From IMG/VR virus record IMGVR_UViG_3300048672_001051, positions 165,657 to 229,656 of that record: a stretch of DNA of 64,000 nt. The stretch is one strand, 5' to 3'. Position 1 is the stretch's first letter; the number at the start of each line of letters is the position of its first letter. The notes beneath the pieces are model-generated. The model searched no databases. It was not told the origin of the DNA and saw only the letters and a program-made list of their open reading frames with translations. Positions 1 to 64,000 of the stretch are shown one piece after another. The position numbers and the translations under genes are program-made.

Positions 1-247
1 GTATACACTATATTTTAGTATATTAGTGTATTTCTCAACGCTTAAAAAATTGCTTTTTGACTAAACAAACGGTACGGTTGTCGCACTTTTTAGTCGCTAT
101 AATATTTTAAAAAGTGCGACATTTACTCAGAAAGATGGAATGCCACTTTTGGACATTCAATATACACCCCCTGAGCTATGCTATAAGCGTAAGACGCCTT
201 TTACAAGGCGTCCGGTGACTTTCACACCTTTAAGTACCTAGGGCATT

Positions 248-673
248 TTAAGTGCGGGCTGGTTTTTTGATCTTTGCCAACTCTTTCAAATCTTTTGGAT
301 CCAGAAGAATTTCAAGCGCTTGATCTTTCAATTGGCACTTGCCAACTAGCAACTGCAAAAGCGGTACAGGATTCGAAGATTCACATGCGTAATTTTCTGC
401 TTCTGTAACGTCTTTAAGCAACTTTGTTAGGCGAGTTTCTTGCGCGCGAAGCGAACGAAGCTCGGCCACCATCTTAATGCGAGTTTCTTGGCTGATATTA
501 ATCAAGCGAGTTACACCAGTAGCGTAAACAGTAGCTTTCTCAATTTCAGCTGCAGCATTTTGTTGCGCTAAGATTTGCTTGACCAAGTCGATATTTACAC
601 CAGCTGGTGCCATACTTGTCAAGTCGTCAGGTTTCAAATGTGCTTGAGCAGCACGGCTCAATACGCTAGACAT
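248..673 (-). CDS. Hypothetical protein (coiled-coil)
   Basis: 141-aa ORF with GAGG SD upstream. Confidence 0.7.
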   Translation of the reverse strand: MSSVLSRAAQAHLKPDDLTSMAPAGVNIDLVKQILAQQNAAAEIEKATVYATGVTRLINISQETRIKMVAELRSLRAQETRLTKLLKDVTEAENYACESSNPVPLLQLLVGKCQLKDQALEILLDPKDLKELAKIKKPART

Positions 674-740
674 GGGCTTATCCTCATAAGGGCGGATTGG
701 TATGAAAGATTACTGCAACAACAACACAAACATGCTTTTA

Positions 741-1193
741 CTACTTTGTTAAAACAACACTTCCATTTTGAAAATGTTTACAAAGTTCGTTCGTAGCTAC
801 AGCAGATAAACTTGTAACTAAAGGCAACATTTGATCTGTTGTGCGTAATGAGTTAGCACTACGTGCAAGTTTTCCATTGTTATCGCGATAAGTTTCGTAA
901 ATAACCTCTGAGTTAATTACTAACTTAAATTTTGAAAAATTGTCAAATGTGCATTTTAAAGTTCGAGATTTATTTGTCAAAACTAAAAGACCATTTACTT
1001 TAGTTTTGACAATATCTTTTCGAGCATAAAGATTAAAAATTGTGTAATAAACAACTTTTTTAACAGGATATTTTTGGATAACAATCCAAAAAAGAATTAA
1101 AATCAATAACAAAAAAGCTAGCAGTGTAAAAATTGCTTGTAAGCTTATAAGTATAAAAGACATGGTGGTTGCTACAGTATATGGAGGACACAC
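741..1193 (-). CDS. Hypothetical membrane-anchored protein
   Basis: N-terminal hydrophobic segment. Confidence 0.6.
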   Translation of the reverse strand: MCPPYTVATTMSFILISLQAIFTLLAFLLLILILFWIVIQKYPVKKVVYYTIFNLYARKDIVKTKVNGLLVLTNKSRTLKCTFDNFSKFKLVINSEVIYETYRDNNGKLARSANSLRTTDQMLPLVTSLSAVATNELCKHFQNGSVVLTK

Positions 1194-1203
1194 ACATGCT
1201 TAT

Positions 1204-1836
1204 TTATGGTGCTAATGTTGTACTATCTAAGTGCAGTCCTGCTTTCAAAGCTTCCATGAAATCTACATCCATTCCAGGCGAATACTGAGATTTAATTTTG
1301 GATGCGACATAAGAGGTTCTAGGCTCTGCTAAACCAGTACCATATTGATATTCCCGACTAAAGAAATCTCTTTGGCCATAGCTACCTAACTCAACACCAT
1401 CATACTCCAAATCGCAGTCTACTTTTTTACAATACAAGCCTATGCTTCTAAAAAAAATCAAAGCATCTTCTTGTATATTTCTAGTTGTAGGTCCAATTGT
1501 ACACAACTCTAATTTTAAAAAAATCTTTTGATGTGTCTCATCTTCTACGTCATTTCTAACACAAGGAGTTAGAGCCATGTAAGCTCCATCTTCAAGTTTA
1601 GGTAGTAGACTAAAGAATGACTGTTCGGCACTACCAACATAATATTGATTTGTTGGTGGATAAGCTTTAGAAATTCCTTCAAAGCTTAAATCAATAAATT
1701 CTTTATCAATGATATATGGCACTGATAATGCTTTATAACCTAAACTTTGATAAAAATTTATTGCAGCAGTCAAGTAAGGTAAGGATATCATCATAGCGTA
1801 AATCTCTGTAAATGATACATTGGAAGTTTTTCGCAA
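1204..1836 (-). CDS. Stand-alone class II aminoacyl-tRNA synthetase-like catalytic domain
   Basis: GSAEQSF, TPCVRND (motif 2-like), FLKLEL, GVELGSYG, YGTGLAEPR (motif 3-like). No anticodon-binding domain. Confidence 0.7.
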   Translation of the reverse strand: MRKTSNVSFTEIYAMMISLPYLTAAINFYQSLGYKALSVPYIIDKEFIDLSFEGISKAYPPTNQYYVGSAEQSFFSLLPKLEDGAYMALTPCVRNDVEDETHQKIFLKLELCTIGPTTRNIQEDALIFFRSIGLYCKKVDCDLEYDGVELGSYGQRDFFSREYQYGTGLAEPRTSYVASKIKSQYSPGMDVDFMEALKAGLHLDSTTLAP

Positions 1837-2387
1837 TTATCTAGAAAGCTTAACTCTAATTTAGATTCATGAATAACTCTAAAAACACTGAAATCATGTG
1901 AATTTTGAACAGCAAGTTTATCAATAATTTCAAGATCATTTGTAAAATACATTTTAGAATTAATTACAGGAGTACCTTTAAGAATCTCTAAAATAGCATT
2001 TTTTGAAAAAATTGTCTGATCATTTGAATTAGGGACTGAGTTTTCTGTAACATAGTAAGTTATGTTACCAATAACTACTACATGACAATTATTCTGGCAA
2101 ACAATATATTCACCATTATCTATCAGATACTCAAATAAGTTAAAACAAGGTCTTGAACCTGTTTCAAATACTTCTTTAGTTTTACTAGCCATTATGTCTA
2201 GATCTTTGACAGTTAAGCCTAATTTAAATGCTTCTGATTTTATACATAAAAATAAATCAGACAACTCTGTAGCTGCCATTATTTTATTTTTATGACTAAG
2301 CGCATCAATATATTCTAAAAATTCTTCATAAATTTTAAAAGGTGATGTGTGCGGAACTTTTGGAATTTCAAGTGTATGATAAGACAT
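1791..2387 (-). CDS. MazG-like NTP pyrophosphohydrolase domain protein
   Basis: KIYEEFLEYIDA...ATELSDLF matches the EExxE...ExxD pattern. Confidence 0.6.
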   Translation of the reverse strand: MSYHTLEIPKVPHTSPFKIYEEFLEYIDALSHKNKIMAATELSDLFLCIKSEAFKLGLTVKDLDIMASKTKEVFETGSRPCFNLFEYLIDNGEYIVCQNNCHVVVIGNITYYVTENSVPNSNDQTIFSKNAILEILKGTPVINSKMYFTNDLEIIDKLAVQNSHDFSVFRVIHESKLELSFLDNCEKLPMYHLQRFTL

Positions 2388-2425
2388 ATTTAAATATTTC
2401 TCTAAATTATAATACTTAAATGCTT

Positions 2426-2890
2426 TTATAAATATCTAAGATTGTGTATAGGTACAACTTCACCTGCAATGTAAAAAATTGAAGAGTATCTTTGTCCAGA
2501 ATTTACATTTGAAATTCGTGCAGTAGATCCGTGTAATAAGCCATTTTTAAAAAATCCTTCAGGTACAGTTGAATTATAAGCTCTGCGGCTATTTTTAAAA
2601 TTACCGAACATACGTCTATTTGAAAGGTAAAAAGAATCTTTAAATGTTGCAACAGTTGATTCATAATCAGTAACACACTTACAAGATTTTGGGATATTAG
2701 GATACGTATTATAAAAAACAACTTGATTATAAAAATATTTTAAAATATTTTCAAATTGAAGTAGTCTGTTAGTTTTTAATAAAAATTTTAAAATTTTTAT
2801 TTTTTCAATTAAAGGATACCTTGAAGTCATCCTGTGAGAATTATTTAAAATAAATGTGTAATATTCTTCAGCTTCACTTCTTTTTAACAT
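2426..2890 (-). CDS. LRxL-array paralog
   Basis: FFKNGLLHG, FYIAG, NLRYL end. Confidence 0.8.
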   Translation of the reverse strand: MLKRSEAEEYYTFILNNSHRMTSRYPLIEKIKILKFLLKTNRLLQFENILKYFYNQVVFYNTYPNIPKSCKCVTDYESTVATFKDSFYLSNRRMFGNFKNSRRAYNSTVPEGFFKNGLLHGSTARISNVNSGQRYSSIFYIAGEVVPIHNLRYL

Positions 2891-2891
2891 A

Positions 2892-3278
2892 TTATAAATC
2901 TCTTAGTTGTAAATATTTTGGTAATTCTTCATCATTAATGATAAAAGAAACTAAACTAGTAGCCATATCTTTAAAAGCTCCGTGAAGTTCATAGCTCTCT
3001 AAAAAATACATTTTATTTTGATAAGCATGTTGAAAGCCACTAACTTGTAAACCAATTTTATTTAATTTAGAAGTTAAATAGTATGAGTTATATCTACTCT
3101 TACAAAAACCTGACGGAATTTTAAGAGAACCTTTTCGACAATAAATATCATGAAGTATCGCTCTAAAATACGCATTAAAATCTTTAGGGTTTTCCATTGT
3201 AATTAGATGTTCGTACTGGCTTTTATTAAACTCTTTAAGGTTTAATAAAAAATCTATATATTCTTTTGTATATATCAT
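2892..3278 (-). CDS. LRxL-array paralog
   Basis: FNAYFR, LHG, LRDL end. Confidence 0.8.
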   Translation of the reverse strand: MIYTKEYIDFLLNLKEFNKSQYEHLITMENPKDFNAYFRAILHDIYCRKGSLKIPSGFCKSRYNSYYLTSKLNKIGLQVSGFQHAYQNKMYFLESYELHGAFKDMATSLVSFIINDEELPKYLQLRDL

Positions 3279-3295
3279 ACTTTAAACCTGTAACT

Positions 3296-3649
3296 TTATA
3301 AATGTGCTAAATTTGTTATATTTAAAACTAGTCGTTTATTTATATAAAAAGAATATTTTTTAGTATATTTTTCAAAGTAGCAGCCGTGTTGATTCCCACA
3401 AGTTAAAAAAGAATTTACATATAAACTTTTAGAAATTCCGAAAATATAATTTTCGGAATGTTGATAAAATTCAACATTTCTCCATTTAGCAAAACCTGCT
3501 TTTTTAAAATGTTTTCTTAAATCTTTAAATAAATTAAGCCTGTAGAAACTATAACGCATTAAAATATCAAAATCTACACAAGAACCTACTTTAGCAGTTT
3601 TTATCAGGTCAGTATACAAATCAGTTAAGTATCTTTCGTTCATACTCAT
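3296..3649 (-). CDS. LRxL-array paralog
   Basis: QHG, FYIN, LAHL end. Confidence 0.8.
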   Translation of the reverse strand: MSMNERYLTDLYTDLIKTAKVGSCVDFDILMRYSFYRLNLFKDLRKHFKKAGFAKWRNVEFYQHSENYIFGISKSLYVNSFLTCGNQHGCYFEKYTKKYSFYINKRLVLNITNLAHL

Positions 3650-3650
3650 A

Positions 3651-4052
3651 TTAAAGCTCTCTTAAATTTGAAATTTTTAATCTTTGATTATTTATTGCAA
3701 AATGTGTTTTTTGATATTCTGATGCAACTGCGCCCAAGAATCTGTTAGCCACAACAAAGCCAGTTCTCCTTGTAGTGCTAGTACAAAGACCTATTGCGTC
3801 ACATTTAGTGGTTAAAAAACCTGACAGGCCAGAATCACTTTTAAATTTACCAGCTAAAGGTTGTTTATAATCCCAAGCAATTGTTCGATTACCAGTTGTT
3901 TTGTTAAGATAAACTATAGACCGAGCATACTCCCAAAACATTTTTTTACTTTTAATTCCTAAAAAATATTTATTATTAAAGTACTTTTTATCCCAATTTT
4001 TTGTAACAAATTTACTAGCTTCTGGGTCGTGTTGCCAATCAAATGTTTGCAT
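3651..4052 (-). CDS. LRxL-array paralog
   Basis: FWEYAR, LREL end. Confidence 0.8.
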   Translation of the reverse strand: MQTFDWQHDPEASKFVTKNWDKKYFNNKYFLGIKSKKMFWEYARSIVYLNKTTGNRTIAWDYKQPLAGKFKSDSGLSGFLTTKCDAIGLCTSTTRRTGFVVANRFLGAVASEYQKTHFAINNQRLKISNLREL

Positions 4053-4450
4053 TATAAGTATCTCAAGTTAGTAATTGGTTTTTTGTATCCAGCTATGTAG
4101 TGCGTCAGCTGAGCGTTATAAACCTCTGCACCATGTTGTGCTGAACTATTTAGATGGTACTTAATTCTATCACCACGAACTGATTTGACTAAACCAATTG
4201 TTTTTGCCTTAGCTGTAATAATATAGCTAATATCTGAGTTAGGTGAATACGCAATTCCACCTATATTATAAAAAATATCTAACAGATCATATCTTAGCAT
4301 GTCTCTAACAAGAGAATAAAATTCTTTAGAATTTTTATTTCTAGTTGTATTTTTAAAAATTCCTATTAGTTGTGGAGTTACTTTTGAACAAGCACTAAAG
4401 CCATCTAAAATTTCTTGCGGTGTTGAATTATTAAAATCAATTTTTTTCAT
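4052..4450 (-). CDS. LRxL-array paralog
   Basis: QHG, YIAG, LRYL end. Confidence 0.8.
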   Translation of the reverse strand: MKKIDFNNSTPQEILDGFSACSKVTPQLIGIFKNTTRNKNSKEFYSLVRDMLRYDLLDIFYNIGGIAYSPNSDISYIITAKAKTIGLVKSVRGDRIKYHLNSSAQHGAEVYNAQLTHYIAGYKKPITNLRYL

Positions 4451-4827
4451 AAATGTCTCAAATGTGTAGCTGCTACACGTTCACCATCAATATAAAGTTT
4501 TAAAGAATTTGCGACAGCACCATGACGGATGTCGTTAGCATAAAATATTCTTAAATCGCCTTCCTCGAAAATCCCAAGCATGCCACTATTTTTTAAATAA
4601 TAATTACAACCGTAAGTACTTCGTATAAAGCCATTTTTTAATTTAGCTAGTAACCTATGATTAAATAGAGAAGGGTATACTTGAATCGTATTTCTCAAGA
4701 ATCCCCAAAAATATTTAGGATTTTTTTCGTATGAATATTTTATCAAATATTTATAATAAAGATTGGAAGTTCCTAAATGTTTTTTTATAAGTTTAATAGC
4801 ATCAAAAACATCTTTAATTTCATGCAT
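4447..4827 (-). CDS. LRxL-array paralog
   Basis: FWGFLR, RHG, YIDG, LRHL end. Confidence 0.8.
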   Translation of the reverse strand: MHEIKDVFDAIKLIKKHLGTSNLYYKYLIKYSYEKNPKYFWGFLRNTIQVYPSLFNHRLLAKLKNGFIRSTYGCNYYLKNSGMLGIFEEGDLRIFYANDIRHGAVANSLKLYIDGERVAATHLRHL

Positions 4828-4828
4828 A

Positions 4829-5266
4829 TTACAAATACCTTAAATGTGTACAGGATACAACTTGATCAGCAATATTAAAATAAGTTTCTACGTAAGAGTG
4901 ATATGTGTCTGTCGCGTCGTCATAATCTTCTCCGCTGTAAATAGTAGCTCCATGCTCCCCAACTGAAGACTTAAACCACTGCGAATCTGAAGTGGTAATT
5001 AAGCCTCTGGTGCTATTGTGGTAAGAACTGTAGTAGTGTGTTGGTGGAGAATGTGTAGACTTGAGTGGATCATAACTCTCAGCCGGTCCAGAACTTACTG
5101 TTATAGTTTCGTTTTTAAATGTTCTTCTAATTTTTAAATATCTAACATACCGCCAAAATGATTTTAGATCTTTTTCTAATAATAATTTTTCAAGCATTAT
5201 TACTTCATGCTGATAATTTTTAATTGAGCTAAGCTCTTTAAGTATTTCAAGAGGTGTACTATACAT
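4829..5266 (-). CDS. LRxL-array paralog
   Basis: FWRYVRY, EHG, LRYL end. Confidence 0.8.
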   Translation of the reverse strand: MYSTPLEILKELSSIKNYQHEVIMLEKLLLEKDLKSFWRYVRYLKIRRTFKNETITVSSGPAESYDPLKSTHSPPTHYYSSYHNSTRGLITTSDSQWFKSSVGEHGATIYSGEDYDDATDTYHSYVETYFNIADQVVSCTHLRYL

Positions 5267-5286
5267 TATAAATCTCTAAATTTTAA

Positions 5287-5697
5287 TTACAAGTATCTTA
5301 AAGATGCCGTATCAATAGGTCTGTTGTTAATCCAAAAGCGTTTTGTTCTGTTAGGTTCATATAAACTCCCATGCACAGAACAACGTTCTTTGCAGAAATA
5401 TTTCCTTTTTGTAGGTGATAAGTGAAAACCAATCAGTTCAAGATTTTTTTTACGATAATAGATTTCACTATTAAAGTCTAAGCTGTTGACATATTTACCA
5501 GCACCTAACTCTTTTTTAAATTTTTTTAAAAATTTAGAATTCTGGGAGTTATAATTTTCTAAAAAATGCCTAATTCTTGGAATAATATTTTTTAAATCTG
5601 TAGAATTTTCAATTTTAATATTATTAAAATAATTAAAAAAAACAGTTTGTTCAGAAATTTTTTTAACAAATTTTCTAAATTTTTTTTCGGTTAACAT
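5287..5697 (-). CDS. LRxL-array paralog
   Basis: VHG, FWIN, LRYL end. Confidence 0.8.
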   Translation of the reverse strand: MLTEKKFRKFVKKISEQTVFFNYFNNIKIENSTDLKNIIPRIRHFLENYNSQNSKFLKKFKKELGAGKYVNSLDFNSEIYYRKKNLELIGFHLSPTKRKYFCKERCSVHGSLYEPNRTKRFWINNRPIDTASLRYL

Positions 5698-5714
5698 TAT
5701 AAAGTCCTTAGTAG

Positions 5715-6104
5715 CTACAAACTTCTTAAAGAAGTTATTAATGTTTGGTGCCCATTTAGATATAAAGATATATCATTAAAATGTTTAGAAGCGCCGTGTT
5801 GTTTAGTATCTAGTAAAAAATACATATATTGCTTATTTTGAAATACTAATTTATGTCTACGATTTGGTGGACCTATAGTGTAAATAGCATAAGTAATTTT
5901 ATTAACTTTTAAATATACGCTACAAACATAACCAAAACTGCTGTTAAAATTTGGTAATTTAATATACTTTCTTGATGCTAAAAATCTAACATAAGCCCAA
6001 AAGTCTTTAAGATTACCATTACTACTTAAAGACAGCATATAATTTGTTCTACTTCCAAGAGTATATTTATCAATTTCATTTAGTACAGTTTGAATTTTAT
6101 TCAT
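5715..6104 (-). CDS. LRxL-array paralog
   Basis: FWAYVRF, QHG, LRSL end; start placed at the ATG just after the upstream stop. Confidence 0.8.
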   Translation of the reverse strand: MNKIQTVLNEIDKYTLGSRTNYMLSLSSNGNLKDFWAYVRFLASRKYIKLPNFNSSFGYVCSVYLKVNKITYAIYTIGPPNRRHKLVFQNKQYMYFLLDTKQHGASKHFNDISLYLNGHQTLITSLRSL

Positions 6105-6105
6105 A

Positions 6106-6531
6106 TTACAATTCACTTAATTTTAAATTTGAAATATGTTTATCATTAACATAAATTAGATAAGAAGTAGTACCAATCTGCGCCATACCGTGAGACTCAT
6201 CCTGTTTTTTATAAGTTTTTTGATTTGACATACTAAGTAAACCAAAAGTATTGTCAGAACTATTAACATAACCTACAACTTTTAAGCTGTGCGGTGCTAT
6301 AAGGTGTCCAGCAATTTTTAATTCTAAATCTTCTAGATTAAAAAAAGTGTAACGTTTATAAAATCGCAGAGTACCAAAAAATTTCATTAAATTTTTATAA
6401 TTATTTAATGAAATTTTTTTCAAAGATATCAAAGCATTTGTTGCAAAGTATGAACTAACTACAGAATTTTGCTCTGCAATAGCCTCTATTTCACCTAATA
6501 TTTGTAAACATGAATCTTTAGTTTCTAGCAT
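6106..6531 (-). CDS. LRxL-array paralog
   Basis: FFGTLRF, SHG, LSEL end. Confidence 0.8.
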   Translation of the reverse strand: MLETKDSCLQILGEIEAIAEQNSVVSSYFATNALISLKKISLNNYKNLMKFFGTLRFYKRYTFFNLEDLELKIAGHLIAPHSLKVVGYVNSSDNTFGLLSMSNQKTYKKQDESHGMAQIGTTSYLIYVNDKHISNLKLSEL

Positions 6532-6546
6532 AATTTGTAATAATCC

Positions 6547-6927
6547 TTAAAGATTTCTTAATGTTCTATATGCAGGTACCCTACAGCCTTCAAAATAGAA
6601 GGTTGTTATATTACCTGTCTTAGAGCAGCCGTGTATAACATTTTTAGAATAAAAATTAACTCTAATAAAAGATACTGAAAAACCTACACAACTATTATTA
6701 CTTGTTAGGTAGTAACTTACTGTATTATCTGTTGAAATTATAGCACCATAGCTTTTAGAGCACAGGTACATCTCAAATAAGCCTCTAGATATTTTTTTTA
6801 AATAGCGCACTTTAGCCCAAAAATACTTATATTCACCAGCATCTAAATGTTTTTTTAAAGTTTGGATACTCTTATCTTCGTATATATCTAAATCTATTAT
6901 ATATTTCAAAACATCTTGTGGGGTCAT
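6547..6927 (-). CDS. LRxL-array paralog
   Basis: FWAKVRY, IHG, LRNL end. Confidence 0.8.
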   Translation of the reverse strand: MTPQDVLKYIIDLDIYEDKSIQTLKKHLDAGEYKYFWAKVRYLKKISRGLFEMYLCSKSYGAIISTDNTVSYYLTSNNSCVGFSVSFIRVNFYSKNVIHGCSKTGNITTFYFEGCRVPAYRTLRNL

Positions 6928-7409
6928 AAGTCTCTCAATCTTAAGTTTTTTGGGGCGTAGCAGTCTGGTTTAAATAAAAATTTAAATTTTATAGACTGGG
7001 CTTCGTATACAGTACCGTGTGACCCAGTAAATTTTGTTTGAAAATGTTTAGAATATGTATGCACTACTAACCCTACGTTGTTTAAATTTTTACCATTTGC
7101 GTAATAACTACAGTTTTCTTTATAATAATATCCAGACATATTTAAATTAAGTCTAAAATAGGTTGGAAGTTGATAATTTATATATCTTGCATACCCCCAA
7201 AATTTTTTAAAATCTTTGTCCATAAAAAATTTTAAAAGTTTATCGTATTTTGCGCTTGATACCGTGTCTAGTGCATAAAAATATTGCAAAACTTTTAAAG
7301 GATTAACAATAACTGTGTAGTTAAAGCTTTTATAAAAAAGCATTAAAGTTTTTGTAGAATTATCATATATCTTAATATTTAAAATATAGTTTATAAGCTT
7401 ATTAAACAT
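6924..7409 (-). CDS. LRxL-array paralog
   Basis: FWGYARY, SHG, LRDL end. Confidence 0.8.
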   Translation of the reverse strand: MFNKLINYILNIKIYDNSTKTLMLFYKSFNYTVIVNPLKVLQYFYALDTVSSAKYDKLLKFFMDKDFKKFWGYARYINYQLPTYFRLNLNMSGYYYKENCSYYANGKNLNNVGLVVHTYSKHFQTKFTGSHGTVYEAQSIKFKFLFKPDCYAPKNLRLRDL

Positions 7410-7411
7410 AG

Positions 7412-7810
7412 TTATAAGTACCTTAAATTTGAAATATGTATAAGGTCACCGTCTAGATAATAAGCTACCTCAGAGGAGTTGTGCTGATATGTGCCGTGCC
7501 TTGAAGAGTTTTTTAAAAAATAATTAAAATAATATTTATTGCTTTTAACTAAGCCAATTAAATCTCTAGCTGTATTTATAGTGTATAGTGCGTTTTCACC
7601 CGGAGTGTTTGCACTCCCCGCTACATTATAAAAGTTAGTTAATTCATAAAAATGTACTATATATCTTAAATATTTTAAAGCTTCGTTAAACATTAAATTT
7701 TTAATATAGTCTTCAGCAGTTTTTATATGACTAAAGTGTATCTGAGGTATTTGTTTTAAAATTTTTAAAATCTGCTGAGGTTTTAAATTATTAAAATCTG
7801 TTGTAATCAT
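7412..7810 (-). CDS. LRxL-array paralog
   Basis: RHG, YLDG, LRYL end. Confidence 0.8.
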   Translation of the reverse strand: MITTDFNNLKPQQILKILKQIPQIHFSHIKTAEDYIKNLMFNEALKYLRYIVHFYELTNFYNVAGSANTPGENALYTINTARDLIGLVKSNKYYFNYFLKNSSRHGTYQHNSSEVAYYLDGDLIHISNLRYL

Positions 7811-8178
7811 AAATTCCTTAAACCTGTATACGGTATTTTTTTACCCATCAGATATAACCTTGTATTCTTGCGATCAACATCATCTTTAAAACTTCCATGT
7901 TGCATATTATTACTTGTAAAATATTTTAAATATTTATATTCTAAATAGCCGACTTTATAAAAATCCTTAGAAGTGCCTATAAAAAAAGTATGCCAATTAT
8001 TAATATCTCTAGTTTGACCGGTTTTAAATTTGCCTAGGTTTAGATGAGGAATTAAATAATATCTAGCGCGCTCCCAAAATAATTTAATATCATTTGTAAG
8101 GTAAATTTTATTCAGTGCATTAAAAATTGAAGCATATTTTAAATATTCTAAAACTTTTTCTGGTGTGTCGTAAATCAT
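7807..8178 (-). CDS. LRxL-array paralog
   Basis: FWERARY, QHG, LRNL end. Confidence 0.8.
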   Translation of the reverse strand: MIYDTPEKVLEYLKYASIFNALNKIYLTNDIKLFWERARYYLIPHLNLGKFKTGQTRDINNWHTFFIGTSKDFYKVGYLEYKYLKYFTSNNMQHGSFKDDVDRKNTRLYLMGKKIPYTGLRNL

Positions 8179-8190
8179 TTTATAAGCCTA

Positions 8191-8622
8191 TTAAAGATTT
8201 CTTAAAGTAGTTTTTAAACTTAACTTTTGTCCATAAATATAGTGAAAAGCTGAAGTAATTTTATAATATTCAAAAATGTTGATATCAAAAAATTGTCCAT
8301 GAGGCAAACTTGCAGTGTAGTAACCTTTTTTTGTAGCCCTTTTATAAAGTCCAAATCTTTCTGAGTTATTTTTAATATAATAGTTTGGTGCGTCATTATA
8401 GTCGAACGCTACATAACCTTTAGCAGTATGTGAATTTAAAAATTTTGCATCTAAGCGCCAACGCATAGTGTTAATATATCTAATATTATTCCAAAAATTA
8501 TTTAAATCATCGTTAATAATATTTGTAACTAATTTTTCATAAGTTTTATTATTAAGATTATTTTTTATATATTTTAAAATATCAAATATTTCTCGAGCTT
8601 CTTCAACACTTACTTTACCCAT
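8191..8622 (-). CDS. LRxL-array paralog
   Basis: FWNNIRY, PHG, LRNL end. Confidence 0.8.
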   Translation of the reverse strand: MGKVSVEEAREIFDILKYIKNNLNNKTYEKLVTNIINDDLNNFWNNIRYINTMRWRLDAKFLNSHTAKGYVAFDYNDAPNYYIKNNSERFGLYKRATKKGYYTASLPHGQFFDINIFEYYKITSAFHYIYGQKLSLKTTLRNL

Positions 8623-8623
8623 A

Positions 8624-9013
8624 TTATAATTCCTTTAAAGCTACATTTAAAATATTATTGTTAACCAACAACTCGTAACGTCGCCTATTTAGTTTTGTTG
8701 TTGCAGGTAAAACTCTACCATTCATAAAAGTTTTATGACTGCGGTTGGCTATTACGAGGCCAACTTTTAAGTTATTACTTTTTATGTAAAAAGTGCTTAA
8801 CATACTATGAGTTATAACAAAAGCTTTACCGATGTTGTAAATACCTAAATCAATTTTTAATTTATAATAGGATTTTATTCCACGCGCAAACATCCAAAAT
8901 AACTTATCGTTTTTAGATAACAATTCACGTCTTAGCTTATAAAATTCTAAATAAACTTGAGAATGATTTCTTAAAAGTTCATCCATAAATTCTTCAGGTG
9001 TGTCAAAAACCAT
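8624..9013 (-). CDS. LRxL-array paralog
   Basis: FWMFAR, LKEL end. Confidence 0.8.
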   Translation of the reverse strand: MVFDTPEEFMDELLRNHSQVYLEFYKLRRELLSKNDKLFWMFARGIKSYYKLKIDLGIYNIGKAFVITHSMLSTFYIKSNNLKVGLVIANRSHKTFMNGRVLPATTKLNRRRYELLVNNNILNVALKEL

Positions 9014-9025
9014 TGCATAATGCTC

Positions 9026-9412
9026 CTATATATATCTTAAATTATTTACATTCAAATTTGAACCATTAATAAAATATACACCTGAAACTTTACTAAATCC
9101 GTTTAGCATGTTTTTATTATAAAAAGAACTCGAAGAATCACGGTTGTGTAGTCCAAATTTTACAAAATTTTTTTTAAAATAGTAAAAATTTCTAAAAGAG
9201 TTGCTTGCAAAACGTCCGGTAGATATTTTAGAATTTTTACTGACAGGTTCTAAATCTAAAATACAGTTATTAGTATATCGGATAATTTCCCAAAACTTTT
9301 TATAATCACCTTCGTTAATACTATTTAATAATCTTACACAGAAAGAGTCTTTAGCGCCTAAATTATTTTCAATATATTTAACTATATTAAATATTTCTAC
9401 AACTTCAGTCAT
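9026..9412 (-). CDS. LRxL-array paralog
   Basis: FWEIIRY, FING, LRYI end. Confidence 0.8.
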   Translation of the reverse strand: MTEVVEIFNIVKYIENNLGAKDSFCVRLLNSINEGDYKKFWEIIRYTNNCILDLEPVSKNSKISTGRFASNSFRNFYYFKKNFVKFGLHNRDSSSSFYNKNMLNGFSKVSGVYFINGSNLNVNNLRYI

Positions 9413-9414
9413 AA

Positions 9415-9789
9415 CTACAAATCTCTTAATTTTAAAAATTTTGGTAAAGGTTTATTATCAATAATAAACCTACCCCTAGTATTTTGTCCGTGATAGCAGT
9501 CATTTTTAAAATATTGTACTTTACGGTCATTATAATGTTTTCCAAATCTCTGTCGACGACTGTTTACATAAAATTTATCGTTAAATAAACTGTATTTTGC
9601 AAAACCAGCTTTACGTTTATCGGATAAAATTTTTAACTCTTGAGTAAATTCAATATGTCTACAAATTTTCCAAAAATCTTCTAAAGATTTTTGGAAAATA
9701 ACTTCAAGAATTTTTTTAAGACCGGGAGATTTATTACCCAAGCTTTTTTGAAATTCTTTATATGTTTGAAATATTTCTTCATGATCCAT
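9415..9789 (-). CDS. LRxL-array paralog
   Basis: FWKICRH, YHG, LRDL end. Confidence 0.8.
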   Translation of the reverse strand: MDHEEIFQTYKEFQKSLGNKSPGLKKILEVIFQKSLEDFWKICRHIEFTQELKILSDKRKAGFAKYSLFNDKFYVNSRRQRFGKHYNDRKVQYFKNDCYHGQNTRGRFIIDNKPLPKFLKLRDL

Positions 9790-9790
9790 T

Positions 9791-10216
9791 TTATATATAC
9801 CTTAAGTTTTTTACAGATAGAGGTCGGCCATTAATAATAATTCCAGTTTCACTGCTAGTACCATGATACTGACTATTATTAAAAAAATTTAATTCGCCAT
9901 TCCAGTTATCAAAACCTAAAATACAATGGTCTTTAACATAATTAGTTACAGTTAAAGTTTTACCAGAAATAGCTTTACCAGTAGGATATTTATTAAATAT
10001 CCTACTTAGGTTTAGCTCTTCATTTAAATTTAAATTTAAATAAATATGTCTAACTACACACCAAAACAAATTTATATTTGGAGGTTCAGCCAAAAGGCTT
10101 AGTCTTAATACTTCAACACTAACTTGTGTATCATAAGCTAAAGAATCGTAACAGTTATCTTCAGCTATAAGATTATTAATATAGTTTAAAAATTCTTCAC
10201 ATTCTAATATGTCCAT
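9791..10216 (-). CDS. LRxL-array paralog
   Basis: FWCVVRH, YHG, LRYI end. Confidence 0.8.
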   Translation of the reverse strand: MDILECEEFLNYINNLIAEDNCYDSLAYDTQVSVEVLRLSLLAEPPNINLFWCVVRHIYLNLNLNEELNLSRIFNKYPTGKAISGKTLTVTNYVKDHCILGFDNWNGELNFFNNSQYHGTSSETGIIINGRPLSVKNLRYI

Positions 10217-10596
10217 TATAAATACCTTAAGTTAGTAACATTGCACGCGACAGCATTTACATAAAATCTTCTTGTGTGTTGACAATAACCGTGAACTTTA
10301 CCTAAAAATCTAGCGCGGTACAAATAGCCTGATACTCCTGGGAGCCGAATAACGCCAAAAACTATAGAATTACTATTTACGTAAATTTTAAGGTCTTCAG
10401 CATGTCGGTTACAGACTCCAGCTTCATATTCATATAGTGTAAAAGTAAAATTACATAAATATTTAAAGTATCTTGCAACTTCCCAAAATCTTTTGAAAGA
10501 CTTTTTAATTAAAAGATTTTCCAAATATTCATAATCACGGTGGCTTAAGTGTATAAATCTTTCTAAAACTTCAGTTGCTTTTTGAAACTCACTCAT
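10216..10596 (-). CDS. LRxL-array paralog
   Basis: FWEVARY, VHG, LRYL end; start placed at MSEFQ. Confidence 0.8.
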   Translation of the reverse strand: MSEFQKATEVLERFIHLSHRDYEYLENLLIKKSFKRFWEVARYFKYLCNFTFTLYEYEAGVCNRHAEDLKIYVNSNSIVFGVIRLPGVSGYLYRARFLGKVHGYCQHTRRFYVNAVACNVTNLRYL

Positions 10597-10598
10597 TC

Positions 10599-10982
10599 TT
10601 ATAAATACCTTAAATTTGAACATTGAATATAAATATTTTTTATATAAAATTCAGGGTTAGTCAGACTGCCTGAGCAGCCATGTAAAGTATCATTCACGTG
10701 AAATTGCTTTTTTTCGCAGTAGTTGTGTCGCCCAATTCTTTTAAAATTACTGTTAAAATAACAAAATTTTTTGTCTGTTAAATCTAGACTATATCCACTA
10801 TTATATTTTCCAAAAGATACGTCGTACCTAAAACCGTGCTTAATATAACGAGCTACACTCCAAAATTTTTTTAAGTCTCCAGTTATTAAAATATTATTTA
10901 AAGTTTTTAATATACGTGTTGGGTACTTAAGTGTAGCCATATGGTCTATTATTACGTTTGGATCTTCAATAACTTGTAACAT
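10599..10982 (-). CDS. LRxL-array paralog
   Basis: FWSVARY, LHG, LRYL end. Confidence 0.8.
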   Translation of the reverse strand: MLQVIEDPNVIIDHMATLKYPTRILKTLNNILITGDLKKFWSVARYIKHGFRYDVSFGKYNSGYSLDLTDKKFCYFNSNFKRIGRHNYCEKKQFHVNDTLHGCSGSLTNPEFYIKNIYIQCSNLRYL

Positions 10983-10983
10983 T

Positions 10984-11346
10984 TTAAAGCTCTCTTAATT
11001 TTAAATCGTAAATTGGCTTACCGTTAATTTTGAAACCTAAATAACCTGTGCCATGCAATTTATCTTTATTTACAAACAAATGTCCAATTAAACATTTGTT
11101 TAGACCTACTCGCTCACTTTTTGAATTTACGTAAAAAGTTATTTGACTACTCATATTTTGTGAAAAACCAGAAGTGTGTGAATTTAACTTTAAGTGTGGA
11201 CACAGACCTTTTAAAAACCTTGCATATATCCAAAAAAATTTAGTATCACAACTTTTAACAATAGCTTTTAAATTTTTAAAAATAGTGTCATTAGACTCAA
11301 ACTTAATTTCGTTTAAAAAAGTTAATATTTCTAATTCTTGATTCAT
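10984..11346 (-). CDS. LRxL-array paralog
   Basis: FWIYARF, LHG, LREL end. Confidence 0.8.
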   Translation of the reverse strand: MNQELEILTFLNEIKFESNDTIFKNLKAIVKSCDTKFFWIYARFLKGLCPHLKLNSHTSGFSQNMSSQITFYVNSKSERVGLNKCLIGHLFVNKDKLHGTGYLGFKINGKPIYDLKLREL

Positions 11347-11348
11347 GC

Positions 11349-11732
11349 TTATAAATGCCTTAAACTTGTTATAGGTCGACTATTACTTTTTATATAAAAT
11401 TTTTTTGTAAAATTAGAATAGCCGTGTGCATAACCGTCAAGTCTAAATGTTTCACAAGATTTTCTCTCTAAAAGAAAAGTTTTACCAAATTTTCTGCCAG
11501 TACTATTTAAATAGTAAGCCCAATTATTATCTGATCTTTTGGCAAGACCAGACTCATATTCATATAATCCAATAGGAAGTCTTGATTCATATTTAATATA
11601 TCTAGCTATTTCCCAAAATATTTTAAAGCATTTCTGCTTTAAAATATAATTAAGATTAATGCAAATAATTTTGTAGCGCGCAAAATTTTCAAAATATTCT
11701 AAAACTCTGGTTGCTTTTTCAGATTCATTCAT
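11349..11732 (-). CDS. LRxL-array paralog
   Basis: FWEIARY, AHG, LRHL end. Confidence 0.8.
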   Translation of the reverse strand: MNESEKATRVLEYFENFARYKIICINLNYILKQKCFKIFWEIARYIKYESRLPIGLYEYESGLAKRSDNNWAYYLNSTGRKFGKTFLLERKSCETFRLDGYAHGYSNFTKKFYIKSNSRPITSLRHL

Positions 11733-11733
11733 A

Positions 11734-12132
11734 TTACAAGTACCTTAAGCTATTAACATGGTTAATAAAATTATTTAAAAAATATTTTTGCATAGTAAAA
11801 TTATAACCGTGAAGTTTGTTTTGAATAGTGAAATAACGTTGAGGATCTTTTCTATTGTCAACAACTTTACCTACTCGTCTGCTAATAGAATTAACATACG
11901 CATAGTAGGTATTTGAGCTGTTTATAGCTTTTCCAGCGCTATATTCTGCTAAGTCTAAAGTTATTAAAGATTGATATTTTAATTTCAAATATCTTACATA
12001 CTCCCAATAACGTTTAAAAATTCCTGTCTTTAAACCAAAATTATATTGCTCAGTTAAAAACTGCAAATTAAATTTCTCTTTAGAATTTTTAATTTGCATA
12101 AAAATATTTGCACCAAATGTCAAAACATTCAT
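11734..12132 (-). CDS. LRxL-array paralog
   Basis: YWEYVRY, LHG, LRYL end. Confidence 0.8.
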   Translation of the reverse strand: MNVLTFGANIFMQIKNSKEKFNLQFLTEQYNFGLKTGIFKRYWEYVRYLKLKYQSLITLDLAEYSAGKAINSSNTYYAYVNSISRRVGKVVDNRKDPQRYFTIQNKLHGYNFTMQKYFLNNFINHVNSLRYL

Positions 12133-12135
12133 CAG

Positions 12136-12570
12136 TTAAAGCTCTCTTAATTTTAAATTAAAAACATCTTCGTCATTAACACTAAATCCGAGACTATGAG
12201 TACCATGGCAGGTACTGTCTGTACAGTAGTACTTATGATCATCTGACGAGATATGCAAACCTATTGTAAAATTATCAGATTTTATATAACTAGTTGTTAT
12301 AAGTTTTATCGGATCTATAATAGCACCTACTGGGTACTTATTATAAAATTTATCTAAGTCTGCGTACCAACTAAATATATCATATGCATATCTGACTACG
12401 CCCCAAAAAAAGACTGAATTTAGAGGTTTTTGAGTTGCAATAAAATCTAGCCTATTTACAATATCTATAAGTGTTGGTGAACACTCACCTTCAATACTTA
12501 TTTTCACTATCTCTAAAACTTCTTTGAAGTATTTAACAACCTCTAAACACTCTTTTAATTTCAAATCCAT
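12136..12570 (-). CDS. LRxL-array paralog
   Basis: FWGVVRY, CHG, LREL end. Confidence 0.8.
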   Translation of the reverse strand: MDLKLKECLEVVKYFKEVLEIVKISIEGECSPTLIDIVNRLDFIATQKPLNSVFFWGVVRYAYDIFSWYADLDKFYNKYPVGAIIDPIKLITTSYIKSDNFTIGLHISSDDHKYYCTDSTCHGTHSLGFSVNDEDVFNLKLREL

Positions 12571-12571
12571 A

Positions 12572-12964
12572 CTATAAATGCCTTAAATGCAGGTCAATCA
12601 TGTCGCCATTAATAATAAAATAACTTTTATCGAGAGTATTACTTTGTCCATGGCTTGTACCTTTAAAACGAAAGCTGTGAGTTTTAATCCAGCCGGCTGC
12701 TACACAATTACCTAGTCTTATACCTGAAGTTGTACAGTAAAATTTTCCAAAAAATTTATTTGGTACTTGGCTAAAACCTTCAGAATATTTTTTTAAATCT
12801 ACATTTTTCGTATGACAATTTTTTAAATAACGAGCTGCTTGCCAAAATACTTTAGCACTTCTTTCAATATTAATGACATTTAATAAAATTTTATAAGCTT
12901 CCTCATTTTCTTTTTTAAAGTCTGTTAAAACTTTAAAAATTTCTAACGCTTGAACTTCATTCAT
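12572..12964 (-). CDS. LRxL-array paralog
   Basis: FWQAARY, SHG, LRHL end. Confidence 0.8.
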   Translation of the reverse strand: MNEVQALEIFKVLTDFKKENEEAYKILLNVINIERSAKVFWQAARYLKNCHTKNVDLKKYSEGFSQVPNKFFGKFYCTTSGIRLGNCVAAGWIKTHSFRFKGTSHGQSNTLDKSYFIINGDMIDLHLRHL

Positions 12965-12966
12965 AT

Positions 12967-13347
12967 TTACAGATACCTGAGAGATTTGATACGATTAGGA
13001 ATACCGTTTAAATAATATTTTTTATCTATTTGGTCATAGCCGTGAAGCTCACCTTTAATATAAAAATATTCACGATTATCAAAAATAGCGCGACCAAATC
13101 TTTCGAGAGAGCTTGATAAATATCCTGGACGTCTAGACTCTGAATTAAATATAGGTCCAGCAGTGTATTCTTTTAAATCTATTTCATGTCCAGCACACGC
13201 TTTAAAAAATCTCAGTATCATCCAGTATTTTTTAAAATTGGCAGTTTTTAATGCCAATTTAAATTCGTCTTTTAGTTCACTGCCTAGCTTATGACGCGTG
13301 TCCGGAATAAGTTGAAAAATATGCTGTGCAAATAGTTCTTCTCTCAT
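12967..13347 (-). CDS. LRxL-array paralog
   Basis: YWMILRF, LHG, LRYL end. Confidence 0.8.
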   Translation of the reverse strand: MREELFAQHIFQLIPDTRHKLGSELKDEFKLALKTANFKKYWMILRFFKACAGHEIDLKEYTAGPIFNSESRRPGYLSSSLERFGRAIFDNREYFYIKGELHGYDQIDKKYYLNGIPNRIKSLRYL

Positions 13348-13799
13348 TATAACTCTCTTAGTCTTAAAGTATTTTTTAGTGCGCGATCATTTATATTGAA
13401 ACTAATACTATTATTAATACTGCAAGTCCCATGCTTCATATCTTTAAGTCTATAACTTGTACTCTCCAAGTAATAATCCAAACCTATTAGTTTAAAATCT
13501 GTTGTAAGATAACTTACAATTTTTAAATCTGTCGGTGATCTAGCCAAACCTGCAGGATATTTATTTAAAGTTTTGTCGAAATAATAAAAATAATTTGCCA
13601 AATTTAAATAGACATAACGGGTTATCTGCCAAAAACAAATAATACTTGGACTAGGAGATTTAAAAATGTAGTCTAAAATTTTACAAGCAAGCGATAATTC
13701 ATCAATATATTTTATACGAACATTTTTAAGCATTTCAGGCGTTTCTAAATATTCTTTAAAATATCTTAAGATTTTTTCAGAGTCTTCTAGTTGTGTCAT
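13347..13799 (-). CDS. LRxL-array paralog
   Basis: FWQITRY, KHG, LREL end. Confidence 0.8.
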   Translation of the reverse strand: MTQLEDSEKILRYFKEYLETPEMLKNVRIKYIDELSLACKILDYIFKSPSPSIICFWQITRYVYLNLANYFYYFDKTLNKYPAGLARSPTDLKIVSYLTTDFKLIGLDYYLESTSYRLKDMKHGTCSINNSISFNINDRALKNTLRLREL

Positions 13800-13801
13800 A
13801 A

Positions 13802-14179
13802 TTACAAATCTCTCAGTTTTAAATTAGAATTTAAAACACAATTATTTATTTTTAAAATAAATATTTTTGAAGCCTTATTAACATACACGCCGTGCATTCC
13901 ACCGTTATTTTGAAAAAATTTTAAATTAATATTGTCATATTCGCCGAAAGACCTGAGATAACTATTAAAATAATATTTTCGATTAGTGCCAGGCGATACA
14001 TACAAACCAGCTCTTGTTAGAAAATTTGGCCGTACTGGACGGCCAACATCATATTGTAATTCTCTTAAAACACCTAGGAATTTAGTTGTCTCACCGTCAG
14101 CTAACATTTTTAAACATAAAATATATGCATACGTATTTTTCGGAATATTTTGTAATAAATCTAAAAATAATATTTTCAT
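13802..14179 (-). CDS. LRxL-array paralog
   Basis: FLGVLR, MHG, LRDL end. Confidence 0.8.
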   Translation of the reverse strand: MKILFLDLLQNIPKNTYAYILCLKMLADGETTKFLGVLRELQYDVGRPVRPNFLTRAGLYVSPGTNRKYYFNSYLRSFGEYDNINLKFFQNNGGMHGVYVNKASKIFILKINNCVLNSNLKLRDL

Positions 14180-14586
14180 TATAAATGCCTTAATTCTCTA
14201 GTTTTTACATCACGGCTGTTAATAATAAAAATAAAGCCTCTCTCAATGTCAAAAACCCCATGTTTTCGACTTTGTTTGTAATGCCTTCTAGCTACACTAT
14301 TAAATTTAGCCATACCAATTACTTTGTCTTGTTTGTTTACATAATAATGATAATTACCTAATATTGATGTAGCTAAGCCTGAACGCATGTGGCCTATATC
14401 TACACCCGAAGGCTTTATAGCTTTATGGTAATTATAATGTCTAATAATCTCCCAAAATTTTTTAAAATTGTTAGTAGCAATTAAACTTTCTAATTTTCTA
14501 GTAGTTTTTTTGTCAATACTTGGTTGATTATACTCTTGTATAATTTTTAAAATTTCATAAGGATTTGTAGTAATCATTTGCCACAC
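14179..14586 (-). CDS. LRxL-array paralog
   Basis: FWEIIRH, KHG, LRHL end. Confidence 0.8.
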   Translation of the reverse strand: MWQMITTNPYEILKIIQEYNQPSIDKKTTRKLESLIATNNFKKFWEIIRHYNYHKAIKPSGVDIGHMRSGLATSILGNYHYYVNKQDKVIGMAKFNSVARRHYKQSRKHGVFDIERGFIFIINSRDVKTRELRHL

Positions 14587-14598
14587 CTTTGTTAATAT

Positions 14599-14985
14599 TT
14601 ATAAATACCTTAGATTTTTTTTGTAAAAAAAATCATTATTAATATACATGGTAGTAATATTATTCAGGAAAGCCATGCCGTGAAAATAATTATTTTTAAA
14701 AAATAAACATTCTTTATTAATACCAGTCTTGTGTAAACCTATTCTTAAGCCTAAGGAGTTAATATAAAAACTTTCATTGCCTGAGTTTAGGCTAACAAAA
14801 CCGCTTGCCTTACTTCCTAGCGGTATTTTTAAATCATAATTTTGATTAACATACCGACATACTTCCCAAAATTTTTTAGTATTATTTTGATAAATCAATT
14901 GTGATAGTATTGCAGGGTAATCTTTTAAAGTAATATACTTTTTTGTATATTTTTCAACTTCTTTTATAATTTCTAAGGGTTGCAT
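14599..14985 (-). CDS. LRxL-array paralog
   Basis: FWEVCRY, FHG, LRYL end; start placed at MQPLE. Confidence 0.8.
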   Translation of the reverse strand: MQPLEIIKEVEKYTKKYITLKDYPAILSQLIYQNNTKKFWEVCRYVNQNYDLKIPLGSKASGFVSLNSGNESFYINSLGLRIGLHKTGINKECLFFKNNYFHGMAFLNNITTMYINNDFFYKKNLRYL

Positions 14986-14987
14986 TT

Positions 14988-15383
14988 CTAGAGATTCCTT
15001 AAAGACTTTGTTGGGCATTCAGAATTATTAATATAATTTTGAAAATAAGAATTCACAGTACGAACTCCGTGTAATTTTCTATTTTTAAAAAATAATTTTG
15101 CTTTATGATGGATTGATAAACCCACCACCTTACCTTTACTATTTAAATAGTAACTACTAGATAAGTTATGCATACAAGCTAAGCCCACTAAACGTGGGCC
15201 TGTAATATATTTTAAATCAAATTCATTTTTTAAATATCTGTACAGTTCCCAAAATTCTTTAACATTTTTAGTAGTACTTAAAAGATTGTAAACATAATGA
15301 TTACAGTCAGCAGGATCTTTTAAAATTAATTTTAAAAGATCATATATTTCAATAATTTCGTGTTGTTCAATTGTCTTAGTCAC
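14988..15383 (-). CDS. LRxL-array paralog
   Basis: FWELYRY, LHG, LRNL end. Confidence 0.8.
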   Translation of the reverse strand: MTKTIEQHEIIEIYDLLKLILKDPADCNHYVYNLLSTTKNVKEFWELYRYLKNEFDLKYITGPRLVGLACMHNLSSSYYLNSKGKVVGLSIHHKAKLFFKNRKLHGVRTVNSYFQNYINNSECPTKSLRNL

Positions 15384-15752
15384 TTATAAATACCTTAAGC
15401 TCCGCCATGTCAGTAAATTGCCTTTAAGCCAGAATTTATGAAATCTATCATCGCAACCATGCCTATAGCCTTGACAATAAAAAACTCTATCTCGAGAGTT
15501 TCTTGCAAATCCAAATTCTCTAGCTTCTCTATTAATATAACTTAAAAAATTAGAATTAGAGTTATAAATTTTACCAGCAGTATACTCACCTAAAATTAAA
15601 TTAAACTTTTCTGTTTTTTTAATTCTACGAGCTACACTCCAAAATTCTTTAAAATTTTGGTTAAGAAGACATTCTTGCAAAAGTCTAGTGTCAATATGGT
15701 AACTAAATCTTAAGTGGTCTAAAACATTTTTAGCTGATTCTAATTCAGTCAT
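15384..15752 (-). CDS. LRxL-array paralog
   Basis: FWSVARR, RHG, LRYL end. Confidence 0.8.
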   Translation of the reverse strand: MTELESAKNVLDHLRFSYHIDTRLLQECLLNQNFKEFWSVARRIKKTEKFNLILGEYTAGKIYNSNSNFLSYINREAREFGFARNSRDRVFYCQGYRHGCDDRFHKFWLKGNLLTWRSLRYL

Positions 15753-15753
15753 A

Positions 15754-16230
15754 TCATAAATACCTTAGCCTAGTCACATTACTTCGTATTCCATCAATAT
15801 AAAAATCAGGTGCATTGAATCTTTTATATGCGCCATGTCTAATATTATTTTTAAAATAACATGATTCATTATCAGACCTTTGACACAGACCTATCATGCC
15901 ACTATTTTTTAATTTATAATAAAAATTATTATAACGCATAAACTTACCATTAAAATAATGTTGTAAGTTTATTTCAGGGCAATAAGAAGTACTAATATAT
16001 TTTATTTTAGGCCAAAAATTTTTGGTATTATTGTCTGATAGAGCATTTTTAAAAAGTCGCAAAATATCTACAGACTTTAAAGATCTTTGATAAACAGTTC
16101 TAACTATATCTTCACGAGTGTGACACTTTTTTAAAATTTCTTTTGTATTACAAGGATTGTAAAAAAAAGGAAAAGGACTTGGTGACAATATGGTTGAATA
16201 AGCCATAGACGTAATATCTGTAGGGTACAT
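15754..16230 (-). CDS. LRxL-array paralog
   Basis: FWPKIKY, RHG, YIDG, LRYL end. Confidence 0.8.
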   Translation of the reverse strand: MYPTDITSMAYSTILSPSPFPFFYNPCNTKEILKKCHTREDIVRTVYQRSLKSVDILRLFKNALSDNNTKNFWPKIKYISTSYCPEINLQHYFNGKFMRYNNFYYKLKNSGMIGLCQRSDNESCYFKNNIRHGAYKRFNAPDFYIDGIRSNVTRLRYL

Positions 16231-16242
16231 AAAATATCCGTT

Positions 16243-16461
16243 TTAAAGTTGTAATAGTGTAATATTTTTTGAAAGTTTTTTACCAGCTATATATAATGTA
16301 ATATTCTCTTGATCCTGTAGCGAAGAACCATGTCTTCCAGCTATAGAGTTAAAGAAACTTTCAAAAGAGTCCATATATAACCCAACAATTCTTGCCAAAC
16401 TATCTCTAAAATAATTGCCGTATTCGCCAGTATAGTAACCTGCAACTTCAGATTTTTCCAT
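16243..16461 (-). CDS. LRxL-array paralog, N-terminally truncated first member
   Basis: Only the G/HG/YIAG half is present; FW helix missing; LLQL end. Confidence 0.65.
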   Translation of the reverse strand: MEKSEVAGYYTGEYGNYFRDSLARIVGLYMDSFESFFNSIAGRHGSSLQDQENITLYIAGKKLSKNITLLQL

Positions 16462-16620
16462 AAAAATGACTCGTTATTGTAAACAAAAAAGGGGTTTTAA
16501 GCTAAGATGCTAAAGCTTTGCACCCCTTAAAATAAGTATACTTAAATAATATTGCTTAAAAAAATGACTCGTTATTGTGATAGAAAAATTTTTTAAAAAC
16601 AATTCTAACAACAATAACGA
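16462..16620. promoter_or_regulatory. 19-bp direct repeat plus inverted half-site at the head of the array
   Basis: AAAAATGACTCGTTATTGT at 16462-16480 and 16560-16578; inverted ACAATAACGA at 16611-16620; terminator-like AAGGGG...CCCCTT hairpin between the copies. Confidence 0.55.
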
Positions 16621-16654
16621 TAAAAAATAAAAAGTCAAAAAAGCCTTATAGCTC

Positions 16655-16948
16655 TTAAAGCTTTAAAAAGAATTTATTAGAATTTTCTAAATTAGAAAGC
16701 AGATATACGTGCTTAATATTCAGAAAAGAGTCAATAAATGAATAACCTAAAATATTATTTTGATTTGAAGTTTTAAGAACCTTCAAATCTTTAATAAGAT
16801 TCAAATTATTAATGAAATAATTCAAATAACTATGATTACCTTGAACATTTGGAAAATTAGAATATAAATCTTCTAAAATTTTCCGAGTAGTATTCAAGTT
16901 ACGAGCACGTGTTAAAACATACCGCGGGCGAGTCATTAAAACCTCCAC
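16655..16948 (-). CDS. Hypothetical protein
   Basis: 97-aa ORF; GGAGG precedes an internal ATG (MTRPR). Confidence 0.55.
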   Translation of the reverse strand: MEVLMTRPRYVLTRARNLNTTRKILEDLYSNFPNVQGNHSYLNYFINNLNLIKDLKVLKTSNQNNILGYSFIDSFLNIKHVYLLSNLENSNKFFLKL

Positions 16949-17114
16949 AAAAAGAAAGAATTTTTGATACGGTAAACCAGAGATTGGGGGATTGTTTGCA
17001 CTAGTCCAAGGGGGTTAGACCAGAATTGCAAATAAAAGAACCACTACTACATAAGTTTTCCAAGACTACTCTAACGATCTTCAATGATCATTGATGCTAT
17101 AATGCTTTTTAATT

Positions 17115-17144
17115 GGTGTTTCGGAAGTTAACTTCCGAAACACC
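17115..17144. terminator. Perfect 30-bp palindrome after RNAP2
   Basis: GGTGTTTCGGAAGTT-AACTTCCGAAACACC, 10 bp past the stop codon; no U tract on the minus strand. Confidence 0.5.
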
Positions 17145-17154
17145 GTGTTAAGGA

Positions 17155-20100
17155 TTACATACCTAAACTTTTCATTAGTGCATCTAAGTCATCTGGCGGA
17201 ACGTTACCATTTGAATTAGCGCCTTCTTGAATGTTAAGGTCACTAAACTCTTCAGGATCTGCACAGAAAGCCTCAAATTTCTGACGGATCTCGAAAAGTT
17301 TTGAAACAAGTGAACCGAAATATGTGTTTTCAGAAATGAATGTCTCCCACATTTTCAATTCACTTTCGTCTACCGGAATTCGACCCTTATTGTATAAAGA
17401 GATAAAATTCCGACAACCTTTTAAAGCCTTCGAATGAGAACCCCAAGTGATAATAAACAAAAGTTTATTAATATCACCAAGGGTCATCCGATATTCAGGT
17501 TTTTGCAATTCAGCAATAATAATCTTACGATTTTCAGGCAATGCCATATTGCGCAGAAAGAACATTTCAAAGTCCTTACTACCATTTTTGGCATGCTTAA
17601 TTGCTTCAATAACTTTTTCCTGAACCAAACGAGTATAAGCAAAAGAGAATTGTTTAAATTCTAAATCGCTAAGGGGCTGCAATAAAACAGGGTTAGGGAC
17701 ATTAGCAGTTTTGTATAAACCTTTATTTGCGACAAAGAATGCTTGATAACACTGCATTAAAGCAGTAGCAGTCCAAATGTCTAGGGTGGCAGGGCCAATA
17801 TTAGCTTTAGCAACAGAGGCATTAAGCAAATACTGTTGATAGCATGGAATGCCATTTTGAGGTGCCATTGGAACTTTGTTCAGTTTATAAACATGTTGAC
17901 CAATAGGTAACAACTTGTTAGTTGTTTCATACTCACCATCAATATACTCTTCATTCCAACATAATTCTTGCTCAAGAGGTTGAGGCCGAACAAATCGACG
18001 AAGAATTTCTTGACCAATTGGATTAGGAATAGCTAATGGTAGAGCATCACCATCACAATCACTTCGTGCTTCCAAAGCAATAGTAGGGCTGATTAACAGA
18101 ATGTCACTATTGTACCGAGGATTCAAATACGCGTGCAAATCAATATTATGCACTGTCTTCAAATACATTCGGAACAAGTTAACATCCCAAATACGAGGTA
18201 CTTGTAGCTGCATTTCCCAAAGTACAGGATTACGCACTGCTAAGCTACGAGGAACTTCGTTTAAAGCACGATCTACAGCTTGTTTGTCTAAAGTGCCATG
18301 CTCATTTAAACGCGCTAAGATGTCAATCTGAGAACTAACAAGACGTTCCCAATCATCACCAAAGGCTTCATTCGAGATACGTTCAAATTTAGACTGACTC
18401 ATAACAACAACAACATCAGGTGGTAGATAATGATCAACTACCTGTTTCATACCAAAGCCTTTCATACGAGGCTTGATAAGATGTTGAATTACCATTTGAG
18501 CGGCTTCTTCGTCTGAATAAAGCGTCGATTTAACTGCACGCAAATACTCGTCTAAAGCATAAGACTGTTGTCGATTGTTGTCAGGCATTAACATGTTTCG
18601 GAAAACTTTATTATACCCTTTCAGGTATTTATAGTTTTCACGAACAAGTCGCAAAATCTTAGACAATCGAATTAAAATGTCTGGATAATTTGTTTCGCCA
18701 CTCATAAGTCGACCAGTAAACCGGTTCAACAAATAAGCACTAGGCATCCGGACACAAGGGCCGCCGAGAGAGCTGAAATCCAAATAAAAACCATTCGGAT
18801 TATATTCAGCATTTAACAAGCGAGAATTAGATGGAAAAATTGCCTTCTTTGTTAATACAAAGTCGTCAGGTCCATACATAGGATTCTTACTAATTAAATC
18901 GGCAGGGGTGATAATTGGAAGTTCATCAACTTCTGAAAATACAGCGCGATCATCTGTTAGAATTTTAAACAATTCATAAACAGCTTTAATAGAATCAGGA
19001 TCACGATAACTTTCAAAAATATGATTTGCAAGTTCAAGCGATACGCCACCTTGGAATGTTAACATCTTCAAGGTTTCAAACATTACAGATTGAGGTTTCC
19101 AATCTGCGTAGATGTCAGTAATTTCAGTGTAGTTGATATAGACAAGTCCAATCTCAACGTTAACTTCATTACCAAAATTATCTACATATTTGTATTCAGG
19201 CAAAGACTGAGACGCAGCATTAATTTCAGCTTCATCCAATGAATTTAAATAGCCTGAATTACCACGTTTAACACTGGGTTTATAGTAGCCCAGCTTAACA
19301 GCTAGAGCAGCTCGTGCTAAAACAATGGTGTTTGATGCAGCTTTAACAGCATTCATACCAGTAACAATGTCCGGTACGAGAAAATCTTTTTCATTCCAAG
19401 TGTTATCTGTCGAGGAATCTCCAAGATATTCAGAAGCATTTGGATAACGTTCAGCAATAGCAGAGTCATCAAAAACATTCTTAAACATAATCTTACCAGT
19501 ATTGGTAAGAACTTTAGTAACACCTTTAAGTCCGGTGCTACTTGTGATACGGCAGTTACCTGCACGGCAAATACCTTTAAAACGAATTTTAAAAGAATTT
19601 GCAATGCTTGTCGCATCAATAGAAAGTACAGTAATGGTTTTAAAATTGTACAAGTCGATAGGACTTGACAAGTTATTCAACCCAACTGTAAATGTTTTAA
19701 AAGAAGGCTGATAAGTCTTGCCAGCTTCTACTAAAACTTCAGAAAAAATTTCTTCAATACTGAAAGAAACTTCTAAAGCTTGAGCTGCAATAGTTGCTGC
19801 AATTTCAATTTCACCGGAAACAAAACGTTTAGTGTCTGGGTCCATTGGATGAAATACAATAAAAGCTTCACGTTGGCAATCGTCTTTACGAGTAAAGACG
19901 TCACCATTAATGATATAATCCTGTGTAAAAACAGAATTACTAGGGTTTTCAATCTTTAGATGCTCTCCTAAAGAATGAGTTTTAAGACGAGCAGCTAACG
20001 ACTGTTTATTATCGAAAATAGTCAAGATCGAAGGAACTGTATCTCGAAGATTTTCAGAATAACCTGTGTTGCGAAACATAAAAGGCTGTTCACCTGTAAA

Positions 20101-20778
20101 CAGGCTAACAGTAGCAGTTTTAGACATACTACCTTCAGATGTCAGATGAATCTGACAATCACGGATAATATTTGGCCAATCTTTTTCACGAGGTTGTGAA
20201 TTAGAAATAATTTGGCCAAGAACAAACTTACCATTATTGATTTTGTCCAGATGTTGATTAAAACTAAGAATAACAAAAGAATGTTCAGATTTTTTCTGAG
20301 CATTAAAACTTACAGGCTTGGTATAATTTGCAAAAGACTGCAAATTATTAATATCAGTGTTTAACAAACCTGTATAGATGTCTTTGCTGTACTGTTGATA
20401 CATATTAAGACGATCTACTAAAATAAGATAAAATACTTGATTTTGATTAAGAATCAAATAATTATGATGACCAAAATAATCAATTCGACTATTAGAAGTC
20501 GAGCTGACTTCTACGAGAAAAGGATAATACGTTGTCTGCACTGGTGCAGTGCTAGGTGAAAACAATGTTTTACGAATAATAACTTCCATTGCATGAGTAT
20601 CACTGCGAGGGAAAGCTATAATAACATCATCATCAGCATTAATAGAATAATTGCACAGCCCACTGTAACCTTGAGGCAGGTGTCCAATAAGTTCTTCAGC
20701 TGTGCAATTTGCCGGAATATCACGAAAGGCTTGTGTGCGTACAATACCATCCAAACGTGCAATCGGAAATGAAGACAT
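17155..20778 (-). CDS. Single-chain two-barrel DNA-directed RNA polymerase 2 (putative)
   Basis: 1207 aa. RSDCDGD, AVRNPVL (beta'-like RxP), GNCRITSSTGLKGV (resembles beta GDKxxxRHGxKGV), KANIG and LVQEKVIEAIKH. Confidence 0.8.
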   Translation of the reverse strand: MSSFPIARLDGIVRTQAFRDIPANCTAEELIGHLPQGYSGLCNYSINADDDVIIAFPRSDTHAMEVIIRKTLFSPSTAPVQTTYYPFLVEVSSTSNSRIDYFGHHNYLILNQNQVFYLILVDRLNMYQQYSKDIYTGLLNTDINNLQSFANYTKPVSFNAQKKSEHSFVILSFNQHLDKINNGKFVLGQIISNSQPREKDWPNIIRDCQIHLTSEGSMSKTATVSLFTGEQPFMFRNTGYSENLRDTVPSILTIFDNKQSLAARLKTHSLGEHLKIENPSNSVFTQDYIINGDVFTRKDDCQREAFIVFHPMDPDTKRFVSGEIEIAATIAAQALEVSFSIEEIFSEVLVEAGKTYQPSFKTFTVGLNNLSSPIDLYNFKTITVLSIDATSIANSFKIRFKGICRAGNCRITSSTGLKGVTKVLTNTGKIMFKNVFDDSAIAERYPNASEYLGDSSTDNTWNEKDFLVPDIVTGMNAVKAASNTIVLARAALAVKLGYYKPSVKRGNSGYLNSLDEAEINAASQSLPEYKYVDNFGNEVNVEIGLVYINYTEITDIYADWKPQSVMFETLKMLTFQGGVSLELANHIFESYRDPDSIKAVYELFKILTDDRAVFSEVDELPIITPADLISKNPMYGPDDFVLTKKAIFPSNSRLLNAEYNPNGFYLDFSSLGGPCVRMPSAYLLNRFTGRLMSGETNYPDILIRLSKILRLVRENYKYLKGYNKVFRNMLMPDNNRQQSYALDEYLRAVKSTLYSDEEAAQMVIQHLIKPRMKGFGMKQVVDHYLPPDVVVVMSQSKFERISNEAFGDDWERLVSSQIDILARLNEHGTLDKQAVDRALNEVPRSLAVRNPVLWEMQLQVPRIWDVNLFRMYLKTVHNIDLHAYLNPRYNSDILLISPTIALEARSDCDGDALPLAIPNPIGQEILRRFVRPQPLEQELCWNEEYIDGEYETTNKLLPIGQHVYKLNKVPMAPQNGIPCYQQYLLNASVAKANIGPATLDIWTATALMQCYQAFFVANKGLYKTANVPNPVLLQPLSDLEFKQFSFAYTRLVQEKVIEAIKHAKNGSKDFEMFFLRNMALPENRKIIIAELQKPEYRMTLGDINKLLFIITWGSHSKALKGCRNFISLYNKGRIPVDESELKMWETFISENTYFGSLVSKLFEIRQKFEAFCADPEEFSDLNIQEGANSNGNVPPDDLDALMKSLGM

Positions 20779-20799
20779 AATACGTTCCTTAAAAAATGT

Positions 20800-21150
20800 C
20801 TAAAGTGTTGTGTATAAAAAACACTCTTGACTGTTGAAAAACAACGGTTCAGTTTGAATAAGATAACCATTGGTCATCAGATTCATCTGAATCCTCTTTA
20901 CAGCAGTATGATTTAAGAGTTCTGAATTTTTTAAAAACAAAAATCCTAAACCAGAATCTTTACAATAATCAATATTATTGAAAAAATCTGTGACATCAAA
21001 GTCTTGATAAGACTTAGAGTCAGAAGCTTTAATGACAGACTCAAGATCAATAAAAACATGTTCAACATTTTCAAAGATGTTGACAGATTGATTTTGAGAT
21101 TGTTTGGGTTGAAGAGCCAGTACAACTGGTTTCAAAATAGTATCAGACAT
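20800..21150 (-). CDS. Hypothetical protein
   Basis: 116-aa ORF with AGGA SD. Confidence 0.65.
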   Translation of the reverse strand: MSDTILKPVVLALQPKQSQNQSVNIFENVEHVFIDLESVIKASDSKSYQDFDVTDFFNNIDYCKDSGLGFLFLKNSELLNHTAVKRIQMNLMTNGYLIQTEPLFFNSQECFLYTTL

Positions 21151-21424
21151 GATAATAAGTCCTAAGAGGTATTGATAATAAAAAATCCATTATAGTCTGA
21201 ATTTAAACATGTGGTAACCTCTTTAACCACATTAAAATTCAAACCCTGAAATCGTAAAAACATTACACGATTCATCCTATCTGTTCAAAAGAATTACTGT
21301 AACCAGTAAAGTATTACAAAAATTGAAAGCAATAAAACAAAAAATGTTACATTAAACATCAAAGATGATTAACATTTTAACCTCCGTTAAAAATTGATTA
21401 AACTTAATGTAATGCTCCAACTTA

Positions 21425-21688
21425 TTAAGTCAGAGCATTTTGAACTTGAATGTTTTTAATACAGGCATTTTGTAAATAATGCCTATAAAAATACATCGCA
21501 ATTCTTTCACAACATAAACCTGCAATAAATGTTGTAGCTAATAGCCAACTAACACTCATTACAGGTGCTAATAATGTAACGGAAAACCATGAAATTAAAC
21601 AAAGAGAACTCAAAAGAACTACTGTATAAATTCTTGTAGAGTTTTCAAAAAATTTCATGTTAAGTGTTACTTGCCGCACGGGTTTCAT
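21425..21688 (-). CDS. Small membrane protein
   Basis: Two hydrophobic segments. Confidence 0.6.
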   Translation of the reverse strand: MKPVRQVTLNMKFFENSTRIYTVVLLSSLCLISWFSVTLLAPVMSVSWLLATTFIAGLCCERIAMYFYRHYLQNACIKNIQVQNALT

Positions 21689-21981
21689 GCAGATACAGTT
21701 CGGATGTTGTTAATCATCGAATTGATACCTTCGCCAGCTAAATAAGCAGCAGCAAAGAGCCCCGCATAGTAAAAAACTTCAATGGCTGCATGTGCAAACA
21801 GCATATGAAAGCCAAAGAAATAACCAGCAGCAGCAACAACTGCCATAGTAGCAGCGGTTACAAGAATACGTTGGCTGGTGTTATTGCTAACACAAATTTT
21901 AGCAGCAGGTGTGGCGGTTGCAGTAGTCATGATTTGAATCCTCAAAATTTGATTATGCAGCAACAGAATTGTTACTTGCAT
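21685..21981 (-). CDS. Small membrane protein
   Basis: Two hydrophobic segments; probable start MTTATA after GAGG. Confidence 0.6.
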   Translation of the reverse strand: MQVTILLLHNQILRIQIMTTATATPAAKICVSNNTSQRILVTAATMAVVAAAGYFFGFHMLFAHAAIEVFYYAGLFAAAYLAGEGINSMINNIRTVSA

Positions 21982-22138
21982 TTAAAAGAGTTGAATTTTC
22001 AGCGTATTGTTTATATAACGCAACGCATAAAAATCCAATGGCACTAACTAGCATAATGTTGGTAAAACCAACAACACTGCCAAGAATAATGCCAACAAAA
22101 AGCAGTAACCAGTCTTGGACACTGACTAAGATTTTCAT
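21953..22138 (-). CDS. Small membrane protein
   Basis: Hydrophobic 61 aa; GGAG SD; ATGA overlap. Confidence 0.55.
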   Translation of the reverse strand: MKILVSVQDWLLLFVGIILGSVVGFTNIMLVSAIGFLCVALYKQYAENSTLLNASNNSVAA

Positions 22139-22482
22139 ACAAAAGCTCCCTGAGGTAAACCTGTCCAGTCGCTATAAGCTTTGCCATAACCATGTTTATA
22201 CTGTAAGCCAATGCTTCTGTAGGCATAAACAAGATTTGTAAACATTGTTTTCAAAGCAAACCCGAATTGACCAAATCGAACATTCATTATGTTATACCTT
22301 GCCATTGCAAAGTAATAAATGAAGTAAGATTTAATAGCCCAAACAGGTAAGAATGCAAACATAGGCTTGCATTCATCTGAAAAGATTAAAACCACATATT
22401 CAAACTGCGTTTCCAGCGATCTTCCCATTATTGGTAAATCCTTTAGCAGTTGATTTAAGTTTAGAGAATACTTTACAGCCAA
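22135..22482 (-). CDS. Hypothetical protein
   Basis: ORF within the operon; start uncertain. Confidence 0.4.
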   Translation of the reverse strand: MAVKYSLNLNQLLKDLPIMGRSLETQFEYVVLIFSDECKPMFAFLPVWAIKSYFIYYFAMARYNIMNVRFGQFGFALKTMFTNLVYAYRSIGLQYKHGYGKAYSDWTGLPQGAFV

Positions 22483-22903
22483 TCAAACGAATACCTTGAC
22501 CAACTGTTTCAGCACCCCATTCACTGGGATATTCTACCCACTTACGTTTGCCAGTCACGATGTCTTTCTCATACTTACGATAGCCTAAAAATTTCTTCGT
22601 GAGAGCCAAAGTAATAGAGATAAAAAATCCAGAGACAACGGAAATAACAAGCGCTATCATTGATCCCGTCGAAGCCGCAGCGATAGTCAATACACCGCCG
22701 AAGAATAAATCAATCCAAACTTCATATCCCAAAGCAGTCTTTAGGAATTTTGGACTAAATTTATACAAGATCGCTAACAACTCGTAAGTAGTAAGACAAG
22801 CAGTCACAATGATTAGAGTCATCATGTTAATCACCTCGCTTAATAAACTTACAAAATAGTGATAAACAGTATCAATACACTGTTCACACATATTAGTATT
22901 CAA
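22400..22903 (-). CDS. Membrane protein
   Basis: About three hydrophobic segments; GAGG SD before MMTLI. Confidence 0.6.
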   Translation of the reverse strand: MNTNMCEQCIDTVYHYFVSLLSEVINMMTLIIVTACLTTYELLAILYKFSPKFLKTALGYEVWIDLFFGGVLTIAAASTGSMIALVISVVSGFFISITLALTKKFLGYRKYEKDIVTGKRKWVEYPSEWGAETVGQGIRLIGCKVFSKLKSTAKGFTNNGKIAGNAV

Positions 22904-22920
22904 AAATAAACACTAATATG

Positions 22921-22948
22921 TGTGAACGGTCTATATAGACCGTTCACA
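22921..22948. terminator. Perfect 28-bp palindrome
   Basis: TGTGAACGGTCTAT-ATAGACCGTTCACA just after the stop of the 521-aa gene. Confidence 0.5.
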
Positions 22949-22954
22949 AAATTG

Positions 22955-24433
22955 TTACATACGCTGATTGACATCATCTTCGAGTGAATCAACAACGACT
23001 TCAACATCTGGTTTAGCTGAATTTGTAACTGCCGATTCAGTTGTATCAGAATCGGTAGTGTCCAAATTCAACATATCCAAAAATTGTTCGCCAAGATTAT
23101 CAATTGAAGTGTCAGATACTGCTTCAATAGGTACAGTTTCAGCAAAATTCGGTACAATATCAACTGTACTATTCGGGCGATTTGGATCGTTATGCCCTTG
23201 ATAAGAGAAATTACCACCAAATACAAAAGTACATGCATTAATACGCATGCCTTGAGCATCTTTGTGATAAATCAAGGACAAAGAAGCATTGACGATTAAA
23301 ATCAATCCCGAATTTTTTTGGATATAATTTGACATGATTTGACCACGCAAATTATTGTTGAAAGCATCTTCCATTGAGATAATAATATCTCGTTTGAGCG
23401 AACGATTAAGGAAATCGTAAGCTTGACACATAGCCGTAAAACGTTGACGGCCAGTGGTGGAAGTTTCGGATGAACTAACACTATCAATATCGCCAGTCAA
23501 AACACTTGCAGCACTTTGTTCGGCGCTCATAGCAGGTGTGCGCTGAGTTTGACGGCTAGTGATAGGGCCATAACCAAAAGTAGCATCAGTCAAAGGATCT
23601 TGACTGATTGATGGGTTAGGCAAAACAAAACCATGAAACTTATTGATAATCGGGGCAAAAGTTGCCTGACTATTTTCGTTCGACAAGATTTTTTCAGCAT
23701 TGAAATCAGCACTAGCAGATGAACTGTTTTGTGCAAGACCGATAATTGGCTGAATACCGCTTGGACGGGCAATAAGAATATGGCTCGACACCAGCTTACC
23801 AGCTTCAATTAAAGCTTGTTCAGAGTCATTATAACGCTTGAAAATTTCAGCTAATGACCGAGCTTTCATTTCGGCAGTAATACCAGTACGCTCTAGAAGT
23901 TTAAGAAGACCGGCATAGGCAATCATAGTGTGCTTATTATCTTCAACACTATCCCAATTAGTCGAAGATACTGGAATATAATCTTCGGCAATAGCGGCAT
24001 CAATAATTAAAGCATTATATGCCGAGTGTTGTTTAGTAACTGAGTCGAGACTTAAAAAACGACTCATAATTTGATAATTTGAGTCTTCGAAAAAAATGGA
24101 AGGTTTACCATTTTGTTGACTGACATATGAACCAGAGTCCATAGTGTGAGACAAAGCAATCGGTTGATACATACGATTACTATATGTTGAACGCGGCGTA
24201 TGCATATTCAACATAACAATTTGGTGTAAAGACACATTACCTGTAGGTGAAATAACCAAATACAGGCGACGAATTTGATTGGTACGATTTTCAAAAAGAC
24301 AAATAGTACCATTCATTGAACGTTCTGCGTTACTGGTAGGTTTACCATAACGAGTTTGAGGATTGAAATTGGGTGGCAATTTCAATGTTGGGAAGGATGA
24401 CTTAGCAACAGGGGCTGCGACAGGTGGTAACAT
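22955..24433 (-). CDS. Hypothetical protein with acidic C-terminal tail
   Basis: Long ORF; start placed at MLPPV after GAGG (ORF extends to 24520); D/E/S/T-rich tail. Confidence 0.75.
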   Translation of the reverse strand: MLPPVAAPVAKSSFPTLKLPPNFNPQTRYGKPTSNAERSMNGTICLFENRTNQIRRLYLVISPTGNVSLHQIVMLNMHTPRSTYSNRMYQPIALSHTMDSGSYVSQQNGKPSIFFEDSNYQIMSRFLSLDSVTKQHSAYNALIIDAAIAEDYIPVSSTNWDSVEDNKHTMIAYAGLLKLLERTGITAEMKARSLAEIFKRYNDSEQALIEAGKLVSSHILIARPSGIQPIIGLAQNSSSASADFNAEKILSNENSQATFAPIINKFHGFVLPNPSISQDPLTDATFGYGPITSRQTQRTPAMSAEQSAASVLTGDIDSVSSSETSTTGRQRFTAMCQAYDFLNRSLKRDIIISMEDAFNNNLRGQIMSNYIQKNSGLILIVNASLSLIYHKDAQGMRINACTFVFGGNFSYQGHNDPNRPNSTVDIVPNFAETVPIEAVSDTSIDNLGEQFLDMLNLDTTDSDTTESAVTNSAKPDVEVVVDSLEDDVNQRM

Positions 24434-24597
24434 GACTATAACCTCATTGATTAAAGAAAAACTCATACGATTTATAAATCGTATGTTGATGTATACAAGA
24501 ATAGTAATACACATCAACATAAAATTTAAAATATAGTCAATAGCAAACGAGTTCGCTGTTTAACTATACAGATGCTTCATTGTACTCCCACACGACC

Positions 24598-24612
24598 GAC
24601 CATTTTGCTTTT
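24598..24612 (-). promoter_or_regulatory. Phage promoter-like motif
   Basis: AAAAGCAAAATGGTC upstream of the RNAP2-containing operon. Confidence 0.7.
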
Positions 24613-24904
24613 GATTTTTAATTTAATTAATACATTAAAAAGCTTAATTATATTAATTAAGCATAGTATTGATTTAAGATAATTATTTAAATAAGTATAA
24701 TATTTATATAAGTTATTATTATATAAGATAAGTTAAATTAAGATTAGTATTCACCATAACTTTTAAATATAATCCTCTTAAATGTTTATCTTATTCTTGC
24801 TTTAACCAATGGATCTCGCTTTACAATTCTGTCCCATACTTTTTTAACCATTCCTTGTTAAATAACAATCATGAAAAAGTCGGAGCGAAGCGACGGCATT
24901 GCTT

Positions 24905-24935
24905 AAAAAAACAGGGGCCAAAGGCCCCTGTTTTT
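24905..24935. terminator. Bidirectional intrinsic terminator
   Basis: AAAAAACAGGGGCC aaa GGCCCCTGTTTTT. Confidence 0.8.
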
Positions 24936-25149
24936 ATGTTGTTAATGCCAGCAAAGCTTCCGCCATTGCAATTGCGTCTTTCTTCTTCTCAAAGACTAAG
25001 CCTTTAACGACAAGTTCATCATAAGTCTCTTCAGTGTAATACTGACAAGAGTAAGCTTACTCATCTTCTTTAACCTCTGGTTTAACAAGGACAGTACTGT
25101 ATGAAATACCAGCAAGTAACTTGATACGTTTACGTAAACTGATTGCCAT
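24934..25149 (-). pseudogene. Small gene with an internal in-frame TAA
   Basis: MAISLRKR...KEDE*AYSCQ...YDELVVKGLVFEKKKDAIAMAEALLALTT; GAGG SD; stop at 25057-25059. Confidence 0.55.
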
Positions 25150-25152
25150 AAG

Positions 25153-25686
25153 TCAATCCTCGCTACATTTTGGGTGATTAATCGCATTAGTTTTACGAAT
25201 GCGTTTGTACATCGAATCAAATTCAGATTTGCTTAAAACAACAACATTAAGTTTAGTCTTAAGCATACGTTTTAATCGACGTTTAACAGTTGAAATCCTC
25301 ATAGAGTAATTCAAATAAACACCTCGTACACGTCCAAATAATTCAGAATCATCTACAGATAAAGCATAAATGTATTCTACACATTTACGATTATATCCAT
25401 GATATTTCATGAATTCTTCTTCAGTCCAACCAACATCGTTATAATAACGAGGATCAACTTCAGTTCGCAAATTGCGTTTAGATACGTAATATAACGAGCC
25501 TTCAGCAATAAAAAGCGTATGTTTAGCTTTTGCAAATTTATGGCGATATTTACGAAGAACTTGGATATGATTACGCTTATCAGCATACATAGCCCAACCT
25601 TCATAATCACCAGAAAATTCACAAATTTTGTCAATGCCTGCCATGAATGTTACTCCATCATAAAGTAGTAGGATACAAATCTTCAT
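25153..25686 (-). CDS. Hypothetical phage protein
   Basis: Probable start MAGIDKICE after GGAG. Confidence 0.7.
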   Translation of the reverse strand: MKICILLLYDGVTFMAGIDKICEFSGDYEGWAMYADKRNHIQVLRKYRHKFAKAKHTLFIAEGSLYYVSKRNLRTEVDPRYYNDVGWTEEEFMKYHGYNRKCVEYIYALSVDDSELFGRVRGVYLNYSMRISTVKRRLKRMLKTKLNVVVLSKSEFDSMYKRIRKTNAINHPKCSED

Positions 25687-26068
25687 TCCATATCAGATCG
25701 TATTCTTCAGCTAAAGTTTCTAAGCTTTCTTTCCAGTTTTCAGGCTCAATGGTATCATGTATACACTGAAGTCTTCTCAATAAGTCTAAAATTATTCCAT
25801 CGTTTACAACAAATTCTTTACTTGAATATTGAAGTTTATCAATAGAGGATTGTTCGTATATTGCATTATATTGTCGGTCTGCAATTAAACATCCAACAGC
25901 ACAAGAAGTATTGTCAGGTCCTCGATAAAGACAGTGGATAATACCAGTGCCATCATTAAGGTGATTTGCAGACCGTTTCATCTGCGTTAACAGATGTTTC
26001 AATACATGGTCGAAAACATGTTGCACACCAAGTGCAACATGCTCTTTAAAAAGAAGTTGAGTTTCCAT
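25658..26068 (-). CDS. Conserved-looking phage protein (CxYR...CAVGCLI...LQxIHD)
   Basis: Cys/His motif pattern recalled from a common phage hypothetical family. Confidence 0.65.
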   Translation of the reverse strand: METQLLFKEHVALGVQHVFDHVLKHLLTQMKRSANHLNDGTGIIHCLYRGPDNTSCAVGCLIADRQYNAIYEQSSIDKLQYSSKEFVVNDGIILDLLRRLQCIHDTIEPENWKESLETLAEEYDLIWNEDLYPTTL

Positions 26069-26279
26069 TGCTTTGTTACTCCGTTACAGGTTGTTGTAGG
26101 GTTAGAGCCACGATTGTGTTAGTCCTTGATGGATACGTTTAACATATCAAACAGTTCCTTTACTGTAGGTCCTGTTGATGTTTCTTCGAATGCTAAGAAA
26201 TCTTCGAGTAATTCGTCAAGATCAGCTTCTGCTAATACTTGACGAGCTTCTTGAAGAATATCTAAAAGATATTCTTCCA

Positions 26280-26549
26280 TTAATAGTCCCCTTTATTCAA
26301 ACAACTGTTCGAATAAACTTGATTAAAATCAATAACTTCTTGCAAAGTTTGACCTTTTTTTACTTCATAAATAATAGTACAACTTTTATAAGTACTATTA
26401 ATATGAAAATCTTGAGAATTGTCCATAGAACTTAAGACAATAATACAAAAAATAGTTGCGATAAATAAAATTATCGCAACATTTTTAGATGAAAGCATAA
26501 GTCGATCCCTTAAAATTTGAATGTCTAGATAATTCACCGTTATCAACAA
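26280..26549 (-). CDS. Small exported or membrane protein
   Basis: Signal-like hydrophobic segment. Confidence 0.5.
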   Translation of the reverse strand: MLITVNYLDIQILRDRLMLSSKNVAIILFIATIFCIIVLSSMDNSQDFHINSTYKSCTIIYEVKKGQTLQEVIDFNQVYSNSCLNKGDY

Positions 26550-26748
26550 GTAATGTTAATAATCGTTGAATACCTCGTAAACTCGTCAAATGACCATACT
26601 CACGGAGTACAAATTCAATCTGACGAGTAGTCATAGGTGTTGGATGGTTTAACCTTACAATACTTAAAATATCATTAATGATAAGATAATTATCATAAGG
26701 TGTACTCTTAGCTACCATAAGACAAATCCTTAAAGTGAAGACTTCCAA
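26485..26748 (-). CDS. Winged-helix DNA-binding protein (putative)
   Basis: MTTRQI...SLRGIQRLLTLLVDNGEL pattern. Confidence 0.55.
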   Translation of the reverse strand: MEVFTLRICLMVAKSTPYDNYLIINDILSIVRLNHPTPMTTRQIEFVLREYGHLTSLRGIQRLLTLLVDNGELSRHSNFKGSTYAFI

Positions 26749-27617
26749 ATTGAAAATGAACCGCTTAAAGTGGCATCTTCAACATAGAAATTCTTTTTCA
26801 AAAATTCAGCAAGCTCACGCTCGCCAGAATTATAATCCCGATTACGATTTAAAAGATTGTCGGTAACAAACCAAGCTTTCGCATTAATTGCAGCCATCAA
26901 ATAAATTTGAATAGCTTCAATTTTAACGGCATCTTTACGATTGCCATTAATTGATACAAAAACTTTCTCAGTTTCAGCATAATTAAGCTTATTAGCCATA
27001 AGCCCATAATTACTACGATAAATATCCGTAGAAGAGCCTTCAGCACCAATACCAATGAAAGACTGAGAAATATCAGCTTTCTTTTGATCTTTAGCTGTAT
27101 AAATAGATTTTGTAGTAAGTTTAACAGGGCCACGATTGGCTGTTGCCGCAGCATAAATGCAATGGCAAAGCAATGGTGCACACCAGCAAACTAAATGTTT
27201 ATTACGCATATTTTTAATATTATTTTGAAAAACTAAATTAGTACTCCATAAAGATTTAAAATCATAAGCATAATGAGCAACAGCTTGATCACGAGTATCA
27301 ACCTTTTTCTCAGCAAGATTTTTTGTTGGCAAATGACTATAAGTATTGCCAAAAATACTAGGACGACCTAAATAAACACCATTTGAGTTATTTTTTTTAT
27401 TAAGAATTAAATGGCCATAAACAGCCATCAAATAATAAGAAATTTTATTACGTTGTTCAAACCACAAGTCATAAACTTGTTGAACTTTAGCAGGATTAGA
27501 TCCAGCAAAACCATTATATTGCATAATCAATTTAATAAAATCTTTACTATTAGAAACAGTAAGATTTCCTACTTCAAGAATAGGGTCAAAACCTAATACA
27601 GTTCGTTTAGCTGCCAT
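26730..27617 (-). CDS. DUF4326-domain fusion protein
   Basis: VYLGRPSIFGN...LVCWCAPLLCH plus an extra C-terminal domain. Confidence 0.7.
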   Translation of the reverse strand: MAAKRTVLGFDPILEVGNLTVSNSKDFIKLIMQYNGFAGSNPAKVQQVYDLWFEQRNKISYYLMAVYGHLILNKKNNSNGVYLGRPSIFGNTYSHLPTKNLAEKKVDTRDQAVAHYAYDFKSLWSTNLVFQNNIKNMRNKHLVCWCAPLLCHCIYAAATANRGPVKLTTKSIYTAKDQKKADISQSFIGIGAEGSSTDIYRSNYGLMANKLNYAETEKVFVSINGNRKDAVKIEAIQIYLMAAINAKAWFVTDNLLNRNRDYNSGERELAEFLKKNFYVEDATLSGSFSIWKSSL

Positions 27618-27684
27618 GTCAAAAATTCCTTAAAAGAGTCTGTCAAAATTAACAGACTTGATTGGGGGGGGGGGGTAGAGGTTG

Positions 27685-28197
27685 TTACACAGACTGGAAT
27701 TTTTTAATAAGGTATTCTTTTATGATAACAATACCTTTTAAAATCCAATCATACTGAGGTAACTCAGTCACACGACCAGCATAAACATAATAATGTTTAA
27801 ATGGTAGTGTAGAATCCGCCAGCATTCTAGCAAATTCAGGATAGGCTAATATTTTCGCTTGGATACACCGAAGAATATCTAAGCGAAATTGGTTTAAATC
27901 AACATGAGAATCATGAAGATTATAATTTTTTTGCATAGCTTGTCCAAACTTTTTAGCTTGAAAGCCATTAAGTTTGAAGATCGAGTCAAGTTGCAAAATA
28001 TCAGCACCTTGTACTAAATCTTTAAGCTTCATGTAATACCAATACTGTTCAACATTTAACAACTTAAAAGTTGTACCATGTCTGTCAGTATAGTCGAAAG
28101 GTGTGTGAGACATATTGGTTAAAAATCTACCCAAATCTGTAGCACCTTTGGTGTAAACATTTATATGTGTTACACCATCTTCAACCGGATTAGTCAT
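27685..28197 (-). CDS. NADAR-like phage protein
   Basis: DGVTHINVYTKGATDLGRFLTN...VEQYW...AKKFG...STLPFKHYY. Confidence 0.55.
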   Translation of the reverse strand: MTNPVEDGVTHINVYTKGATDLGRFLTNMSHTPFDYTDRHGTTFKLLNVEQYWYYMKLKDLVQGADILQLDSIFKLNGFQAKKFGQAMQKNYNLHDSHVDLNQFRLDILRCIQAKILAYPEFARMLADSTLPFKHYYVYAGRVTELPQYDWILKGIVIIKEYLIKKFQSV

Positions 28198-28204
28198 AAA
28201 TCAC

Positions 28205-28612
28205 CTATAAGTTTTTCCAATACTCAACGTTAGTGAACAAAGGATTTGATGAACGAATCTGTGTATCAATTTCACAAAAAACTTGATACATAGCTAATTT
28301 CAAAGATGAACGATCTACTTGAGAAGTAAATTTCAAGTCACCACATGAAATTTCAACAGTAACAGCAACTCGGCCATTATAATAATTCTTTGTATCAACT
28401 TTACGTGAACCTTTAAAATGTTCCCGTAAGAAGATATCCAAAGATAAACTTGTATTACAAGCAACTAAAAAATGCTTGCGTGTAGGTAAAGCTGAAACTT
28501 TAGACATAATAGTCTCCTTGAGTGATTGAACAAACATACATATGAGATTTATAAAATAAAATCCCATAAGTCTGTTTATTACAAAATAAATATATGTATA
28601 TATTTCAAGCAC
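28205..28612 (-). CDS. Hypothetical protein
   Basis: Probable start MSKVSA after AAGGAG. Confidence 0.6.
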   Translation of the reverse strand: MLEIYTYIYFVINRLMGFYFINLICMFVQSLKETIMSKVSALPTRKHFLVACNTSLSLDIFLREHFKGSRKVDTKNYYNGRVAVTVEISCGDLKFTSQVDRSSLKLAMYQVFCEIDTQIRSSNPLFTNVEYWKNL

Positions 28613-28634
28613 TTAGCTTTAAAACCAAATACCT
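28605..28634. repeat. 26-bp direct repeat copy 1, overlapping an IHF-like site
   Basis: GCACTTAGCTTTAAAACCAAATACCT identical at 28609 and 29185. Confidence 0.7.
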
Positions 28635-28648
28635 AATCTATATACATA

Positions 28649-29038
28649 TTAGAGTTCATTAGCCATAAGAACTAATAAACGTCTAAAATGAACAGAACCT
28701 TTATTTAAATAAGTTAATAATATAGTATAAGATTCATTAAGTAAACGTAATACAAGATCATCTCCAATATTATAAATATTAGATACAATAGTCATATTAC
28801 TATAGTCACGAGACAACATAATAATGAATGGTTTCTTATCAGAAGTCTGATATAACAAATATGTATATTTATCAGTGTTGAATGTATACAAACCAAACGG
28901 TAATTGATAAATATCTGCATCAGTAAAAATACGATTCAGATTTAAATTCCATTCAGTTTTGTACAAAATTTTGGCAGCCAAACTCACATTATGAAGAAAT
29001 GCAATTCTAGCTACAGCAGGCACCATTAAAGTAGCCAT
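28649..29038 (-). CDS. Hypothetical protein
   Basis: AGGAG SD; downstream of a promoter-like motif. Confidence 0.65.
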   Translation of the reverse strand: MATLMVPAVARIAFLHNVSLAAKILYKTEWNLNLNRIFTDADIYQLPFGLYTFNTDKYTYLLYQTSDKKPFIIMLSRDYSNMTIVSNIYNIGDDLVLRLLNESYTILLTYLNKGSVHFRRLLVLMANEL

Positions 29039-29078
29039 AATATAAACACTCCTAAAACATGGTATAGATTACATGAAA

Positions 29079-29092
29079 GACCATTTTGCTTT
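29079..29092 (-). promoter_or_regulatory. Phage promoter-like motif
   Basis: AAAGCAAAATGGTC. Confidence 0.65.
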
Positions 29093-29180
29093 ATAGGTAT
29101 TTACTATATAGAGAATAGATACCAATAAAACACAATAAACTATATCAGAATAACTCTGATATATAAAAAGCATAAACAAA

Positions 29181-29210
29181 TCAGGCACTTAGCTTTAAAA
29201 CCAAATACCT
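29181..29210. repeat. 26-bp direct repeat copy 2, overlapping an IHF-like site
   Basis: AATCAGGCACTTA fits WATCARnnnnTTR. Confidence 0.7.
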
Positions 29211-29223
29211 GATACAAGTTATA

Positions 29224-29529
29224 TCAACGTTTAACAGCTTCTGACATAACAACAGGATTAGAACGCATAGCAAGTACAGTCTGATCATTAGGTATAAAAA
29301 CATACCCAATAAGATTAATAACAAATGATACACAAGCAATCTTGAATGATAACAATAACTTATCAAGAGTACCATTAGCTTCAGCTTCAATCATTTCTTT
29401 AGAATCAAGAAACATATAGAAGAGAAACATAAGTATCATAGCAATAACAGTAAGAGTCAGTAAGACAGCAAACATCCAACTCAATGATTCAAACACATCA
29501 ATCATATAAGCAGTAAACAATAGGTCCAT
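29224..29529 (-). CDS. Membrane protein
   Basis: Two hydrophobic segments. Confidence 0.65.
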   Translation of the reverse strand: MDLLFTAYMIDVFESLSWMFAVLLTLTVIAMILMFLFYMFLDSKEMIEAEANGTLDKLLLSFKIACVSFVINLIGYVFIPNDQTVLAMRSNPVVMSEAVKR

Positions 29530-29634
29530 AACAAAATACCCCTATGGTAATAACAACAAAGGAAAGGCTCTAATAACAAAACTGTTAACAGAGCCATACT
29601 GATAATCAATAACAATACATTAAGAAACAATACT

Positions 29635-30198
29635 TTAAATACTAAACTCAGTGTTGATAAGCTTTACAGCTTGCTCAAGCATTGGTTGAATATTCAAGAC
29701 AGTTTCAACAGCGAGATTATTATCAAAAGATACTCTCACAACGCCATAGCCGTCTTTGCATAATTTAAATATTAAATAAGTACCATACTTATTAGCAGTA
29801 TGATACGAAACACTATTAGGCATTTTGTTACCAGAAGAAAATGTCATATAAAAATTTAATATATGACCATAGTCATTAAGTTCAAAAAGTGCAAAAGCAT
29901 CATCGGTACTGTAACGAATAGCTTTACCAGCTAGCTTAAAATTATCGCCACAAGAGATAGCTCTATTTTTAAGCCAATCGTAATTGCCACGGCAAATAGC
30001 CATAAAGGTATCATAATCTTTTGCTTTATAAGCAGTTTCAGCTGGCAAGTAATTACATGCACAAGCTTCAGACATCTTTGCTCGTTTCAAAATACGTTTA
30101 CAGACTTTGTCTAATTCCAAATCAGACTTAGGATCAATAGAATCATCAGTATTCATAGCAATAACTCCTTGTTCAATAGTGAGTAGGTTATAGTTCAA
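29635..30198 (-). CDS. Hypothetical protein
   Basis: Probable start MNTDD after AAGGAG. Confidence 0.65.
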   Translation of the reverse strand: MNYNLLTIEQGVIAMNTDDSIDPKSDLELDKVCKRILKRAKMSEACACNYLPAETAYKAKDYDTFMAICRGNYDWLKNRAISCGDNFKLAGKAIRYSTDDAFALFELNDYGHILNFYMTFSSGNKMPNSVSYHTANKYGTYLIFKLCKDGYGVVRVSFDNNLAVETVLNIQPMLEQAVKLINTEFSI

Positions 30199-30472
30199 TA
30201 GTATCTTTCAAAGTGTAGACAAATTCTACAACTTTGAACGTAAGACTTGTATCTGAGAATTCTTCATCAGACCAATATTGACCAGCATTGAGGTCTTTAC
30301 AAATCTCATCGAGATATTCTTTAGAACTTGCCAAGCAGCTCGATGTGATACGTTCTGTTGGCTTTGGTATGCTATACCGATCAATAGATACAGCAATAGA
30401 GCCATCAGTAGATACGATGGCGTAGAGTGGTAGGGTTTGCATGTTACAGTACCTTCTGTTGTAAATACACAT
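30188..30472 (-). CDS. Hypothetical protein
   Basis: ORF in operon. Confidence 0.6.
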   Translation of the reverse strand: MCIYNRRYCNMQTLPLYAIVSTDGSIAVSIDRYSIPKPTERITSSCLASSKEYLDEICKDLNAGQYWSDEEFSDTSLTFKVVEFVYTLKDTIEL

Positions 30473-30502
30473 ATAGGAACCATATAGATTCCTATAAGTT
30501 TA

Positions 30503-31237
30503 TCAACGATGAGTGATTTTTGAATCTTTCAAAGCCTTCTGAATTTCAGGCTTAACGATCATTTGTCGTAACCAATCTTCAACTGGTATCCAACCATCAG
30601 ATGTTTGGCGTACAGTTTGACTGTATGGTTCTACATAGCTTAACAAATAAACCATGAGTAATTGATAGAATTCTAAATCGAATTCATCACCAATATATTC
30701 ATATTGGTAAGCTTTATCACTGTGAGCTATTAATAGCTCACCAATGCTCTCGGGAAGCTTTAGACTTACTGAGAATTCATTGCAAGCAAGAATCTCCAGA
30801 TGAGTCTTATTGCGTAGTGCCAGAAGTTTTTCTGGCAACTCTTCGCCGTTGTCGAGAGAGTCTACTGAGTTAGTTATAGAACTCTTTTTTGAGTGAGTTA
30901 TAGAACTCTTTGAGTGAGTTAAAGAACTCTTTGAGTGAGTTACTTTCTTACTAAACTTCCATTTAAGATAATCCATTGGCCGAGGACAAGACATTTTCCT
31001 ATCCAAGGCTAGATCTGTGATACTGTATTCTTCAACTGTGCTAATAGTTTCAAACTTATTAGCCAGTTTTATAGCATCTTCGAGTTGATGGTATGCAGTA
31101 CTAGACTGCACACCATTAGTCAGAAGATACTTAACTAGGTATCTTTCTACCATAGTCATTTTGCTCCAAGAACAGTTTAAGATCATTAAGCACTTTTTTC
31201 CTATCAGGAAGTCCCAAATTAAATATTGGAATATCAT
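30503..31237 (-). CDS. Hypothetical protein with internal THSKSS repeats
   Basis: About 21-nt tandem repeat at ~30866-30943; probable start MTMVER. Confidence 0.65.
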   Translation of the reverse strand: MIFQYLIWDFLIGKKCLMILNCSWSKMTMVERYLVKYLLTNGVQSSTAYHQLEDAIKLANKFETISTVEEYSITDLALDRKMSCPRPMDYLKWKFSKKVTHSKSSLTHSKSSITHSKKSSITNSVDSLDNGEELPEKLLALRNKTHLEILACNEFSVSLKLPESIGELLIAHSDKAYQYEYIGDEFDLEFYQLLMVYLLSYVEPYSQTVRQTSDGWIPVEDWLRQMIVKPEIQKALKDSKITHR

Positions 31238-31736
31238 GAGCTTGCGCTAGCAATAGTGCAGTTTTAGTGCCACCTTGAATGTTACCATTAGGTGTCCATG
31301 TGCATACAGCATCGACAGGATTATCTAGGTTATAACCTAGAATCTGATGACAGTTGCGAGAATGCATACCGCGAGCATATTCATTGCAACGGCTCCAGTG
31401 ACGTTCGCCTAGCAGTTGTTCAGTTAATGCTTCAGTCTCTTTAATTAAATTAGGATTACGAATAATCGCTAAATGTTTATTTGGTAGTGGACTGTAGTCA
31501 ATTTCTTTTTGATCTGCTACATATACTTCAAAATGATCAGTTGTTACTAAACCTTCTGATAAAGCTTTGCTGTACATTTTTTGAGCAATGCCATCCATTC
31601 CGTCTTTACAAAGACCGCTAACGAATGTAATACCTAGTTCTGCTAAACGATAGCAGAGCTTCTGACATATTAGAATGTCTTTATGATACTGAGATTGTCT
31701 CTCAAGGTCTCTTGAACCTATCAATGCTATTCGCAT
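31131..31736 (-). CDS. SLOG/DprA-like nucleotide-binding protein
   Basis: RIALIGSR, VSGLCKDGMD, RNCHQILG, GGTKTA, IPIFNL. Confidence 0.75.
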   Translation of the reverse strand: MRIALIGSRDLERQSQYHKDILICQKLCYRLAELGITFVSGLCKDGMDGIAQKMYSKALSEGLVTTDHFEVYVADQKEIDYSPLPNKHLAIIRNPNLIKETEALTEQLLGERHWSRCNEYARGMHSRNCHQILGYNLDNPVDAVCTWTPNGNIQGGTKTALLLAQAHDIPIFNLGLPDRKKVLNDLKLFLEQNDYGRKIPS

Positions 31737-31769
31737 AATAACCTGCTCCTAAAGGGTTATATGAAGCCC

Positions 31770-32177
31770 TTAGTGGGCTTCTTTGAGGTGATTGAATACC
31801 TTCTTGTTGTACTCATGAAAATCAGAGTACTTAGAAAGTAATACATACTTTATATGACGCCATGAGACCATAGTCTCAGCTTCATAGTTGTATGGTTCTA
31901 CAGGCCACATGTCTGCGATATGAGGTCCATAGATAAAGCAATGACAAGGTACACCATTTTCATCAAATGTGATAACACTTTCATGTTCAACATCTGATAA
32001 GTCTACGCCAGTTTCTTCGAGGACTTCTCGTACTAATGCAGTACGAAGATTAGTATCGTCTTCGTCGACTTTGCCGCCGATAAGTCCGAATGAGTTGTTG
32101 GAATGCTTACGAGTGATCGTAAGAACTTCTCCAGCTTCATTCTGAACCCACAGTACTACGCATTCAGGTTTGGACAT
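31770..32177 (-). CDS. Nudix hydrolase
   Basis: GGKVD...ALVREVLEETG Nudix box. Confidence 0.9.
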   Translation of the reverse strand: MSKPECVVLWVQNEAGEVLTITRKHSNNSFGLIGGKVDEDDTNLRTALVREVLEETGVDLSDVEHESVITFDENGVPCHCFIYGPHIADMWPVEPYNYEAETMVSWRHIKYVLLSKYSDFHEYNKKVFNHLKEAH

Positions 32178-32240
32178 GTTATGTCTCCCTATTGTTTAAG
32201 TATTCAAGAGATGCTCACGCATCTCTTGAAACAAGTCAGC

Positions 32241-33254
32241 TTAATCTTCAGAAGGTTCTTCTACAACCTTAGGAAGTTTATCGAACAAGCGTTTAGGAAT
32301 CTTGCTCAATACGCCGTTGATCATTTCTGGAATTTGCATTGTCTGTAGTATTTCACCATACGCTACTGTTAACATAGCGTTACTTACAACTTTAGCGCGA
32401 GGGTCGTCGCTCACTACCGTTACGATTGCACTAGCGCTTGTAGCGATAGCTAGATCAGCAAATGGTGTACTTAACAGTACTTTAGCCATTGGCGGTACGT
32501 AAGGCTTTAGCTGTTCTTTGATCAGCTCAATTGCCATGCGACCAATTTCTAGTTTAGAGGCAAGAATCATTGCTTGAGCATGTTCTTGCGCTTGGTCGGT
32601 GATTACTTCTTTACCAGCTTCGGTTAAAGATTTTTTAGGAGCGGCCATGGTTGTTTCCTCTGTATCAGTGGTTGGTTGTGTTACGGTTGATATACTACTT
32701 GGAATCCAGCTGAAGAACTCTTCAGCCCATTCAGAAGCAGTTTCGTGGTCGTATACGCTGGGTTGAAAACTGTCATCTTGGTGCACCAAAGTTTCAATAC
32801 CGGCATAAGGTTCTTGCCAAGGTTTTAAATCTCCGGCAAATGATGCAAATAGCATATAAAAGAACTGGTCTCTTTTAGCTAAATAATTGATATCAAATAC
32901 ACCTCCACCTAGTTTTGAAGTAACTTCAAGTAAGTCCAAAAATTGCTTTTGCAAATGTTGCTCGACAATATTGTCTGCAGGGCAAGTAAGCCACAGCATA
33001 CCTTTGTATCGTCTCACATTTTGCCACTTACTTAAGAACAGTCTAGATGTTTCCGATGGGTTGGCATTTTCTCTTAAAAATGCTAACACATTTTCAACAT
33101 CTTTAAATGACTGTTTGTTTTTGGTCCAGTCGATAGTTGAAGTAGTAATATTTATCACTATTTCAATAAGTCTTTCGACTGCTTCTCCAAAATCGTTATC
33201 ATTCTCATATTGGCTTTGGTACATAGCCTCACTGAGAAATTCACTAATATCCAT
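32241..33254 (-). CDS. Hypothetical protein (possible internal start at 32648)
   Basis: 337-aa ORF; internal GAGG-ATG. Confidence 0.7.
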   Translation of the reverse strand: MDISEFLSEAMYQSQYENDNDFGEAVERLIEIVINITTSTIDWTKNKQSFKDVENVLAFLRENANPSETSRLFLSKWQNVRRYKGMLWLTCPADNIVEQHLQKQFLDLLEVTSKLGGGVFDINYLAKRDQFFYMLFASFAGDLKPWQEPYAGIETLVHQDDSFQPSVYDHETASEWAEEFFSWIPSSISTVTQPTTDTEETTMAAPKKSLTEAGKEVITDQAQEHAQAMILASKLEIGRMAIELIKEQLKPYVPPMAKVLLSTPFADLAIATSASAIVTVVSDDPRAKVVSNAMLTVAYGEILQTMQIPEMINGVLSKIPKRLFDKLPKVVEEPSED

Positions 33255-33266
33255 AAGGTTTAACCC

Positions 33267-33713
33267 TCATAAAGGTTTTAGATGGTATACATGCACATTG
33301 TCAGGCAATGGTACAAGCATAGGCATAATTTCAGCTACCGTTCTCTTACCATTGTTGATGGCAGGGAAGGGCAATCCGAATATCTTGTTAGGATATTTCC
33401 TAGCAAGTTTGTTAAGGATATCGCATGATTTTTGAACAACCTCCAGAGGTGATGGATCAGCGTAGTGAATCTTAGTTTGGAAGGCAATATACTTACCAAC
33501 TGCAACTAAGTTATATACACCCATACGCTTACCTTTATTAGTGATTAGTTCACCAAACAGTTTAGCAATGTTGGGTATTTTTTTCTGAGCTTGGTCAGCG
33601 TTACCTGCACCCATAACCAATTCTCCGTTTTTCTTAACAACAGAGTTGGTAGTGATACAAATATAGTCTAGCTGCTCGTGATCAAGCCAGATGTTTCGTT
33701 GTTTCAATAGCAT
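33267..33713 (-). CDS. Macro domain (ADP-ribose binding/hydrolase)-like protein
   Basis: CITTNS...LVMGAGNA...FQTK...LPFPAINNG. Confidence 0.7.
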   Translation of the reverse strand: MLLKQRNIWLDHEQLDYICITTNSVVKKNGELVMGAGNADQAQKKIPNIAKLFGELITNKGKRMGVYNLVAVGKYIAFQTKIHYADPSPLEVVQKSCDILNKLARKYPNKIFGLPFPAINNGKRTVAEIMPMLVPLPDNVHVYHLKPL

Positions 33714-33729
33714 ACAATATCTCCTGTTT

Positions 33730-34390
33730 AGGTTGCATTAGACTGAGTATTACTCTATAATGAATTTATCAGTAGGGCATACACACCTGTATGTATACCA
33801 AACTTATTGATAGAAACCCTTCTTGATTAGGGTAGTCTAAATAAAAGGTCAAGCTAGGTGAGGAACGTGCTCACCACCTAATAGTGCTGGCAATGTCGAG
33901 ACTGACAACCAGCGACGTGATTCACTCTATGAGTGTCATGGGCTTATCAACCACTTGCTGAAGAATATCCATACCAACCGTATTCAGCATCTTATAAGAG
34001 ATATAAGAACTACCTATTGTAGAGGTACAATAGGTTTTAGTGTCAATCAGGCTAATTAAGTGATTGAGGATATACTGTACTAAGGACAAGTCAGTTCCCA
34101 TAAGGGAGAGTTAAAACTCTATAATAAAGTAATTAACCACTACTTATATAAGCATTGTTGGGCTTACCGTGCTTGTAATATATCGTTATGGTAAGATATA
34201 TAACAAGGTAGTTATTATAACATCTATTAATATAATAACTATATAGACTATCTGTATTAACATAACTATTGATTAGTTTGTTAAGCTACAGGTATCTATC
34301 ACGGATATAGAGTCTTTAGTCACGTCTGGACTTTATGTTGGCATACATATAGAGACCATTTAGATCTCTATAAGTCTAACAACTAGCTGT
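33730..34390. ncRNA. Candidate large structured non-coding RNA
   Basis: About 660 bp with no ORF of 60 aa or more and more than 10 consecutive hairpins. Confidence 0.4.
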
Positions 34391-34391
34391 A

Positions 34392-34811
34392 TTAAATTAC
34401 AGACAATGCGTCTTGAATAATAGCTAAGACTTTTTTAACTGCAGTCTGACCATTATTCAATATTTCAATCCAACCGTCACCTAGGTCAACAATAGCTGGA
34501 ACCATATCGAATGAAATATTATAGCGAATGGTTGTAGCTACCAATACTTTTGGCGTATCTTCGTTTGGAGTGTAGCGTTCGCTAATAACGAATCCCGTGC
34601 GCTCAGAGTCTTTGAAGAGCACGAGGGTACGATTGTTCACCTCGCCTGTGTTAAGGCCGTAGAGGCCCGCTGGAAGCTCTTTAATGGCATCATCTGCAAG
34701 CATTGCATCGTAGTAGCCACCACGGCGATTCCAATCAGGATTGAAGGTCAGTTGTGGCAATGTTTTTGCCCAAGCTTTGAAGTCTTCGTAACGTTGATTT
34801 TGCATGATCAA
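34392..34811 (-). CDS. Hypothetical protein
   Basis: ORF with AAGG SD. Confidence 0.65.
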   Translation of the reverse strand: MIMQNQRYEDFKAWAKTLPQLTFNPDWNRRGGYYDAMLADDAIKELPAGLYGLNTGEVNNRTLVLFKDSERTGFVISERYTPNEDTPKVLVATTIRYNISFDMVPAIVDLGDGWIEILNNGQTAVKKVLAIIQDALSVI

Positions 34812-34834
34812 TACCTTTCAGAAAGAGGTTGATG

Positions 34835-35398
34835 TTAAACTTTGAATTCACGAAACGTAATGCTAAGACGATCTTTAACATTAAGTTTGTAACCTATACT
34901 GTGCATGTATACACTTTGACAGCCGCCTGCCATTATGAATACATCACCATGTTTCAATTCTACACTGTCAGTTATAGGTGGTGGATAAATACCGCCTTTA
35001 ACAATCTCGTGGAAGTTGAATATACAACTTTCGCCTAACGATACAGATACAACTGCACTGCCTTTAACGAGAGTCGATTCTGAGTCTGAATGTGCGTTGA
35101 TACCGCTACGCTTACCAGCAGGATACCAATTCAATAAAGCACTATTGAAATTAGTACCAAGCATGGCATTTATTCGCTTCATAAGTAATTCAAGTGGCGG
35201 ATAAACAGACCAAGGGTAAGCTTTAGTTACTTGGCCAGAATACGGATAATCTACGCCAAGACTGCAGATACGACGTTCAGAGTTTTTAAAAGGAACCCAA
35301 GGGATCTTTTTAATAATCTGTTCGAGATGTCTGTCAGAATTTTGTATCACTACATCTGTTAAAAATCTTGAATCAGGAGATTTTTTTAACATGGTCAT
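34835..35398 (-). CDS. AlkB-family 2OG-Fe(II) oxygenase
   Basis: FNSALLNWY, HSD, VSVSLG, LKHGDVFIM, HSI, RLSITFR. Confidence 0.9.
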   Translation of the reverse strand: MTMLKKSPDSRFLTDVVIQNSDRHLEQIIKKIPWVPFKNSERRICSLGVDYPYSGQVTKAYPWSVYPPLELLMKRINAMLGTNFNSALLNWYPAGKRSGINAHSDSESTLVKGSAVVSVSLGESCIFNFHEIVKGGIYPPPITDSVELKHGDVFIMAGGCQSVYMHSIGYKLNVKDRLSITFREFKV

Positions 35399-35601
35399 AC
35401 CTCGCGGATTTTCATTAGAAGAGTATTGCCAAGACTCCGACGAGTCATTTGCTTACCTTGGTAGTACACATAATAACTTGTACATGCAGGATAAGCTTCT
35501 AGCAAATTGATTAAATTAGTTAGGCTTCCACCATCACTTAATTTAATCAAACTTGTTTTTGATCCGAGTTGATAGTCAACACGGTAGTGGTCTTTAGTCA
35601 T
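35395..35601 (-). CDS. Hypothetical protein
   Basis: ATGA overlap with AlkB gene. Confidence 0.55.
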   Translation of the reverse strand: MTKDHYRVDYQLGSKTSLIKLSDGGSLTNLINLLEAYPACTSYYVYYQGKQMTRRSLGNTLLMKIREV

Positions 35602-35612
35602 GAGGTTTATAC

Positions 35613-35927
35613 CTAATATGCTAAGAAGTTTTGTTGCCGGAAATTTGAGGAGTCTTGAAGTACTTCTAGAGAACTTCTAAGCCCATTGATAAGATGATAT
35701 GAAATACGCCACAGTTCCATTTGCTGTCTGTCTACAGGGCAAGACATCATTTCCAGTGTATTTAAAGCTACTGGAAATGCCTTAACTGTATTCGATTGTG
35801 CAATATATGTATTGCTAATACTACAAAATCGAATTTCAATGGCGCCTACCTTTAAGTAAGCGCCACTGTATTTATCAAGCGTAGCTACTTTTTGAGCCAT
35901 TAGGATTCTGCCTGAGACCAAGGCCAA
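35613..35927 (-). CDS. Hypothetical protein
   Basis: ORF in operon. Confidence 0.55.
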   Translation of the reverse strand: MALVSGRILMAQKVATLDKYSGAYLKVGAIEIRFCSISNTYIAQSNTVKAFPVALNTLEMMSCPVDRQQMELWRISYHLINGLRSSLEVLQDSSNFRQQNFLAY

Positions 35928-35975
35928 TAGAATAAGGCAATTATCACTAGGATAATTGCCTCACGATGCAAGAGG

Positions 35976-36992
35976 TTAAGTAGCCATTCGAGGATCATGG
36001 TTAAATTCTCCTGCACGAATTTCACGATTGGCCTTCCAAGCTAGCCACGGAGATTTGATGACTTGCCATAGACCAAGGCCTGTACCGACTCCTAGGATGC
36101 TGATAGCACTTGCTGCTGCAATCAAGATTGTTTTAATGCCAGCCCATACAGCATCAAGCCAAGCTAATGCTGTATCGCGCCAGCGACTGAACATACGCTT
36201 TACTTTACCTTCAGCGACAACTTCACCATCTTCGTTGTAGAAATAGACAAGGCCTGTCTTTTCGTCAACGCTTACGCTAGTGTCGTCAGTTAGATTTAGG
36301 TGATGTTCGCCTGCAGGTGGCTCATTGGCTGCGTCTGGATCGACATAATCATCTTCAGGTGGTACTACTGCGTCTTTGATTGTATCAGCAACATCAGCAG
36401 CTTTATCCGCCAGAGTTTCAGCAGAGTCTTGTACGATGCCAGCAGCGGCATCAATCGAGTCGATAGCAGCAGTTTCCAACTTATAAGTGTTAGTTGGTTC
36501 AACTGCTTTTTTCGCAGCTGGAGGCTTTTTAACTGCTTTAGCAGCCTTAGCTTCTGCAACCAACTTTTCAGATTCTTCCAGTGACACAGGTCCGGCGGGT
36601 GTCGTAGGTAGTACTTCTTTGTAATCAAACTCGCTAGTAATAAACTTAGCGACTTCGATAATACTTAGAGGTGTCTCTGAATTGATATTTTCTTTGAGTA
36701 GCTTTTCACGAGCTTTGTCAAAGAATGGTTTCAGCATAGCCTGCTTAGATTTTAACGCGACAATTCGCCCAATATGGCCGTTGACCAGATTGATATACAG
36801 CTTGGGCATATTTTGTTGGTCACACTCAATCAAATGAGCAGCAGCCAGTTTGATAGTGAGCTCAACAACGGCTTGGGTACGTTCTTGATTGCTATTCGCA
36901 GCTGCCGGCGTAAGCGTTTGCAGGACTTTGATGTTTTTGTTGATCTCATCAACAACAACCAGAACATTGTTTGAATCGGTTTTGTTAGTCAT
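35976..36992 (-). CDS. Hypothetical protein, low-complexity linker and C-terminal membrane anchor
   Basis: Ala/Lys/Asp-rich middle; hydrophobic C-terminal segment; GGAG SD. Confidence 0.75.
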   Translation of the reverse strand: MTNKTDSNNVLVVVDEINKNIKVLQTLTPAAANSNQERTQAVVELTIKLAAAHLIECDQQNMPKLYINLVNGHIGRIVALKSKQAMLKPFFDKAREKLLKENINSETPLSIIEVAKFITSEFDYKEVLPTTPAGPVSLEESEKLVAEAKAAKAVKKPPAAKKAVEPTNTYKLETAAIDSIDAAAGIVQDSAETLADKAADVADTIKDAVVPPEDDYVDPDAANEPPAGEHHLNLTDDTSVSVDEKTGLVYFYNEDGEVVAEGKVKRMFSRWRDTALAWLDAVWAGIKTILIAAASAISILGVGTGLGLWQVIKSPWLAWKANREIRAGEFNHDPRMAT

Positions 36993-37040
36993 AACGTATT
37001 ACTCCAAGAATATCGGAATGGATTGGTAAAACAGCCAGTG

Positions 37041-37430
37041 TTAGTACTGGCCAAATTCGGTAAGGATTGCTTCAAGTTCAAATACACCTTCAACTCGTTT
37101 GGTGTATTGACCTTTAACATGATTTACTTGCACATGTTTTTTGCTAAGAACTGCTACAACTACAATGTTCAAATACTCATCACGAGTGTGATGTTGTAAT
37201 GAAATTGTATAACCGCATACCTTACGTACGCCTGTCATGCCATCAGCACGATTGCGATCGTTACAGTTGTTCCACAGATACTCTGCGAGCTTGATCTTCA
37301 GATGATTTTGAAGAATGCTTCGAGCACTTTTGGTCTTGTTTTCAGCAACATCATGACCGAAGTTTTCATTCATGAATGTTTGAATAAGACCAGTGCAATT
37401 GCGAGTCTTACGGTTGATAGTTTTTTGCAT
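37041..37430 (-). CDS. Hypothetical protein
   Basis: GAGG SD; downstream of a promoter-like motif. Confidence 0.65.
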   Translation of the reverse strand: MQKTINRKTRNCTGLIQTFMNENFGHDVAENKTKSARSILQNHLKIKLAEYLWNNCNDRNRADGMTGVRKVCGYTISLQHHTRDEYLNIVVVAVLSKKHVQVNHVKGQYTKRVEGVFELEAILTEFGQY

Positions 37431-37483
37431 GATTGTTTCCTCAATGGTTGTACAACAATGTTAGTATTTCGATCTTCATTACC

Positions 37484-37498
37484 GACCATTTTGCTTTT
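37484..37498 (-). promoter_or_regulatory. Phage promoter-like motif
   Basis: AAAAGCAAAATGGTCGGTAATGAAGAT. Confidence 0.7.
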
Positions 37499-37970
37499 AA
37501 AACCAGACGTAGTGTGCCCACCAACGGACGAGTGCCGTATTGTGGAAAAACACAATCAGTAATAAAAAGAAAAAGGTTGTCAAAGCACAAATAGAACCAA
37601 TCAATTCCATGATTTCAGAGTCTGTTTTTTCAGAGATATAGCAATAGATTGCCAAACCTGAAAATGGCATCGCAGTAGCTAGCGCGCCATAAAACAAATC
37701 TTTTAGATCTAGGTCAAGATTGATCCATGTTTTTAAAGCATCAAGGAAATGGCTGTTCAATGGTAAACATACATTGAAACCAAACCATACCTTGTTATTC
37801 ATTAAGAATGAGAATACATGTAACAAGGCAATGATAGAGGCTAGCTCACCAATGCCTCCGTTAAGTCTATGTCTAAACTTGGCTATTAGAAAACAACCAA
37901 GTAAGCCTGTACCAATAGCACCTAATAGGTACAGGCTCAACAGATATACTACTCCGAGGATGAAGAACAT
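37497..37970 (-). CDS. Multi-pass membrane protein
   Basis: About four hydrophobic segments. Confidence 0.65.
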   Translation of the reverse strand: MFFILGVVYLLSLYLLGAIGTGLLGCFLIAKFRHRLNGGIGELASIIALLHVFSFLMNNKVWFGFNVCLPLNSHFLDALKTWINLDLDLKDLFYGALATAMPFSGLAIYCYISEKTDSEIMELIGSICALTTFFFLLLIVFFHNTALVRWWAHYVWF

Positions 37971-38485
37971 GTGGCAGGCTCCTTCGGAATATCCATTGTG
38001 AACTTGACATACGCTGAGGCTTGCTTGAATTCAACTTTCTTGGTGTGAATATAAGCACCATCAAGCCGATTCATTGTTGTCTTAGCATCAACGTTCTTTT
38101 CTGGATCATTGAAGTCTTTAACAAACGTCAGAATAATACGAATCATTTTCAAAGCTAACTTAATTTTTTGAGTATTAAGCTGACGTTGAAATGAATATAC
38201 CTGACGCATCATACTTTTCGGAGTCGAGGTGGAATAAATTTCCAACTCATACTTCAATACAAGTTCTGATTCTTGCATAACAGATACAATTACACTGTTG
38301 TTATCAGTGAATACTACTTTAGCCGTGTACGCTGAAGGCCAGCAGTTAAAACTACGTTGGGCTACATTGTATGAGCAGCCGATGAATATAGTGCTTGCCA
38401 ACATGTCTAACACATCTTTTTGTGTAGGACGTGTTACAGTTGGAACAACTTCAGGAACAGTTTGATTGATAGTCATGACGAGCAC
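37949..38485 (-). CDS. Hypothetical protein
   Basis: ORF in operon. Confidence 0.65.
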   Translation of the reverse strand: MLVMTINQTVPEVVPTVTRPTQKDVLDMLASTIFIGCSYNVAQRSFNCWPSAYTAKVVFTDNNSVIVSVMQESELVLKYELEIYSTSTPKSMMRQVYSFQRQLNTQKIKLALKMIRIILTFVKDFNDPEKNVDAKTTMNRLDGAYIHTKKVEFKQASAYVKFTMDIPKEPATCSSSSE

Positions 38486-38582
38486 CTTGTAATAAAGAGA
38501 TGACTGGAGGATGGGTTTTGTGTTACAGGTTTAGATAAACCACATGATGAATCTCTTTTAAGAAATCCATCAAGTTGTGTAT

Positions 38583-38909
38583 CTACAGCTTTACACCGAG
38601 GTTTTCAAAGACATTTTCGAGCAAATCAAGAATCTGATTGCGACCCCAACTAGTACGCGCCTCAAGAGCTGTCTTGAGCTCATCGTACACTGTCTGCATC
38701 ATTTTGTTGTCTGCGGCTTGACTGCCGTAGACTACTTGGATGTTAAGGGTCTCGCAGGCTTCTAGGAGCTCTTCATAGCCGTGTGGGATTTCGTCTGGTA
38801 CGATTACAGCGAAGTCTCCTGAAAAGGCCTTCACGGCAGCCATAGGTCCAAGAGGGTTCAATGTCCCGACGATTTGACGGAGTTGAGACAACTTAATTGT
38901 TTTTGACAT
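38583..38909 (-). CDS. Hypothetical protein
   Basis: ORF in operon. Confidence 0.65.
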   Translation of the reverse strand: MSKTIKLSQLRQIVGTLNPLGPMAAVKAFSGDFAVIVPDEIPHGYEELLEACETLNIQVVYGSQAADNKMMQTVYDELKTALEARTSWGRNQILDLLENVFENLGVKL

Positions 38910-39240
38910 AACCGGCAGCCTTGATAATGTGCAAGTGTTGTAGCAGTCTATTCATGATAGCTACAAAACTTTGCTTTTTGGTTGAGGGGAGAATTTCAAT
39001 AGCATGCTTAACATGTGGAGACTCTAGTACACGTACCATTTTATTGATGTGTGTACCAGAATGTTTTCCAAATTTAATGTTAAGTTGCCGCCGATTGTGA
39101 CAATCGGATACTTCATTGAAGAGACTATGCAGAACATTTTCAAAATCTTCTACATTTGATGGTGTTGGACTGTCTAGGCACTCGAACCATCTTGCTGTTC
39201 GATGAGCGTACTGGAGATTTTTGTACTCAGGTTTGACCAT
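38893..39240 (-). CDS. Hypothetical protein
   Basis: GGAG SD. Confidence 0.6.
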   Translation of the reverse strand: MVKPEYKNLQYAHRTARWFECLDSPTPSNVEDFENVLHSLFNEVSDCHNRRQLNIKFGKHSGTHINKMVRVLESPHVKHAIEILPSTKKQSFVAIMNRLLQHLHIIKAAGYVKNN

Positions 39241-39550
39241 TGACTTTTACTCCGCCTAGAATACTGACCACAATAATGTTGACATGTAAGTCATCACCTT
39301 TGCGGTAAGTATTTACACGCCCTTTAATGGCCACTGTTAAACTTTTGTCCATAGTAGGACAGGCTCGTCGAAGATATTCCACAATGTTTCGAGGCAACGT
39401 TAATGGAATAGCATCTGTAACAATGCTAGTGCTGTGTTCATTAGAAGGCCTTTCACAATATAGTGTTGCCATCATTGAACCGTGAGCACCAATACCTACA
39501 AAGATTTTACCTGTGTTACCAGATAAGAAAACCGTATTTTCATTGGACAT
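39227..39550 (-). CDS. SSB-like OB-fold protein
   Basis: NTVFLSGNTG...LTVAIKGRVNTYR resembles the SSB OB fold; no acidic tail. Confidence 0.55.
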   Translation of the reverse strand: MSNENTVFLSGNTGKIFVGIGAHGSMMATLYCERPSNEHSTSIVTDAIPLTLPRNIVEYLRRACPTMDKSLTVAIKGRVNTYRKGDDLHVNIIVVSILGGVKVNGQT

Positions 39551-39616
39551 GATATACCTCGTTCAAAAAGGATTTTTGGTAAAGCTTATCCGGAGTTGAA
39601 CAAGCTTCTCTTTGAA

Positions 39617-39631
39617 GACCATTTTGCTTTT
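39617..39631 (-). promoter_or_regulatory. Phage promoter-like motif
   Basis: AAGATCAAAAGCAAAATGGTCT. Confidence 0.7.
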
Positions 39632-39668
39632 GATCTTCGTGTTATGTATCCTAATTGAATACATAACA

Positions 39669-39938
39669 TCAAGATTTAAGCTTACTTGCCTTCTTGTAGA
39701 GTTCTGTAAGAACTCTCACACGAACTAATTTTTCATTGTCAGTTTTTAAATCTAAAGACAACAAGTTGTCTATAGAGTTTCTATATGTTTGTAGTTGTTT
39801 AGCTTTCTTTTTTGATACGCTGTACATAAGTATTACCTTAATAATTAAATAGTTTAAGTTGTTTTTTAACTGACTGACGACATGTCTTAGCTTTACGCTT
39901 CTGATCAACATGGGTCTGTGCTTTGCAGCCTGCGGCAT
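39669..39938 (-). CDS. Small basic hypothetical protein
   Basis: Probable start MYSVSK after AAGG. Confidence 0.45.
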   Translation of the reverse strand: MPQAAKHRPMLIRSVKLRHVVSQLKNNLNYLIIKVILMYSVSKKKAKQLQTYRNSIDNLLSLDLKTDNEKLVRVRVLTELYKKASKLKS

Positions 39939-40172
39939 GCATATGTTTTTTCACAAGATTGTTCATAACAATTTCCTTTAAAGTGAAGTGGATTGAAGTA
40001 GACATAATACTTCAATCCACTATTCAGAGCAAGTTCTAAAAATGGTAAAACCATCCTGTCTTAATACCTAATGTATCGTAAGGTGGAATATAACCTTTAA
40101 ACATAGACGGGATGTAGTATGTTGGTTTCCGTTGACGTTTTAACGGAAACCATTCAATGTCTTTTTCAAGAG

Positions 40173-40868
40173 TCATTTAGTAGAACCTTCGGCATTCAAA
40201 AAGTTTTTAAACTTTTTATGCCAGTCTTCTGTTGATAGATTGAACACTGGAATATCAAAGTGTTCTGCCAGACAAATTTGCAATGAGCAGTTACGTGTTA
40301 ACTCACTGCAATCAGCAGCTACTGTTTCACCATAATATGTTGCACATAAAACTGCATCAATAGGTGAACACAGGTCAGTGCCTAAGATTTCGAATACACT
40401 ACGAATTGCATATTGTTGTGCATTAAAACCTAAGTCACGACCTTTAGCTAACATTGAAGCCCAACCCTTATGGTGTCTTTGGGCAAGTTTACGAGCTTCA
40501 TTCCACAGCTCAGTTTTGTACATCATGTGATATACAGCTGTGCTAGTGTCAAGAGTCCACCCATAATTATCATAAGGTAGGTATATGTTCAAAGCTGTTT
40601 TAGAAAGTTTACCTTCTGCAATAGCTTTTACAAATCCTGCTTGAAATGCTTCTTCTGCCCCTCTAGAATTTCCTGTGTTCAGAGTGACAGTCATGTTCAA
40701 CTCTGGTCGAGAATGTTCAAGAGTGGCTAACCAATAAGACAGTTTTCCAATATTAGTTATTACTTCAGGTTCTAATGTTTTAAGATTATCCGTACCCAAT
40801 CCTGCTAAAGTCAATTTCTTCATACAGTTTATCTTAACCTCTGCTGTTGTGAAAGGAATGAGTTTCAT
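40173..40868 (-). CDS. Second, diverged SLOG/DprA-like protein
   Basis: LNTGNSRGAEEAF, IYLP, RSVFEILG, IPVFNL; paralog of 31131-31736. Confidence 0.65.
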   Translation of the reverse strand: MKLIPFTTAEVKINCMKKLTLAGLGTDNLKTLEPEVITNIGKLSYWLATLEHSRPELNMTVTLNTGNSRGAEEAFQAGFVKAIAEGKLSKTALNIYLPYDNYGWTLDTSTAVYHMMYKTELWNEARKLAQRHHKGWASMLAKGRDLGFNAQQYAIRSVFEILGTDLCSPIDAVLCATYYGETVAADCSELTRNCSLQICLAEHFDIPVFNLSTEDWHKKFKNFLNAEGSTK

Positions 40869-40945
40869 GGCTGCCTACTGTTAGCAATTTAACGCGTAGA
40901 CAGCCATTACTTTTGAAACGTCTTTACTACCTTCGCGGAGCGGTT

Positions 40946-41332
40946 TTATCCAATGCGGAGTTGAGCTGCTAAGCGAGTTACAACTTCAGCATGTTCTTTT
41001 TTATTTTTATAGGCCGACCATACATTGTAAGGTCGTTGGCATTGTACACCACGCACATCGTTACCAGCATTATAGTAGTAAGCTGCTGAATCATTGTATA
41101 CAGTGATTTCATACTCTTCTAATACGAGAGATGTTTCACTGTCTCCTTCGCTGGCCAAGCGCTGATATACATCTGGCGCTACAGCAATTGTGATATCATC
41201 TGCTTCGACAATACCACCAAGTTGTTGTAACGCTAATGCTGAATAACCTGTGACTACATAGTCTTGGTCATCCATACCTTCGCCGATATTGAAAGCTAAA
41301 AGCTTTTGACGGATTTCACTAGGGTTCAACAT
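40946..41332 (-). CDS. Degenerate nucleotidyltransferase-like protein
   Basis: YVVTGYSALALQ...ADDITIAV resembles the GS...DxD pattern but is degenerate. Confidence 0.4.
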   Translation of the reverse strand: MLNPSEIRQKLLAFNIGEGMDDQDYVVTGYSALALQQLGGIVEADDITIAVAPDVYQRLASEGDSETSLVLEEYEITVYNDSAAYYYNAGNDVRGVQCQRPYNVWSAYKNKKEHAEVVTRLAAQLRIG

Positions 41333-41334
41333 GG

Positions 41335-41982
41335 TTAATTTCCTTTGACATAAGTGAATAAATCGCAGTCTAATAATAGACCAGCCTCAGTTTGACCTTT
41401 AAATCCAAAAGGATTCTCAGATCCGATTCCAATCACACTTACTTTAACGTTACCAGTGGCACGATCAACATAGATGTCACCTAATACAGGTTTCATCTCC
41501 GCGATTTGTTTAGCATATTGTTTTGAGCTAGCAGCCCAAGGCAATAACATATCAATATTATCTACACCCACACACTTGTGGTATTCTCGGTACTGATCAG
41601 TCACTGTATAAATAATACCACCAACAGTTGGTTGTACTTCCGTTGCTGTGTGATCAGCAACGTATGCAACATTCACCATAGCACCAATATTCACTAGGTG
41701 AGTTACATTATGCAGGTCTATTACAAGAGCCTTTGCAGCCGGTGTTCTACCAACAGCAATGAAGCCTTTCTTGCTAGCAAATGCTTGATGCTGATCTGTA
41801 ACCTGCCGAGCAAATAATGTACTAGGCATGCCTGTCTTTTCATTGCACTTTTTGCTATACCCAGTAAACATAACATTGTGCTTACCCACCAGTTTAGCTT
41901 TACAGAGAACAACAATACCATCGCGCGTATGCGCAATAGAGTTTGTTGTTCTATTCAGAGCTTCTTTAAATTCAAGAATCAT
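41335..41982 (-). CDS. Hypothetical protein
   Basis: GGAG SD. Confidence 0.65.
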   Translation of the reverse strand: MILEFKEALNRTTNSIAHTRDGIVVLCKAKLVGKHNVMFTGYSKKCNEKTGMPSTLFARQVTDQHQAFASKKGFIAVGRTPAAKALVIDLHNVTHLVNIGAMVNVAYVADHTATEVQPTVGGIIYTVTDQYREYHKCVGVDNIDMLLPWAASSKQYAKQIAEMKPVLGDIYVDRATGNVKVSVIGIGSENPFGFKGQTEAGLLLDCDLFTYVKGN

Positions 41983-42051
41983 GATTGTAACTCCAGTACT
42001 AAAGGAATGGTGGACTGTTTAGATGGGCACAGTCCTGAAGCCTTTATACGC

Positions 42052-42828
42052 TTAGATAAACTTTTTAAGCTTACGCTGAGCTTTTTCAAACAGTGTTTCT
42101 GGTGGCAATTTTGAAACGTGTTGCCACCAGTTTGCAGGTTGATGTTCAGGCTTCAATACATTGTGGCTATATAACAGATTGTTATTCCGTTGATTCGGCT
42201 TAACAACCCGACTGATGCATTCGCTGGCTACATAATATGCAGTAGTAAATACAATTGCCCGTACAGTATTTTTTTTGAAATCAGGCCACTTTTTAGCATT
42301 GTACACTGCCGCTAATCCGGCGATCATCAACTCTGCCTTCAAGCTGTAAGATACACAAGTAACTCCAGTAAGTAAGATTTCACTTGCTGAGGCACCTTGC
42401 CATTTCATAAGCAATGGGATAAGAACAGCATTGCGGCCAATGTTAAGGCCATGCGCACTTGCGTTATATTGAATCTTATCCAAGAACTTGTTCAGGCTAT
42501 CTTGCTGAACTTTAGTATTGCACGGATTAATTTTGTAGCGAAGTTTGTCTTCACCTAGCACTTCGCAATGGCAGTAAAATACTTCTAACCCTGCCTTGCG
42601 TAGCAGACCATAAGTCCGTACAAGTTGTAACTTGTTTTTGAACACAAATGGCGCAACAGCCTTAAAAACTTTCCCATCAACTGTCAGCGGATCAGTCACA
42701 GGCAACTCAATGTTACCAACAGTCAGATAGCCTTCAGTTGTGTCATACAACTGATCATTAACCAATACGAGTAGGGTTAAAGCGATATTTGTAGCAGTCA
42801 TCATACACCTCCAAGGTGTTTTGAACAA
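42052..42828 (-). CDS. Hypothetical protein
   Basis: Probable start MMTATN after GGAGG. Confidence 0.65.
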   Translation of the reverse strand: MFKTPWRCMMTATNIALTLLVLVNDQLYDTTEGYLTVGNIELPVTDPLTVDGKVFKAVAPFVFKNKLQLVRTYGLLRKAGLEVFYCHCEVLGEDKLRYKINPCNTKVQQDSLNKFLDKIQYNASAHGLNIGRNAVLIPLLMKWQGASASEILLTGVTCVSYSLKAELMIAGLAAVYNAKKWPDFKKNTVRAIVFTTAYYVASECISRVVKPNQRNNNLLYSHNVLKPEHQPANWWQHVSKLPPETLFEKAQRKLKKFI

Positions 42829-42843
42829 AGAAACAACGGGGAT

Positions 42844-43098
42844 TTACTGAGGAAATCGGTTTGTACGTCTACGGCGTCTTACAACTGTAGGTACGATAAC
42901 TTTTACGATGTCGTGCTTACAGCGCATGTAGTGGTGTTGACCACTCCACATATAGGAACGAGTAGTTCCATCATCAAACGACAACTTGATCGGATACCAT
43001 GGGATATCATGAGCAGTTACGCCAGTCACAATCAATGTTCGATCATCTTTTGTGACAACTGCATGCCCTACAGCTATGCTTTCTAACATAGTATTCAC
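42844..43098 (-). CDS. Hypothetical protein, Arg-rich C-terminus
   Basis: ORF in operon. Confidence 0.6.
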   Translation of the reverse strand: MNTMLESIAVGHAVVTKDDRTLIVTGVTAHDIPWYPIKLSFDDGTTRSYMWSGQHHYMRCKHDIVKVIVPTVVRRRRRTNRFPQ

Positions 43099-43192
43099 CT
43101 GTTCAAAAGGTTTAGGATTGAAAAACTGTTAACAGTTTATTGACTTATTAAGGTCACATGGATATAGGTTTCATTGTATCATCCTCATTACA

Positions 43193-43207
43193 GACCATTT
43201 TGCTTTT
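43193..43207 (-). promoter_or_regulatory. Phage promoter-like motif
   Basis: AAAAGCAAAATGGTCTGTAATGAGGAT. Confidence 0.75.
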
Positions 43208-43227
43208 AAGATCAATAGGTTAGCAAT

Positions 43228-43488
43228 TCAACGCCACTTATCAATCATGTTAATCAAATCAGTCTGACCACCATTGATGCGAATAAGTCTTGGGTGACTA
43301 CGATACAATTGATGGGCTGTGTGTGAACAAAACTTCACACACAGAATAACTACATCATAAGCACCTTTCTGAAGCTTAGATTGGTTGTCTTGCTGAGTTA
43401 CCCAAGTAAACTTCACTTTGCTACCAAACTTACGTGTTAGATCGTTTGCAGCTTTAGCTCTAACACCAATCACAAGAATGTGTTTCAT
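43228..43488 (-). CDS. DUF2325-like small protein
   Basis: ILVIG...YDVVILCVKFCSH pattern. Confidence 0.5.
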   Translation of the reverse strand: MKHILVIGVRAKAANDLTRKFGSKVKFTWVTQQDNQSKLQKGAYDVVILCVKFCSHTAHQLYRSHPRLIRINGGQTDLINMIDKWR

Positions 43489-43533
43489 AATCCCTCCATA
43501 CGGGGCCGTAGAAGCCCCGTAGAGCGACGTTAG

Positions 43534-43782
43534 TTAAGGGTGTAGACGTTGGTCCCATTCTGCAGTCTTGAGGGCTTCTTGAGCCTCTTCTGCGGTTTTC
43601 CAGTATTGTACGGATTCACGGCTAATAGGCTCACCTTCATGTTCAGTGCCTAAAAAGAAACCGTTATGACTCTTACACACTTTAAGTGGTAAGCGCATGT
43701 TTACGTATTGCAACGCAAGAATACCAATTGCCATAAGAACTGCTCCAAGAGTCCATGTTAAAAAAGAATACAACAATAACAA
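43534..43782 (-). CDS. Phage hypothetical protein
   Basis: LKVCKSHNGFFLG...PISRESVQYW pattern. Confidence 0.6.
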   Translation of the reverse strand: MLLLYSFLTWTLGAVLMAIGILALQYVNMRLPLKVCKSHNGFFLGTEHEGEPISRESVQYWKTAEEAQEALKTAEWDQRLHP

Positions 43783-43985
43783 TAGTCAGTTTACCGTCAT
43801 GACTAAGACCTACAGTATTATCATAAGGAGATTCCTTTAAGATGATGGTTGAAGTTGAGCCCATTGTTCTGTATTAGGTATGGGATTATCAAATCCGTGA
43901 AGATTTGAAAGCCTAAATTCACATTGCAATAATTCACATTAGCATGCGTATATATAACCAGTACATATACGCATTGTAATATAAA

Positions 43986-44513
43986 TTAATGATACTTCAT
44001 TACAATAAAGGGATAGTCTTTACGTTTGGCCTTACCAGCCCATAAAGAGTCCCCAATAGCTGATTCAACACCGATATCTGGTACCAGTGTTTCATCAACA
44101 ACAATGAAGAAACGATCATCACCTTGTTCAGTATTGAAGTCATACTCTGCATGCAATGTAGCACCCACAGAGGTAACAACATATACATCGTATTTCTTCA
44201 ACTCTTCAACACAGAACTCGAGCAACTCCCAACGAAGGGCGCCATATACTGTATGTTTGCTCCAACGATAGGTATAGTCTCGTGTTTTTTCATACGCATC
44301 TTCAGCACTCACGCCATACATGCCAGAAGGAACTGGATAACGTTTATCACCAGAGTGTTTAGGCCATTTCTTCATAACTTTAGCCAATAACTTGCCCATA
44401 TTTCCTCCGTGGCAAGTTATTGTTTCAGCAACTAAGTTACAGATTCCACTCTTTTTGTCAGGCCTGCGTTTAACATAGACTAAGCTCTCGCTTAATTCAT
44501 TTACAATATCCAT
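43986..44513 (-). CDS. Hypothetical phage protein
   Basis: WPKHSGDKRYPVP...YGALRWELL; AGGAG SD. Confidence 0.65.
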   Translation of the reverse strand: MDIVNELSESLVYVKRRPDKKSGICNLVAETITCHGGNMGKLLAKVMKKWPKHSGDKRYPVPSGMYGVSAEDAYEKTRDYTYRWSKHTVYGALRWELLEFCVEELKKYDVYVVTSVGATLHAEYDFNTEQGDDRFFIVVDETLVPDIGVESAIGDSLWAGKAKRKDYPFIVMKYH

Positions 44514-44523
44514 AACAATACTC

Positions 44524-44733
44524 CTATGGCAGATGAGGGACTACGATTGAACCTTTGTGAACATCTTTAAGGATATTCACAGCTTCATCCAGTGTGTGAA
44601 TATTAGCTTTGTGCTGATAATATTCTTCACCACCTTCATGTACAACAATAGTGAATCGACCACCTTGCCACAGGACAGTGGATTGTTCAACCCAAGCTAA
44701 GATGCAAGGTCTTACCGCTATTGATTCAAACAT
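44524..44733 (-). CDS. Hypothetical protein
   Basis: GGAG SD; overlap-coupled. Confidence 0.55.
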   Translation of the reverse strand: MFESIAVRPCILAWVEQSTVLWQGGRFTIVVHEGGEEYYQHKANIHTLDEAVNILKDVHKGSIVVPHLP

Positions 44734-44980
44734 TACTTTGCTCCAAGTGGTAGTGCATGTTTTCTAACAACATTGCACATTGAGACTCAGTAAGCTCAGG
44801 TTTAGCTTGGATGATGCGATGTTGACCGTTGCTCAAGTGTATTGCGATAGTCGCTAAACGCCGACCATCTTCGTAAATTGTGCCTGGAGTGTATTCCAGA
44901 GCAACAACATGTTGTGAAACAGGGCGCCAATAGAGCTGATCCTTGGCAAACTGCTTAAGCTCAATAATGAAATTGGACAT
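44726..44980 (-). CDS. Hypothetical protein
   Basis: GAGG SD. Confidence 0.6.
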   Translation of the reverse strand: MSNFIIELKQFAKDQLYWRPVSQHVVALEYTPGTIYEDGRRLATIAIHLSNGQHRIIQAKPELTESQCAMLLENMHYHLEQSNV

Positions 44981-44989
44981 AGTACCACC

Positions 44990-45403
44990 TCACTTGAAAA
45001 ATGATAACAAAGATTTTGGGATGTCGAGACTCTTGTGAGTGCTCAATACACTGTATAGCGAAGTATCCAGCGTGTGACCCCAGCCTGAAACAAAGTCATA
45101 TACAGCAATTTGCATACTGTATTTTTCCGCATTGATGAGGATGCCTGGACCCCCATCAGTCTCAACTACACCACGCAGTTGCTGATGTAGATATTTCAAA
45201 TCAATCTTCTTGTGCACCAATACAAGGATTGGATTCACACGGCTTGTCTTGATAAGAATACCGTACACCTCTAACGGCTGTGCCGAGTTGTCACGATCCT
45301 TAAAGCATTTAGCCTGAACATCAATAGTCAGGCGATCTGCATCTAAAAATAGTGTCGGAGGAACAGCATCAATAACAGCGTTAAATTCTTGCATGACAGT
45401 CAT
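44990..45403 (-). CDS. Hypothetical protein
   Basis: ORF in operon. Confidence 0.6.
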   Translation of the reverse strand: MTVMQEFNAVIDAVPPTLFLDADRLTIDVQAKCFKDRDNSAQPLEVYGILIKTSRVNPILVLVHKKIDLKYLHQQLRGVVETDGGPGILINAEKYSMQIAVYDFVSGWGHTLDTSLYSVLSTHKSLDIPKSLLSFFK

Positions 45404-45525
45404 CCTAAAATGAGATAGAGGGTTAATAACACACTCAGAACTATGAGTAGATTTCTGAATGTATTAAGCCGTTTTGCATGAGCATTGAGAATACGCTCAA
45501 GCTCTTTACTATAGTCGTCAGTCAT
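45400..45525 (-). CDS. 41-aa membrane-anchored protein (not in ORF track)
   Basis: AGGAG SD; MTDDYSKELER...LLIVLSVLLTLYLILG; ATGA overlap. Confidence 0.6.
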   Translation of the reverse strand: MTDDYSKELERILNAHAKRLNTFRNLLIVLSVLLTLYLILG

Positions 45526-45630
45526 CAGAGACTACTCCTAGTAGTTTTAAGAAAGGTTTACACCTTAAGATTATACTGGCAGGTGCTTACCAGTGAAGAC
45601 TATTATCATAGCTATTTAATCCTCATTAAA

Positions 45631-45651
45631 GACCATTTCGCTTGTGCTTTT
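45631..45651 (-). promoter_or_regulatory. Phage promoter-like motif (variant)
   Basis: AAAAGCACAAGCGAAATGGTCTTTAATGAGGAT. Confidence 0.65.
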
Positions 45652-45659
45652 GAACACAG

Positions 45660-46100
45660 TTATTCAGTGGTCGCGTAGGCAGACGGGATTTTGCTTAAGT
45701 CAATATTAACTTCGCGGCGCGGGTTTTGACTTTGAACTAGATGCCCTGTGCTGCTAATAGCGCTAGACGCCGCTTTAGCTTGCTTAATCACTGCAATAAA
45801 CTCTTCACGAGATAGTGTAGGGATTTCGCTAAGAAAGACAGGTGAGCCGTTATGGAATACACCTTGAATTACCTTAGAGCCGCCTAAGTAGTCTTGGCTT
45901 TGGGTAATACAGGTATAAGGCCCCTTGTTATACTTGTAGACCTTAACAAAGTTACTTGAATAAATAGCAGTAACTTTACTTGATCCAGTAATACCACAGA
46001 TGTCCACTACTGCGATATTTGTATCGTCAGTAGTTAAGTCATATGTGAGTACACTGGCAAAAATAGAAGCCAAAACAACACACAGTATTAGTTTAAACAT
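45660..46100 (-). CDS. Exported hypothetical protein
   Basis: N-terminal signal peptide; GAGGAG SD. Confidence 0.65.
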   Translation of the reverse strand: MFKLILCVVLASIFASVLTYDLTTDDTNIAVVDICGITGSSKVTAIYSSNFVKVYKYNKGPYTCITQSQDYLGGSKVIQGVFHNGSPVFLSEIPTLSREEFIAVIKQAKAASSAISSTGHLVQSQNPRREVNIDLSKIPSAYATTE

Positions 46101-46173
46101 GGTAAGTCTCCTCAGACTTGGTTGAAAGTTTATTCACATGTGGGAACTATAAAAATTCCCACAAATTAATAAA

Positions 46174-46665
46174 CTAAAAAGGTACTTCGAAGCCAGTGTA
46201 TTGACCTGCTTTAATAGCAGAGTCTAAATCACTGTAACGAAAATCTCTTACATGGTCGTTAGAAAATCCTTTACCAACAATCCAATAAATAGTTGGATAC
46301 GCTTGGATTAGAATTTTCTTTTCACCTGAATAGGCTTCGTATGCAAGGTATGCTTCGAAAGGCAGGTCGTACACAGTTAAGCTATTAGCTCTACGGTACT
46401 CAATAACTTCATTAAGCCTAGAGATCTCCAACACAATGCACTCTGCAGGGCTAGTCAAGTTATCAACTAGAGCATGTGACAGCATATGTATATGTTCTAA
46501 ACTACCCGAGCCCATGTACACTATCTGACCATCCTTATGTTCCATTTCATACATATCTGGAAAACAAGAAGATTCCCACTCAAGCTCACCTGCAATATCG
46601 TCGAAGTAAGCACTTGATTCACCTTCGTACATCAGGCTTATTTTAAAATCTGGATGTAAATTCAT
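46174..46665 (-). CDS. Hypothetical acidic protein
   Basis: AAGGAG SD. Confidence 0.65.
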   Translation of the reverse strand: MNLHPDFKISLMYEGESSAYFDDIAGELEWESSCFPDMYEMEHKDGQIVYMGSGSLEHIHMLSHALVDNLTSPAECIVLEISRLNEVIEYRRANSLTVYDLPFEAYLAYEAYSGEKKILIQAYPTIYWIVGKGFSNDHVRDFRYSDLDSAIKAGQYTGFEVPF

Positions 46666-46725
46666 AACAATGCTCCTTGGTTATAATTGTCGTTACTCCG
46701 GAATTAGAGTAACGACATGAAAAGG

Positions 46726-47217
46726 TTAGACCGATGGTTTGTGCAAAGACTTACGAATAGTCTTTGACACCTTAATTGCATCTTTACACCGTAAAAATAA
46801 CAACCCATCAGCTAAAAGCTGTTGATAACTGGGACAACTGGGATTGACTGTTAGCGTCTTGTAAAACGCATGTTGATCCCAGATCTCTTTTTGTACCAAA
46901 TGTAACACAGGCGTATAAACCTGTTTAATGGTACTGCCAAGCACCGTGTCAACACGAATCGGTGCAATAATAGAGCCGTTACCAACATCCATAGACTCCG
47001 GCTTTGTTGGATAACATACCAAGTCGCAGTGCCAAGAGATGTTAGCCATGAGGTATTCCATTGAAGTAACCTCTGTGAACTCTTTGTGCTTGCGTGGCTT
47101 AATCCACAGCTTGTGCTGCGAGCTCATCAACCAGAGGCCTATTTGGCCTCTGTGTTTTGCGAATGATTGACGCTTAGTTGCTTTCATAACAATACTCCAA
47201 AGTGCGACATTGCACAC
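46726..47217 (-). CDS. Hypothetical protein
   Basis: Probable start MKATK after GGAG. Confidence 0.6.
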   Translation of the reverse strand: MCNVALWSIVMKATKRQSFAKHRGQIGLWLMSSQHKLWIKPRKHKEFTEVTSMEYLMANISWHCDLVCYPTKPESMDVGNGSIIAPIRVDTVLGSTIKQVYTPVLHLVQKEIWDQHAFYKTLTVNPSCPSYQQLLADGLLFLRCKDAIKVSKTIRKSLHKPSV

Positions 47218-47427
47218 ATGTACGACCCATAATAAGAGTCGTACAAGTTTGAAATGTCAATCTTCTTCAAGATACAAATAGTCCATTGCGCTATTGTAGT
47301 CGATAACTACAGCTGCAATTTGACCATGAGTAAATTTACCTGAGAACATCTCAAATAAATCTTCTTCACAAGCACCGTTCTCCAGTGCTTGTATTATTTC
47401 TGAAGTGTCCATAGCGTCAGTCCTTTG

Positions 47428-47781
47428 CTAGTAGTCATCACCGTATTCGTTGTCTAGAGCCCTTCTATAACAAGGGTTACAGACTTCGTGTACTGGACCA
47501 CCACCTTCGCTAGGATCGCTGCGGAAATGAACGCGTAAGCCGCTCTTATGGCACCAATCACAAGTACCTGTAGGATTCTCATCCTCAGCCTCTTGCGCGG
47601 CCTTATAAGCGTCTACACACTCTTGACACATAGGGTGATACTCAGACCCCCAAGAGTCTGTCTCACCTACAAGAGTCAAAACCGCAGGCCGATTTTCATG
47701 CCCATCGGTGTGACATAGACTCCCCCACTGTTTTGCAACAGCAGACACTTCTATTAACATACCTGTGATATGTCTTCTCAT
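47428..47781 (-). CDS. Zn-finger (CxxC) protein
   Basis: CQEC, CDWC, CNPC. Confidence 0.65.
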   Translation of the reverse strand: MRRHITGMLIEVSAVAKQWGSLCHTDGHENRPAVLTLVGETDSWGSEYHPMCQECVDAYKAAQEAEDENPTGTCDWCHKSGLRVHFRSDPSEGGGPVHEVCNPCYRRALDNEYGDDY

Positions 47782-47990
47782 GCCTTAACTCCTTTAGCAA
47801 TGCATTGACAAGTATTATCTAGGTTGCCACAAAACTGGCAACCAGACTCGTAGATCGCAAGATGATAATTCAACTGCAACTCGAGCACTTCAATTTCTTG
47901 AAGTGCTTTCTCCCAAGCTGGCCCACACTCTTGCGGAAGCTTTTCTGCGAGGTCTGCAATCTTGGCCTCAATTTCATATGACGGATTCAT
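47778..47990 (-). CDS. Small Cys-rich protein
   Basis: CQFCG...CQC; AGGAG SD. Confidence 0.6.
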   Translation of the reverse strand: MNPSYEIEAKIADLAEKLPQECGPAWEKALQEIEVLELQLNYHLAIYESGCQFCGNLDNTCQCIAKGVKA

Positions 47991-48015
47991 ACTTAACTCC
48001 TAAGCGAGCTGATCC

Positions 48016-48411
48016 TCATAACAGACCATTTTGCTTTTGCTTTTGATTCGCTCCGGCGATACCAGTACAGTTATCCTGCGCTGCTTTAAGCCGCTGAATA
48101 TACACTGTTAAGTCCTGGCCGGTCTTTACGCGAACGTTATTAATAAACAAGGCGATAACACCTTGAGCGAATGAGATGCCTAGCCAGACATTAGCCTTCT
48201 TAGCCAAATAGGCTTCGTCAGAAGGTTTGATGCCAGCCGCTTCCAGCACCAAGTCAGGCGTTACGCCGCTACTAGAGGGCTCGAACGCACCGAAGAGTAT
48301 CGGCACAAAATCATTCGCGCCATACTCTTCGGTGGTATGAGAATCTGCAAAGCATACCATTATGGTGCTCCTAATAATTAACCTTGAAGTGTTTAGCTTC
48401 AAGTGCCGCAA
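48016..48411 (-). CDS. Hypothetical protein
   Basis: Probable start MVCFAD after AGGAG; C-terminus runs through the promoter-like motif. Confidence 0.55.
   Translation of the reverse strand: MRHLKLNTSRLIIRSTIMVCFADSHTTEEYGANDFVPILFGAFEPSSSGVTPDLVLEAAGIKPSDEAYLAKKANVWLGISFAQGVIALFINNVRVKTGQDLTVYIQRLKAAQDNCTGIAGANQKQKQNGLL
48024..48044 (-). promoter_or_regulatory. Phage promoter-like motif
   Basis: AAAAGCAAAAGCAAAATGGTCTGTTATGAGGAT. Confidence 0.75.
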
Positions 48412-48676
48412 TCACATCCGCTTTGTACTGCGGATGATCTTCGGCAGAGTCACTGATGTTCACCTCTTGAGTAGTAGAGGTGAAATGATTCTGCCACGAA
48501 TCATCTGGCCACTGGGCCTGTGGATCGTTACAAGCTGAGTCGTGGCAAGATGCCGACCATAGCTCGTAGCAAGCACTGGCCACTTCGGACGGCGTACCAC
48601 CGTCCGCTATTATTACATCCAAAGCCTTCTTAGCTTTGGCATTTTGATTCTGATGGTGAGTCAGGTTAATTTTCAT
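48371..48676 (-). CDS. Hypothetical protein
   Basis: GAGG SD. Confidence 0.6.
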   Translation of the reverse strand: MKINLTHHQNQNAKAKKALDVIIADGGTPSEVASACYELWSASCHDSACNDPQAQWPDDSWQNHFTSTTQEVNISDSAEDHPQYKADVIAALEAKHFKVNY

Positions 48677-48740
48677 GATGAATCCTCAAGAGCTTTTAGA
48701 AGGGAGCTCTTATTATAAACCCTAAAATCCGAGTGCAGCG

Positions 48741-49004
48741 TTAGTTCAGAAGAAGAAACTCTGGGTCTACTAATTCTTCGATGTAGACCTCCAAAGTTTC
48801 TTCCGCTTTATACCGGCGCACGATGTCGTGCTTGATCCCTGAAGCGACTACCAGAAAATGGTAGTCCCGCTCAAATATCAGGAATGTGCCATCGACGTTT
48901 ATGTCGATGTCGCGCGCTTTAAATGCAGCGCGCAGTTCTTGCACTTGTTGCTCGTTCATGTATTTTCTCCTTATTAAGATGGGCATGACCCCGAATAATA
49001 ACAA
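48741..49004 (-). CDS. Hypothetical protein
   Basis: Probable start MNEQQ after TAAGGAG. Confidence 0.6.
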   Translation of the reverse strand: MLLFGVMPILIRRKYMNEQQVQELRAAFKARDIDINVDGTFLIFERDYHFLVVASGIKHDIVRRYKAEETLEVYIEELVDPEFLLLN

Positions 49005-49015
49005 ACCTCATAACA

Positions 49016-49030
49016 GACCATTTTGCTTTT
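49016..49030 (-). promoter_or_regulatory. Phage promoter-like motif
   Basis: AAGATCAAAAGCAAAATGGTCTGTTATGAGG. Confidence 0.75.
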
Positions 49031-49182
49031 GATCTTTATGGGACGCCAGTGTTTAACGGTACATTGGAAACCGATAGGTTATTATTTTCATAATAATTCC
49101 TCTTTGTTAGCAATCAAACATATAAGTACTATTATCAAATACTTATATGTTTGATTGAGGGTTGTGAGAAACCCTCAAAATA

Positions 49183-49368
49183 TTACTTCTTCCGTCTAGG
49201 TCGCCGACCTTTCCCTGACCCCTTTTTAAGGATCAGGGTTTTAACAATACGATGCTTCCCAAGGCGCATATCACGGGAGGCATAGTACTCTCCGTTATAT
49301 TCAGCTGGCCAAATACTCCAGTCTATTCCTTTGTATTCATCGGGTCCTTCCATTACAAGGACCCCCAA
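49183..49368 (-). CDS. Small basic protein
   Basis: Lys/Arg-rich tail. Confidence 0.5.
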   Translation of the reverse strand: MGVLVMEGPDEYKGIDWSIWPAEYNGEYYASRDMRLGKHRIVKTLILKKGSGKGRRPRRKK

Positions 49369-49646
49369 CCATTAGCCACAGCCCAGTCTCGAGCTGCCTC
49401 AACAGTCTGGAAAGTGTTAAAGGCTACTTTGCTGTAGCCTTTTGAGCGGAAAGGAGAGCACAAATACGTGCTCAAAATTCCTTTAACATGGAGAGTGAAT
49501 ACACCTTCACTCTCTTTCCGGACTATGAATCCGTTAAAACTCCAAGTTTCCATAATGAAACTCCTTAATAAGAACAGGCTCATTACACCTGTACACACTT
49601 TTGGAATGGAGAGTGTGCAAAAGAACTCCAAGGAATTATTCCACAT
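49353..49646 (-). CDS. Hypothetical protein
   Basis: Probable start METWS after TAAGGAG. Confidence 0.55.
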   Translation of the reverse strand: MWNNSLEFFCTLSIPKVCTGVMSLFLLRSFIMETWSFNGFIVRKESEGVFTLHVKGILSTYLCSPFRSKGYSKVAFNTFQTVEAARDWAVANGWGSL

Positions 49647-49732
49647 ATGGATATTATAAAACTAATACCCATAAATTGAATAACTTAAGTAGTTCTTTAT
49701 TTATACTGCCGAACTACGTGAGCAGTCTTCTT

Positions 49733-50035
49733 TTAAAGACCGAAGAGGTCTGCAATGGCATTAGCCACTGCAAGAAGGTCTTGGTCAATGCAGCTCAGGG
49801 GTGTGTCCCCTAAGCTAACGTGTCCGTCAATGACGACCCACAAATAGCGGCCTTCGTCGCCAAAGGTGACAAAGATTTCCGCCATGCCGCCAGCCTCTGC
49901 AGCTTCGACGAGTTGCTCGAAGCTTGCGACCTTTCCGTCAATCTCGACGGACTTTATCAGGCCTTGCAGTTGGTTAATATCCATAATGTATTCTCCAAAA
50001 TGATGGGCATCACCCCAATGTTGACACTTTACCAA
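49733..50035 (-). CDS. Hypothetical acidic protein
   Basis: Probable start MDINQ after GGAG. Confidence 0.6.
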   Translation of the reverse strand: MVKCQHWGDAHHFGEYIMDINQLQGLIKSVEIDGKVASFEQLVEAAEAGGMAEIFVTFGDEGRYLWVVIDGHVSLGDTPLSCIDQDLLAVANAIADLFGL

Positions 50036-50148
50036 TGCGGCAGGTGGTCAACGATAACCCGTATTACAATTATAAGAACCAACTAAGGATTCTCATAAGT
50101 GTAACATGTATGCAATTATACTCCCGCATACAAGGGGAGTTTCGCATG

Positions 50149-50334
50149 TTAGGGATAAACACGAACCCCTAACATGCAAGCCTTCACCTCGATCTCGCGA
50201 GGTGAAGGAGGTAATTGCGTGAACTGGGCGGGGTGGACTTCCCCCAAGACCAGTTCGACCATTGCGTCATACTCGGCCTGACGCGCGGCCTTTTCAGACT
50301 TGCGGGAAGCCTGAAAGAGATCTATGCTGAACAT
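50149..50334 (-). CDS. Hypothetical protein
   Basis: AGGAG SD; downstream of a promoter-like motif. Confidence 0.6.
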   Translation of the reverse strand: MFSIDLFQASRKSEKAARQAEYDAMVELVLGEVHPAQFTQLPPSPREIEVKACMLGVRVYP

Positions 50335-50370
50335 AGAGCACTCCTAAGAAAGAGGACAATCCTCACAAAA

Positions 50371-50391
50371 GACCATTTTGCTTTTGCTTTT
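50371..50391 (-). promoter_or_regulatory. Phage promoter-like motif
   Basis: AAAAGCAAAAGCAAAATGGTCTTTTGTGAGGAT. Confidence 0.75.
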
Positions 50392-50541
50392 GGTCTCGCG
50401 GAGGTACGAATTGGTGAGTTGGTTACAAGTTAGATTTCCCGTCTAACCAACTCACCGCACTATTGTTTCTGCTTCGGATCTTGATCTTGATCTTGATCCT
50501 AGTAGAAACAACCTACAGGGTTTGTGGCAACCCTCGTAACA

Positions 50542-50612
50542 GACCATTTTGCTTTTGCTTTTGCTTTGGCTTTTGCTTTTGCTTTTGCTTTTGCTTTTGC
50601 TTTTGCTTTTGC
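50542..50612 (-). promoter_or_regulatory. Phage promoter-like motif with 10 tandem AAAAGC hexamers
   Basis: Plus strand GACCATTTT then (GCTTTT)x10 at 50551-50610, one copy GCTTTG. Confidence 0.75.
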
Positions 50613-50649
50613 GGAGTGTAGAGAAATTCTACACTCCACCAATAACCCC

Positions 50650-51078
50650 TTAAAGGACAGTTAGATTGCACGGAATAACTGCTAACAATTTAGTCAGCTC
50701 CTCCTTATTTAGAACTGTGTCTCCATTTTTCTTCCTCCAATCATTAGCAGACCAGTACTTGACGTATTTTAGAACCATCTTAAGGTAATCTACCTCTTTA
50801 GCTGGGCCTGACAATATCAAATCGACAGGTCTAGACCTGTCTTTAATTAACCCTAACGAACTAGTTAAGGTGAGGATTGCCTTTGCAGATGGCAATCCTG
50901 TGCTAAATATTTCTAGCTGTTTATGTTTACTCATAGAGAGACCTTGGTAATCTGCCGTCAACAATACGTCTGACTTGTAAGGCACTACTACCTTTTTGTA
51001 GTCCTTGTCTTGTAGGGGTACAGACAATTCTAAATGAATTGTAACTGTGTTATCTGCAGTTTTACTTGATAAGTTCAT
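50650..51078 (-). CDS. Degenerate RNase H-like protein
   Basis: YVKYWSANDWRKKNGDTVLNKEE resembles the RNase HI WxxxGWxxxxxxPVKNxDL segment; catalytic acids not evident. Confidence 0.45.
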   Translation of the reverse strand: MNLSSKTADNTVTIHLELSVPLQDKDYKKVVVPYKSDVLLTADYQGLSMSKHKQLEIFSTGLPSAKAILTLTSSLGLIKDRSRPVDLILSGPAKEVDYLKMVLKYVKYWSANDWRKKNGDTVLNKEELTKLLAVIPCNLTVL

Positions 51079-51124
51079 AATTGTATCCTAGAAGTGGGGC
51101 TGCTATTACACAGCCCCGTTGGGT

Positions 51125-54100
51125 TTAAGCTTGTAAAGCTTGGATTAAACGGTACATCATTGACTCTGTATACATGTCGTATACTTTGCCATCAATGACC
51201 GCACCTTCAGCATCTTTCAACAAGACAAAGTTACTTGTCAATGGTGATTGATCGCTGAACATCAACGCATCGAGGGATGGTGCGCTCAAGTGCAAGGCAG
51301 CTACTTGACGCATCACTGCCATGAACTTAGCGCAGAACTGGTCTACGCTCATGTTCAATGAGCTGAAGTTGAACAGCAAGCCATTTGTGAAAACATCCAC
51401 AACAGCCTCTTTAGCCGCAGCTAGCCGGGCGATATACTCATCACGGCTTTCATCTTTTTTCTGCAAGATGAAACCAGGACGTATTATCTCGCTGACAGCC
51501 AGCTTCGAGCCAAGGCTTGAATGCTTCATGCCGTTCATAGCCTCTTCCTGCACCAACACACCAATTACGTATGCAACGGTGTTAAAGAATTCCTCATGCA
51601 TAGCTGCAGGAATGTCCGCCAATCCTTTACCATCCATACGTACAGAAGTATGGTATGTGAAGAATCGTTGTAGGTTCTTGGTATAAGAACCTACGTTGGC
51701 TTTCGCATCAGCAGATTCCTTGATAGTTGCAAACAACTCAACCCAAGAGAACTGATTAACGCTTGCGCCGCCAAAGCCAAGAGCGTTCATCTCTTTGGCC
51801 AGGTAGTTTTGATGCCACTTAGCAGCGAAGTACTTATCATCAAGCACCTTAGCTTCAAAAGTGTTCAACTTCACTTTACCATGTGAAGTCAAGCGAACCA
51901 AGTCACCGTCTGCATCATTTTGCAATGATAACAAGTAGTTAGCTGGCGCGAACACCGCGCAGTTGAAGATCTCAGCCATGTCTTTGTTCAACATGTCTTC
52001 TTCTACGAAGTTGGCCTCGGCTTCAGCTGCGATGCGCTTAGCTTTCAGGTAAGCGTTGCTGTCACGGCCTTGACCAGCTTTTTCAAACTTGGCGTTGGCC
52101 CGGTTAAGCTGTTGCAGCGCGTGGTGACGCTTAGGCAGCTTACTGTGTACCATCATACCAGTTTGTAGCTCTGGCATGATTACAGGATGCTTGGTAGCCA
52201 GCATTGTGCCACCATTACGCATGGCCAGGCACCACAGCTCATTGGCTTTAGAAGCCCAAGGAGCGCAGATCAAAGCGCCATACATACCCTCAACTTTCAG
52301 GCGACCCAACTGCTTACCCAAGATCTCGCATTGGGTGTATTGGAGCATGTTGACCGAGAAGTTCTCGACAAATGCTCCGATTGTTGGTTTGGCTTTTAAG
52401 TTCAAGGTGTACTCATCAACCTCATACTGACCAACCAGACCGCGAACGGCCTTGAGGAAGGTGTTAAAGTACCCTTGACTTTGAATCATTGTTGCATAGG
52501 CAGATGTTTCAGCCATATTCCCACAAAGGATGCGTTGCCCTGTTAAGTAGGTCAGTGGTGTACCTGCCTTGTCAGTCAACTCAACCCAACGTACATTAGG
52601 ATCGTTGATACCTAATACACAGGCAACGTCCACAAAGAACGCGCGGTGAACATACCCTTCACCTAATGTGTCTAGGTCTAGCCCATATGTTGCCACCAAA
52701 CGGGCGATCTTACCAACAACAGAAGCTAGTGGTAGTGTATATACCCCAGCGGCTGTTTTGTCGCTCAGACGACCCTGCACCCAATCTAGGGCCATGTTGA
52801 CGTCGTCTTTCTTGTCAGAATTAAGCTCGAGAGACATTGCATGTTGCAGCATGTCTTGAACCATCTGTTGGCCGTGAGTGGTACGCATCATGTCGAACTC
52901 GCTCGACACGACGTTAACCACTTTTGGTTTGCGAGTGATAACACCAGACTCGCGCAACTCACGTAGCGCATCTGGCAGTGGAGCCATAGAGCCAGCGTCT
53001 GCCAACTCTGCGACTTTGTTAAACACGACAGCTATCAGCAATGGATCATCGCCAATGATGTCATGTTTCTTATACGCTGCTTCCAACAACTTAGCAGCGT
53101 TATCAATGTAGCTGTTGACCACAAAGTCACGGTCAACAAACTTATAACCATGACTAATTGTGTAATGGTTAGTCGCAACCATCTGTACATCGTTCAGCAC
53201 ACAGACTTCGACCTCAAGTCCGTTGATCTCAACAACTTCCCAAATTGAGTTCAACTCGGTTGGATCGTTGATGATGTCCATAACTTCGCAGTTAGGATGT
53301 TTGGCTTGATACAGACCAGCCAAACCACCTTTATATGAAGCTTTTGAAGCCAGAGATACGCCAGCATCAGCCAAGTCTTTATCGACAAAACCTGCCCATG
53401 AGAGGGTTGACTTAATCAAGCCTTCGGTATTATCGCCAACAGCACGACAGAAACCAACTGTCAGCATTGTATCGCTGTCAGCCAAAATATTACCTGCCAC
53501 AAGAGCGTTACGCAGCTCAGTGGCAGTCTTAAGGTTGCGCTTGGCAACAGCTTTAGCCTTACCGGCTTTAGACGCCTTTACAGCGTCGTAGGCAGCTGTT
53601 GCAGCGTCAAGTGCTACGTTAGGGTCACGCAACACCCAAACCTCACCAAAGGCGAATCCGACGCCGTCCTTATTGCACAGCTTCTCAAAGCGAGAAGCTG
53701 TGTGCTTGATGCTCAAGGCTGACAGCAGTGAACCATCAGCTTGTTCAGTCAGCATGTAGCCTAACTGTTCATGCTCACGAATGTAACCGTCAGCAGCGTG
53801 GCTGCCAGATACCAAGCCATAAACACCTGGCTTGAAATGCTCCAGATACTGGTTTACAGGGTACTTACTGTAAACCATTGGATGTGAAACGGGTGTAACA
53901 GCACCGTTCGCTGCGCGAAGTACGAGGTGCTTCGCTGGATCAGCGATCAGCGCTTCGTAAGACAGGTTGCCAGCGCGCAGGAGGATCAATTTCTCGATCC
54001 AACTCAAGCTCATGAGCTTGATATTAAAGCCACGAGCACCAGTGTCGTGAAACACATGGATACGGCTCAGCGCATCAACCACTTCAGCAGTGGTATTACT

Positions 54101-54760
54101 GCTAGTGATCTTGACACTAGCTTGAACAAAGCCTAGCACAGATTCAACTGCACTGTACTTCATTGCAGTGGCCTTCATGCCATGACCTAGGCGGATATTA
54201 ACACCACCTTTGTCAAACTGAGGCTTTTCCGCAATGTTACGGCGGAAAGCCTCAGCCATCGGCTGAATTGGGTACGAGTCCAATTGGCCCGCGCACTTCA
54301 CAGCCCACTCTATTAGAGCGAGCTTGTCATCTGTCAAGCCGTGACCGAAATAGACCAACACTTTGGCGATGGAGTTAGAGTACTCCAGGCCACGGGTGTT
54401 GACGAATATTGAATAAAGCTCAAGCATCGCCCGAGCCTTGTTCAAACCTCCGACAACTTCTAGGTCCTCCTGATCCAATTCCACTTTCGTGAAACCAGAT
54501 ACAGCAGGGGCGTTAATGACACGCAAGATGTCACCCTTCGCAACGGCCATTGATTCTACATAGTAGAACTCTTTGGCCATGTGCTGGATGGTGGCATCCA
54601 GCTTATCGCGGTCGACAAGGTGTGGGTACACCTCAGCACGGTCTTTTTTGGAGCCGGAAACATAGGCCAAAACAGCGGCCTTGTTGGACCAGTTCAGGAC
54701 TGATTGATACATAGCTGTGGTCTTCATGGTTGAAGTTCCTTTGGTGGTTGAGTTAGTCAT
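51125..54760 (-). CDS. Single-chain two-barrel DNA-directed RNA polymerase 1 (YonO/QDE-1-like fold, putative)
   Basis: 1211 aa. Catalytic-type QNDADGD, upstream ATKHP (RxP-like), beta-like RAVG..GLIKS, C-terminal KANVG and LVQEEAMNGMKH shared with 17155-20778. Confidence 0.75.
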   Translation of the reverse strand: MTNSTTKGTSTMKTTAMYQSVLNWSNKAAVLAYVSGSKKDRAEVYPHLVDRDKLDATIQHMAKEFYYVESMAVAKGDILRVINAPAVSGFTKVELDQEDLEVVGGLNKARAMLELYSIFVNTRGLEYSNSIAKVLVYFGHGLTDDKLALIEWAVKCAGQLDSYPIQPMAEAFRRNIAEKPQFDKGGVNIRLGHGMKATAMKYSAVESVLGFVQASVKITSSNTTAEVVDALSRIHVFHDTGARGFNIKLMSLSWIEKLILLRAGNLSYEALIADPAKHLVLRAANGAVTPVSHPMVYSKYPVNQYLEHFKPGVYGLVSGSHAADGYIREHEQLGYMLTEQADGSLLSALSIKHTASRFEKLCNKDGVGFAFGEVWVLRDPNVALDAATAAYDAVKASKAGKAKAVAKRNLKTATELRNALVAGNILADSDTMLTVGFCRAVGDNTEGLIKSTLSWAGFVDKDLADAGVSLASKASYKGGLAGLYQAKHPNCEVMDIINDPTELNSIWEVVEINGLEVEVCVLNDVQMVATNHYTISHGYKFVDRDFVVNSYIDNAAKLLEAAYKKHDIIGDDPLLIAVVFNKVAELADAGSMAPLPDALRELRESGVITRKPKVVNVVSSEFDMMRTTHGQQMVQDMLQHAMSLELNSDKKDDVNMALDWVQGRLSDKTAAGVYTLPLASVVGKIARLVATYGLDLDTLGEGYVHRAFFVDVACVLGINDPNVRWVELTDKAGTPLTYLTGQRILCGNMAETSAYATMIQSQGYFNTFLKAVRGLVGQYEVDEYTLNLKAKPTIGAFVENFSVNMLQYTQCEILGKQLGRLKVEGMYGALICAPWASKANELWCLAMRNGGTMLATKHPVIMPELQTGMMVHSKLPKRHHALQQLNRANAKFEKAGQGRDSNAYLKAKRIAAEAEANFVEEDMLNKDMAEIFNCAVFAPANYLLSLQNDADGDLVRLTSHGKVKLNTFEAKVLDDKYFAAKWHQNYLAKEMNALGFGGASVNQFSWVELFATIKESADAKANVGSYTKNLQRFFTYHTSVRMDGKGLADIPAAMHEEFFNTVAYVIGVLVQEEAMNGMKHSSLGSKLAVSEIIRPGFILQKKDESRDEYIARLAAAKEAVVDVFTNGLLFNFSSLNMSVDQFCAKFMAVMRQVAALHLSAPSLDALMFSDQSPLTSNFVLLKDAEGAVIDGKVYDMYTESMMYRLIQALQA

Positions 54761-54763
54761 TAA

Positions 54764-55225
54764 TCAGCACTCCTGTGTGAACATGACAGTAAGATCATGG
54801 AACGTTTCATTGCCCCAAGACCAAGGTGTGTCAGTCAGTATCAACAAATCTGACCGACGGTTAATAAACTGCACTAAGCGATAGCTCGTAGACTCACGAG
54901 CATCTAGGCTAAACTTCTTAATGCCAAAATGTTTTTTCAAACACTCCTTAATACTAAGAAGCTCAGCTACGCCGAGCTTGCCGACACACGCGAGATCAAC
55001 TACCTCTCGTTTCGTTACAATGAGGTAACAGTTGTGTGTATAAAACACTGTTACCTTTTTAGCCTCTGCATAGTCCAACACGCACTCGGGGCTTACGATA
55101 TCCTGTAAGCCATGCATGTACTCAGGATACGCCTGAGCTTCGATTGATTGCACCTGAGTACAAACAGCCATGAACTGGGTCAGATCCATGTTCTTGGTGA
55201 CGATAATATTATCCATATTATGCAA
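54764..55225 (-). CDS. GNAT-like fold protein (putative)
   Basis: IEAQAYP...VVDLA...SLDARESTSY. Confidence 0.4.
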   Translation of the reverse strand: MHNMDNIIVTKNMDLTQFMAVCTQVQSIEAQAYPEYMHGLQDIVSPECVLDYAEAKKVTVFYTHNCYLIVTKREVVDLACVGKLGVAELLSIKECLKKHFGIKKFSLDARESTSYRLVQFINRRSDLLILTDTPWSWGNETFHDLTVMFTQEC

Positions 55226-57350
55226 TCACCTGAACACAGTTAGTGCCATCATAGTCCATATAGCTGTACTCACTAATGGATTTAACGGTACCTCGGGCCA
55301 CGTTGACCGTGTCGGCATACCTTGCAACTTGGCTTGTTACACCGTAAGAAGTTGCTGACAAGTACACTGGTACACCTACAGCTCGGACAAAGTCCAAAAT
55401 CATCGGCGTTACCACGCTTGCCGATATTTGTGAACGACCTTCGATAGAGTCGATCATGTACCCACCACATGCGGTTTTAAATACCCACATGTGTCCAAGG
55501 ATGGTGCTACCTTGGCGGAACACGTAGTTAGCCGACTTAGAATCAGTCCAGCTTTCTACGCATACAGCATGGCCTGCACCGCCAAGCTTCTGGCAGCAAG
55601 AGGTCAGCTCTCCGATGTACAAGTTGCGTACATCATTCTTAGCCAACTTCTCCATGACGAACTTGTCATTCTCTGCCACAATTTCTGGCAGTTCACAAAC
55701 AACATGGGAGTTGTTTGTTTTCACGGCAAAAGTCAGTGCCGCCTGAACATCAGGAGTTACCAAGTACTGCTCAGCAGTCTCTTTGGACACTCCTCGGCTC
55801 ACCAGAGTGTTGACAATTGCAGTCTTTGGCGAGTTGCCCAAAGTCCAATCAATTTCAAGCATGTGCTCAAAAATGATTGTTTGCAATTGCTCAGTAGAGG
55901 CAACTTGCTTCTTGAATTTCTCTGGCATTGCAGCCGCACTTGCGTACAAATGCTCGCTACGCCAGTCGATGTGGCGCATCAAATAAATTGCACGGTACTC
56001 TTCCAACGTATCTGCCGCAGCACCCAAATAGTGGCTCATGCGGATTTTTGCAATGACAGCCTCGCCATTGCAGTCGGTGTGCTTGCTGATACGCAAGGAC
56101 TTATCGACTTTAACAAATCCTTCTACTACAAGCATATTGAGCTCGTGCAGATCTTTCACTCCAGCACGCGTCACTAATGTGCCAGCTGGCAAATGTTTTG
56201 CCAACCCTAAGGCTGCAAAAGTGATGAAAGGGTTGAACGCCGAACACACTGGCGTCATTTTGGCCTTTCTCACATGACCTTCTGCGAGGGCTGGCAACAT
56301 CTTGGCCCCGTCCCACCGTGCCTCGTTATACTCGGTCGGGAGCATTGCGTTTTTCTCGCAAAACTGACCACTTGCATACAACCACGCAAGGTCAGTAGTT
56401 GGGTACGAGGAAACTTTCACGCCCCAGTCTGCCTGGTTGCGGTAATACGTAGCCGACTCTTCCAACATAACGACTTGGCTCTCAGTGCCACGGTAGTCTT
56501 GTAGGATATCGAGCGCTACACTTTTTGTAGCTGGGTACCCAGCAGACTCGAGTGCCCAAAAATTTGGGTACTCTTTTGTAAGCTCGCCGTTGCTTATGTT
56601 CAAGCTGTGAACATAGCCGATTAGGCTATGGCCGCAAGTCTCCAAAGACTCTAAGCTTTTCTTGCTGACCGGGTAGGCTCTGTTCACATCGGATTTGAGC
56701 TGGTCTAAAGCAATCAACTGCAGCTTAGGCCAGGCAGCCCGTTCCCCATACAAGCTATACATTAAATCGTACAGCCCAACAACAAAATTATGGGCCGCGT
56801 CAGATCCAACGTCTGGAGCCACTTTATAGTACATGTTGTCGAGTAGACATCCATAGTACTTAAAGCTGTCGACAGCAGCAGATATATCTGCTGACCAGAG
56901 GCAATGGTCAGCCAAGGAGTTAACTTCCCAGCCAGCAAACGCGTTGAAGCGTTTATCCCAGTAACTACAGCGAGCTATGTCGCAGAATTCATCGCGAATA
57001 TCCGCAGTGATCCTAACTGTCATGTCGTGTCTTGTCACGACAATGTTCCACATGTCCAATTCAAAGCCATTTACGGCTGTAATTTGAACATCGTGATTGT
57101 AGCCATCATGGTCGCACAAGGCGTGAATAGCCGCCGCATCGCCAGCGAGTTCTGCTGGGATCAACACCATACGGCTAGATGTATCATAGCCGTAGTCCGG
57201 ATCACACACTGAGAAGCATGTGATCTCAATGTCGATTTGCTCGCCGGCCAACAGCCCACCGATAGCTTGACGACGATCAGCTTTCAAAGCAGCGTAAGCT
57301 GCTTTTTGTGCTGAACGCATGGCTGACTCTTTACGGGTCATATTAGTCAT
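55218..57350 (-). CDS. Large early protein with C-terminal GxxTxCCQ (PcfJ/GNAT-like) domain
   Basis: IGELTSCCQKLGGAG...MWV...IDSIE; start placed at MTNMT after AAGG. Confidence 0.6.
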   Translation of the reverse strand: MTNMTRKESAMRSAQKAAYAALKADRRQAIGGLLAGEQIDIEITCFSVCDPDYGYDTSSRMVLIPAELAGDAAAIHALCDHDGYNHDVQITAVNGFELDMWNIVVTRHDMTVRITADIRDEFCDIARCSYWDKRFNAFAGWEVNSLADHCLWSADISAAVDSFKYYGCLLDNMYYKVAPDVGSDAAHNFVVGLYDLMYSLYGERAAWPKLQLIALDQLKSDVNRAYPVSKKSLESLETCGHSLIGYVHSLNISNGELTKEYPNFWALESAGYPATKSVALDILQDYRGTESQVVMLEESATYYRNQADWGVKVSSYPTTDLAWLYASGQFCEKNAMLPTEYNEARWDGAKMLPALAEGHVRKAKMTPVCSAFNPFITFAALGLAKHLPAGTLVTRAGVKDLHELNMLVVEGFVKVDKSLRISKHTDCNGEAVIAKIRMSHYLGAAADTLEEYRAIYLMRHIDWRSEHLYASAAAMPEKFKKQVASTEQLQTIIFEHMLEIDWTLGNSPKTAIVNTLVSRGVSKETAEQYLVTPDVQAALTFAVKTNNSHVVCELPEIVAENDKFVMEKLAKNDVRNLYIGELTSCCQKLGGAGHAVCVESWTDSKSANYVFRQGSTILGHMWVFKTACGGYMIDSIEGRSQISASVVTPMILDFVRAVGVPVYLSATSYGVTSQVARYADTVNVARGTVKSISEYSYMDYDGTNCVQVIA

Positions 57351-57366
57351 ATTGAATGGCACCTTA

Positions 57367-57552
57367 TTAAGCTGCAAGAGCTTTGATGGCCATTTGATGA
57401 TCAATCATCGCCTCAGCAGCATCGTGCAGATGCTCAGACAATAATGACCAGTCGATTAGTTGATCTTTAGTGTTACAATCAACGGCGTAGGTAACGAAGT
57501 TCAACAAAGGAAGAAAATCCTTTGCTGAAACTTTAACTGCGCAGGCCAGCAT
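57367..57552 (-). CDS. Hypothetical protein
   Basis: TAATG overlap with the upstream gene; AAGG SD. Confidence 0.55.
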   Translation of the reverse strand: MLACAVKVSAKDFLPLLNFVTYAVDCNTKDQLIDWSLLSEHLHDAAEAMIDHQMAIKALAA

Positions 57553-58334
57553 TATGCTGCTACCTTCAAGGCAGCACGCAGGGAGCGGCTTGTAAGAGCC
57601 GCTGCGTTTGCACTCAAGCCATATACCGCCTCAAAGTCGCTGGCAGCCAGAGCTGCTTTCTTACTCAGAGCTGCAACGCGTGCAGCTCCTGCTTTGGTGA
57701 CAACACCACCGTCTTGGGCCGCAACCCACACGAGGTGGGCGCGGGCCTTTTCAGCACGCTTGACCATACGCAGGATTTCTCCTGCGGTTTTGACAGCTTC
57801 TGCTGTCAGTTTACGAGCAGCTGGCGTTGCAGCTTTGACAGCTGCAACTTTAGCTTTTGGTACATACACTTCCGCCGCAAGACGGTGGGTGTACACGTTT
57901 CGACGTACATCCCGGGCTTTGAAGCCAGTGCCACGTTTGGCACGTTTGGCTGCCTTGATGCCACAAGCGTGGCTGCCTGTCGCAGCGATTGCTGCGACCA
58001 CTGCCTTACGGCGAGCGGTTACAACCTCACGGGCGCTGTGCCCGTACTTAGCCGCAACAGCGGCGCTTGCGGCCTTACGGGCTACATTACGTGCAGCACG
58101 TGCAGCAGCGCTGGCTATGTTGCCAGCACGGGTTTTGCTACCGTCCGAACGACGGTTACGTTTGGTGCGTGCTGCGTTACGAGCAGCCTTGCGAGCTGCT
58201 CCTTCAAGTGCACCGTCAATGATGCTTGGGTAAACCCAAGCACCAGCAACTTCGTTAACAAGTTGGGTGTCAAAATCGACACCCATGATGACTGCGAGTA
58301 GTGCAAGCACTGACTCGATGAAGAAATTTTCCAT
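57552..58334 (-). CDS. Very basic Ala/Arg/Lys-rich early protein (histone H1-like composition)
   Basis: AARKAARNAAR-type repeats; AAGGAG SD before MENFF; hydrophobic N-terminus. Confidence 0.7.
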   Translation of the reverse strand: MENFFIESVLALLAVIMGVDFDTQLVNEVAGAWVYPSIIDGALEGAARKAARNAARTKRNRRSDGSKTRAGNIASAAARAARNVARKAASAAVAAKYGHSAREVVTARRKAVVAAIAATGSHACGIKAAKRAKRGTGFKARDVRRNVYTHRLAAEVYVPKAKVAAVKAATPAARKLTAEAVKTAGEILRMVKRAEKARAHLVWVAAQDGGVVTKAGAARVAALSKKAALAASDFEAVYGLSANAAALTSRSLRAALKVAA

Positions 58335-58409
58335 GATTTTGCTCCTTAACAATGAGGTTGGGATCATTAAACCCAAACTGCCTAGTACAGTGGGATAGGA
58401 TAACTAGGA

Positions 58410-58464
58410 TGCTGTTTCGTCCTTGATTGGACTCATCAGTTAGGCAAAGAAGCCTAATACAGCA
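58410..58464 (-). ncRNA. Hammerhead ribozyme, type III (HH-A)
   Basis: Minus strand reads UGCUGU A | UUAGGC uucuuu GCCUAA CUGAUGA GUCC aaucaa GGAC GAA ACAGCA. Complete CUGAUGA/GAAA core, GUA cleavage triplet, three perfect stems. Predicted cut between 58458 and 58457. Confidence 0.93.
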
Positions 58465-58502
58465 GGTAGTTTTTTATAGAAGCATACCTAGGCTTCTCTC
58501 TC

Positions 58503-58670
58503 TTATTTAAGCGCGAGGATTTCTCCTGTGCGCTTAATGAAGAACAGATTAAACCCAACAACTTCCGAAGAAGTTGTTGGGTTGACAATGCTAGCTACGA
58601 ACACGCCTTGGCCGTGCACGGCCAAGGCGTGTGTGTAGTCAGCGACTACGCGAACTTTTGGCTTGTTCAT
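58503..58670 (-). CDS. 55-aa early protein between HH-B and HH-A (not in ORF track)
   Basis: AAGGAG SD; MNKPKVRVVADYTHALAVHGQGVFVASIVNPTTSSEVVGFNLFFIKRTGEILALK. Confidence 0.65.
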   Translation of the reverse strand: MNKPKVRVVADYTHALAVHGQGVFVASIVNPTTSSEVVGFNLFFIKRTGEILALK

Positions 58671-58755
58671 ATGATTTTCTCCTTGAATGAAAGGCTCATT
58701 ACACCTTATCTCTACCTAGTATCGAGATGAATTTATCTAGGATGCTGATGTTACA

Positions 58756-58829
58756 TGTTTGCCTCATCAGTGCATAAGGAACAACCTATATGCAGACGCC
58801 CTTATAAGAATCTATAAGGGCGTTTCGGC
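58756..58829 (-). ncRNA. Hammerhead ribozyme, type II (HH-B)
   Basis: Minus strand: GCC GAAA CGCCCUUAUA gauucu UAUAAGGGCG UC | UGCAUAuAGG uuguu CCUUAUGCA CUGAUGA GGC aAACA. GUC triplet, cut 58795/58794. Loop I UGUU can pair with the 3' tail AACA. Confidence 0.9.
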
Positions 58830-58830
58830 C

Positions 58831-59247
58831 TTATTTCTGGAGCTTATCTAGCTCCTCAGCGAGGAGGTCGCTAAGCTCAACTTTGATCAGCGCTAGCTGA
58901 TCAAGACGGGTGTGGTGACGCGCGTGATACGCGTCATTGAGGGCCTCTTGATGTTCCTTGCGGAACGAGGTCGTAACCTCCTCATGGTAGTACGAGTGGA
59001 GTTTGTACACCAAACTTATTGCATCCTCTCGGGATGCAATTGCAGTGAGAGCCCATTCACGGGCCATCAGCGAACGGCCAGTATTAAGACGGTCAAGACC
59101 GTCACGGACAGCAGCCTCGTACAGTGCTTTGCGAGCAGCGCTCGCATTGTCACGGATGGCGGTGGTACGTTTGGCGTTGCTTGGAGCAACCTCCAGAATA
59201 ATGACGAGCAATGCCAACAACAAGAGTACAACACAATATGACAACAT
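58831..59247 (-). CDS. Membrane-anchored early protein between HH-C and HH-B
   Basis: N-terminal hydrophobic segment; AAGGA SD. Confidence 0.7.
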   Translation of the reverse strand: MLSYCVVLLLLALLVIILEVAPSNAKRTTAIRDNASAARKALYEAAVRDGLDRLNTGRSLMAREWALTAIASREDAISLVYKLHSYYHEEVTTSFRKEHQEALNDAYHARHHTRLDQLALIKVELSDLLAEELDKLQK

Positions 59248-59280
59248 AATGGTATTCCTTTGGTAAGACAGTGATAGACA

Positions 59281-59344
59281 GGTTTGCCTTCATCAGTGCA
59301 TGAGTAACCAACTCATACAGACCTTACAATGTAAGGTTTCGGCA
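59281..59344 (-). ncRNA. Hammerhead ribozyme, type II (HH-C)
   Basis: Minus strand: UGCC GAAA CCUUAC auu GUAAGG UC | UGUAUGAGU ugguu ACUCAUGCA CUGAUGA A GGCA AACC. GUC triplet, cut 59320/59319. One extra A after the core; loop I GGUU can pair with tail AACC. Confidence 0.88.
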
Positions 59345-59388
59345 CAACCCTTTACTTATATACCACCAAGGGTTGGGTGGTCAGTGGA

Positions 59389-59460
59389 TCATTTGTACTC
59401 AGGGAAGAGTACTTTGATCCACTGCTCGTTCTCTAGAACGAGGATTTGAATTTGGTCCAT
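59389..59460 (-). CDS. 23-aa leader ORF (putative)
   Basis: AGGAG SD; MDQIQILVLENEQWIKVLFPEYK. Confidence 0.45.
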   Translation of the reverse strand: MDQIQILVLENEQWIKVLFPEYK

Positions 59461-59762
59461 GACTGGACTCCTATTCAGGTATTGAATCATGTTTGATTAG
59501 GCAATGATCCTTAGCCTTTGAAACGGGGGTAGGGGGCTCAACAGATGGTACCCCCCTATGTTTCCGAGGGTACCCACCCTATACAACACCTAGTCCACAA
59601 AAATAAAAATATTATTTTTAAGATTTTTTAAAGGAATTTTTTAAAGGAAACAAAAATATTTGGGGGTGGGGGCTAAAAACTAACTTTATCTTTGTATGCT
59701 ATCAACTTATTTCAAAAATAATATTTATATAAAATAATAACTATATAAGTATTATTTATACA

Positions 59763-59791
59763 TTGATTTTTATTCAAAACTAGCTCATAAT
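59763..59791 (+). promoter_or_regulatory. sigma70-like promoter
   Basis: TTGATT-17 bp-CATAAT upstream of the 59857 gene. Confidence 0.45.
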
Positions 59792-59856
59792 GTTAAAAAC
59801 AATTCTACTATTTTTATAGTAGGGAAACTATAACTATATTATGGAGGCTGTTAACG

Positions 59857-60162
59857 ATGGTCAATGTTGGTGCTAGAAAACTTACAGATAATTCACTGAT
59901 GCGTTATGGTGTATTGCCAATAGCTGGCGGTACTATGGTTGGAGGTGCTTTTGGAGTTAATGATAAGTATTTTAAAGACAACCCTAACACTAGTGTAATG
60001 GAGAGTATGGGTATTGGAGCTTTAGCTGGAGCAGGTTTGGGATTTGCTGGTATTGGTTTTTCTAAAGGCTACAAGTCTTACAAAACTTCTCTGTTTATTG
60101 AAAACAATGGCGGCTTGTCTGCTGCTCAACAACAAATGGCTAGGAAACTTAATATAACTTAA
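59857..60162 (+). CDS. Glycine-zipper membrane protein
   Basis: GGxxxGGAFG...GIGALAGAGLG; GGAGG SD. Confidence 0.65.
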   Translation: MVNVGARKLTDNSLMRYGVLPIAGGTMVGGAFGVNDKYFKDNPNTSVMESMGIGALAGAGLGFAGIGFSKGYKSYKTSLFIENNGGLSAAQQQMARKLNIT

Positions 60163-60236
60163 GTTTAAATAATGCTGGCCGGTTTAAAAAGAACTAACTG
60201 TATGTGTTGTTTACTAATAACATATATAAAATATAA

Positions 60237-60731
60237 ATGAGAAGAACTAATATGCAAGAACATATTCAAGGAGATACGTCAGCTGTTATAAATGATGACC
60301 TAGGGACAGAAACAACTTATATTAGGTTTACTACTGAAGAACAGATTGATTATAAAATCATAGACGAAGCTCCTGATGGTAGTTTTAAGGTTATTATGGA
60401 CTCTGTTCAAAGTGACCCTGACCCCTCAGGTCACGTATCTATCACTCTACCTAATAGGTTACCATTACCTGTAGTATTTGCTGGTGCTTCATCTTTTGCT
60501 ACTATCATGTTTGGTATACTTGTTATATACTTTACACAACAATCTATTAACGATAGACTTCTTAGTCAATTAGATGATATGTCTAAAGGTCAAGCTGAGA
60601 TACAATCAGAGATTTATACCAAGAAAGAAGCTGCTTTACAATTTGCTGGTTTGAAAGATGAGAACTCTAGGCAAGATGAATCTATACGTGATCTTAGAGA
60701 AGAGTTACGTCAAGTTAAGTATAAACAATGA
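60237..60731 (+). CDS. Single-TM coiled-coil protein
   Basis: Central hydrophobic segment followed by a coiled coil. Confidence 0.65.
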   Translation: MRRTNMQEHIQGDTSAVINDDLGTETTYIRFTTEEQIDYKIIDEAPDGSFKVIMDSVQSDPDPSGHVSITLPNRLPLPVVFAGASSFATIMFGILVIYFTQQSINDRLLSQLDDMSKGQAEIQSEIYTKKEAALQFAGLKDENSRQDESIRDLREELRQVKYKQ

Positions 60732-60756
60732 TGGTTGTATTCGGAGGAAAAGGTAA

Positions 60757-61083
60757 GTGACTGATATTCAAGAAGATTTACTACCAGATCTAGTAATAAA
60801 AAATATTAAAGATAATGGTGATACTAAAACTACTGAGACTATCAAGGTCAATGATAAAGATATTTTATCATTGGGGGACTTTTATAAAGACTGTCGTACA
60901 TTTTTTGAAAAAGCAAGCTCTACGAAGTTTGTAGTGACTATGTTTGTATTGATAACAAACCCACTACTATTGTATTTTGGAGTTTTGCCTTCTCAGGTCT
61001 ATCAAGAAATAATATTATTAACAACACTCACATATCTCGGTGTCGATGTATATGAGAAAAAGATTACACGTAAAAAGGTATAA
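60757..61083 (+). CDS. Holin-like two-TM protein (putative)
   Basis: Two hydrophobic segments; basic C-terminus; GGAGG SD. Confidence 0.45.
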   Translation: MTDIQEDLLPDLVIKNIKDNGDTKTTETIKVNDKDILSLGDFYKDCRTFFEKASSTKFVVTMFVLITNPLLLYFGVLPSQVYQEIILLTTLTYLGVDVYEKKITRKKV

Positions 61084-61086
61084 AAA

Positions 61087-61419
61087 ATGGGTGTAAATGC
61101 AAGTGTAGGTAACTACGCACACGGCCTATTAACTGCAGGTGGTGCACAAGGCGGTATGGCACATATCGGTTGGGGTGCCGCAGGTGGTGCCGGTGTGGGT
61201 GCAGGCGTAGGTCTGTTCTCAGATAATGAATCAATGTTCGGTGGAGCTTTTAAAGGAGCACTGGCAGGCGCTGCAGGTGGTGCCGGCTCGAAATACGTCT
61301 CAGGTCGTTATGCTGCAGGAGTCGAGAGAGCTATGGCAGCTGATCCAATGGGCTACGCTTCCGGCTATAAAACAAGTCATTTTGTAGGTGTTAAATCTAC
61401 AGATTGGAAGTATTGGTAA
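61087..61419 (+). CDS. Glycine-zipper protein
   Basis: GAAGGAGVGAGVG...SMFGGAFKGALAGAAGG. Confidence 0.65.
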   Translation: MGVNASVGNYAHGLLTAGGAQGGMAHIGWGAAGGAGVGAGVGLFSDNESMFGGAFKGALAGAAGGAGSKYVSGRYAAGVERAMAADPMGYASGYKTSHFVGVKSTDWKYW

Positions 61420-61430
61420 TTATATAATTT

Positions 61431-61457
61431 AAAGGCTCTTCTACAAAAGAGCCTTTT
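61431..61457 (+). terminator. Intrinsic terminator
   Basis: AAAGGCTCTT ctacaa AAGAGCCTTTT. Confidence 0.6.
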
Positions 61458-61477
61458 ATAAAAAGGTTTAAATATTT

Positions 61478-62254
61478 ATGGAAATAAAAGCAGAAGGGCT
61501 TAAAAATTTATTAGGCTCAGTAAATGCAAAAAAGATGGGTGCACATGCACTTGTAGGTGGTGGTATAGGTTTAGCTGGTACAGCAGGTTATAATGCTTAT
61601 ACAGGGCAAGACCATAGTATGATGGGTGGTGCTCTTTTAGGCGCTATCGGTGGCGCTGGAGCTGGACCTGCACGTAGAGCTATGAGAGGTACTGCCAACG
61701 GCACAGATGTCCAAGTTGCTGTGACACAGCACGGTCAAATGCCTACTGAGCGACAGCTGGCAGAGTCTTTTGACACACTGACTGGACGCCGTGGAGATAG
61801 CCTAACTGCCTTGCAAAGACAAAACATCGCCAGTGAAGATGCGCGTTACGCAAAGCAGCAAAATAGAATAATTCGCGGAACTAGTACTCTTGGATCTAGT
61901 GGTGAGAGTCCTGTGGCAGCGCCTTTTTGGAGTAAGAGTGCAGAAAAAGCTTCTAAGGACGTAAGTACACGCAACAGAATTCGAACTGCCGGTATAAACA
62001 GAGCTAGTGATGACTTGTACGTAGCTACAGCTGAGGATGCTGCACTAAACTCAGGTAGACAGGGTATAGACGATCGTGTAAGGCCTTTACCTGCGACACC
62101 AAGAGGGACGTCAACTGCTGAAAAAGATGCAATGAGAGATAAGATTAGCTTGCAGGGCAGACAACGACTTGCAGGGAGACCGGCTATAGTTGGAGATCCT
62201 TCGACAATTGAGCAAAGATTTCTAGGACGGCCAGGCCGTGCACCACGAGATTAG
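61478..62254 (+). CDS. Glycine-zipper protein with disordered tail
   Basis: ALVGGGIG...SMMGGALLGAIGGAG. Confidence 0.65.
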   Translation: MEIKAEGLKNLLGSVNAKKMGAHALVGGGIGLAGTAGYNAYTGQDHSMMGGALLGAIGGAGAGPARRAMRGTANGTDVQVAVTQHGQMPTERQLAESFDTLTGRRGDSLTALQRQNIASEDARYAKQQNRIIRGTSTLGSSGESPVAAPFWSKSAEKASKDVSTRNRIRTAGINRASDDLYVATAEDAALNSGRQGIDDRVRPLPATPRGTSTAEKDAMRDKISLQGRQRLAGRPAIVGDPSTIEQRFLGRPGRAPRD

Positions 62255-62315
62255 TGGTTCAGAGTGTAACAACACTTTAAAGAGTGTAAAATAATAACTA
62301 AGATACTGAATTAAA

Positions 62316-63071
62316 ATGACAGCATATATAAATAATGATGTATACACATCACACTTTTTTACAGCATTATCAACAATGTTCCCAGATGGTGAATTGTTTT
62401 TTGTAGAGGCAGTACGAGCAGTACGAGACTTAGTAAAAACACCTGAACTAAAAGAAGACATTAAAAGATTTATTAAACAAGAAGCTATGCATCGAAAAGA
62501 GCATACTAAGTTTAATAAGATGTGGTGGGAGTTAGGCTACAGAACAGACAAGCTAGAGGCTGCAACACGAGCACTTCTTGGCTTGTCTAAAAAGCTTAAG
62601 TTGAGTAACAAATCTAACTTAGCTATAACTGTAGGTTTAGAACATTTTACAGCCACATTATCAGCTATGTTTTTAAGTACAGCAGAACTTAGAGATGGAC
62701 TAGACGATAAATATAAAGACTTATGGCTTTGGCACACTTCAGAAGAAATTGACCACAAGTCAGTAGCTTTTGAAGTGTACCAAGAAATTTTTGGAGATGA
62801 CTCAAACGTATCTGCTTATTTATATAGAGTTCTCTATATGACTCTAGTTACAATAGCTATATTAATAGCTGTACACAAATATACATACACGCTACTTAAA
62901 GATGATAATACAAATACTGTATTAACTATTTTAAAAGGCTTGAACAAAACTTGGGGTGTAAATGGGTATATCTCTAAACTAATTCCAGATATCTTGGATT
63001 ATTATAGACCCGGTTTTCACCCTGCAGATCATGACCACAGAGAGCTTTTAATAAAGTACTTTAAAGGATAA
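62316..63071 (+). CDS. Predicted metal-dependent hydrolase (ferritin-like diiron, PF10118-like)
   Basis: ALSTMFPDGELFF, QEAMHRKEH, LEHFTA, WHTSEEIDHKSVAF, PGFHP. Confidence 0.85.
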   Translation: MTAYINNDVYTSHFFTALSTMFPDGELFFVEAVRAVRDLVKTPELKEDIKRFIKQEAMHRKEHTKFNKMWWELGYRTDKLEAATRALLGLSKKLKLSNKSNLAITVGLEHFTATLSAMFLSTAELRDGLDDKYKDLWLWHTSEEIDHKSVAFEVYQEIFGDDSNVSAYLYRVLYMTLVTIAILIAVHKYTYTLLKDDNTNTVLTILKGLNKTWGVNGYISKLIPDILDYYRPGFHPADHDHRELLIKYFKG

Positions 63072-63078
63072 TACAAAA

Positions 63079-63480
63079 ATGAATAGAACTTTAGCATTAA
63101 ACACAGTAAATAGCTGGGCAGAAGGTTTAAGAGAATTGTTTGCGACAAATATAAAACCAATAGAATTGTTAACTTTTGTCCTTCGGAAAGGTGCGGCTGA
63201 AAGGCTGGTTGCTGGCACAGCAACAGCTACTGACAATTTCTTCATGAACAACCTCGTTGCAAGTAGAGGAGTTTCAGGAGAGACTGTAAGTTCTTTTTGC
63301 CAAGCAGTTATGCAAGATGCTCAAACAATGATGTATATAGTGGCTGTAATAGATGGTTTCAAAAAAAGATGTAGCGACTCGTTGAAAAATTGTGCTGACG
63401 AGGAAGTAGCGGCTAAATTTGAAATTGCGCGTAATGATATGAACTCAATTCGTGATATAATTCTAGGTAACCAAGGATGA
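63079..63480 (+). CDS. Hypothetical protein
   Basis: AAGGA SD. Confidence 0.6.
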   Translation: MNRTLALNTVNSWAEGLRELFATNIKPIELLTFVLRKGAAERLVAGTATATDNFFMNNLVASRGVSGETVSSFCQAVMQDAQTMMYIVAVIDGFKKRCSDSLKNCADEEVAAKFEIARNDMNSIRDIILGNQG

Positions 63481-63486
63481 CCATAG

Positions 63487-63939
63487 ATGCTAGACTACAC
63501 AGAACTTCGCAATACGCTTAAGACTGGCGACCTTGTATTTATACAAGGTACTAGCATCTACTCTAAGATTACAAAAGGACTTCAATATTTAGAAGGTTTT
63601 TCGACATATAGAACAACGCACTGTGGAGTAGTTATTTGGCTAGAAGGTAGATTACTACTCGCAGAGATGGATGGTAAATACAATGTACTCAGACCGCTAT
63701 CTCAACACAAAGAGCATATAATTTATGTATATCATAATCAAGGGTTAATAAAACCTGTTGATAAGCTCTTTACAGATTTGCTTGACATCAAGTTAGAGTA
63801 TGACATTAAAGATTTTTTAAGTATTGCGTTACACAAACTTTTTGGTTTTTATTTGAAAGATGACAAAAATGCTATTGTGTGTAGCGAGTATTGCGCCCGT
63901 TGGTTGGCGCTGTGCGGTTATAACATACCAAACACTTAA
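63487..63939 (+). CDS. Permuted papain-like (YiiX/YaeF NlpC/P60) amidase
   Basis: LKTGDLVF, THCGVV, EYD, IVCSEY (His before Cys). Confidence 0.8.
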   Translation: MLDYTELRNTLKTGDLVFIQGTSIYSKITKGLQYLEGFSTYRTTHCGVVIWLEGRLLLAEMDGKYNVLRPLSQHKEHIIYVYHNQGLIKPVDKLFTDLLDIKLEYDIKDFLSIALHKLFGFYLKDDKNAIVCSEYCARWLALCGYNIPNT

Positions 63940-64000
63940 TGTCTCCAAGCACTTTACACAGTCTACTACTACACAATAATTTTAATATAGGTTAAAAATG

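What the first reader, a model, noticed from the sequence alone, without database searches (positions are those of the whole stretch)
58410..59344. Three hammerhead ribozymes cut the phage's earliest transcript into single-gene RNAs
Seen: three co-oriented minus-strand hammerheads with full cores (CUGAUGA, GAAA, GUC/GUA) and paired stems, one in each of three consecutive intergenic gaps at the start of the minus-strand run. HH-B begins 1-2 nt after the stop of the 138-aa gene. Predicted cuts at 59320/19, 58795/94 and 58458/57 release a 525-nt RNA (138-aa ORF) and a 337-nt RNA (55-aa ORF). Established: hammerhead cleavage leaves 5'-OH and 2',3'-cyclic phosphate ends, 5'-OH RNA is a poor RNase E substrate, and T7 splits its early mRNA with host RNase III. 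Inference: a host-independent, self-processing early operon that matures and stabilises the messages, including the long RNA leading to RNAP1.
Basis: partly seen in the sequence, partly recalled or inferred. Interest (0 to 1): 0.95.

Follow-up and report, generated by a model that had tools for sequence, protein, structure and literature searches.

The report
Three hammerhead ribozymes punctuating a phage operon
Three genuine-looking self-cutting hammerhead RNAs sit between the first small genes of a long gene run in an uncultured 230-kb phage, and related phages have them at the same places; such ribozyme clusters were already described and tested in prophages in 2011, so this is a good new example, not a new kind of thing.

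Summary
A descriptor search finds exactly three complete hammerheads in 64 kb, all on the minus strand within 935 nt (about 0.013 expected per window). HH-A (59276-59346) and HH-B (58750-58832) are type II and have the loop I/3'-tail pseudoknot typical of that type. HH-C (58410-58464) is type III. The predicted cuts (59320/19, 58795/94, 58458/57) and ORF coordinates are correct.

None reaches an Rfam gathering score. However, a covariance model built from 56 type II hammerheads of other viral contigs scores HH-B at 56 bits and HH-A at 53 bits. All three fold into the canonical junction.

Four groups of related contigs carry hammerheads at the same places. Their stems covary and type II and III are interchangeable.

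HH-A has an extra A after CUGAUGA. This variant occurs in 40 of 126 viral type II pattern matches.

That one transcript is cut into short gene-length RNAs follows directly if the genes are co-transcribed. "Earliest transcript", "stabilises" and "RNAP1" remain inferences.

Perreault et al. 2011 already described, and tested in vitro, triple hammerhead arrangements flanking single genes in prophages, with the same hypothesis. Verdict: new member of a known kind.

New here is the setting: a conserved intergenic module flanking variable small ORFs, at the head of an operon with an RNAP-like gene.

The parts
59276..59346 (-). HH-A, a type II hammerhead. It has an extra A (59289) between CUGAUGA and stem II, a GUC cleavage triplet with the cut at 59320/59319, and a 4-bp pseudoknot (loop I GGUU with tail AACC).
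   Evidence: 52.6 bits, E 2.8e-11 with independent model R1; MFE is the canonical junction. L140 has an orthologue with the same loop and tail and with compensatory changes in the stems.
58750..58832 (-). HH-B, a type II hammerhead that starts 1-2 nt after the stop codon of the 138-aa ORF. GUC triplet with the cut at 58795/58794, a 12-bp stem III, and a pseudoknot (UGUU with AACA).
   Evidence: Rfam Hammerhead_II 35.4 bits, gathering score 37; 56.1 bits, E 3.7e-12
58410..58464 (-). HH-C, a type III hammerhead. GUA triplet with the cut at 58458/58457. Stem lengths I/II/III are 6/4/6 bp.
   Evidence: Rfam Hammerhead_3 28.8 bits, gathering score 48.5; family covariation. Orthologues in L139, L004, L006, L140 and L144.
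59389..59460 (-). Possible 23-aa micro-ORF with an upstream AGGAG, in the leader that HH-A would cut off.
   Evidence: Read from the sequence; not tested further.
58831..59247 (-). 138-aa ORF with a hydrophobic N-terminus, between HH-A and HH-B. No family match.
58503..58670 (-). 55-aa ORF between HH-B and HH-C, with a strong AAGGAG Shine-Dalgarno. It contains two perfect 14-bp hairpins.
58478..58497 (-). 6-bp hairpin followed by an A-rich stretch, 13 nt upstream of HH-C. After cleavage it would lie near the 3' end of the upstream RNA. The same kind of hairpin precedes hammerheads in L004, L139 and L140.
58715..58742 (-). UCCUAG-N17-CUAGG element shortly downstream of HH-B. Part of the conserved 5'-UTR module.
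   Evidence: 2 matches, 0.11 expected; 77-84% nucleotide identity to the L140 modules
58381..58409 (-). UCCUAG-N18-CUAGG element abutting the 3' end of HH-C.
   Evidence: the 5'-UTR is 99% identical to L139, while the hammerhead itself is 75% identical
58691..58707 (-). 5'-UTR stem-loop with the conserved loop UGUAAUGAG and a covarying stem, upstream of the Shine-Dalgarno of the 55-aa ORF. A variant lies at 58358-58376 upstream of the 260-aa ORF, and another copy at 49574-49592.
   Evidence: (5 matches, 0.96 expected)
57552..58334 (-). 260-aa ORF, the first gene of the conserved core (260, 61, 728, 153, 1211 and 142 aa). It lies on the long 3' product of HH-C.
59583..59595 (-). GACTAGGTGTTGT block at the boundary between the AT-rich region and the G+C-rich leader, conserved in L004 and L140. 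It may mark the transcript start or a DNA end.

Best explanation
The three elements are functional self-cleaving hammerhead ribozymes, two of type II and one of type III. Each is built into a conserved intergenic module at the head of a ~59-kb co-directional gene run in an uncultured 230-kb phage.

Transcribed as part of one leftward RNA, each ribozyme would fold and cut itself as it is made. The products would be:
1. a ~275-nt leader;
2. a 525-nt RNA carrying the 138-aa ORF;
3. a 337-nt RNA carrying the 55-aa ORF;
4. a long RNA that starts at 58457 and carries the conserved core genes, including the RNAP-like 1211-aa gene.

Each 3' product would begin with a 5'-OH directly at the stem I hairpin. 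Each 5' product would end in a 2',3'-cyclic phosphate, either just after a hairpin (stem III in the type II ribozymes) or 13 nt after a separate conserved hairpin (upstream of HH-C).

The likely effect is that each small, lineage-specific ORF gets its own message with defined, structured ends and a standard 5'-UTR, independent of host RNases and of neighbouring sequence.

Shown here: motif identity, covariation, positional conservation and geometry. Inferred: co-transcription, cleavage in vivo, early timing, and any effect on stability or translation.
For: Motifs and chance: exactly three descriptor hits in 64 kb against 0.013 expected.

Folding: all three minimum-energy folds are the canonical three-way junction, with z-scores of -2.4, -4.1 and -3.6.

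Independent model: built from 56 type II hammerheads of other viral contigs, it hits only HH-B (56.1 bits) and HH-A (52.6 bits) in the window.

Type II tertiary contact: both have a 4-bp pseudoknot directly after stem II. It covaries (GGUU/AACC against UGUU/AACA) and recurs with other sequences in relatives. This matches the criterion in PMC3088659.

Type III family alignment: 100% of cells paired, all six stem I pairs changed on both sides, and two compensatory pairs in stem II.

Orthology: relatives share the gene order 260-61-728-153-142 aa. They carry hammerheads directly upstream of the 260-aa homologue and between small upstream ORFs:
- L004/L005/L006, type III;
- L139, type III, differing from HH-C in stem I, stem II and the cleavage triplet, next to a 99% identical 5'-UTR;
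- L140, one type II and one type III;
- L144, four hammerheads on one strand around a 1330-aa homologue of the 1211-aa protein.

The inserted nucleotide of HH-A occurs in 40 of 126 viral type II pattern matches.

Precedent: triple hammerhead arrangements in prophages cleave in vitro at all sites, and one does so in E. coli (PMC3088659). Type II hammerheads cleave in vivo in Desulfovibrio vulgaris (PMC8782182).
Against: - No Rfam gathering score is reached, and HH-A gets no Rfam hit even at E<10.
- Model R1 was trained on sequences selected with an 18-nt pattern taken from HH-A and HH-B, so part of its score is circular.
- There is no transcript evidence: the promoter, co-transcription and timing are unknown. 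Sigma-70-like matches are no more frequent than chance.
- Pseudoknots of only 4 bp and stems II of 3-4 bp are at the weak end. In PMC3088659, shortening a pseudoknot from 6 to 4 bp cut the rate about 20-fold.
- The conserved 5'-UTR module after each ribozyme could itself contain a phage promoter. In that case the genes need not be co-transcribed.
Confidence: 0.72

Rival explanations
1. Cassette junction or natural insulator. The unit under selection is the whole conserved intergenic module: 3' hairpin, hammerhead, UCCUAG..CUAGG element, UGUAAUGAG stem-loop and Shine-Dalgarno. It lets unrelated small early genes be swapped in by recombination within the module. The ribozyme gives every newcomer the same 5' end and UTR, whatever lies upstream. 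Cleavage still happens, but the point is modularity rather than stability.
For: - The ORFs between hammerheads are unrelated among relatives: 138 and 55 aa here; 91 and 92 aa in L004; about 57 aa in L006; 51, 60, 55 and 52 aa in L140; 62 aa in L144.
- The modules are 77-99% identical in nucleotides between phages, including L140, whose 260-aa homologue is only 37% identical to the window's.
- Between the window and L139, identity drops from 99% (UTR) to 75% (hammerhead) to about random (upstream). That places a recombination breakpoint at the ribozyme.
- Types II and III are interchangeable at equivalent gaps.
Against: No recombination event was observed directly. Few lineages were sampled. 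This is compatible with the main explanation rather than exclusive of it.
Confidence: 0.3
2. Each gene has its own phage promoter inside the conserved module downstream of the ribozyme. The hammerhead only severs read-through RNA from upstream, defining 3' ends in place of a terminator. It would not be dividing a true polycistronic message.
For: - A 45-75-nt sequence is repeated upstream of several genes and strongly conserved between distant relatives, as phage promoters are.
- The UCCUAG/CUAGG arms form an inverted repeat that could be a protein-binding DNA site.
- One copy of the UGUAAUGAG stem-loop motif lies far from any hammerhead, at 49574-49592.
Against: The stem of the UGUAAUGAG hairpin covaries (AAGG/CCUU, UUGGG/CCCAA, ACAGG/CCUGU, UAGG/CCUA). 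That points to an RNA-level element. No promoter consensus is known for this phage.
Confidence: 0.15
3. Cleavage shortens rather than lengthens message life. The ribozymes expose 5'-OH ends that the host degrades, as with glmS, where cleavage of the mRNA is followed by degradation by cellular RNases. Expression of the first genes would then be brief and self-limiting.
For: The glmS precedent: cleavage followed by degradation by cellular RNases lowers expression (PMC6765202). The host is unknown, so its RNase set cannot be excluded.
Against: After cleavage each 5' end is the first base of a stable hairpin, and hairpins lie at or near the new 3' ends. This looks protective.
Confidence: 0.12
4. 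The ribozyme-flanked 525-nt and 337-nt RNAs are ligated into circles by a host RtcB-type ligase, which joins 5'-OH to 2',3'-cyclic phosphate ends.
For: The end chemistry fits. PMC3088659 raised the idea.
Against: PMC3088659 looked for circular or spliced products and found none. Nothing in the sequence brings the two ends together.
Confidence: 0.04
5. The motifs are chance matches or decayed relics without activity.
For: Rfam scores are below threshold. HH-A has a core insertion.
Against: About 0.013 hits are expected per window against three observed. There is covariation and positional conservation in four groups of related contigs. The insertion is a common natural variant.
Confidence: 0.03

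Closest known systems
Clustered hammerheads in prophages (Perreault et al. 2011, PMC3088659): triple arrangements in Agrobacterium tumefaciens (flanking ardA), Clostridium scindens and Azorhizobium caulinodans
   Same: [quoted passage not shown] The type II members have the loop I/3'-tail pseudoknot. The proposed role is the same: cutting long phage transcripts into operon-length or gene-length mRNAs. Those examples cleaved at all sites in vitro, and one did so in E. coli.
   Different: - This one is in an uncultured ~230-kb virus contig, not a prophage of a known bacterium.
- It sits at the head of a very long co-directional gene run that includes RNAP-like genes.
- The position is conserved across a clade.
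- It is embedded in a larger conserved module of hairpins and 5'-UTR.
- No activity data exist.
Rfam Hammerhead_II (RF02276) and Hammerhead_3 (RF00008)
   Same: Core sequence, three-helix junction, circular permutation and pseudoknot.
   Different: Scores are below the curated thresholds (35.4 against 37; 28.8 against 48.5; no hit for HH-A), so standard annotation would miss all three. HH-A carries an extra nucleotide after A9.
RNase III processing of the T7 early transcript (from established knowledge, not tested here)
   Same: A polycistronic early phage RNA is cut in intergenic hairpin regions into gene-length mRNAs whose ends are structured.
   Different: T7 uses a host protein enzyme and leaves 5'-phosphate and 3'-OH ends. 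Here the RNA would cut itself and leave 5'-OH and 2',3'-cyclic phosphate ends.
Synthetic ribozyme insulators such as RiboJ (from established knowledge)
   Same: A self-cleaving ribozyme placed before a standard UTR removes variable upstream RNA, so expression no longer depends on context.
   Different: Those are engineered parts. This would be a natural counterpart, and that is unproven.
CChMVd (+) hammerhead with an extra nucleotide in the catalytic core (De la Pena & Flores 2001, listed in the references of PMC2632901; details recalled from memory)
   Same: An extra residue between A9 and G10.1, as in HH-A, is tolerated by an active natural hammerhead.
   Different: That one is a viroid type III ribozyme. 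HH-A is a phage type II.

Membership tests
Hammerhead ribozyme (all three) | Three helices meeting at a junction, with helices I and III flanking the cleavage site | tested here: met
   Descriptor hits give stem lengths I/II/III of 9/4/7 (HH-A), 6/3/12 (HH-B) and 6/4/6 (HH-C). The minimum-energy and centroid folds are this junction for all three.
Hammerhead ribozyme (all three) | Conserved core: C3-U4-G5-A6-N7-G8-A9, G12-A13-A14, an A15.1-U16.1 pair, a G10.1-C11.1 pair, and H17 (not G) at the cut | tested here: met
   Read: CUGAUGA and GAAA are present in all three, with triplets GUC, GUC and GUA. HH-A has one extra A between A9 and G10.1. The same kind of insertion is seen in 40 of 126 viral type II pattern matches (35 U, 4 A, 1 G).
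Hammerhead ribozyme, type II | Pseudoknot of four or more pairs between loop I and the nucleotides immediately 3' of stem II (PMC3088659) | tested here: met
   HH-A has GGUU/AACC and HH-B has UGUU/AACA, 4 bp each, and they covary. Relatives have 4-5 bp with other sequences. In the viral set, 59 of 81 parsed members have 4 bp or more.
Hammerhead ribozyme (all three) | Covariation supporting the helices in homologues | tested here: met
   Type III alignment A2: 100% paired, with 8 pairs changed on both sides. HH-A against its L140 orthologue shows compensatory changes in stems I and II and a completely different stem III. HH-C against L139 and L144 has different stems I and II; the L144 copy also keeps HH-C's loop I sequence.
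Rfam RF02276 / RF00008 | Bit score at or above the curated gathering threshold | tested here: not met
   HH-B 35.4 against 37. HH-C 28.8 against 48.5. HH-A has no hit at E<10. Orthologues in relatives score 45-47.5 against 48.5.
Hammerhead ribozyme (all three) | Site-specific self-cleavage giving 5'-OH and 2',3'-cyclic phosphate ends | not testable with these tools
   Needs in vitro transcription or end-specific RNA sequencing.
Prophage-type hammerhead cluster (PMC3088659) | Several co-oriented hammerheads close together, flanking individual genes or short gene blocks in phage DNA | tested here: met
   Three within 935 nt flank a 138-aa and a 55-aa ORF. The same arrangement occurs in L004, L140 and L144. 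Unrelated viral contigs also have 2-4 per locus: L013, L019, L021, L022 and L074.
   - NDADGD lies at residue 949. The motif QNDxDGD is invariant or nearly invariant in 36 homologues.
- The AlphaFold model has a mean pLDDT of 77.
- The best PDB fold hit is a phage P32 gp64 RNA polymerase entry, but only at E 0.027 with a low TM-score. Other phage RNAPs appear further down the list at E>1.
- No Pfam, PHROG or PDB sequence match.

The most novel reading that the evidence does not exclude
The hammerheads belong to a portable junction cassette: 3' hairpin, ribozyme, two conserved 5'-UTR hairpins and a Shine-Dalgarno. A clade of large phages would use it as a natural insulator and recombination scaffold. 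Unrelated small genes are slotted in at the first-transcribed end of the genome. Each is automatically released as its own message with identical ends, whatever ribozyme type happens to occupy the junction.
Probability: 0.3. Interest if true: 0.65.

Novelty: new member of a known kind. Interest (0 to 1): 0.45.

Why it matters
A 2019 review still calls the biological role of bacterial and phage hammerheads "largely elusive" (PMC6765202). This locus offers a clean comparative system:
- the same gaps are filled by type II or type III ribozymes in related phages;
- the genes between them are interchangeable;
- the flanking hairpins and UTR are conserved.

That makes the processing and insulation hypothesis directly testable with a 1.3-kb fragment. 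It also shows that curated Rfam thresholds miss all three ribozymes here and their orthologues in relatives, so such clusters are probably under-annotated in viral metagenomes.

Tried and rejected
- Rfam at gathering thresholds found nothing in the window.
- blastn of the 4-kb region and tblastn of the 1211-aa protein against 50,697 phage records gave no match.
- Pfam and PHROGs gave no match for the 55, 138, 153, 260/274, 728, 1211, 1207 and 521-aa proteins. The PDB sequence search gave nothing for the two ~1200-aa proteins.
- The IMG/VR protein search returned only the window's own contig.
- L012, a 243-kb contig with a similar type III hammerhead, shares no proteins with the window and was dropped as a relative.
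- The fold search of the 1211-aa model found no significant match.
- The last 35 nt of the contig occur only once in it, so no terminal repeat was found and the genome ends remain unknown.
- An alignment and consensus fold of the G+C-rich leader from three phages was inconclusive.
- Sigma-70 promoter and intrinsic terminator scans were not above shuffled controls near the start of the operon.
- The metagenome pattern scan gave four unrelated chance matches among its eight hits.
- The Logan contigs that all start 96 nt upstream of the 263-aa gene looked like possible RNA ends. They are explained by a 31-mer assembly break inside a sequence shared by two hammerhead copies.
- The ~37 ORFs of similar size at 248-16230 looked like paralogues, but one pair tested shows no BLASTP similarity.
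Full report
**What the window is.** The window is the last 64 kb of IMG/VR contig IMGVR_UViG_3300048672_001051, which is 229,656 bp long. Nearly all sizeable ORFs from 248 to 59247 lie on the minus strand. A short divergent plus-strand block follows from 59857. G+C falls from about 0.50 near the start of the minus-strand run to 0.26-0.29 at its far end. The phage is very novel. There was no nucleotide or protein match in 50,697 phage records. The proteins around the finding gave no Pfam or PHROG hit.

**The observation.** Reading the minus strand confirms three complete hammerheads at the stated places.
- HH-A (59276-59346) and HH-B (58750-58832) are type II, meaning stem II is the open helix.
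- HH-C (58410-58464) is type III.
- All carry CUGAUGA, GAAA, the A15.1-U16.1 pair and a non-G at position 17.
- The 138-aa ORF ends at 58831, 1 nt before HH-B's first paired base.

A descriptor of my own found these three and nothing else on either strand. It required CUGANGA, GAAA, U-H, stems I and III of at least 4 bp and stem II of at least 3 bp, and allowed one inserted base after A9. 300 first-order Markov simulations of the window gave a mean of 0.013 hits. Each element folds on its own into the canonical junction as its minimum-energy and centroid structure.

**Why Rfam is silent, and whether that matters.** No Rfam family reaches its gathering score anywhere in the window. With relaxed thresholds HH-B scores 35.4 bits against Hammerhead_II (threshold 37). 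HH-C scores 28.8 against Hammerhead_3 (threshold 48.5). HH-A is not reported.

I therefore built a model from 56 type II hammerheads taken from other viral contigs. In the window it hits only HH-B (56.1 bits, E 3.7e-12) and HH-A (52.6 bits, E 2.8e-11). The training set was selected with an 18-nt pattern derived from HH-A and HH-B, so part of that score is circular. The stems are not.

HH-A's oddity is an extra A between CUGAUGA and stem II. This is a common natural variant: 40 of 126 viral type II pattern matches carry one extra base there (35 U, 4 A, 1 G). Two unrelated viral contigs, L035 and L080, have a stem I and tail identical or nearly identical to HH-A's, with a different stem III. An extra core nucleotide has a published precedent in a viroid hammerhead (a reference listed in PMC2632901; the details are from memory).

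Both type II elements can form a 4-bp pseudoknot between loop I and the bases directly 3' of stem II. The two pseudoknots differ by compensating changes (GGUU/AACC against UGUU/AACA). This is the tertiary contact that Perreault et al. defined for type II hammerheads and showed to be needed for fast cleavage (PMC3088659). Four pairs is the low end. In their construct, shortening the pseudoknot from 6 to 4 pairs cost about 20-fold in rate.

**Relatives.** The 260-aa protein just downstream of HH-C has homologues at 36-37% identity on metagenomic contigs. These contigs share the gene order 260, 61, 728, 153 and 142 aa with the window.
- L004, L005 and L006 have type III hammerheads directly upstream of the 260-aa homologue and between the small ORFs before it. 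They score 45-47.5 bits in Rfam.
- L139 is a closer relative (728-aa protein 66% identical, 153-aa protein 93%). Its type III hammerhead is at the same place as HH-C. The 5'-UTR after it is 99% identical to the window's. The ribozyme itself is only 75% identical, with a different stem I, a compensatory change in stem II and GUC instead of GUA. Further upstream the sequence is unrelated.
- L140 has a type II hammerhead that is a clear orthologue of HH-A: same loop I and tail, an inserted U, and compensatory changes in stems I and II. It also has a type III hammerhead, each in a gap between small ORFs. A third gap holds a 19-bp perfect hairpin instead.
- L144 has four hammerheads on one strand, two type III and two type II. 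They divide an operon that contains a 1330-aa homologue of the window's 1211-aa protein. Its first ribozyme shares HH-C's GUA triplet and loop I sequence, while stems I and II are different but still paired.

An alignment of 17 type III members, including HH-C, has every cell paired. All six stem I pairs are changed on both sides, and two stem II pairs are compensatory. Together this is strong comparative evidence that the structures are under selection. It also shows that what is conserved is 'a self-cleaving ribozyme in this gap', not a particular sequence or permutation.

**The wider module.** The ribozymes are embedded in a larger conserved intergenic unit.
- A short hairpin followed by an A-rich stretch precedes HH-C at 58478-58497. 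The same kind of hairpin precedes hammerheads in L004, L139 and L140.
- A UCCUAG-N17/18-CUAGG element follows HH-B and HH-C. It occurs nowhere else in the window (2 matches against 0.11 expected) and is present in all relatives.
- Next comes a stem-loop with a conserved 9-nt loop (UGUAAUGAG) and a covarying stem, then a strong Shine-Dalgarno.
- This UTR is 77-84% identical in nucleotides to the L140 modules, although L140's 260-aa homologue is only 37% identical to the window's.
- The ORFs between the ribozymes are unrelated from one relative to the next.

The geometry means that after cleavage every 3' product starts with a hairpin at its first base. Every 5' product ends at or near a hairpin.

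**Mechanism.** A leftward transcript is cut by its own ribozymes into a leader, two single-gene RNAs and a long RNA carrying the conserved core genes. I found no convincing intrinsic terminator on the minus strand between HH-C and the 1211-aa gene.

Several further steps are inference:
- Co-transcription. No promoter was identified, and the conserved module could itself hold a phage promoter.
- Early timing. Support is limited to position at the head of the gene run, a conserved GACTAGGTGTTGT block at the boundary between the AT-rich and G+C-rich regions, and one relative's contig (L005) that begins with an Illumina adapter fused directly to that block. The adapter junction hints at a physical DNA end. 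The window's own contig shows no terminal repeat.
- Stabilisation. The hairpin-capped ends fit it. However, the host is unknown, and in the glmS case cleavage leads to degradation (PMC6765202).

'RNAP1' is plausible but unproven. The 1211-aa protein and its 35 aligned homologues keep a QNDxDGD motif. A confident model (pLDDT 77) finds a phage P32 gp64 RNA polymerase entry as its best PDB match. That match is only E 0.027 with a low TM-score.

**Comparison with what is known.** Perreault et al. [quoted passage not shown] They proposed that long phage transcripts are processed into operon-length or single-gene mRNAs. They showed complete cleavage in vitro for three triple arrangements, and in E. 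coli for one that flanks ardA (PMC3088659). A 2019 review restates this hypothesis and calls the biological roles largely elusive (PMC6765202).

My own scans show how ordinary the motifs are in viral contigs. Several unrelated contigs carry two to four hammerheads within 1-2 kb. The finding is therefore a new member of a known kind.

What is added here:
- positional conservation across a clade of large, otherwise unannotatable phages;
- interchangeability of ribozyme types at one gap;
- the conserved hairpin and UTR module;
- the variable gene content between modules.

These suggest a natural insulator or cassette-junction role, which I rate at about 0.3.

**Verdict.** Novelty is modest and interest is 0.45. 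Nothing in this work called for a referred step.

Noticed in passing
window 58691-58707, 58358-58376, 49574-49592; L004 ~3715-3735; L140 ~275-292 and ~993-1010: A 5'-UTR stem-loop with a conserved 9-nt loop (UGUAAUGAG; variants UUUAAUGAU and UGUAGUGAG) and a covarying 4-5 bp stem, 12-20 nt upstream of the Shine-Dalgarno. It looks like a protein-binding RNA operator. The motif gave 5 matches against 0.96 expected.
   Followed up: partly
window 58381-58409 and 58715-58742; all relatives: A UCCUAG-N17-19-CUAGG inverted repeat right after the hammerheads, found nowhere else in the window. It could be an RNA hairpin, an operator or part of a phage promoter.
   Followed up: partly
window 59583-59595; L004 ~2733; L140 ~151; L005 1-60: The conserved block GACTAGGTGTTGT sits at the boundary between an AT-rich repeat region and a G+C-rich structured leader. 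Contig L005 begins with Illumina adapter sequence fused directly to ATGACTAGGTGTTGT, which hints at a physical genome end or packaging cut there.
   Followed up: partly
window 58552-58583 and 58601-58632: Two perfect 14-bp hairpins, one with a UUCG loop on the minus strand, lie inside the 55-aa ORF. Small ORFs between hammerheads in L004, L006 and L140 also contain strong hairpins, often with stable tetraloops.
   Followed up: partly
L140 1243-1289: In one relative, the gap where a hammerhead would be expected holds a 19-bp perfect hairpin instead. This may be an RNase III-type processing site doing the same job.
   Followed up: no
window 248-16230: About 37 back-to-back minus-strand ORFs of 120-160 aa lie in DNA of only 26-29% G+C, against 44-50% at the hammerhead end. 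No Pfam match for three members, and one pair tested shows no BLASTP similarity.
   Followed up: partly
window 51125-54760 and 17155-20778: Two proteins of about 1200 aa each carry a DxDGD motif (NDADGD at residue 949, SDCDGD at residue 907). The first belongs to a family of about 40 cluster representatives of 1000-1500 aa with an invariant QNDxDGD motif. They are probably divergent two-barrel RNA polymerases. The fold search was not significant.
   Followed up: partly
L139 301-2634: In this close relative, the first ~96 residues of the 260-aa protein are fused in frame to the 728-aa protein. The rest of the 260-aa gene and the 61-aa gene are missing.
   Followed up: no
window 62316-63071 (+): This gene in the divergent block gave one of only three Pfam matches among the 24 window proteins scanned: PF10118, predicted metal-dependent hydrolase, E 5.6e-73.
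   Followed up: no
L013, L019, L021, L022, L074: Unrelated viral contigs carry two to four compact hammerheads within 1-2 kb, so clustered hammerheads are common in IMG/VR.
   Followed up: no

What the first reader, a model, noticed from the sequence alone, without database searches (positions are those of the whole stretch)
58756..59344. Compensatory change supports a loop I/3'-tail pseudoknot in the two type II hammerheads
HH-B has loop I UUGUU and tail aAACA; HH-C has loop I UGGUU and tail AACC. The U-A pair becomes a G-C pair. Stems I and III differ in sequence yet keep pairing. This points to selection for an active fold rather than chance. HH-C also has an extra A after CUGAUGA, a variant known from a viroid hammerhead (CChMVd plus strand).
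Basis: partly seen in the sequence, partly recalled or inferred. Interest (0 to 1): 0.6.

Follow-up and report, generated by a model that had tools for sequence, protein, structure and literature searches.

The report
Phage type II hammerheads with pseudoknot

Summary
On the minus strand, HH-B (58829..58756) and HH-C (59344..59281) are complete type II hammerheads. Loop I pairs with the 3' tail just after stem II: UGUU/AACA in HH-B and GGUU/AACC in HH-C, a U-A to G-C swap in the same register. A type III hammerhead (58464..58410) lies downstream. These are the only three hammerhead parses in the 229.7-kb virus record; shuffled genomes give 0.05 type II parses.

The pseudoknot is real. In 12 distinct close relatives from metagenomes, 3 of its 5 pairs show double changes and 93% of cells pair; slid controls give 35-50% for the whole structure. 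Across 446 viral and metagenomic type II hammerheads, 53% show at least 4 Watson-Crick pairs, against 10% with permuted tails.

It is also already known. Perreault et al. 2011 described this pseudoknot and proved it by mutation and rescue. They also reported hammerheads flanking small phage genes.

HH-B and HH-C belong to two older sublineages found in unrelated contigs, so the swap predates this phage. HH-C's extra A after CUGAUGA is a recurrent phage variant (U far more often than A, C rare), matching the CChMVd A10 data.

Verdict: new members of a known kind. Self-cleavage was not tested.

The parts
59281..59344 (-). HH-C, a type II hammerhead. Stem II UGCC/GGCA, GAAA, stem III hairpin (59337-59321), C17 at 59320 (cleavage between 59320 and 59319), stem I hairpin (59319-59297), CUGAUGA plus an inserted A (59296-59289), tail AACC (59284-59281).
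   Evidence: Rfam RF02276 31.1 bits, E 4.7e-5 in a local search. 97.7% identical over 43 nt to hammerheads in L157, L243 and L269.
59306..59310 (-). HH-C loop I, UGGUU. GGUU pairs with the tail AACC (59284-59281).
58756..58829 (-). HH-B, a type II hammerhead. Stem II GCC/GGC, GAAA, 12-bp stem III hairpin (58823-58796), C17 at 58795 (cleavage between 58795 and 58794), stem I hairpin with one bulged U (58794-58771), CUGAUGA (58770-58764), spacer A 58760, tail AACA (58759-58756). It starts 2 nt after the stop codon of the 138-aa ORF.
   Evidence: (RF02276 35.4 bits). About 92-95% identical to three copies in L186.
58780..58784 (-). HH-B loop I, UUGUU. UGUU pairs with the tail AACA (58759-58756).
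58410..58464 (-). HH-A, a type III hammerhead. Stem III UGCUGU/ACAGCA, GUA cleavage triplet (A17 at 58458), stem I 6 bp, stem II 4 bp. It is the third ribozyme of the cluster.
   Evidence: RF00008 28.8 bits; 36 bits, E 4e-7 in the genome.
58831..59247 (-). ORF of 138 aa flanked by HH-C and HH-B, with a hydrophobic N-terminus and no known family. The predicted processed RNA runs 59319..58795 (525 nt).
   Evidence: No Pfam or PHROG hit. No relatives in viral contigs or phage records.
58503..58670 (-). ORF of 55 aa flanked by HH-B and HH-A, preceded by AAGGAG. It contains three strong hairpins. The predicted processed RNA runs 58794..58458 (337 nt).
   Evidence: (z = -8.98).
58745..58750 (-). CAUCAG, complementary to CUGAUG of the HH-B core. 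It could form an alternative hairpin that competes with the active fold or forms after cleavage.
   Evidence: MFE of HH-B plus flank uses this pairing. (ATCAG moderately enriched just after stem II in other type II hammerheads).
57552..58334 (-). First large gene after HH-A, a basic Ala/Lys/Arg-rich protein. I read the start as the ATG at 58334 behind AAGGAG; the ORF listing instead gives a TTG start at 58376 (274 aa).

Best explanation
HH-B and HH-C are genuine type II hammerhead self-cleaving ribozymes in the RNA of a minus-strand operon of an uncultured jumbo phage. The record is 229.7 kb and this run of minus-strand genes begins near 59,500. In each ribozyme, four nucleotides of the stem I loop pair with the four nucleotides that follow stem II. 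This pseudoknot holds stems I and II side by side, which is what lets this class cleave fast at cellular Mg2+ levels.

Shown here: the anatomy, the conservation and the covariation.

Inferred: as the long transcript is made, each ribozyme cuts after C17. Together with the type III HH-A, this would split the leader of the operon into discrete RNAs of 525 nt (138-aa ORF) and 337 nt (55-aa ORF), plus the downstream message.
- Each upstream product would end in the stem III hairpin with a 2',3'-cyclic phosphate.
- Each downstream product would start with a 5'-OH and the stem I hairpin ahead of its ribosome-binding site.
- This would uncouple the stability and translation of neighbouring cistrons, much as engineered ribozyme insulators such as RiboJ do (my own knowledge, not checked here).

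The U-A versus G-C difference is real covariation at the family level. HH-B and HH-C come from two pre-existing sublineages that also occur, sometimes together, in unrelated phage contigs.
For: - **Canonical anatomy.** Cores, stems and topology are canonical when read directly. The hammerhead fold is the MFE and centroid structure of each isolated sequence.
- **Not chance.** These are the only hits in the whole genome, against 0.05 expected. All three are intergenic, on the coding strand, within 935 nt.
- **Family membership by homology.** Close relatives of both pass the Rfam RF02276 gathering score: L186 at 41.3 and 39.5 bits, L209 at 41.6 and 37.2, L166 at 49.3, L199 at 45.5, L187 at 42.2.
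- **Pseudoknot covariation.** In alignment A2, 3 of 5 pseudoknot pairs have double changes (G-C 9 / U-A 3; G-C 11 / A-U 1; U-A 9 / C-G 2 / G-C 1) and 93% of cells pair. For the whole structure (stem I plus pseudoknot), slid controls give 35-50% paired against 95.8%, and 0 of 500 shuffles reach the covariation score.
- **Family-wide test.** At least 4 Watson-Crick pairs in 52.7% of 446 unique type II hammerheads, against 9.9% with permuted tails (maximum 13.9%). There are 82 distinct pseudoknot strings. HH-B and HH-C have the modal geometry.
- **Literature.** PMC3088659 gives the pseudoknot of loop I with the 3' tail, loss of activity on disruption, rescue by compensation, and multiple hammerheads flanking phage genes. 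PMC8782182 shows type II hammerheads near phage genes cleaving in vivo and in vitro. PMC6155905 notes hammerheads flanking small non-conserved ORFs.
- **The extra nucleotide.** It recurs with intact stems and pseudoknots.
Against: - No cleavage or expression data exist for this locus.
- Both score below the Rfam gathering threshold of 37 bits: 35.4 and 31.1.
- The pseudoknots are minimal. Each has 4 bp, and HH-B's has three A-U pairs. The nearest relatives have 5 bp. In PMC3088659, shortening a pseudoknot from 6 to 4 bp cut the rate about 20-fold.
- HH-C's inserted A moderately slowed the viroid ribozyme (PMC3705267).
- HH-B's core can pair with a downstream CAUCAG. That alternative fold is about 4 kcal/mol more stable than the nested hammerhead fold when the flank is included.
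- The biological role of phage hammerheads is still an open question in the literature (PMC6155905).
Confidence: 0.85

Rival explanations
1. The two motifs are chance matches or decayed relics that no longer cleave, and the loop-tail complementarity is coincidental.
For: Rfam scores are below the gathering threshold. There are only 4 pseudoknot pairs. A single covarying pair between two sequences could arise by chance with a probability of the order of 0.1-0.3 (my estimate).
Against: 0.05 parses are expected per shuffled genome against 2 observed, adjacent and co-oriented. The cores are intact. Close relatives score above the Rfam threshold. The subfamily shows covariation. Placement is intergenic, directly after a stop codon and ahead of ribosome-binding sites.
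Confidence: 0.03
2. HH-B is active, but HH-C is disabled or strongly slowed by the extra A between A9 and G10.1. It persists only as a structural or neutral element.
For: A10 lowers the trans-cleavage rate in CChMVd (PMC3705267, PMC1636495). The nearest relatives of HH-C carry U at this position, not A. A is rarer than U in phage hammerheads: 35 stretches against at least 113.
Against: The effect in CChMVd is only moderate. At least 25 unique A-insertion hammerheads in viral contigs keep all stems, and 48% keep a pseudoknot of 4 bp or more, as often as those without an insertion at 43%. C is almost absent (1 against 108 U), which mirrors the activity ranking in the viroid and argues for selection on activity.
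Confidence: 0.1
3. The 3' tail of HH-B is mainly part of a competing hairpin (CUGAUG with CAUCAG). The ribozyme would then be a switch that is on only during a short co-transcriptional window or under some signal, not a constitutive processor.
For: The MFE fold of HH-B with 15 nt more of flank uses this hairpin. ATCAG lies within 16 nt after stem II in 32 of 446 hammerheads, the top count among same-composition 5-mers (median 6). It occurs mostly in those without a pseudoknot. Relatives of HH-C also carry AUCAG about 14 nt downstream.
Against: The enrichment is moderate. Only 7 of 235 pseudoknot-bearing hammerheads have it. HH-C itself has AUCAC, a mismatch. The hairpin could equally form only after cleavage. 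The energy model ignores the pseudoknot and the tertiary core.
Confidence: 0.12

Closest known systems
Type II hammerhead ribozyme, Rfam RF02276 (Perreault et al. 2011, PMC3088659)
   Same: Open stem II. Stems I and III closed by loops. Canonical core. A pseudoknot of at least 4 bp between loop I and the nucleotides right after stem II. A short stem II of 3-4 bp. Phage context, with several ribozymes flanking small genes.
   Different: Scores are 35.4 and 31.1 bits, just under the gathering score of 37. Stems are AU-rich. The pseudoknots are minimal at 4 bp. HH-C has a one-nucleotide insertion in the core strand.
CChMVd (+) hammerhead with extra A10 (PMC3705267, PMC1636495)
   Same: An extra A between A9 and G10.1. 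The phage-wide ranking of the inserted base (U far more than A, C rare) parallels the viroid mutational ranking (U faster, A slightly slower, C and G detrimental).
   Different: The viroid ribozyme is type III, lives in a circular RNA replicon and uses loop-loop contacts. There, A10 also matters for the viroid's global fold. Here the ribozyme is type II in a DNA phage transcript.
Triple hammerhead arrangement in an Agrobacterium tumefaciens prophage region, and the three type II hammerheads of Desulfovibrio vulgaris (PMC3088659, PMC8782182)
   Same: Clusters of hammerheads a few hundred nucleotides apart that flank single small genes of phage origin. Cleavage was shown in vivo for those cases.
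   Different: The genes are different and unrelated. Here the host is an uncultured jumbo phage, and the cluster mixes two type II with one type III.
Engineered ribozyme insulators such as RiboJ (own knowledge, not checked here)
   Same: A hammerhead placed just 5' of a ribosome-binding site that cuts off upstream RNA and leaves a 5'-OH and a hairpin.
   Different: RiboJ is synthetic and derives from a type III satellite-RNA hammerhead. The analogy concerns function only.

Membership tests
Hammerhead ribozyme (core) | Conserved core: C3-U4-G5-A6-N7-G8-A9, G12-A13-A14, the A15.1-U16.1 pair, N17 not G, and the G10.1-C11.1 pair. | tested here: met
   HH-B matches at every position. HH-C matches at every position but has one extra A between A9 and G10.1.
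Hammerhead type II (RF02276) | Topology: 5' and 3' ends in stem II, with stems I and III closed by loops. | tested here: met
   This is the MFE and centroid structure of each isolated sequence. The parser agrees.
Hammerhead type II (RF02276) | Pseudoknot of at least 4 bp between loop I and the nucleotides immediately 3' of stem II. | tested here: met
   UGUU/AACA and GGUU/AACC. Modal geometry. Covariation in 12 relatives. Family-wide enrichment of 52.7% against 9.9%.
Hammerhead type II (RF02276) | Score at or above Rfam's gathering threshold of 37 bits. | tested here: not met
   35.4 bits for HH-B and 31.1 bits for HH-C. Their nearest relatives score 37.2-49.3 bits and pass.
Hammerhead type II (RF02276) | Site-specific self-cleavage that yields 2',3'-cyclic phosphate and 5'-OH ends. 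| not testable with these tools
Activity is known for other members (PMC3088659, PMC8782182).
Hammerhead type III (RF00008), HH-A | Canonical core with the ends in stem III, and a score at or above 48.5 bits. | tested here: inconclusive
   The core and the three stems are canonical. The score is 28.8-36 bits, below the threshold.

The most novel reading that the evidence does not exclude
HH-B and HH-A may do more than trim an mRNA. They could release a 337-nt RNA (58794..58458) whose three long hairpins act at the RNA level. The hairpins are one with 27-nt arms, one perfect 14-bp stem with a C(UUCG)G tetraloop, and a third of 14 bp. The segment folds with z = -9. On this reading it is a ribozyme-excised structured or circularisable RNA of a jumbo phage, and the 55-aa frame is secondary or spurious.
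Probability: 0.12. Interest if true: 0.6.

Novelty: new member of a known kind. Interest (0 to 1): 0.3.

Why it matters
The result adds two or three well-formed hammerheads to an uncultured jumbo phage whose neighbouring genes have no known relatives. The published type II pseudoknot rule holds in a fresh, AU-rich sublineage, with clean covariation.

Two by-products may interest ribozyme specialists more.
- An extra U or A (almost never C) after A9 is common in phage type II hammerheads. It follows the same base preference measured in a plant viroid.
- Near-identical ribozyme cassettes of 40-70 nt occur in phage contigs that share no flanking genes.

Neither changes the general picture. The biological role of phage hammerheads remains the open question.

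Tried and rejected
- **Rfam at gathering thresholds.** No hit in the window. Hits appear only with E-value thresholds.
- **Orthologous loci through neighbouring proteins.** The 138-aa and 728-aa ORFs have no relatives in viral contigs. The 55-aa and 138-aa ORFs have no tblastn match in 50,697 phage records. No Pfam or PHROG family was found.
- **DNA similarity to phage records.** None was found for the 3-kb region or for either ribozyme alone.
- **Does the inserted nucleotide go with a longer stem II?** No association was found (odds ratio 1.19, p = 0.81).
- **The motif CAGCAUCCUAG** follows both HH-A and HH-B. A third copy at 36092-36102 lies inside an ORF and looks like chance.
- **L268** was left out of alignment A2 because its shorter stem I misaligned the loop.
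- **No custom covariance model was built.** It would have been trained on sequences selected by a pattern that HH-B and HH-C already match, so the test would be circular.
- **Complex prediction, structure prediction and the large protein searches** were not used, because no claim here depends on them.

Full report
**Where the window lies.** The window is the last 64 kb of a 229,656-bp IMG/VR virus record, estimated about 98% complete. It has no DNA match among 50,697 deposited phage genomes. From about 59,500 down to 248 every sizeable ORF is on the minus strand. The region of the finding sits at the very start of this long run, just downstream of an AT-rich divergent intergenic region at 59,600-59,850.

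**What is in the sequence.** Read on the minus strand, the order is:
- A short ORF, 59490..59389.
- HH-C, 59344..59281.
- An ORF of 138 aa, 59247..58831.
- HH-B, 58829..58756, beginning two bases after that ORF's stop codon.
- An ORF of 55 aa, 58670..58503.
- A type III hammerhead HH-A, 58464..58410.
- A gene for a basic Ala-rich protein, read here from the ATG at 58334.

HH-B and HH-C both have the type II layout: stem II 5' strand, GAAA, stem III hairpin, C17, stem I hairpin, CUGAUGA, stem II 3' strand, tail.
- HH-B: loop UUGUU, GGC-A-AACA.
- HH-C: loop UGGUU, GGC-A-AACC.

This gives UGUU/AACA and GGUU/AACC in one register, with a single U-A to G-C double change. Stem I keeps nine pairs, with two further double changes and one C-G to U-G change. 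Stem III is 12 bp in HH-B and 7 bp in HH-C, with unrelated sequence. Each isolated sequence folds into the three-way junction as both MFE and centroid structure, with z = -3.5, -2.7 and -3.6.

**Is it more than chance?**
- Rfam finds nothing at gathering thresholds. With E-value thresholds it reports Hammerhead_II at 35.4 bits for HH-B and 31.1 bits for HH-C (gathering 37). It reports Hammerhead_3 at 28.8-36 bits for HH-A (gathering 48.5).
- I wrote a parser that requires the core, single-hairpin stems I and III, and at least 3 stem II pairs. It finds exactly these two type II sites, and the one type III site, in the whole genome. Twenty composition-preserving shuffles of the genome give 0.05 type II parses on average.
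- All three sites are intergenic, on the coding strand, within 935 nt.

**The pseudoknot tested on relatives.** No related phage could be found through the neighbouring proteins, so I searched by ribozyme pattern.
- A scan of viral contigs for GCC-GAAAC ... GUC ...
- A narrower scan fixed only the base of stem I, the core and GGC, leaving loop and tail free. It gave 113 metagenome stretches and 17 viral stretches.
- Among these I took the 12 distinct sequences with the same architecture as HH-B and HH-C (9-bp stem I, 5-nt loop), chosen without reference to the tail. They align without ambiguity (A2).
- On A2 the pseudoknot helix has 5 pairs, 3 of them with changes on both sides: G-C 9 / U-A 3; G-C 11 / A-U 1; U-A 9 / C-G 2 / G-C 1. 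In that helix 93.3% of cells pair.
- For the whole structure (stem I plus pseudoknot), sliding the 3' partner by 1-3 columns drops pairing from 95.8% to 35-50%. The covariation score is 0.462 against 0.188 ± 0.026 for shuffles, and 0 of 500 shuffles reach it.
- The loop/tail combinations seen are UUGUU/AACAA, UGGUU/AACCA, UGGGU/ACCCA, UGGCU/AGCCA and UGAUU/AAUCA.
- Over all 446 unique type II hammerheads parsed from the fetched loci, 52.7% have at least 4 contiguous Watson-Crick pairs between loop I and the first 10 tail nucleotides. With tails permuted among ribozymes the figure is 9.9% (maximum 13.9% in 300 permutations). For at least 5 pairs it is 26% against 2.5%. There are 82 distinct pseudoknot strings.
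- HH-B and HH-C have the modal geometry: stem II plus spacer of 4 nt, and 9 nt from the pseudoknot to C3.
- Close relatives of both pass the Rfam gathering score, at 37.2-49.3 bits.

**Origin of the U-A/G-C difference.**
- HH-C is 97.7% identical over 43 nt (stem I, core, insertion site, tail) to hammerheads in L157, L243 and L269. It is 87% identical over 69 nt to L161.
- HH-B is about 92-95% identical over 41-50 nt to three copies in L186, and 88% to one in L209.
- HH-B and HH-C match each other at only 83% over 24 nt.
- These other contigs share no protein or other DNA similarity with the window.
- L209 carries a B-like (UUGUU/AACAA) and a C-like (UGGUU/AACCA) ribozyme 300 nt apart.

The swap is therefore a true compensatory difference between two sublineages, but it predates this genome. 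The near-identity of freely variable stem I sequences in otherwise unrelated contigs suggests that short ribozyme cassettes move between phages.

**The extra A.** CChMVd (+) has A10 between A9 and G10.1. That A lowers the rate moderately, U raises it 3-4-fold, and C or G are detrimental (PMC3705267 and PMC1636495). In phages the insertion is not a defect peculiar to HH-C.
- A scan for the A form found 35 stretches.
- HH-C's nearest relatives carry U.
- Insertion-bearing ribozymes keep their pseudoknots as often as, or more often than, the rest: A 48%, U 69%, none 43%.
- The insertion is not linked to stem II length.

**What is known already.**
- Perreault et al. 2011 (PMC3088659) described natural type II hammerheads. 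[quoted passage not shown]
- They showed that disrupting it lowers k_obs 20- to more than 100-fold at 0.5 mM Mg2+, and that compensatory mutation restores activity.
- They noted multiple hammerheads flanking individual genes in prophages and proposed processing of long phage transcripts.
- De la Peña et al. 2017 (PMC6155905) note hammerheads flanking small, non-conserved ORFs. [quoted passage not shown]
- Olzog et al. 2021 (PMC8782182) showed in vivo and in vitro cleavage of three type II hammerheads near phage-like genes.

The present locus fits all of this.

**Mechanism (inferred).** Co-transcriptional cleavage after C59320, C58795 and A58458 would release RNAs of 525 nt and 337 nt and the downstream message.
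- Upstream products end with the stem III hairpin and a cyclic phosphate.
- Downstream products begin with a 5'-OH and the stem I hairpin.
- After the cut, only 3-4 stem II pairs hold the halves together.
- In the 446-member set, Shine-Dalgarno-like words dominate the first 20 nt after stem II: AAAGG in 114, AAGGA in 81, AGGAG in 60. These ribozymes therefore generally define the 5' end of a leader just ahead of a ribosome-binding site.

**Weak points.**
- There is no activity or expression evidence for this locus.
- The pseudoknots have only 4 bp.
- HH-B has a competing CUGAUG/CAUCAG hairpin.

**Verdict.** These are new members of a known kind, showing a known structural feature.

Noticed in passing
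window 58465-58752 (minus strand); hairpins at 58643..58590, 58583..58552 and 58543..58501: The segment between HH-B and HH-A folds at -106.7 kcal/mol, with z = -8.98. Three strong hairpins lie inside the 55-aa ORF: one with 27-nt arms, one perfect 14-bp stem with a C(UUCG)G tetraloop, and a third of 14 bp. The ORF has a good AAGGAG ribosome-binding site but no relatives. It is unclear whether the RNA structure or the peptide is the functional product.
   Followed up: partly
loci L122-L156 and L286-L362, plus L004, L026, L100, L119 and L149: One extra nucleotide between A9 and G10.1 is common in viral type II hammerheads. U is far more frequent than A, and C is rare: 108 U to 1 C among unique hits of a capped scan, and 35 stretches with A. 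Stems and pseudoknots are intact. This parallels the CChMVd A10 mutational ranking. I found no mention of it for phage hammerheads in the searchable papers.
   Followed up: partly
L157:5519-5630, L243:2252-2363, L161:2982-3093, L186 (three copies), L209:1016-1444: Near-identical hammerhead cassettes (43 nt at 97.7%, 69 nt at 87%) occur in contigs that share no other DNA or protein similarity with this phage. L209 carries both a B-like and a C-like copy. This suggests horizontal spread of 40-70-nt ribozyme modules among marine and other environmental phages.
   Followed up: partly
window 58745-58750 (minus strand), and the 3' flanks of many fetched hammerheads: AUCAG, complementary to the core's CUGAU, lies within 16 nt after stem II in 32 of 446 type II hammerheads. 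That is the top count among same-composition 5-mers (median 6). It occurs mostly in the class with a 4-bp stem II and no pseudoknot, often directly abutting stem II. It may be an inhibitory hairpin or one that forms after cleavage.
   Followed up: partly
window 58404-58414 and 58737-58747 (minus strand): The 11-mer CAGCAUCCUAG, followed by a CCUAG...CUAGG hairpin, comes directly after both HH-A and HH-B. In HH-A, CAGCA is the 3' strand of stem III. This hints at duplication of a ribozyme-plus-leader cassette.
   Followed up: partly
window 248-16230 (minus strand): About 37 consecutive ORFs of 120-160 aa lie in a very AT-rich stretch (26-29% GC), against 44-50% GC at 48-58 kb. This looks like a large tandem array of small paralogous genes. 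It was not examined.
   Followed up: no
window 59345-59620 (minus strand): The leader upstream of HH-C, including G-run/C-run segments around 59520-59590, folds with z = -5.1. No Rfam family matched it.
   Followed up: no
window 62316-63071 (+) and 40173-40868 (-): These are among the few recognisable genes among those scanned: a predicted metal-dependent hydrolase (PF10118, 246 bits) and a DprA-like protein (phrog_768). Most of the other ORFs I scanned have no family.
   Followed up: no
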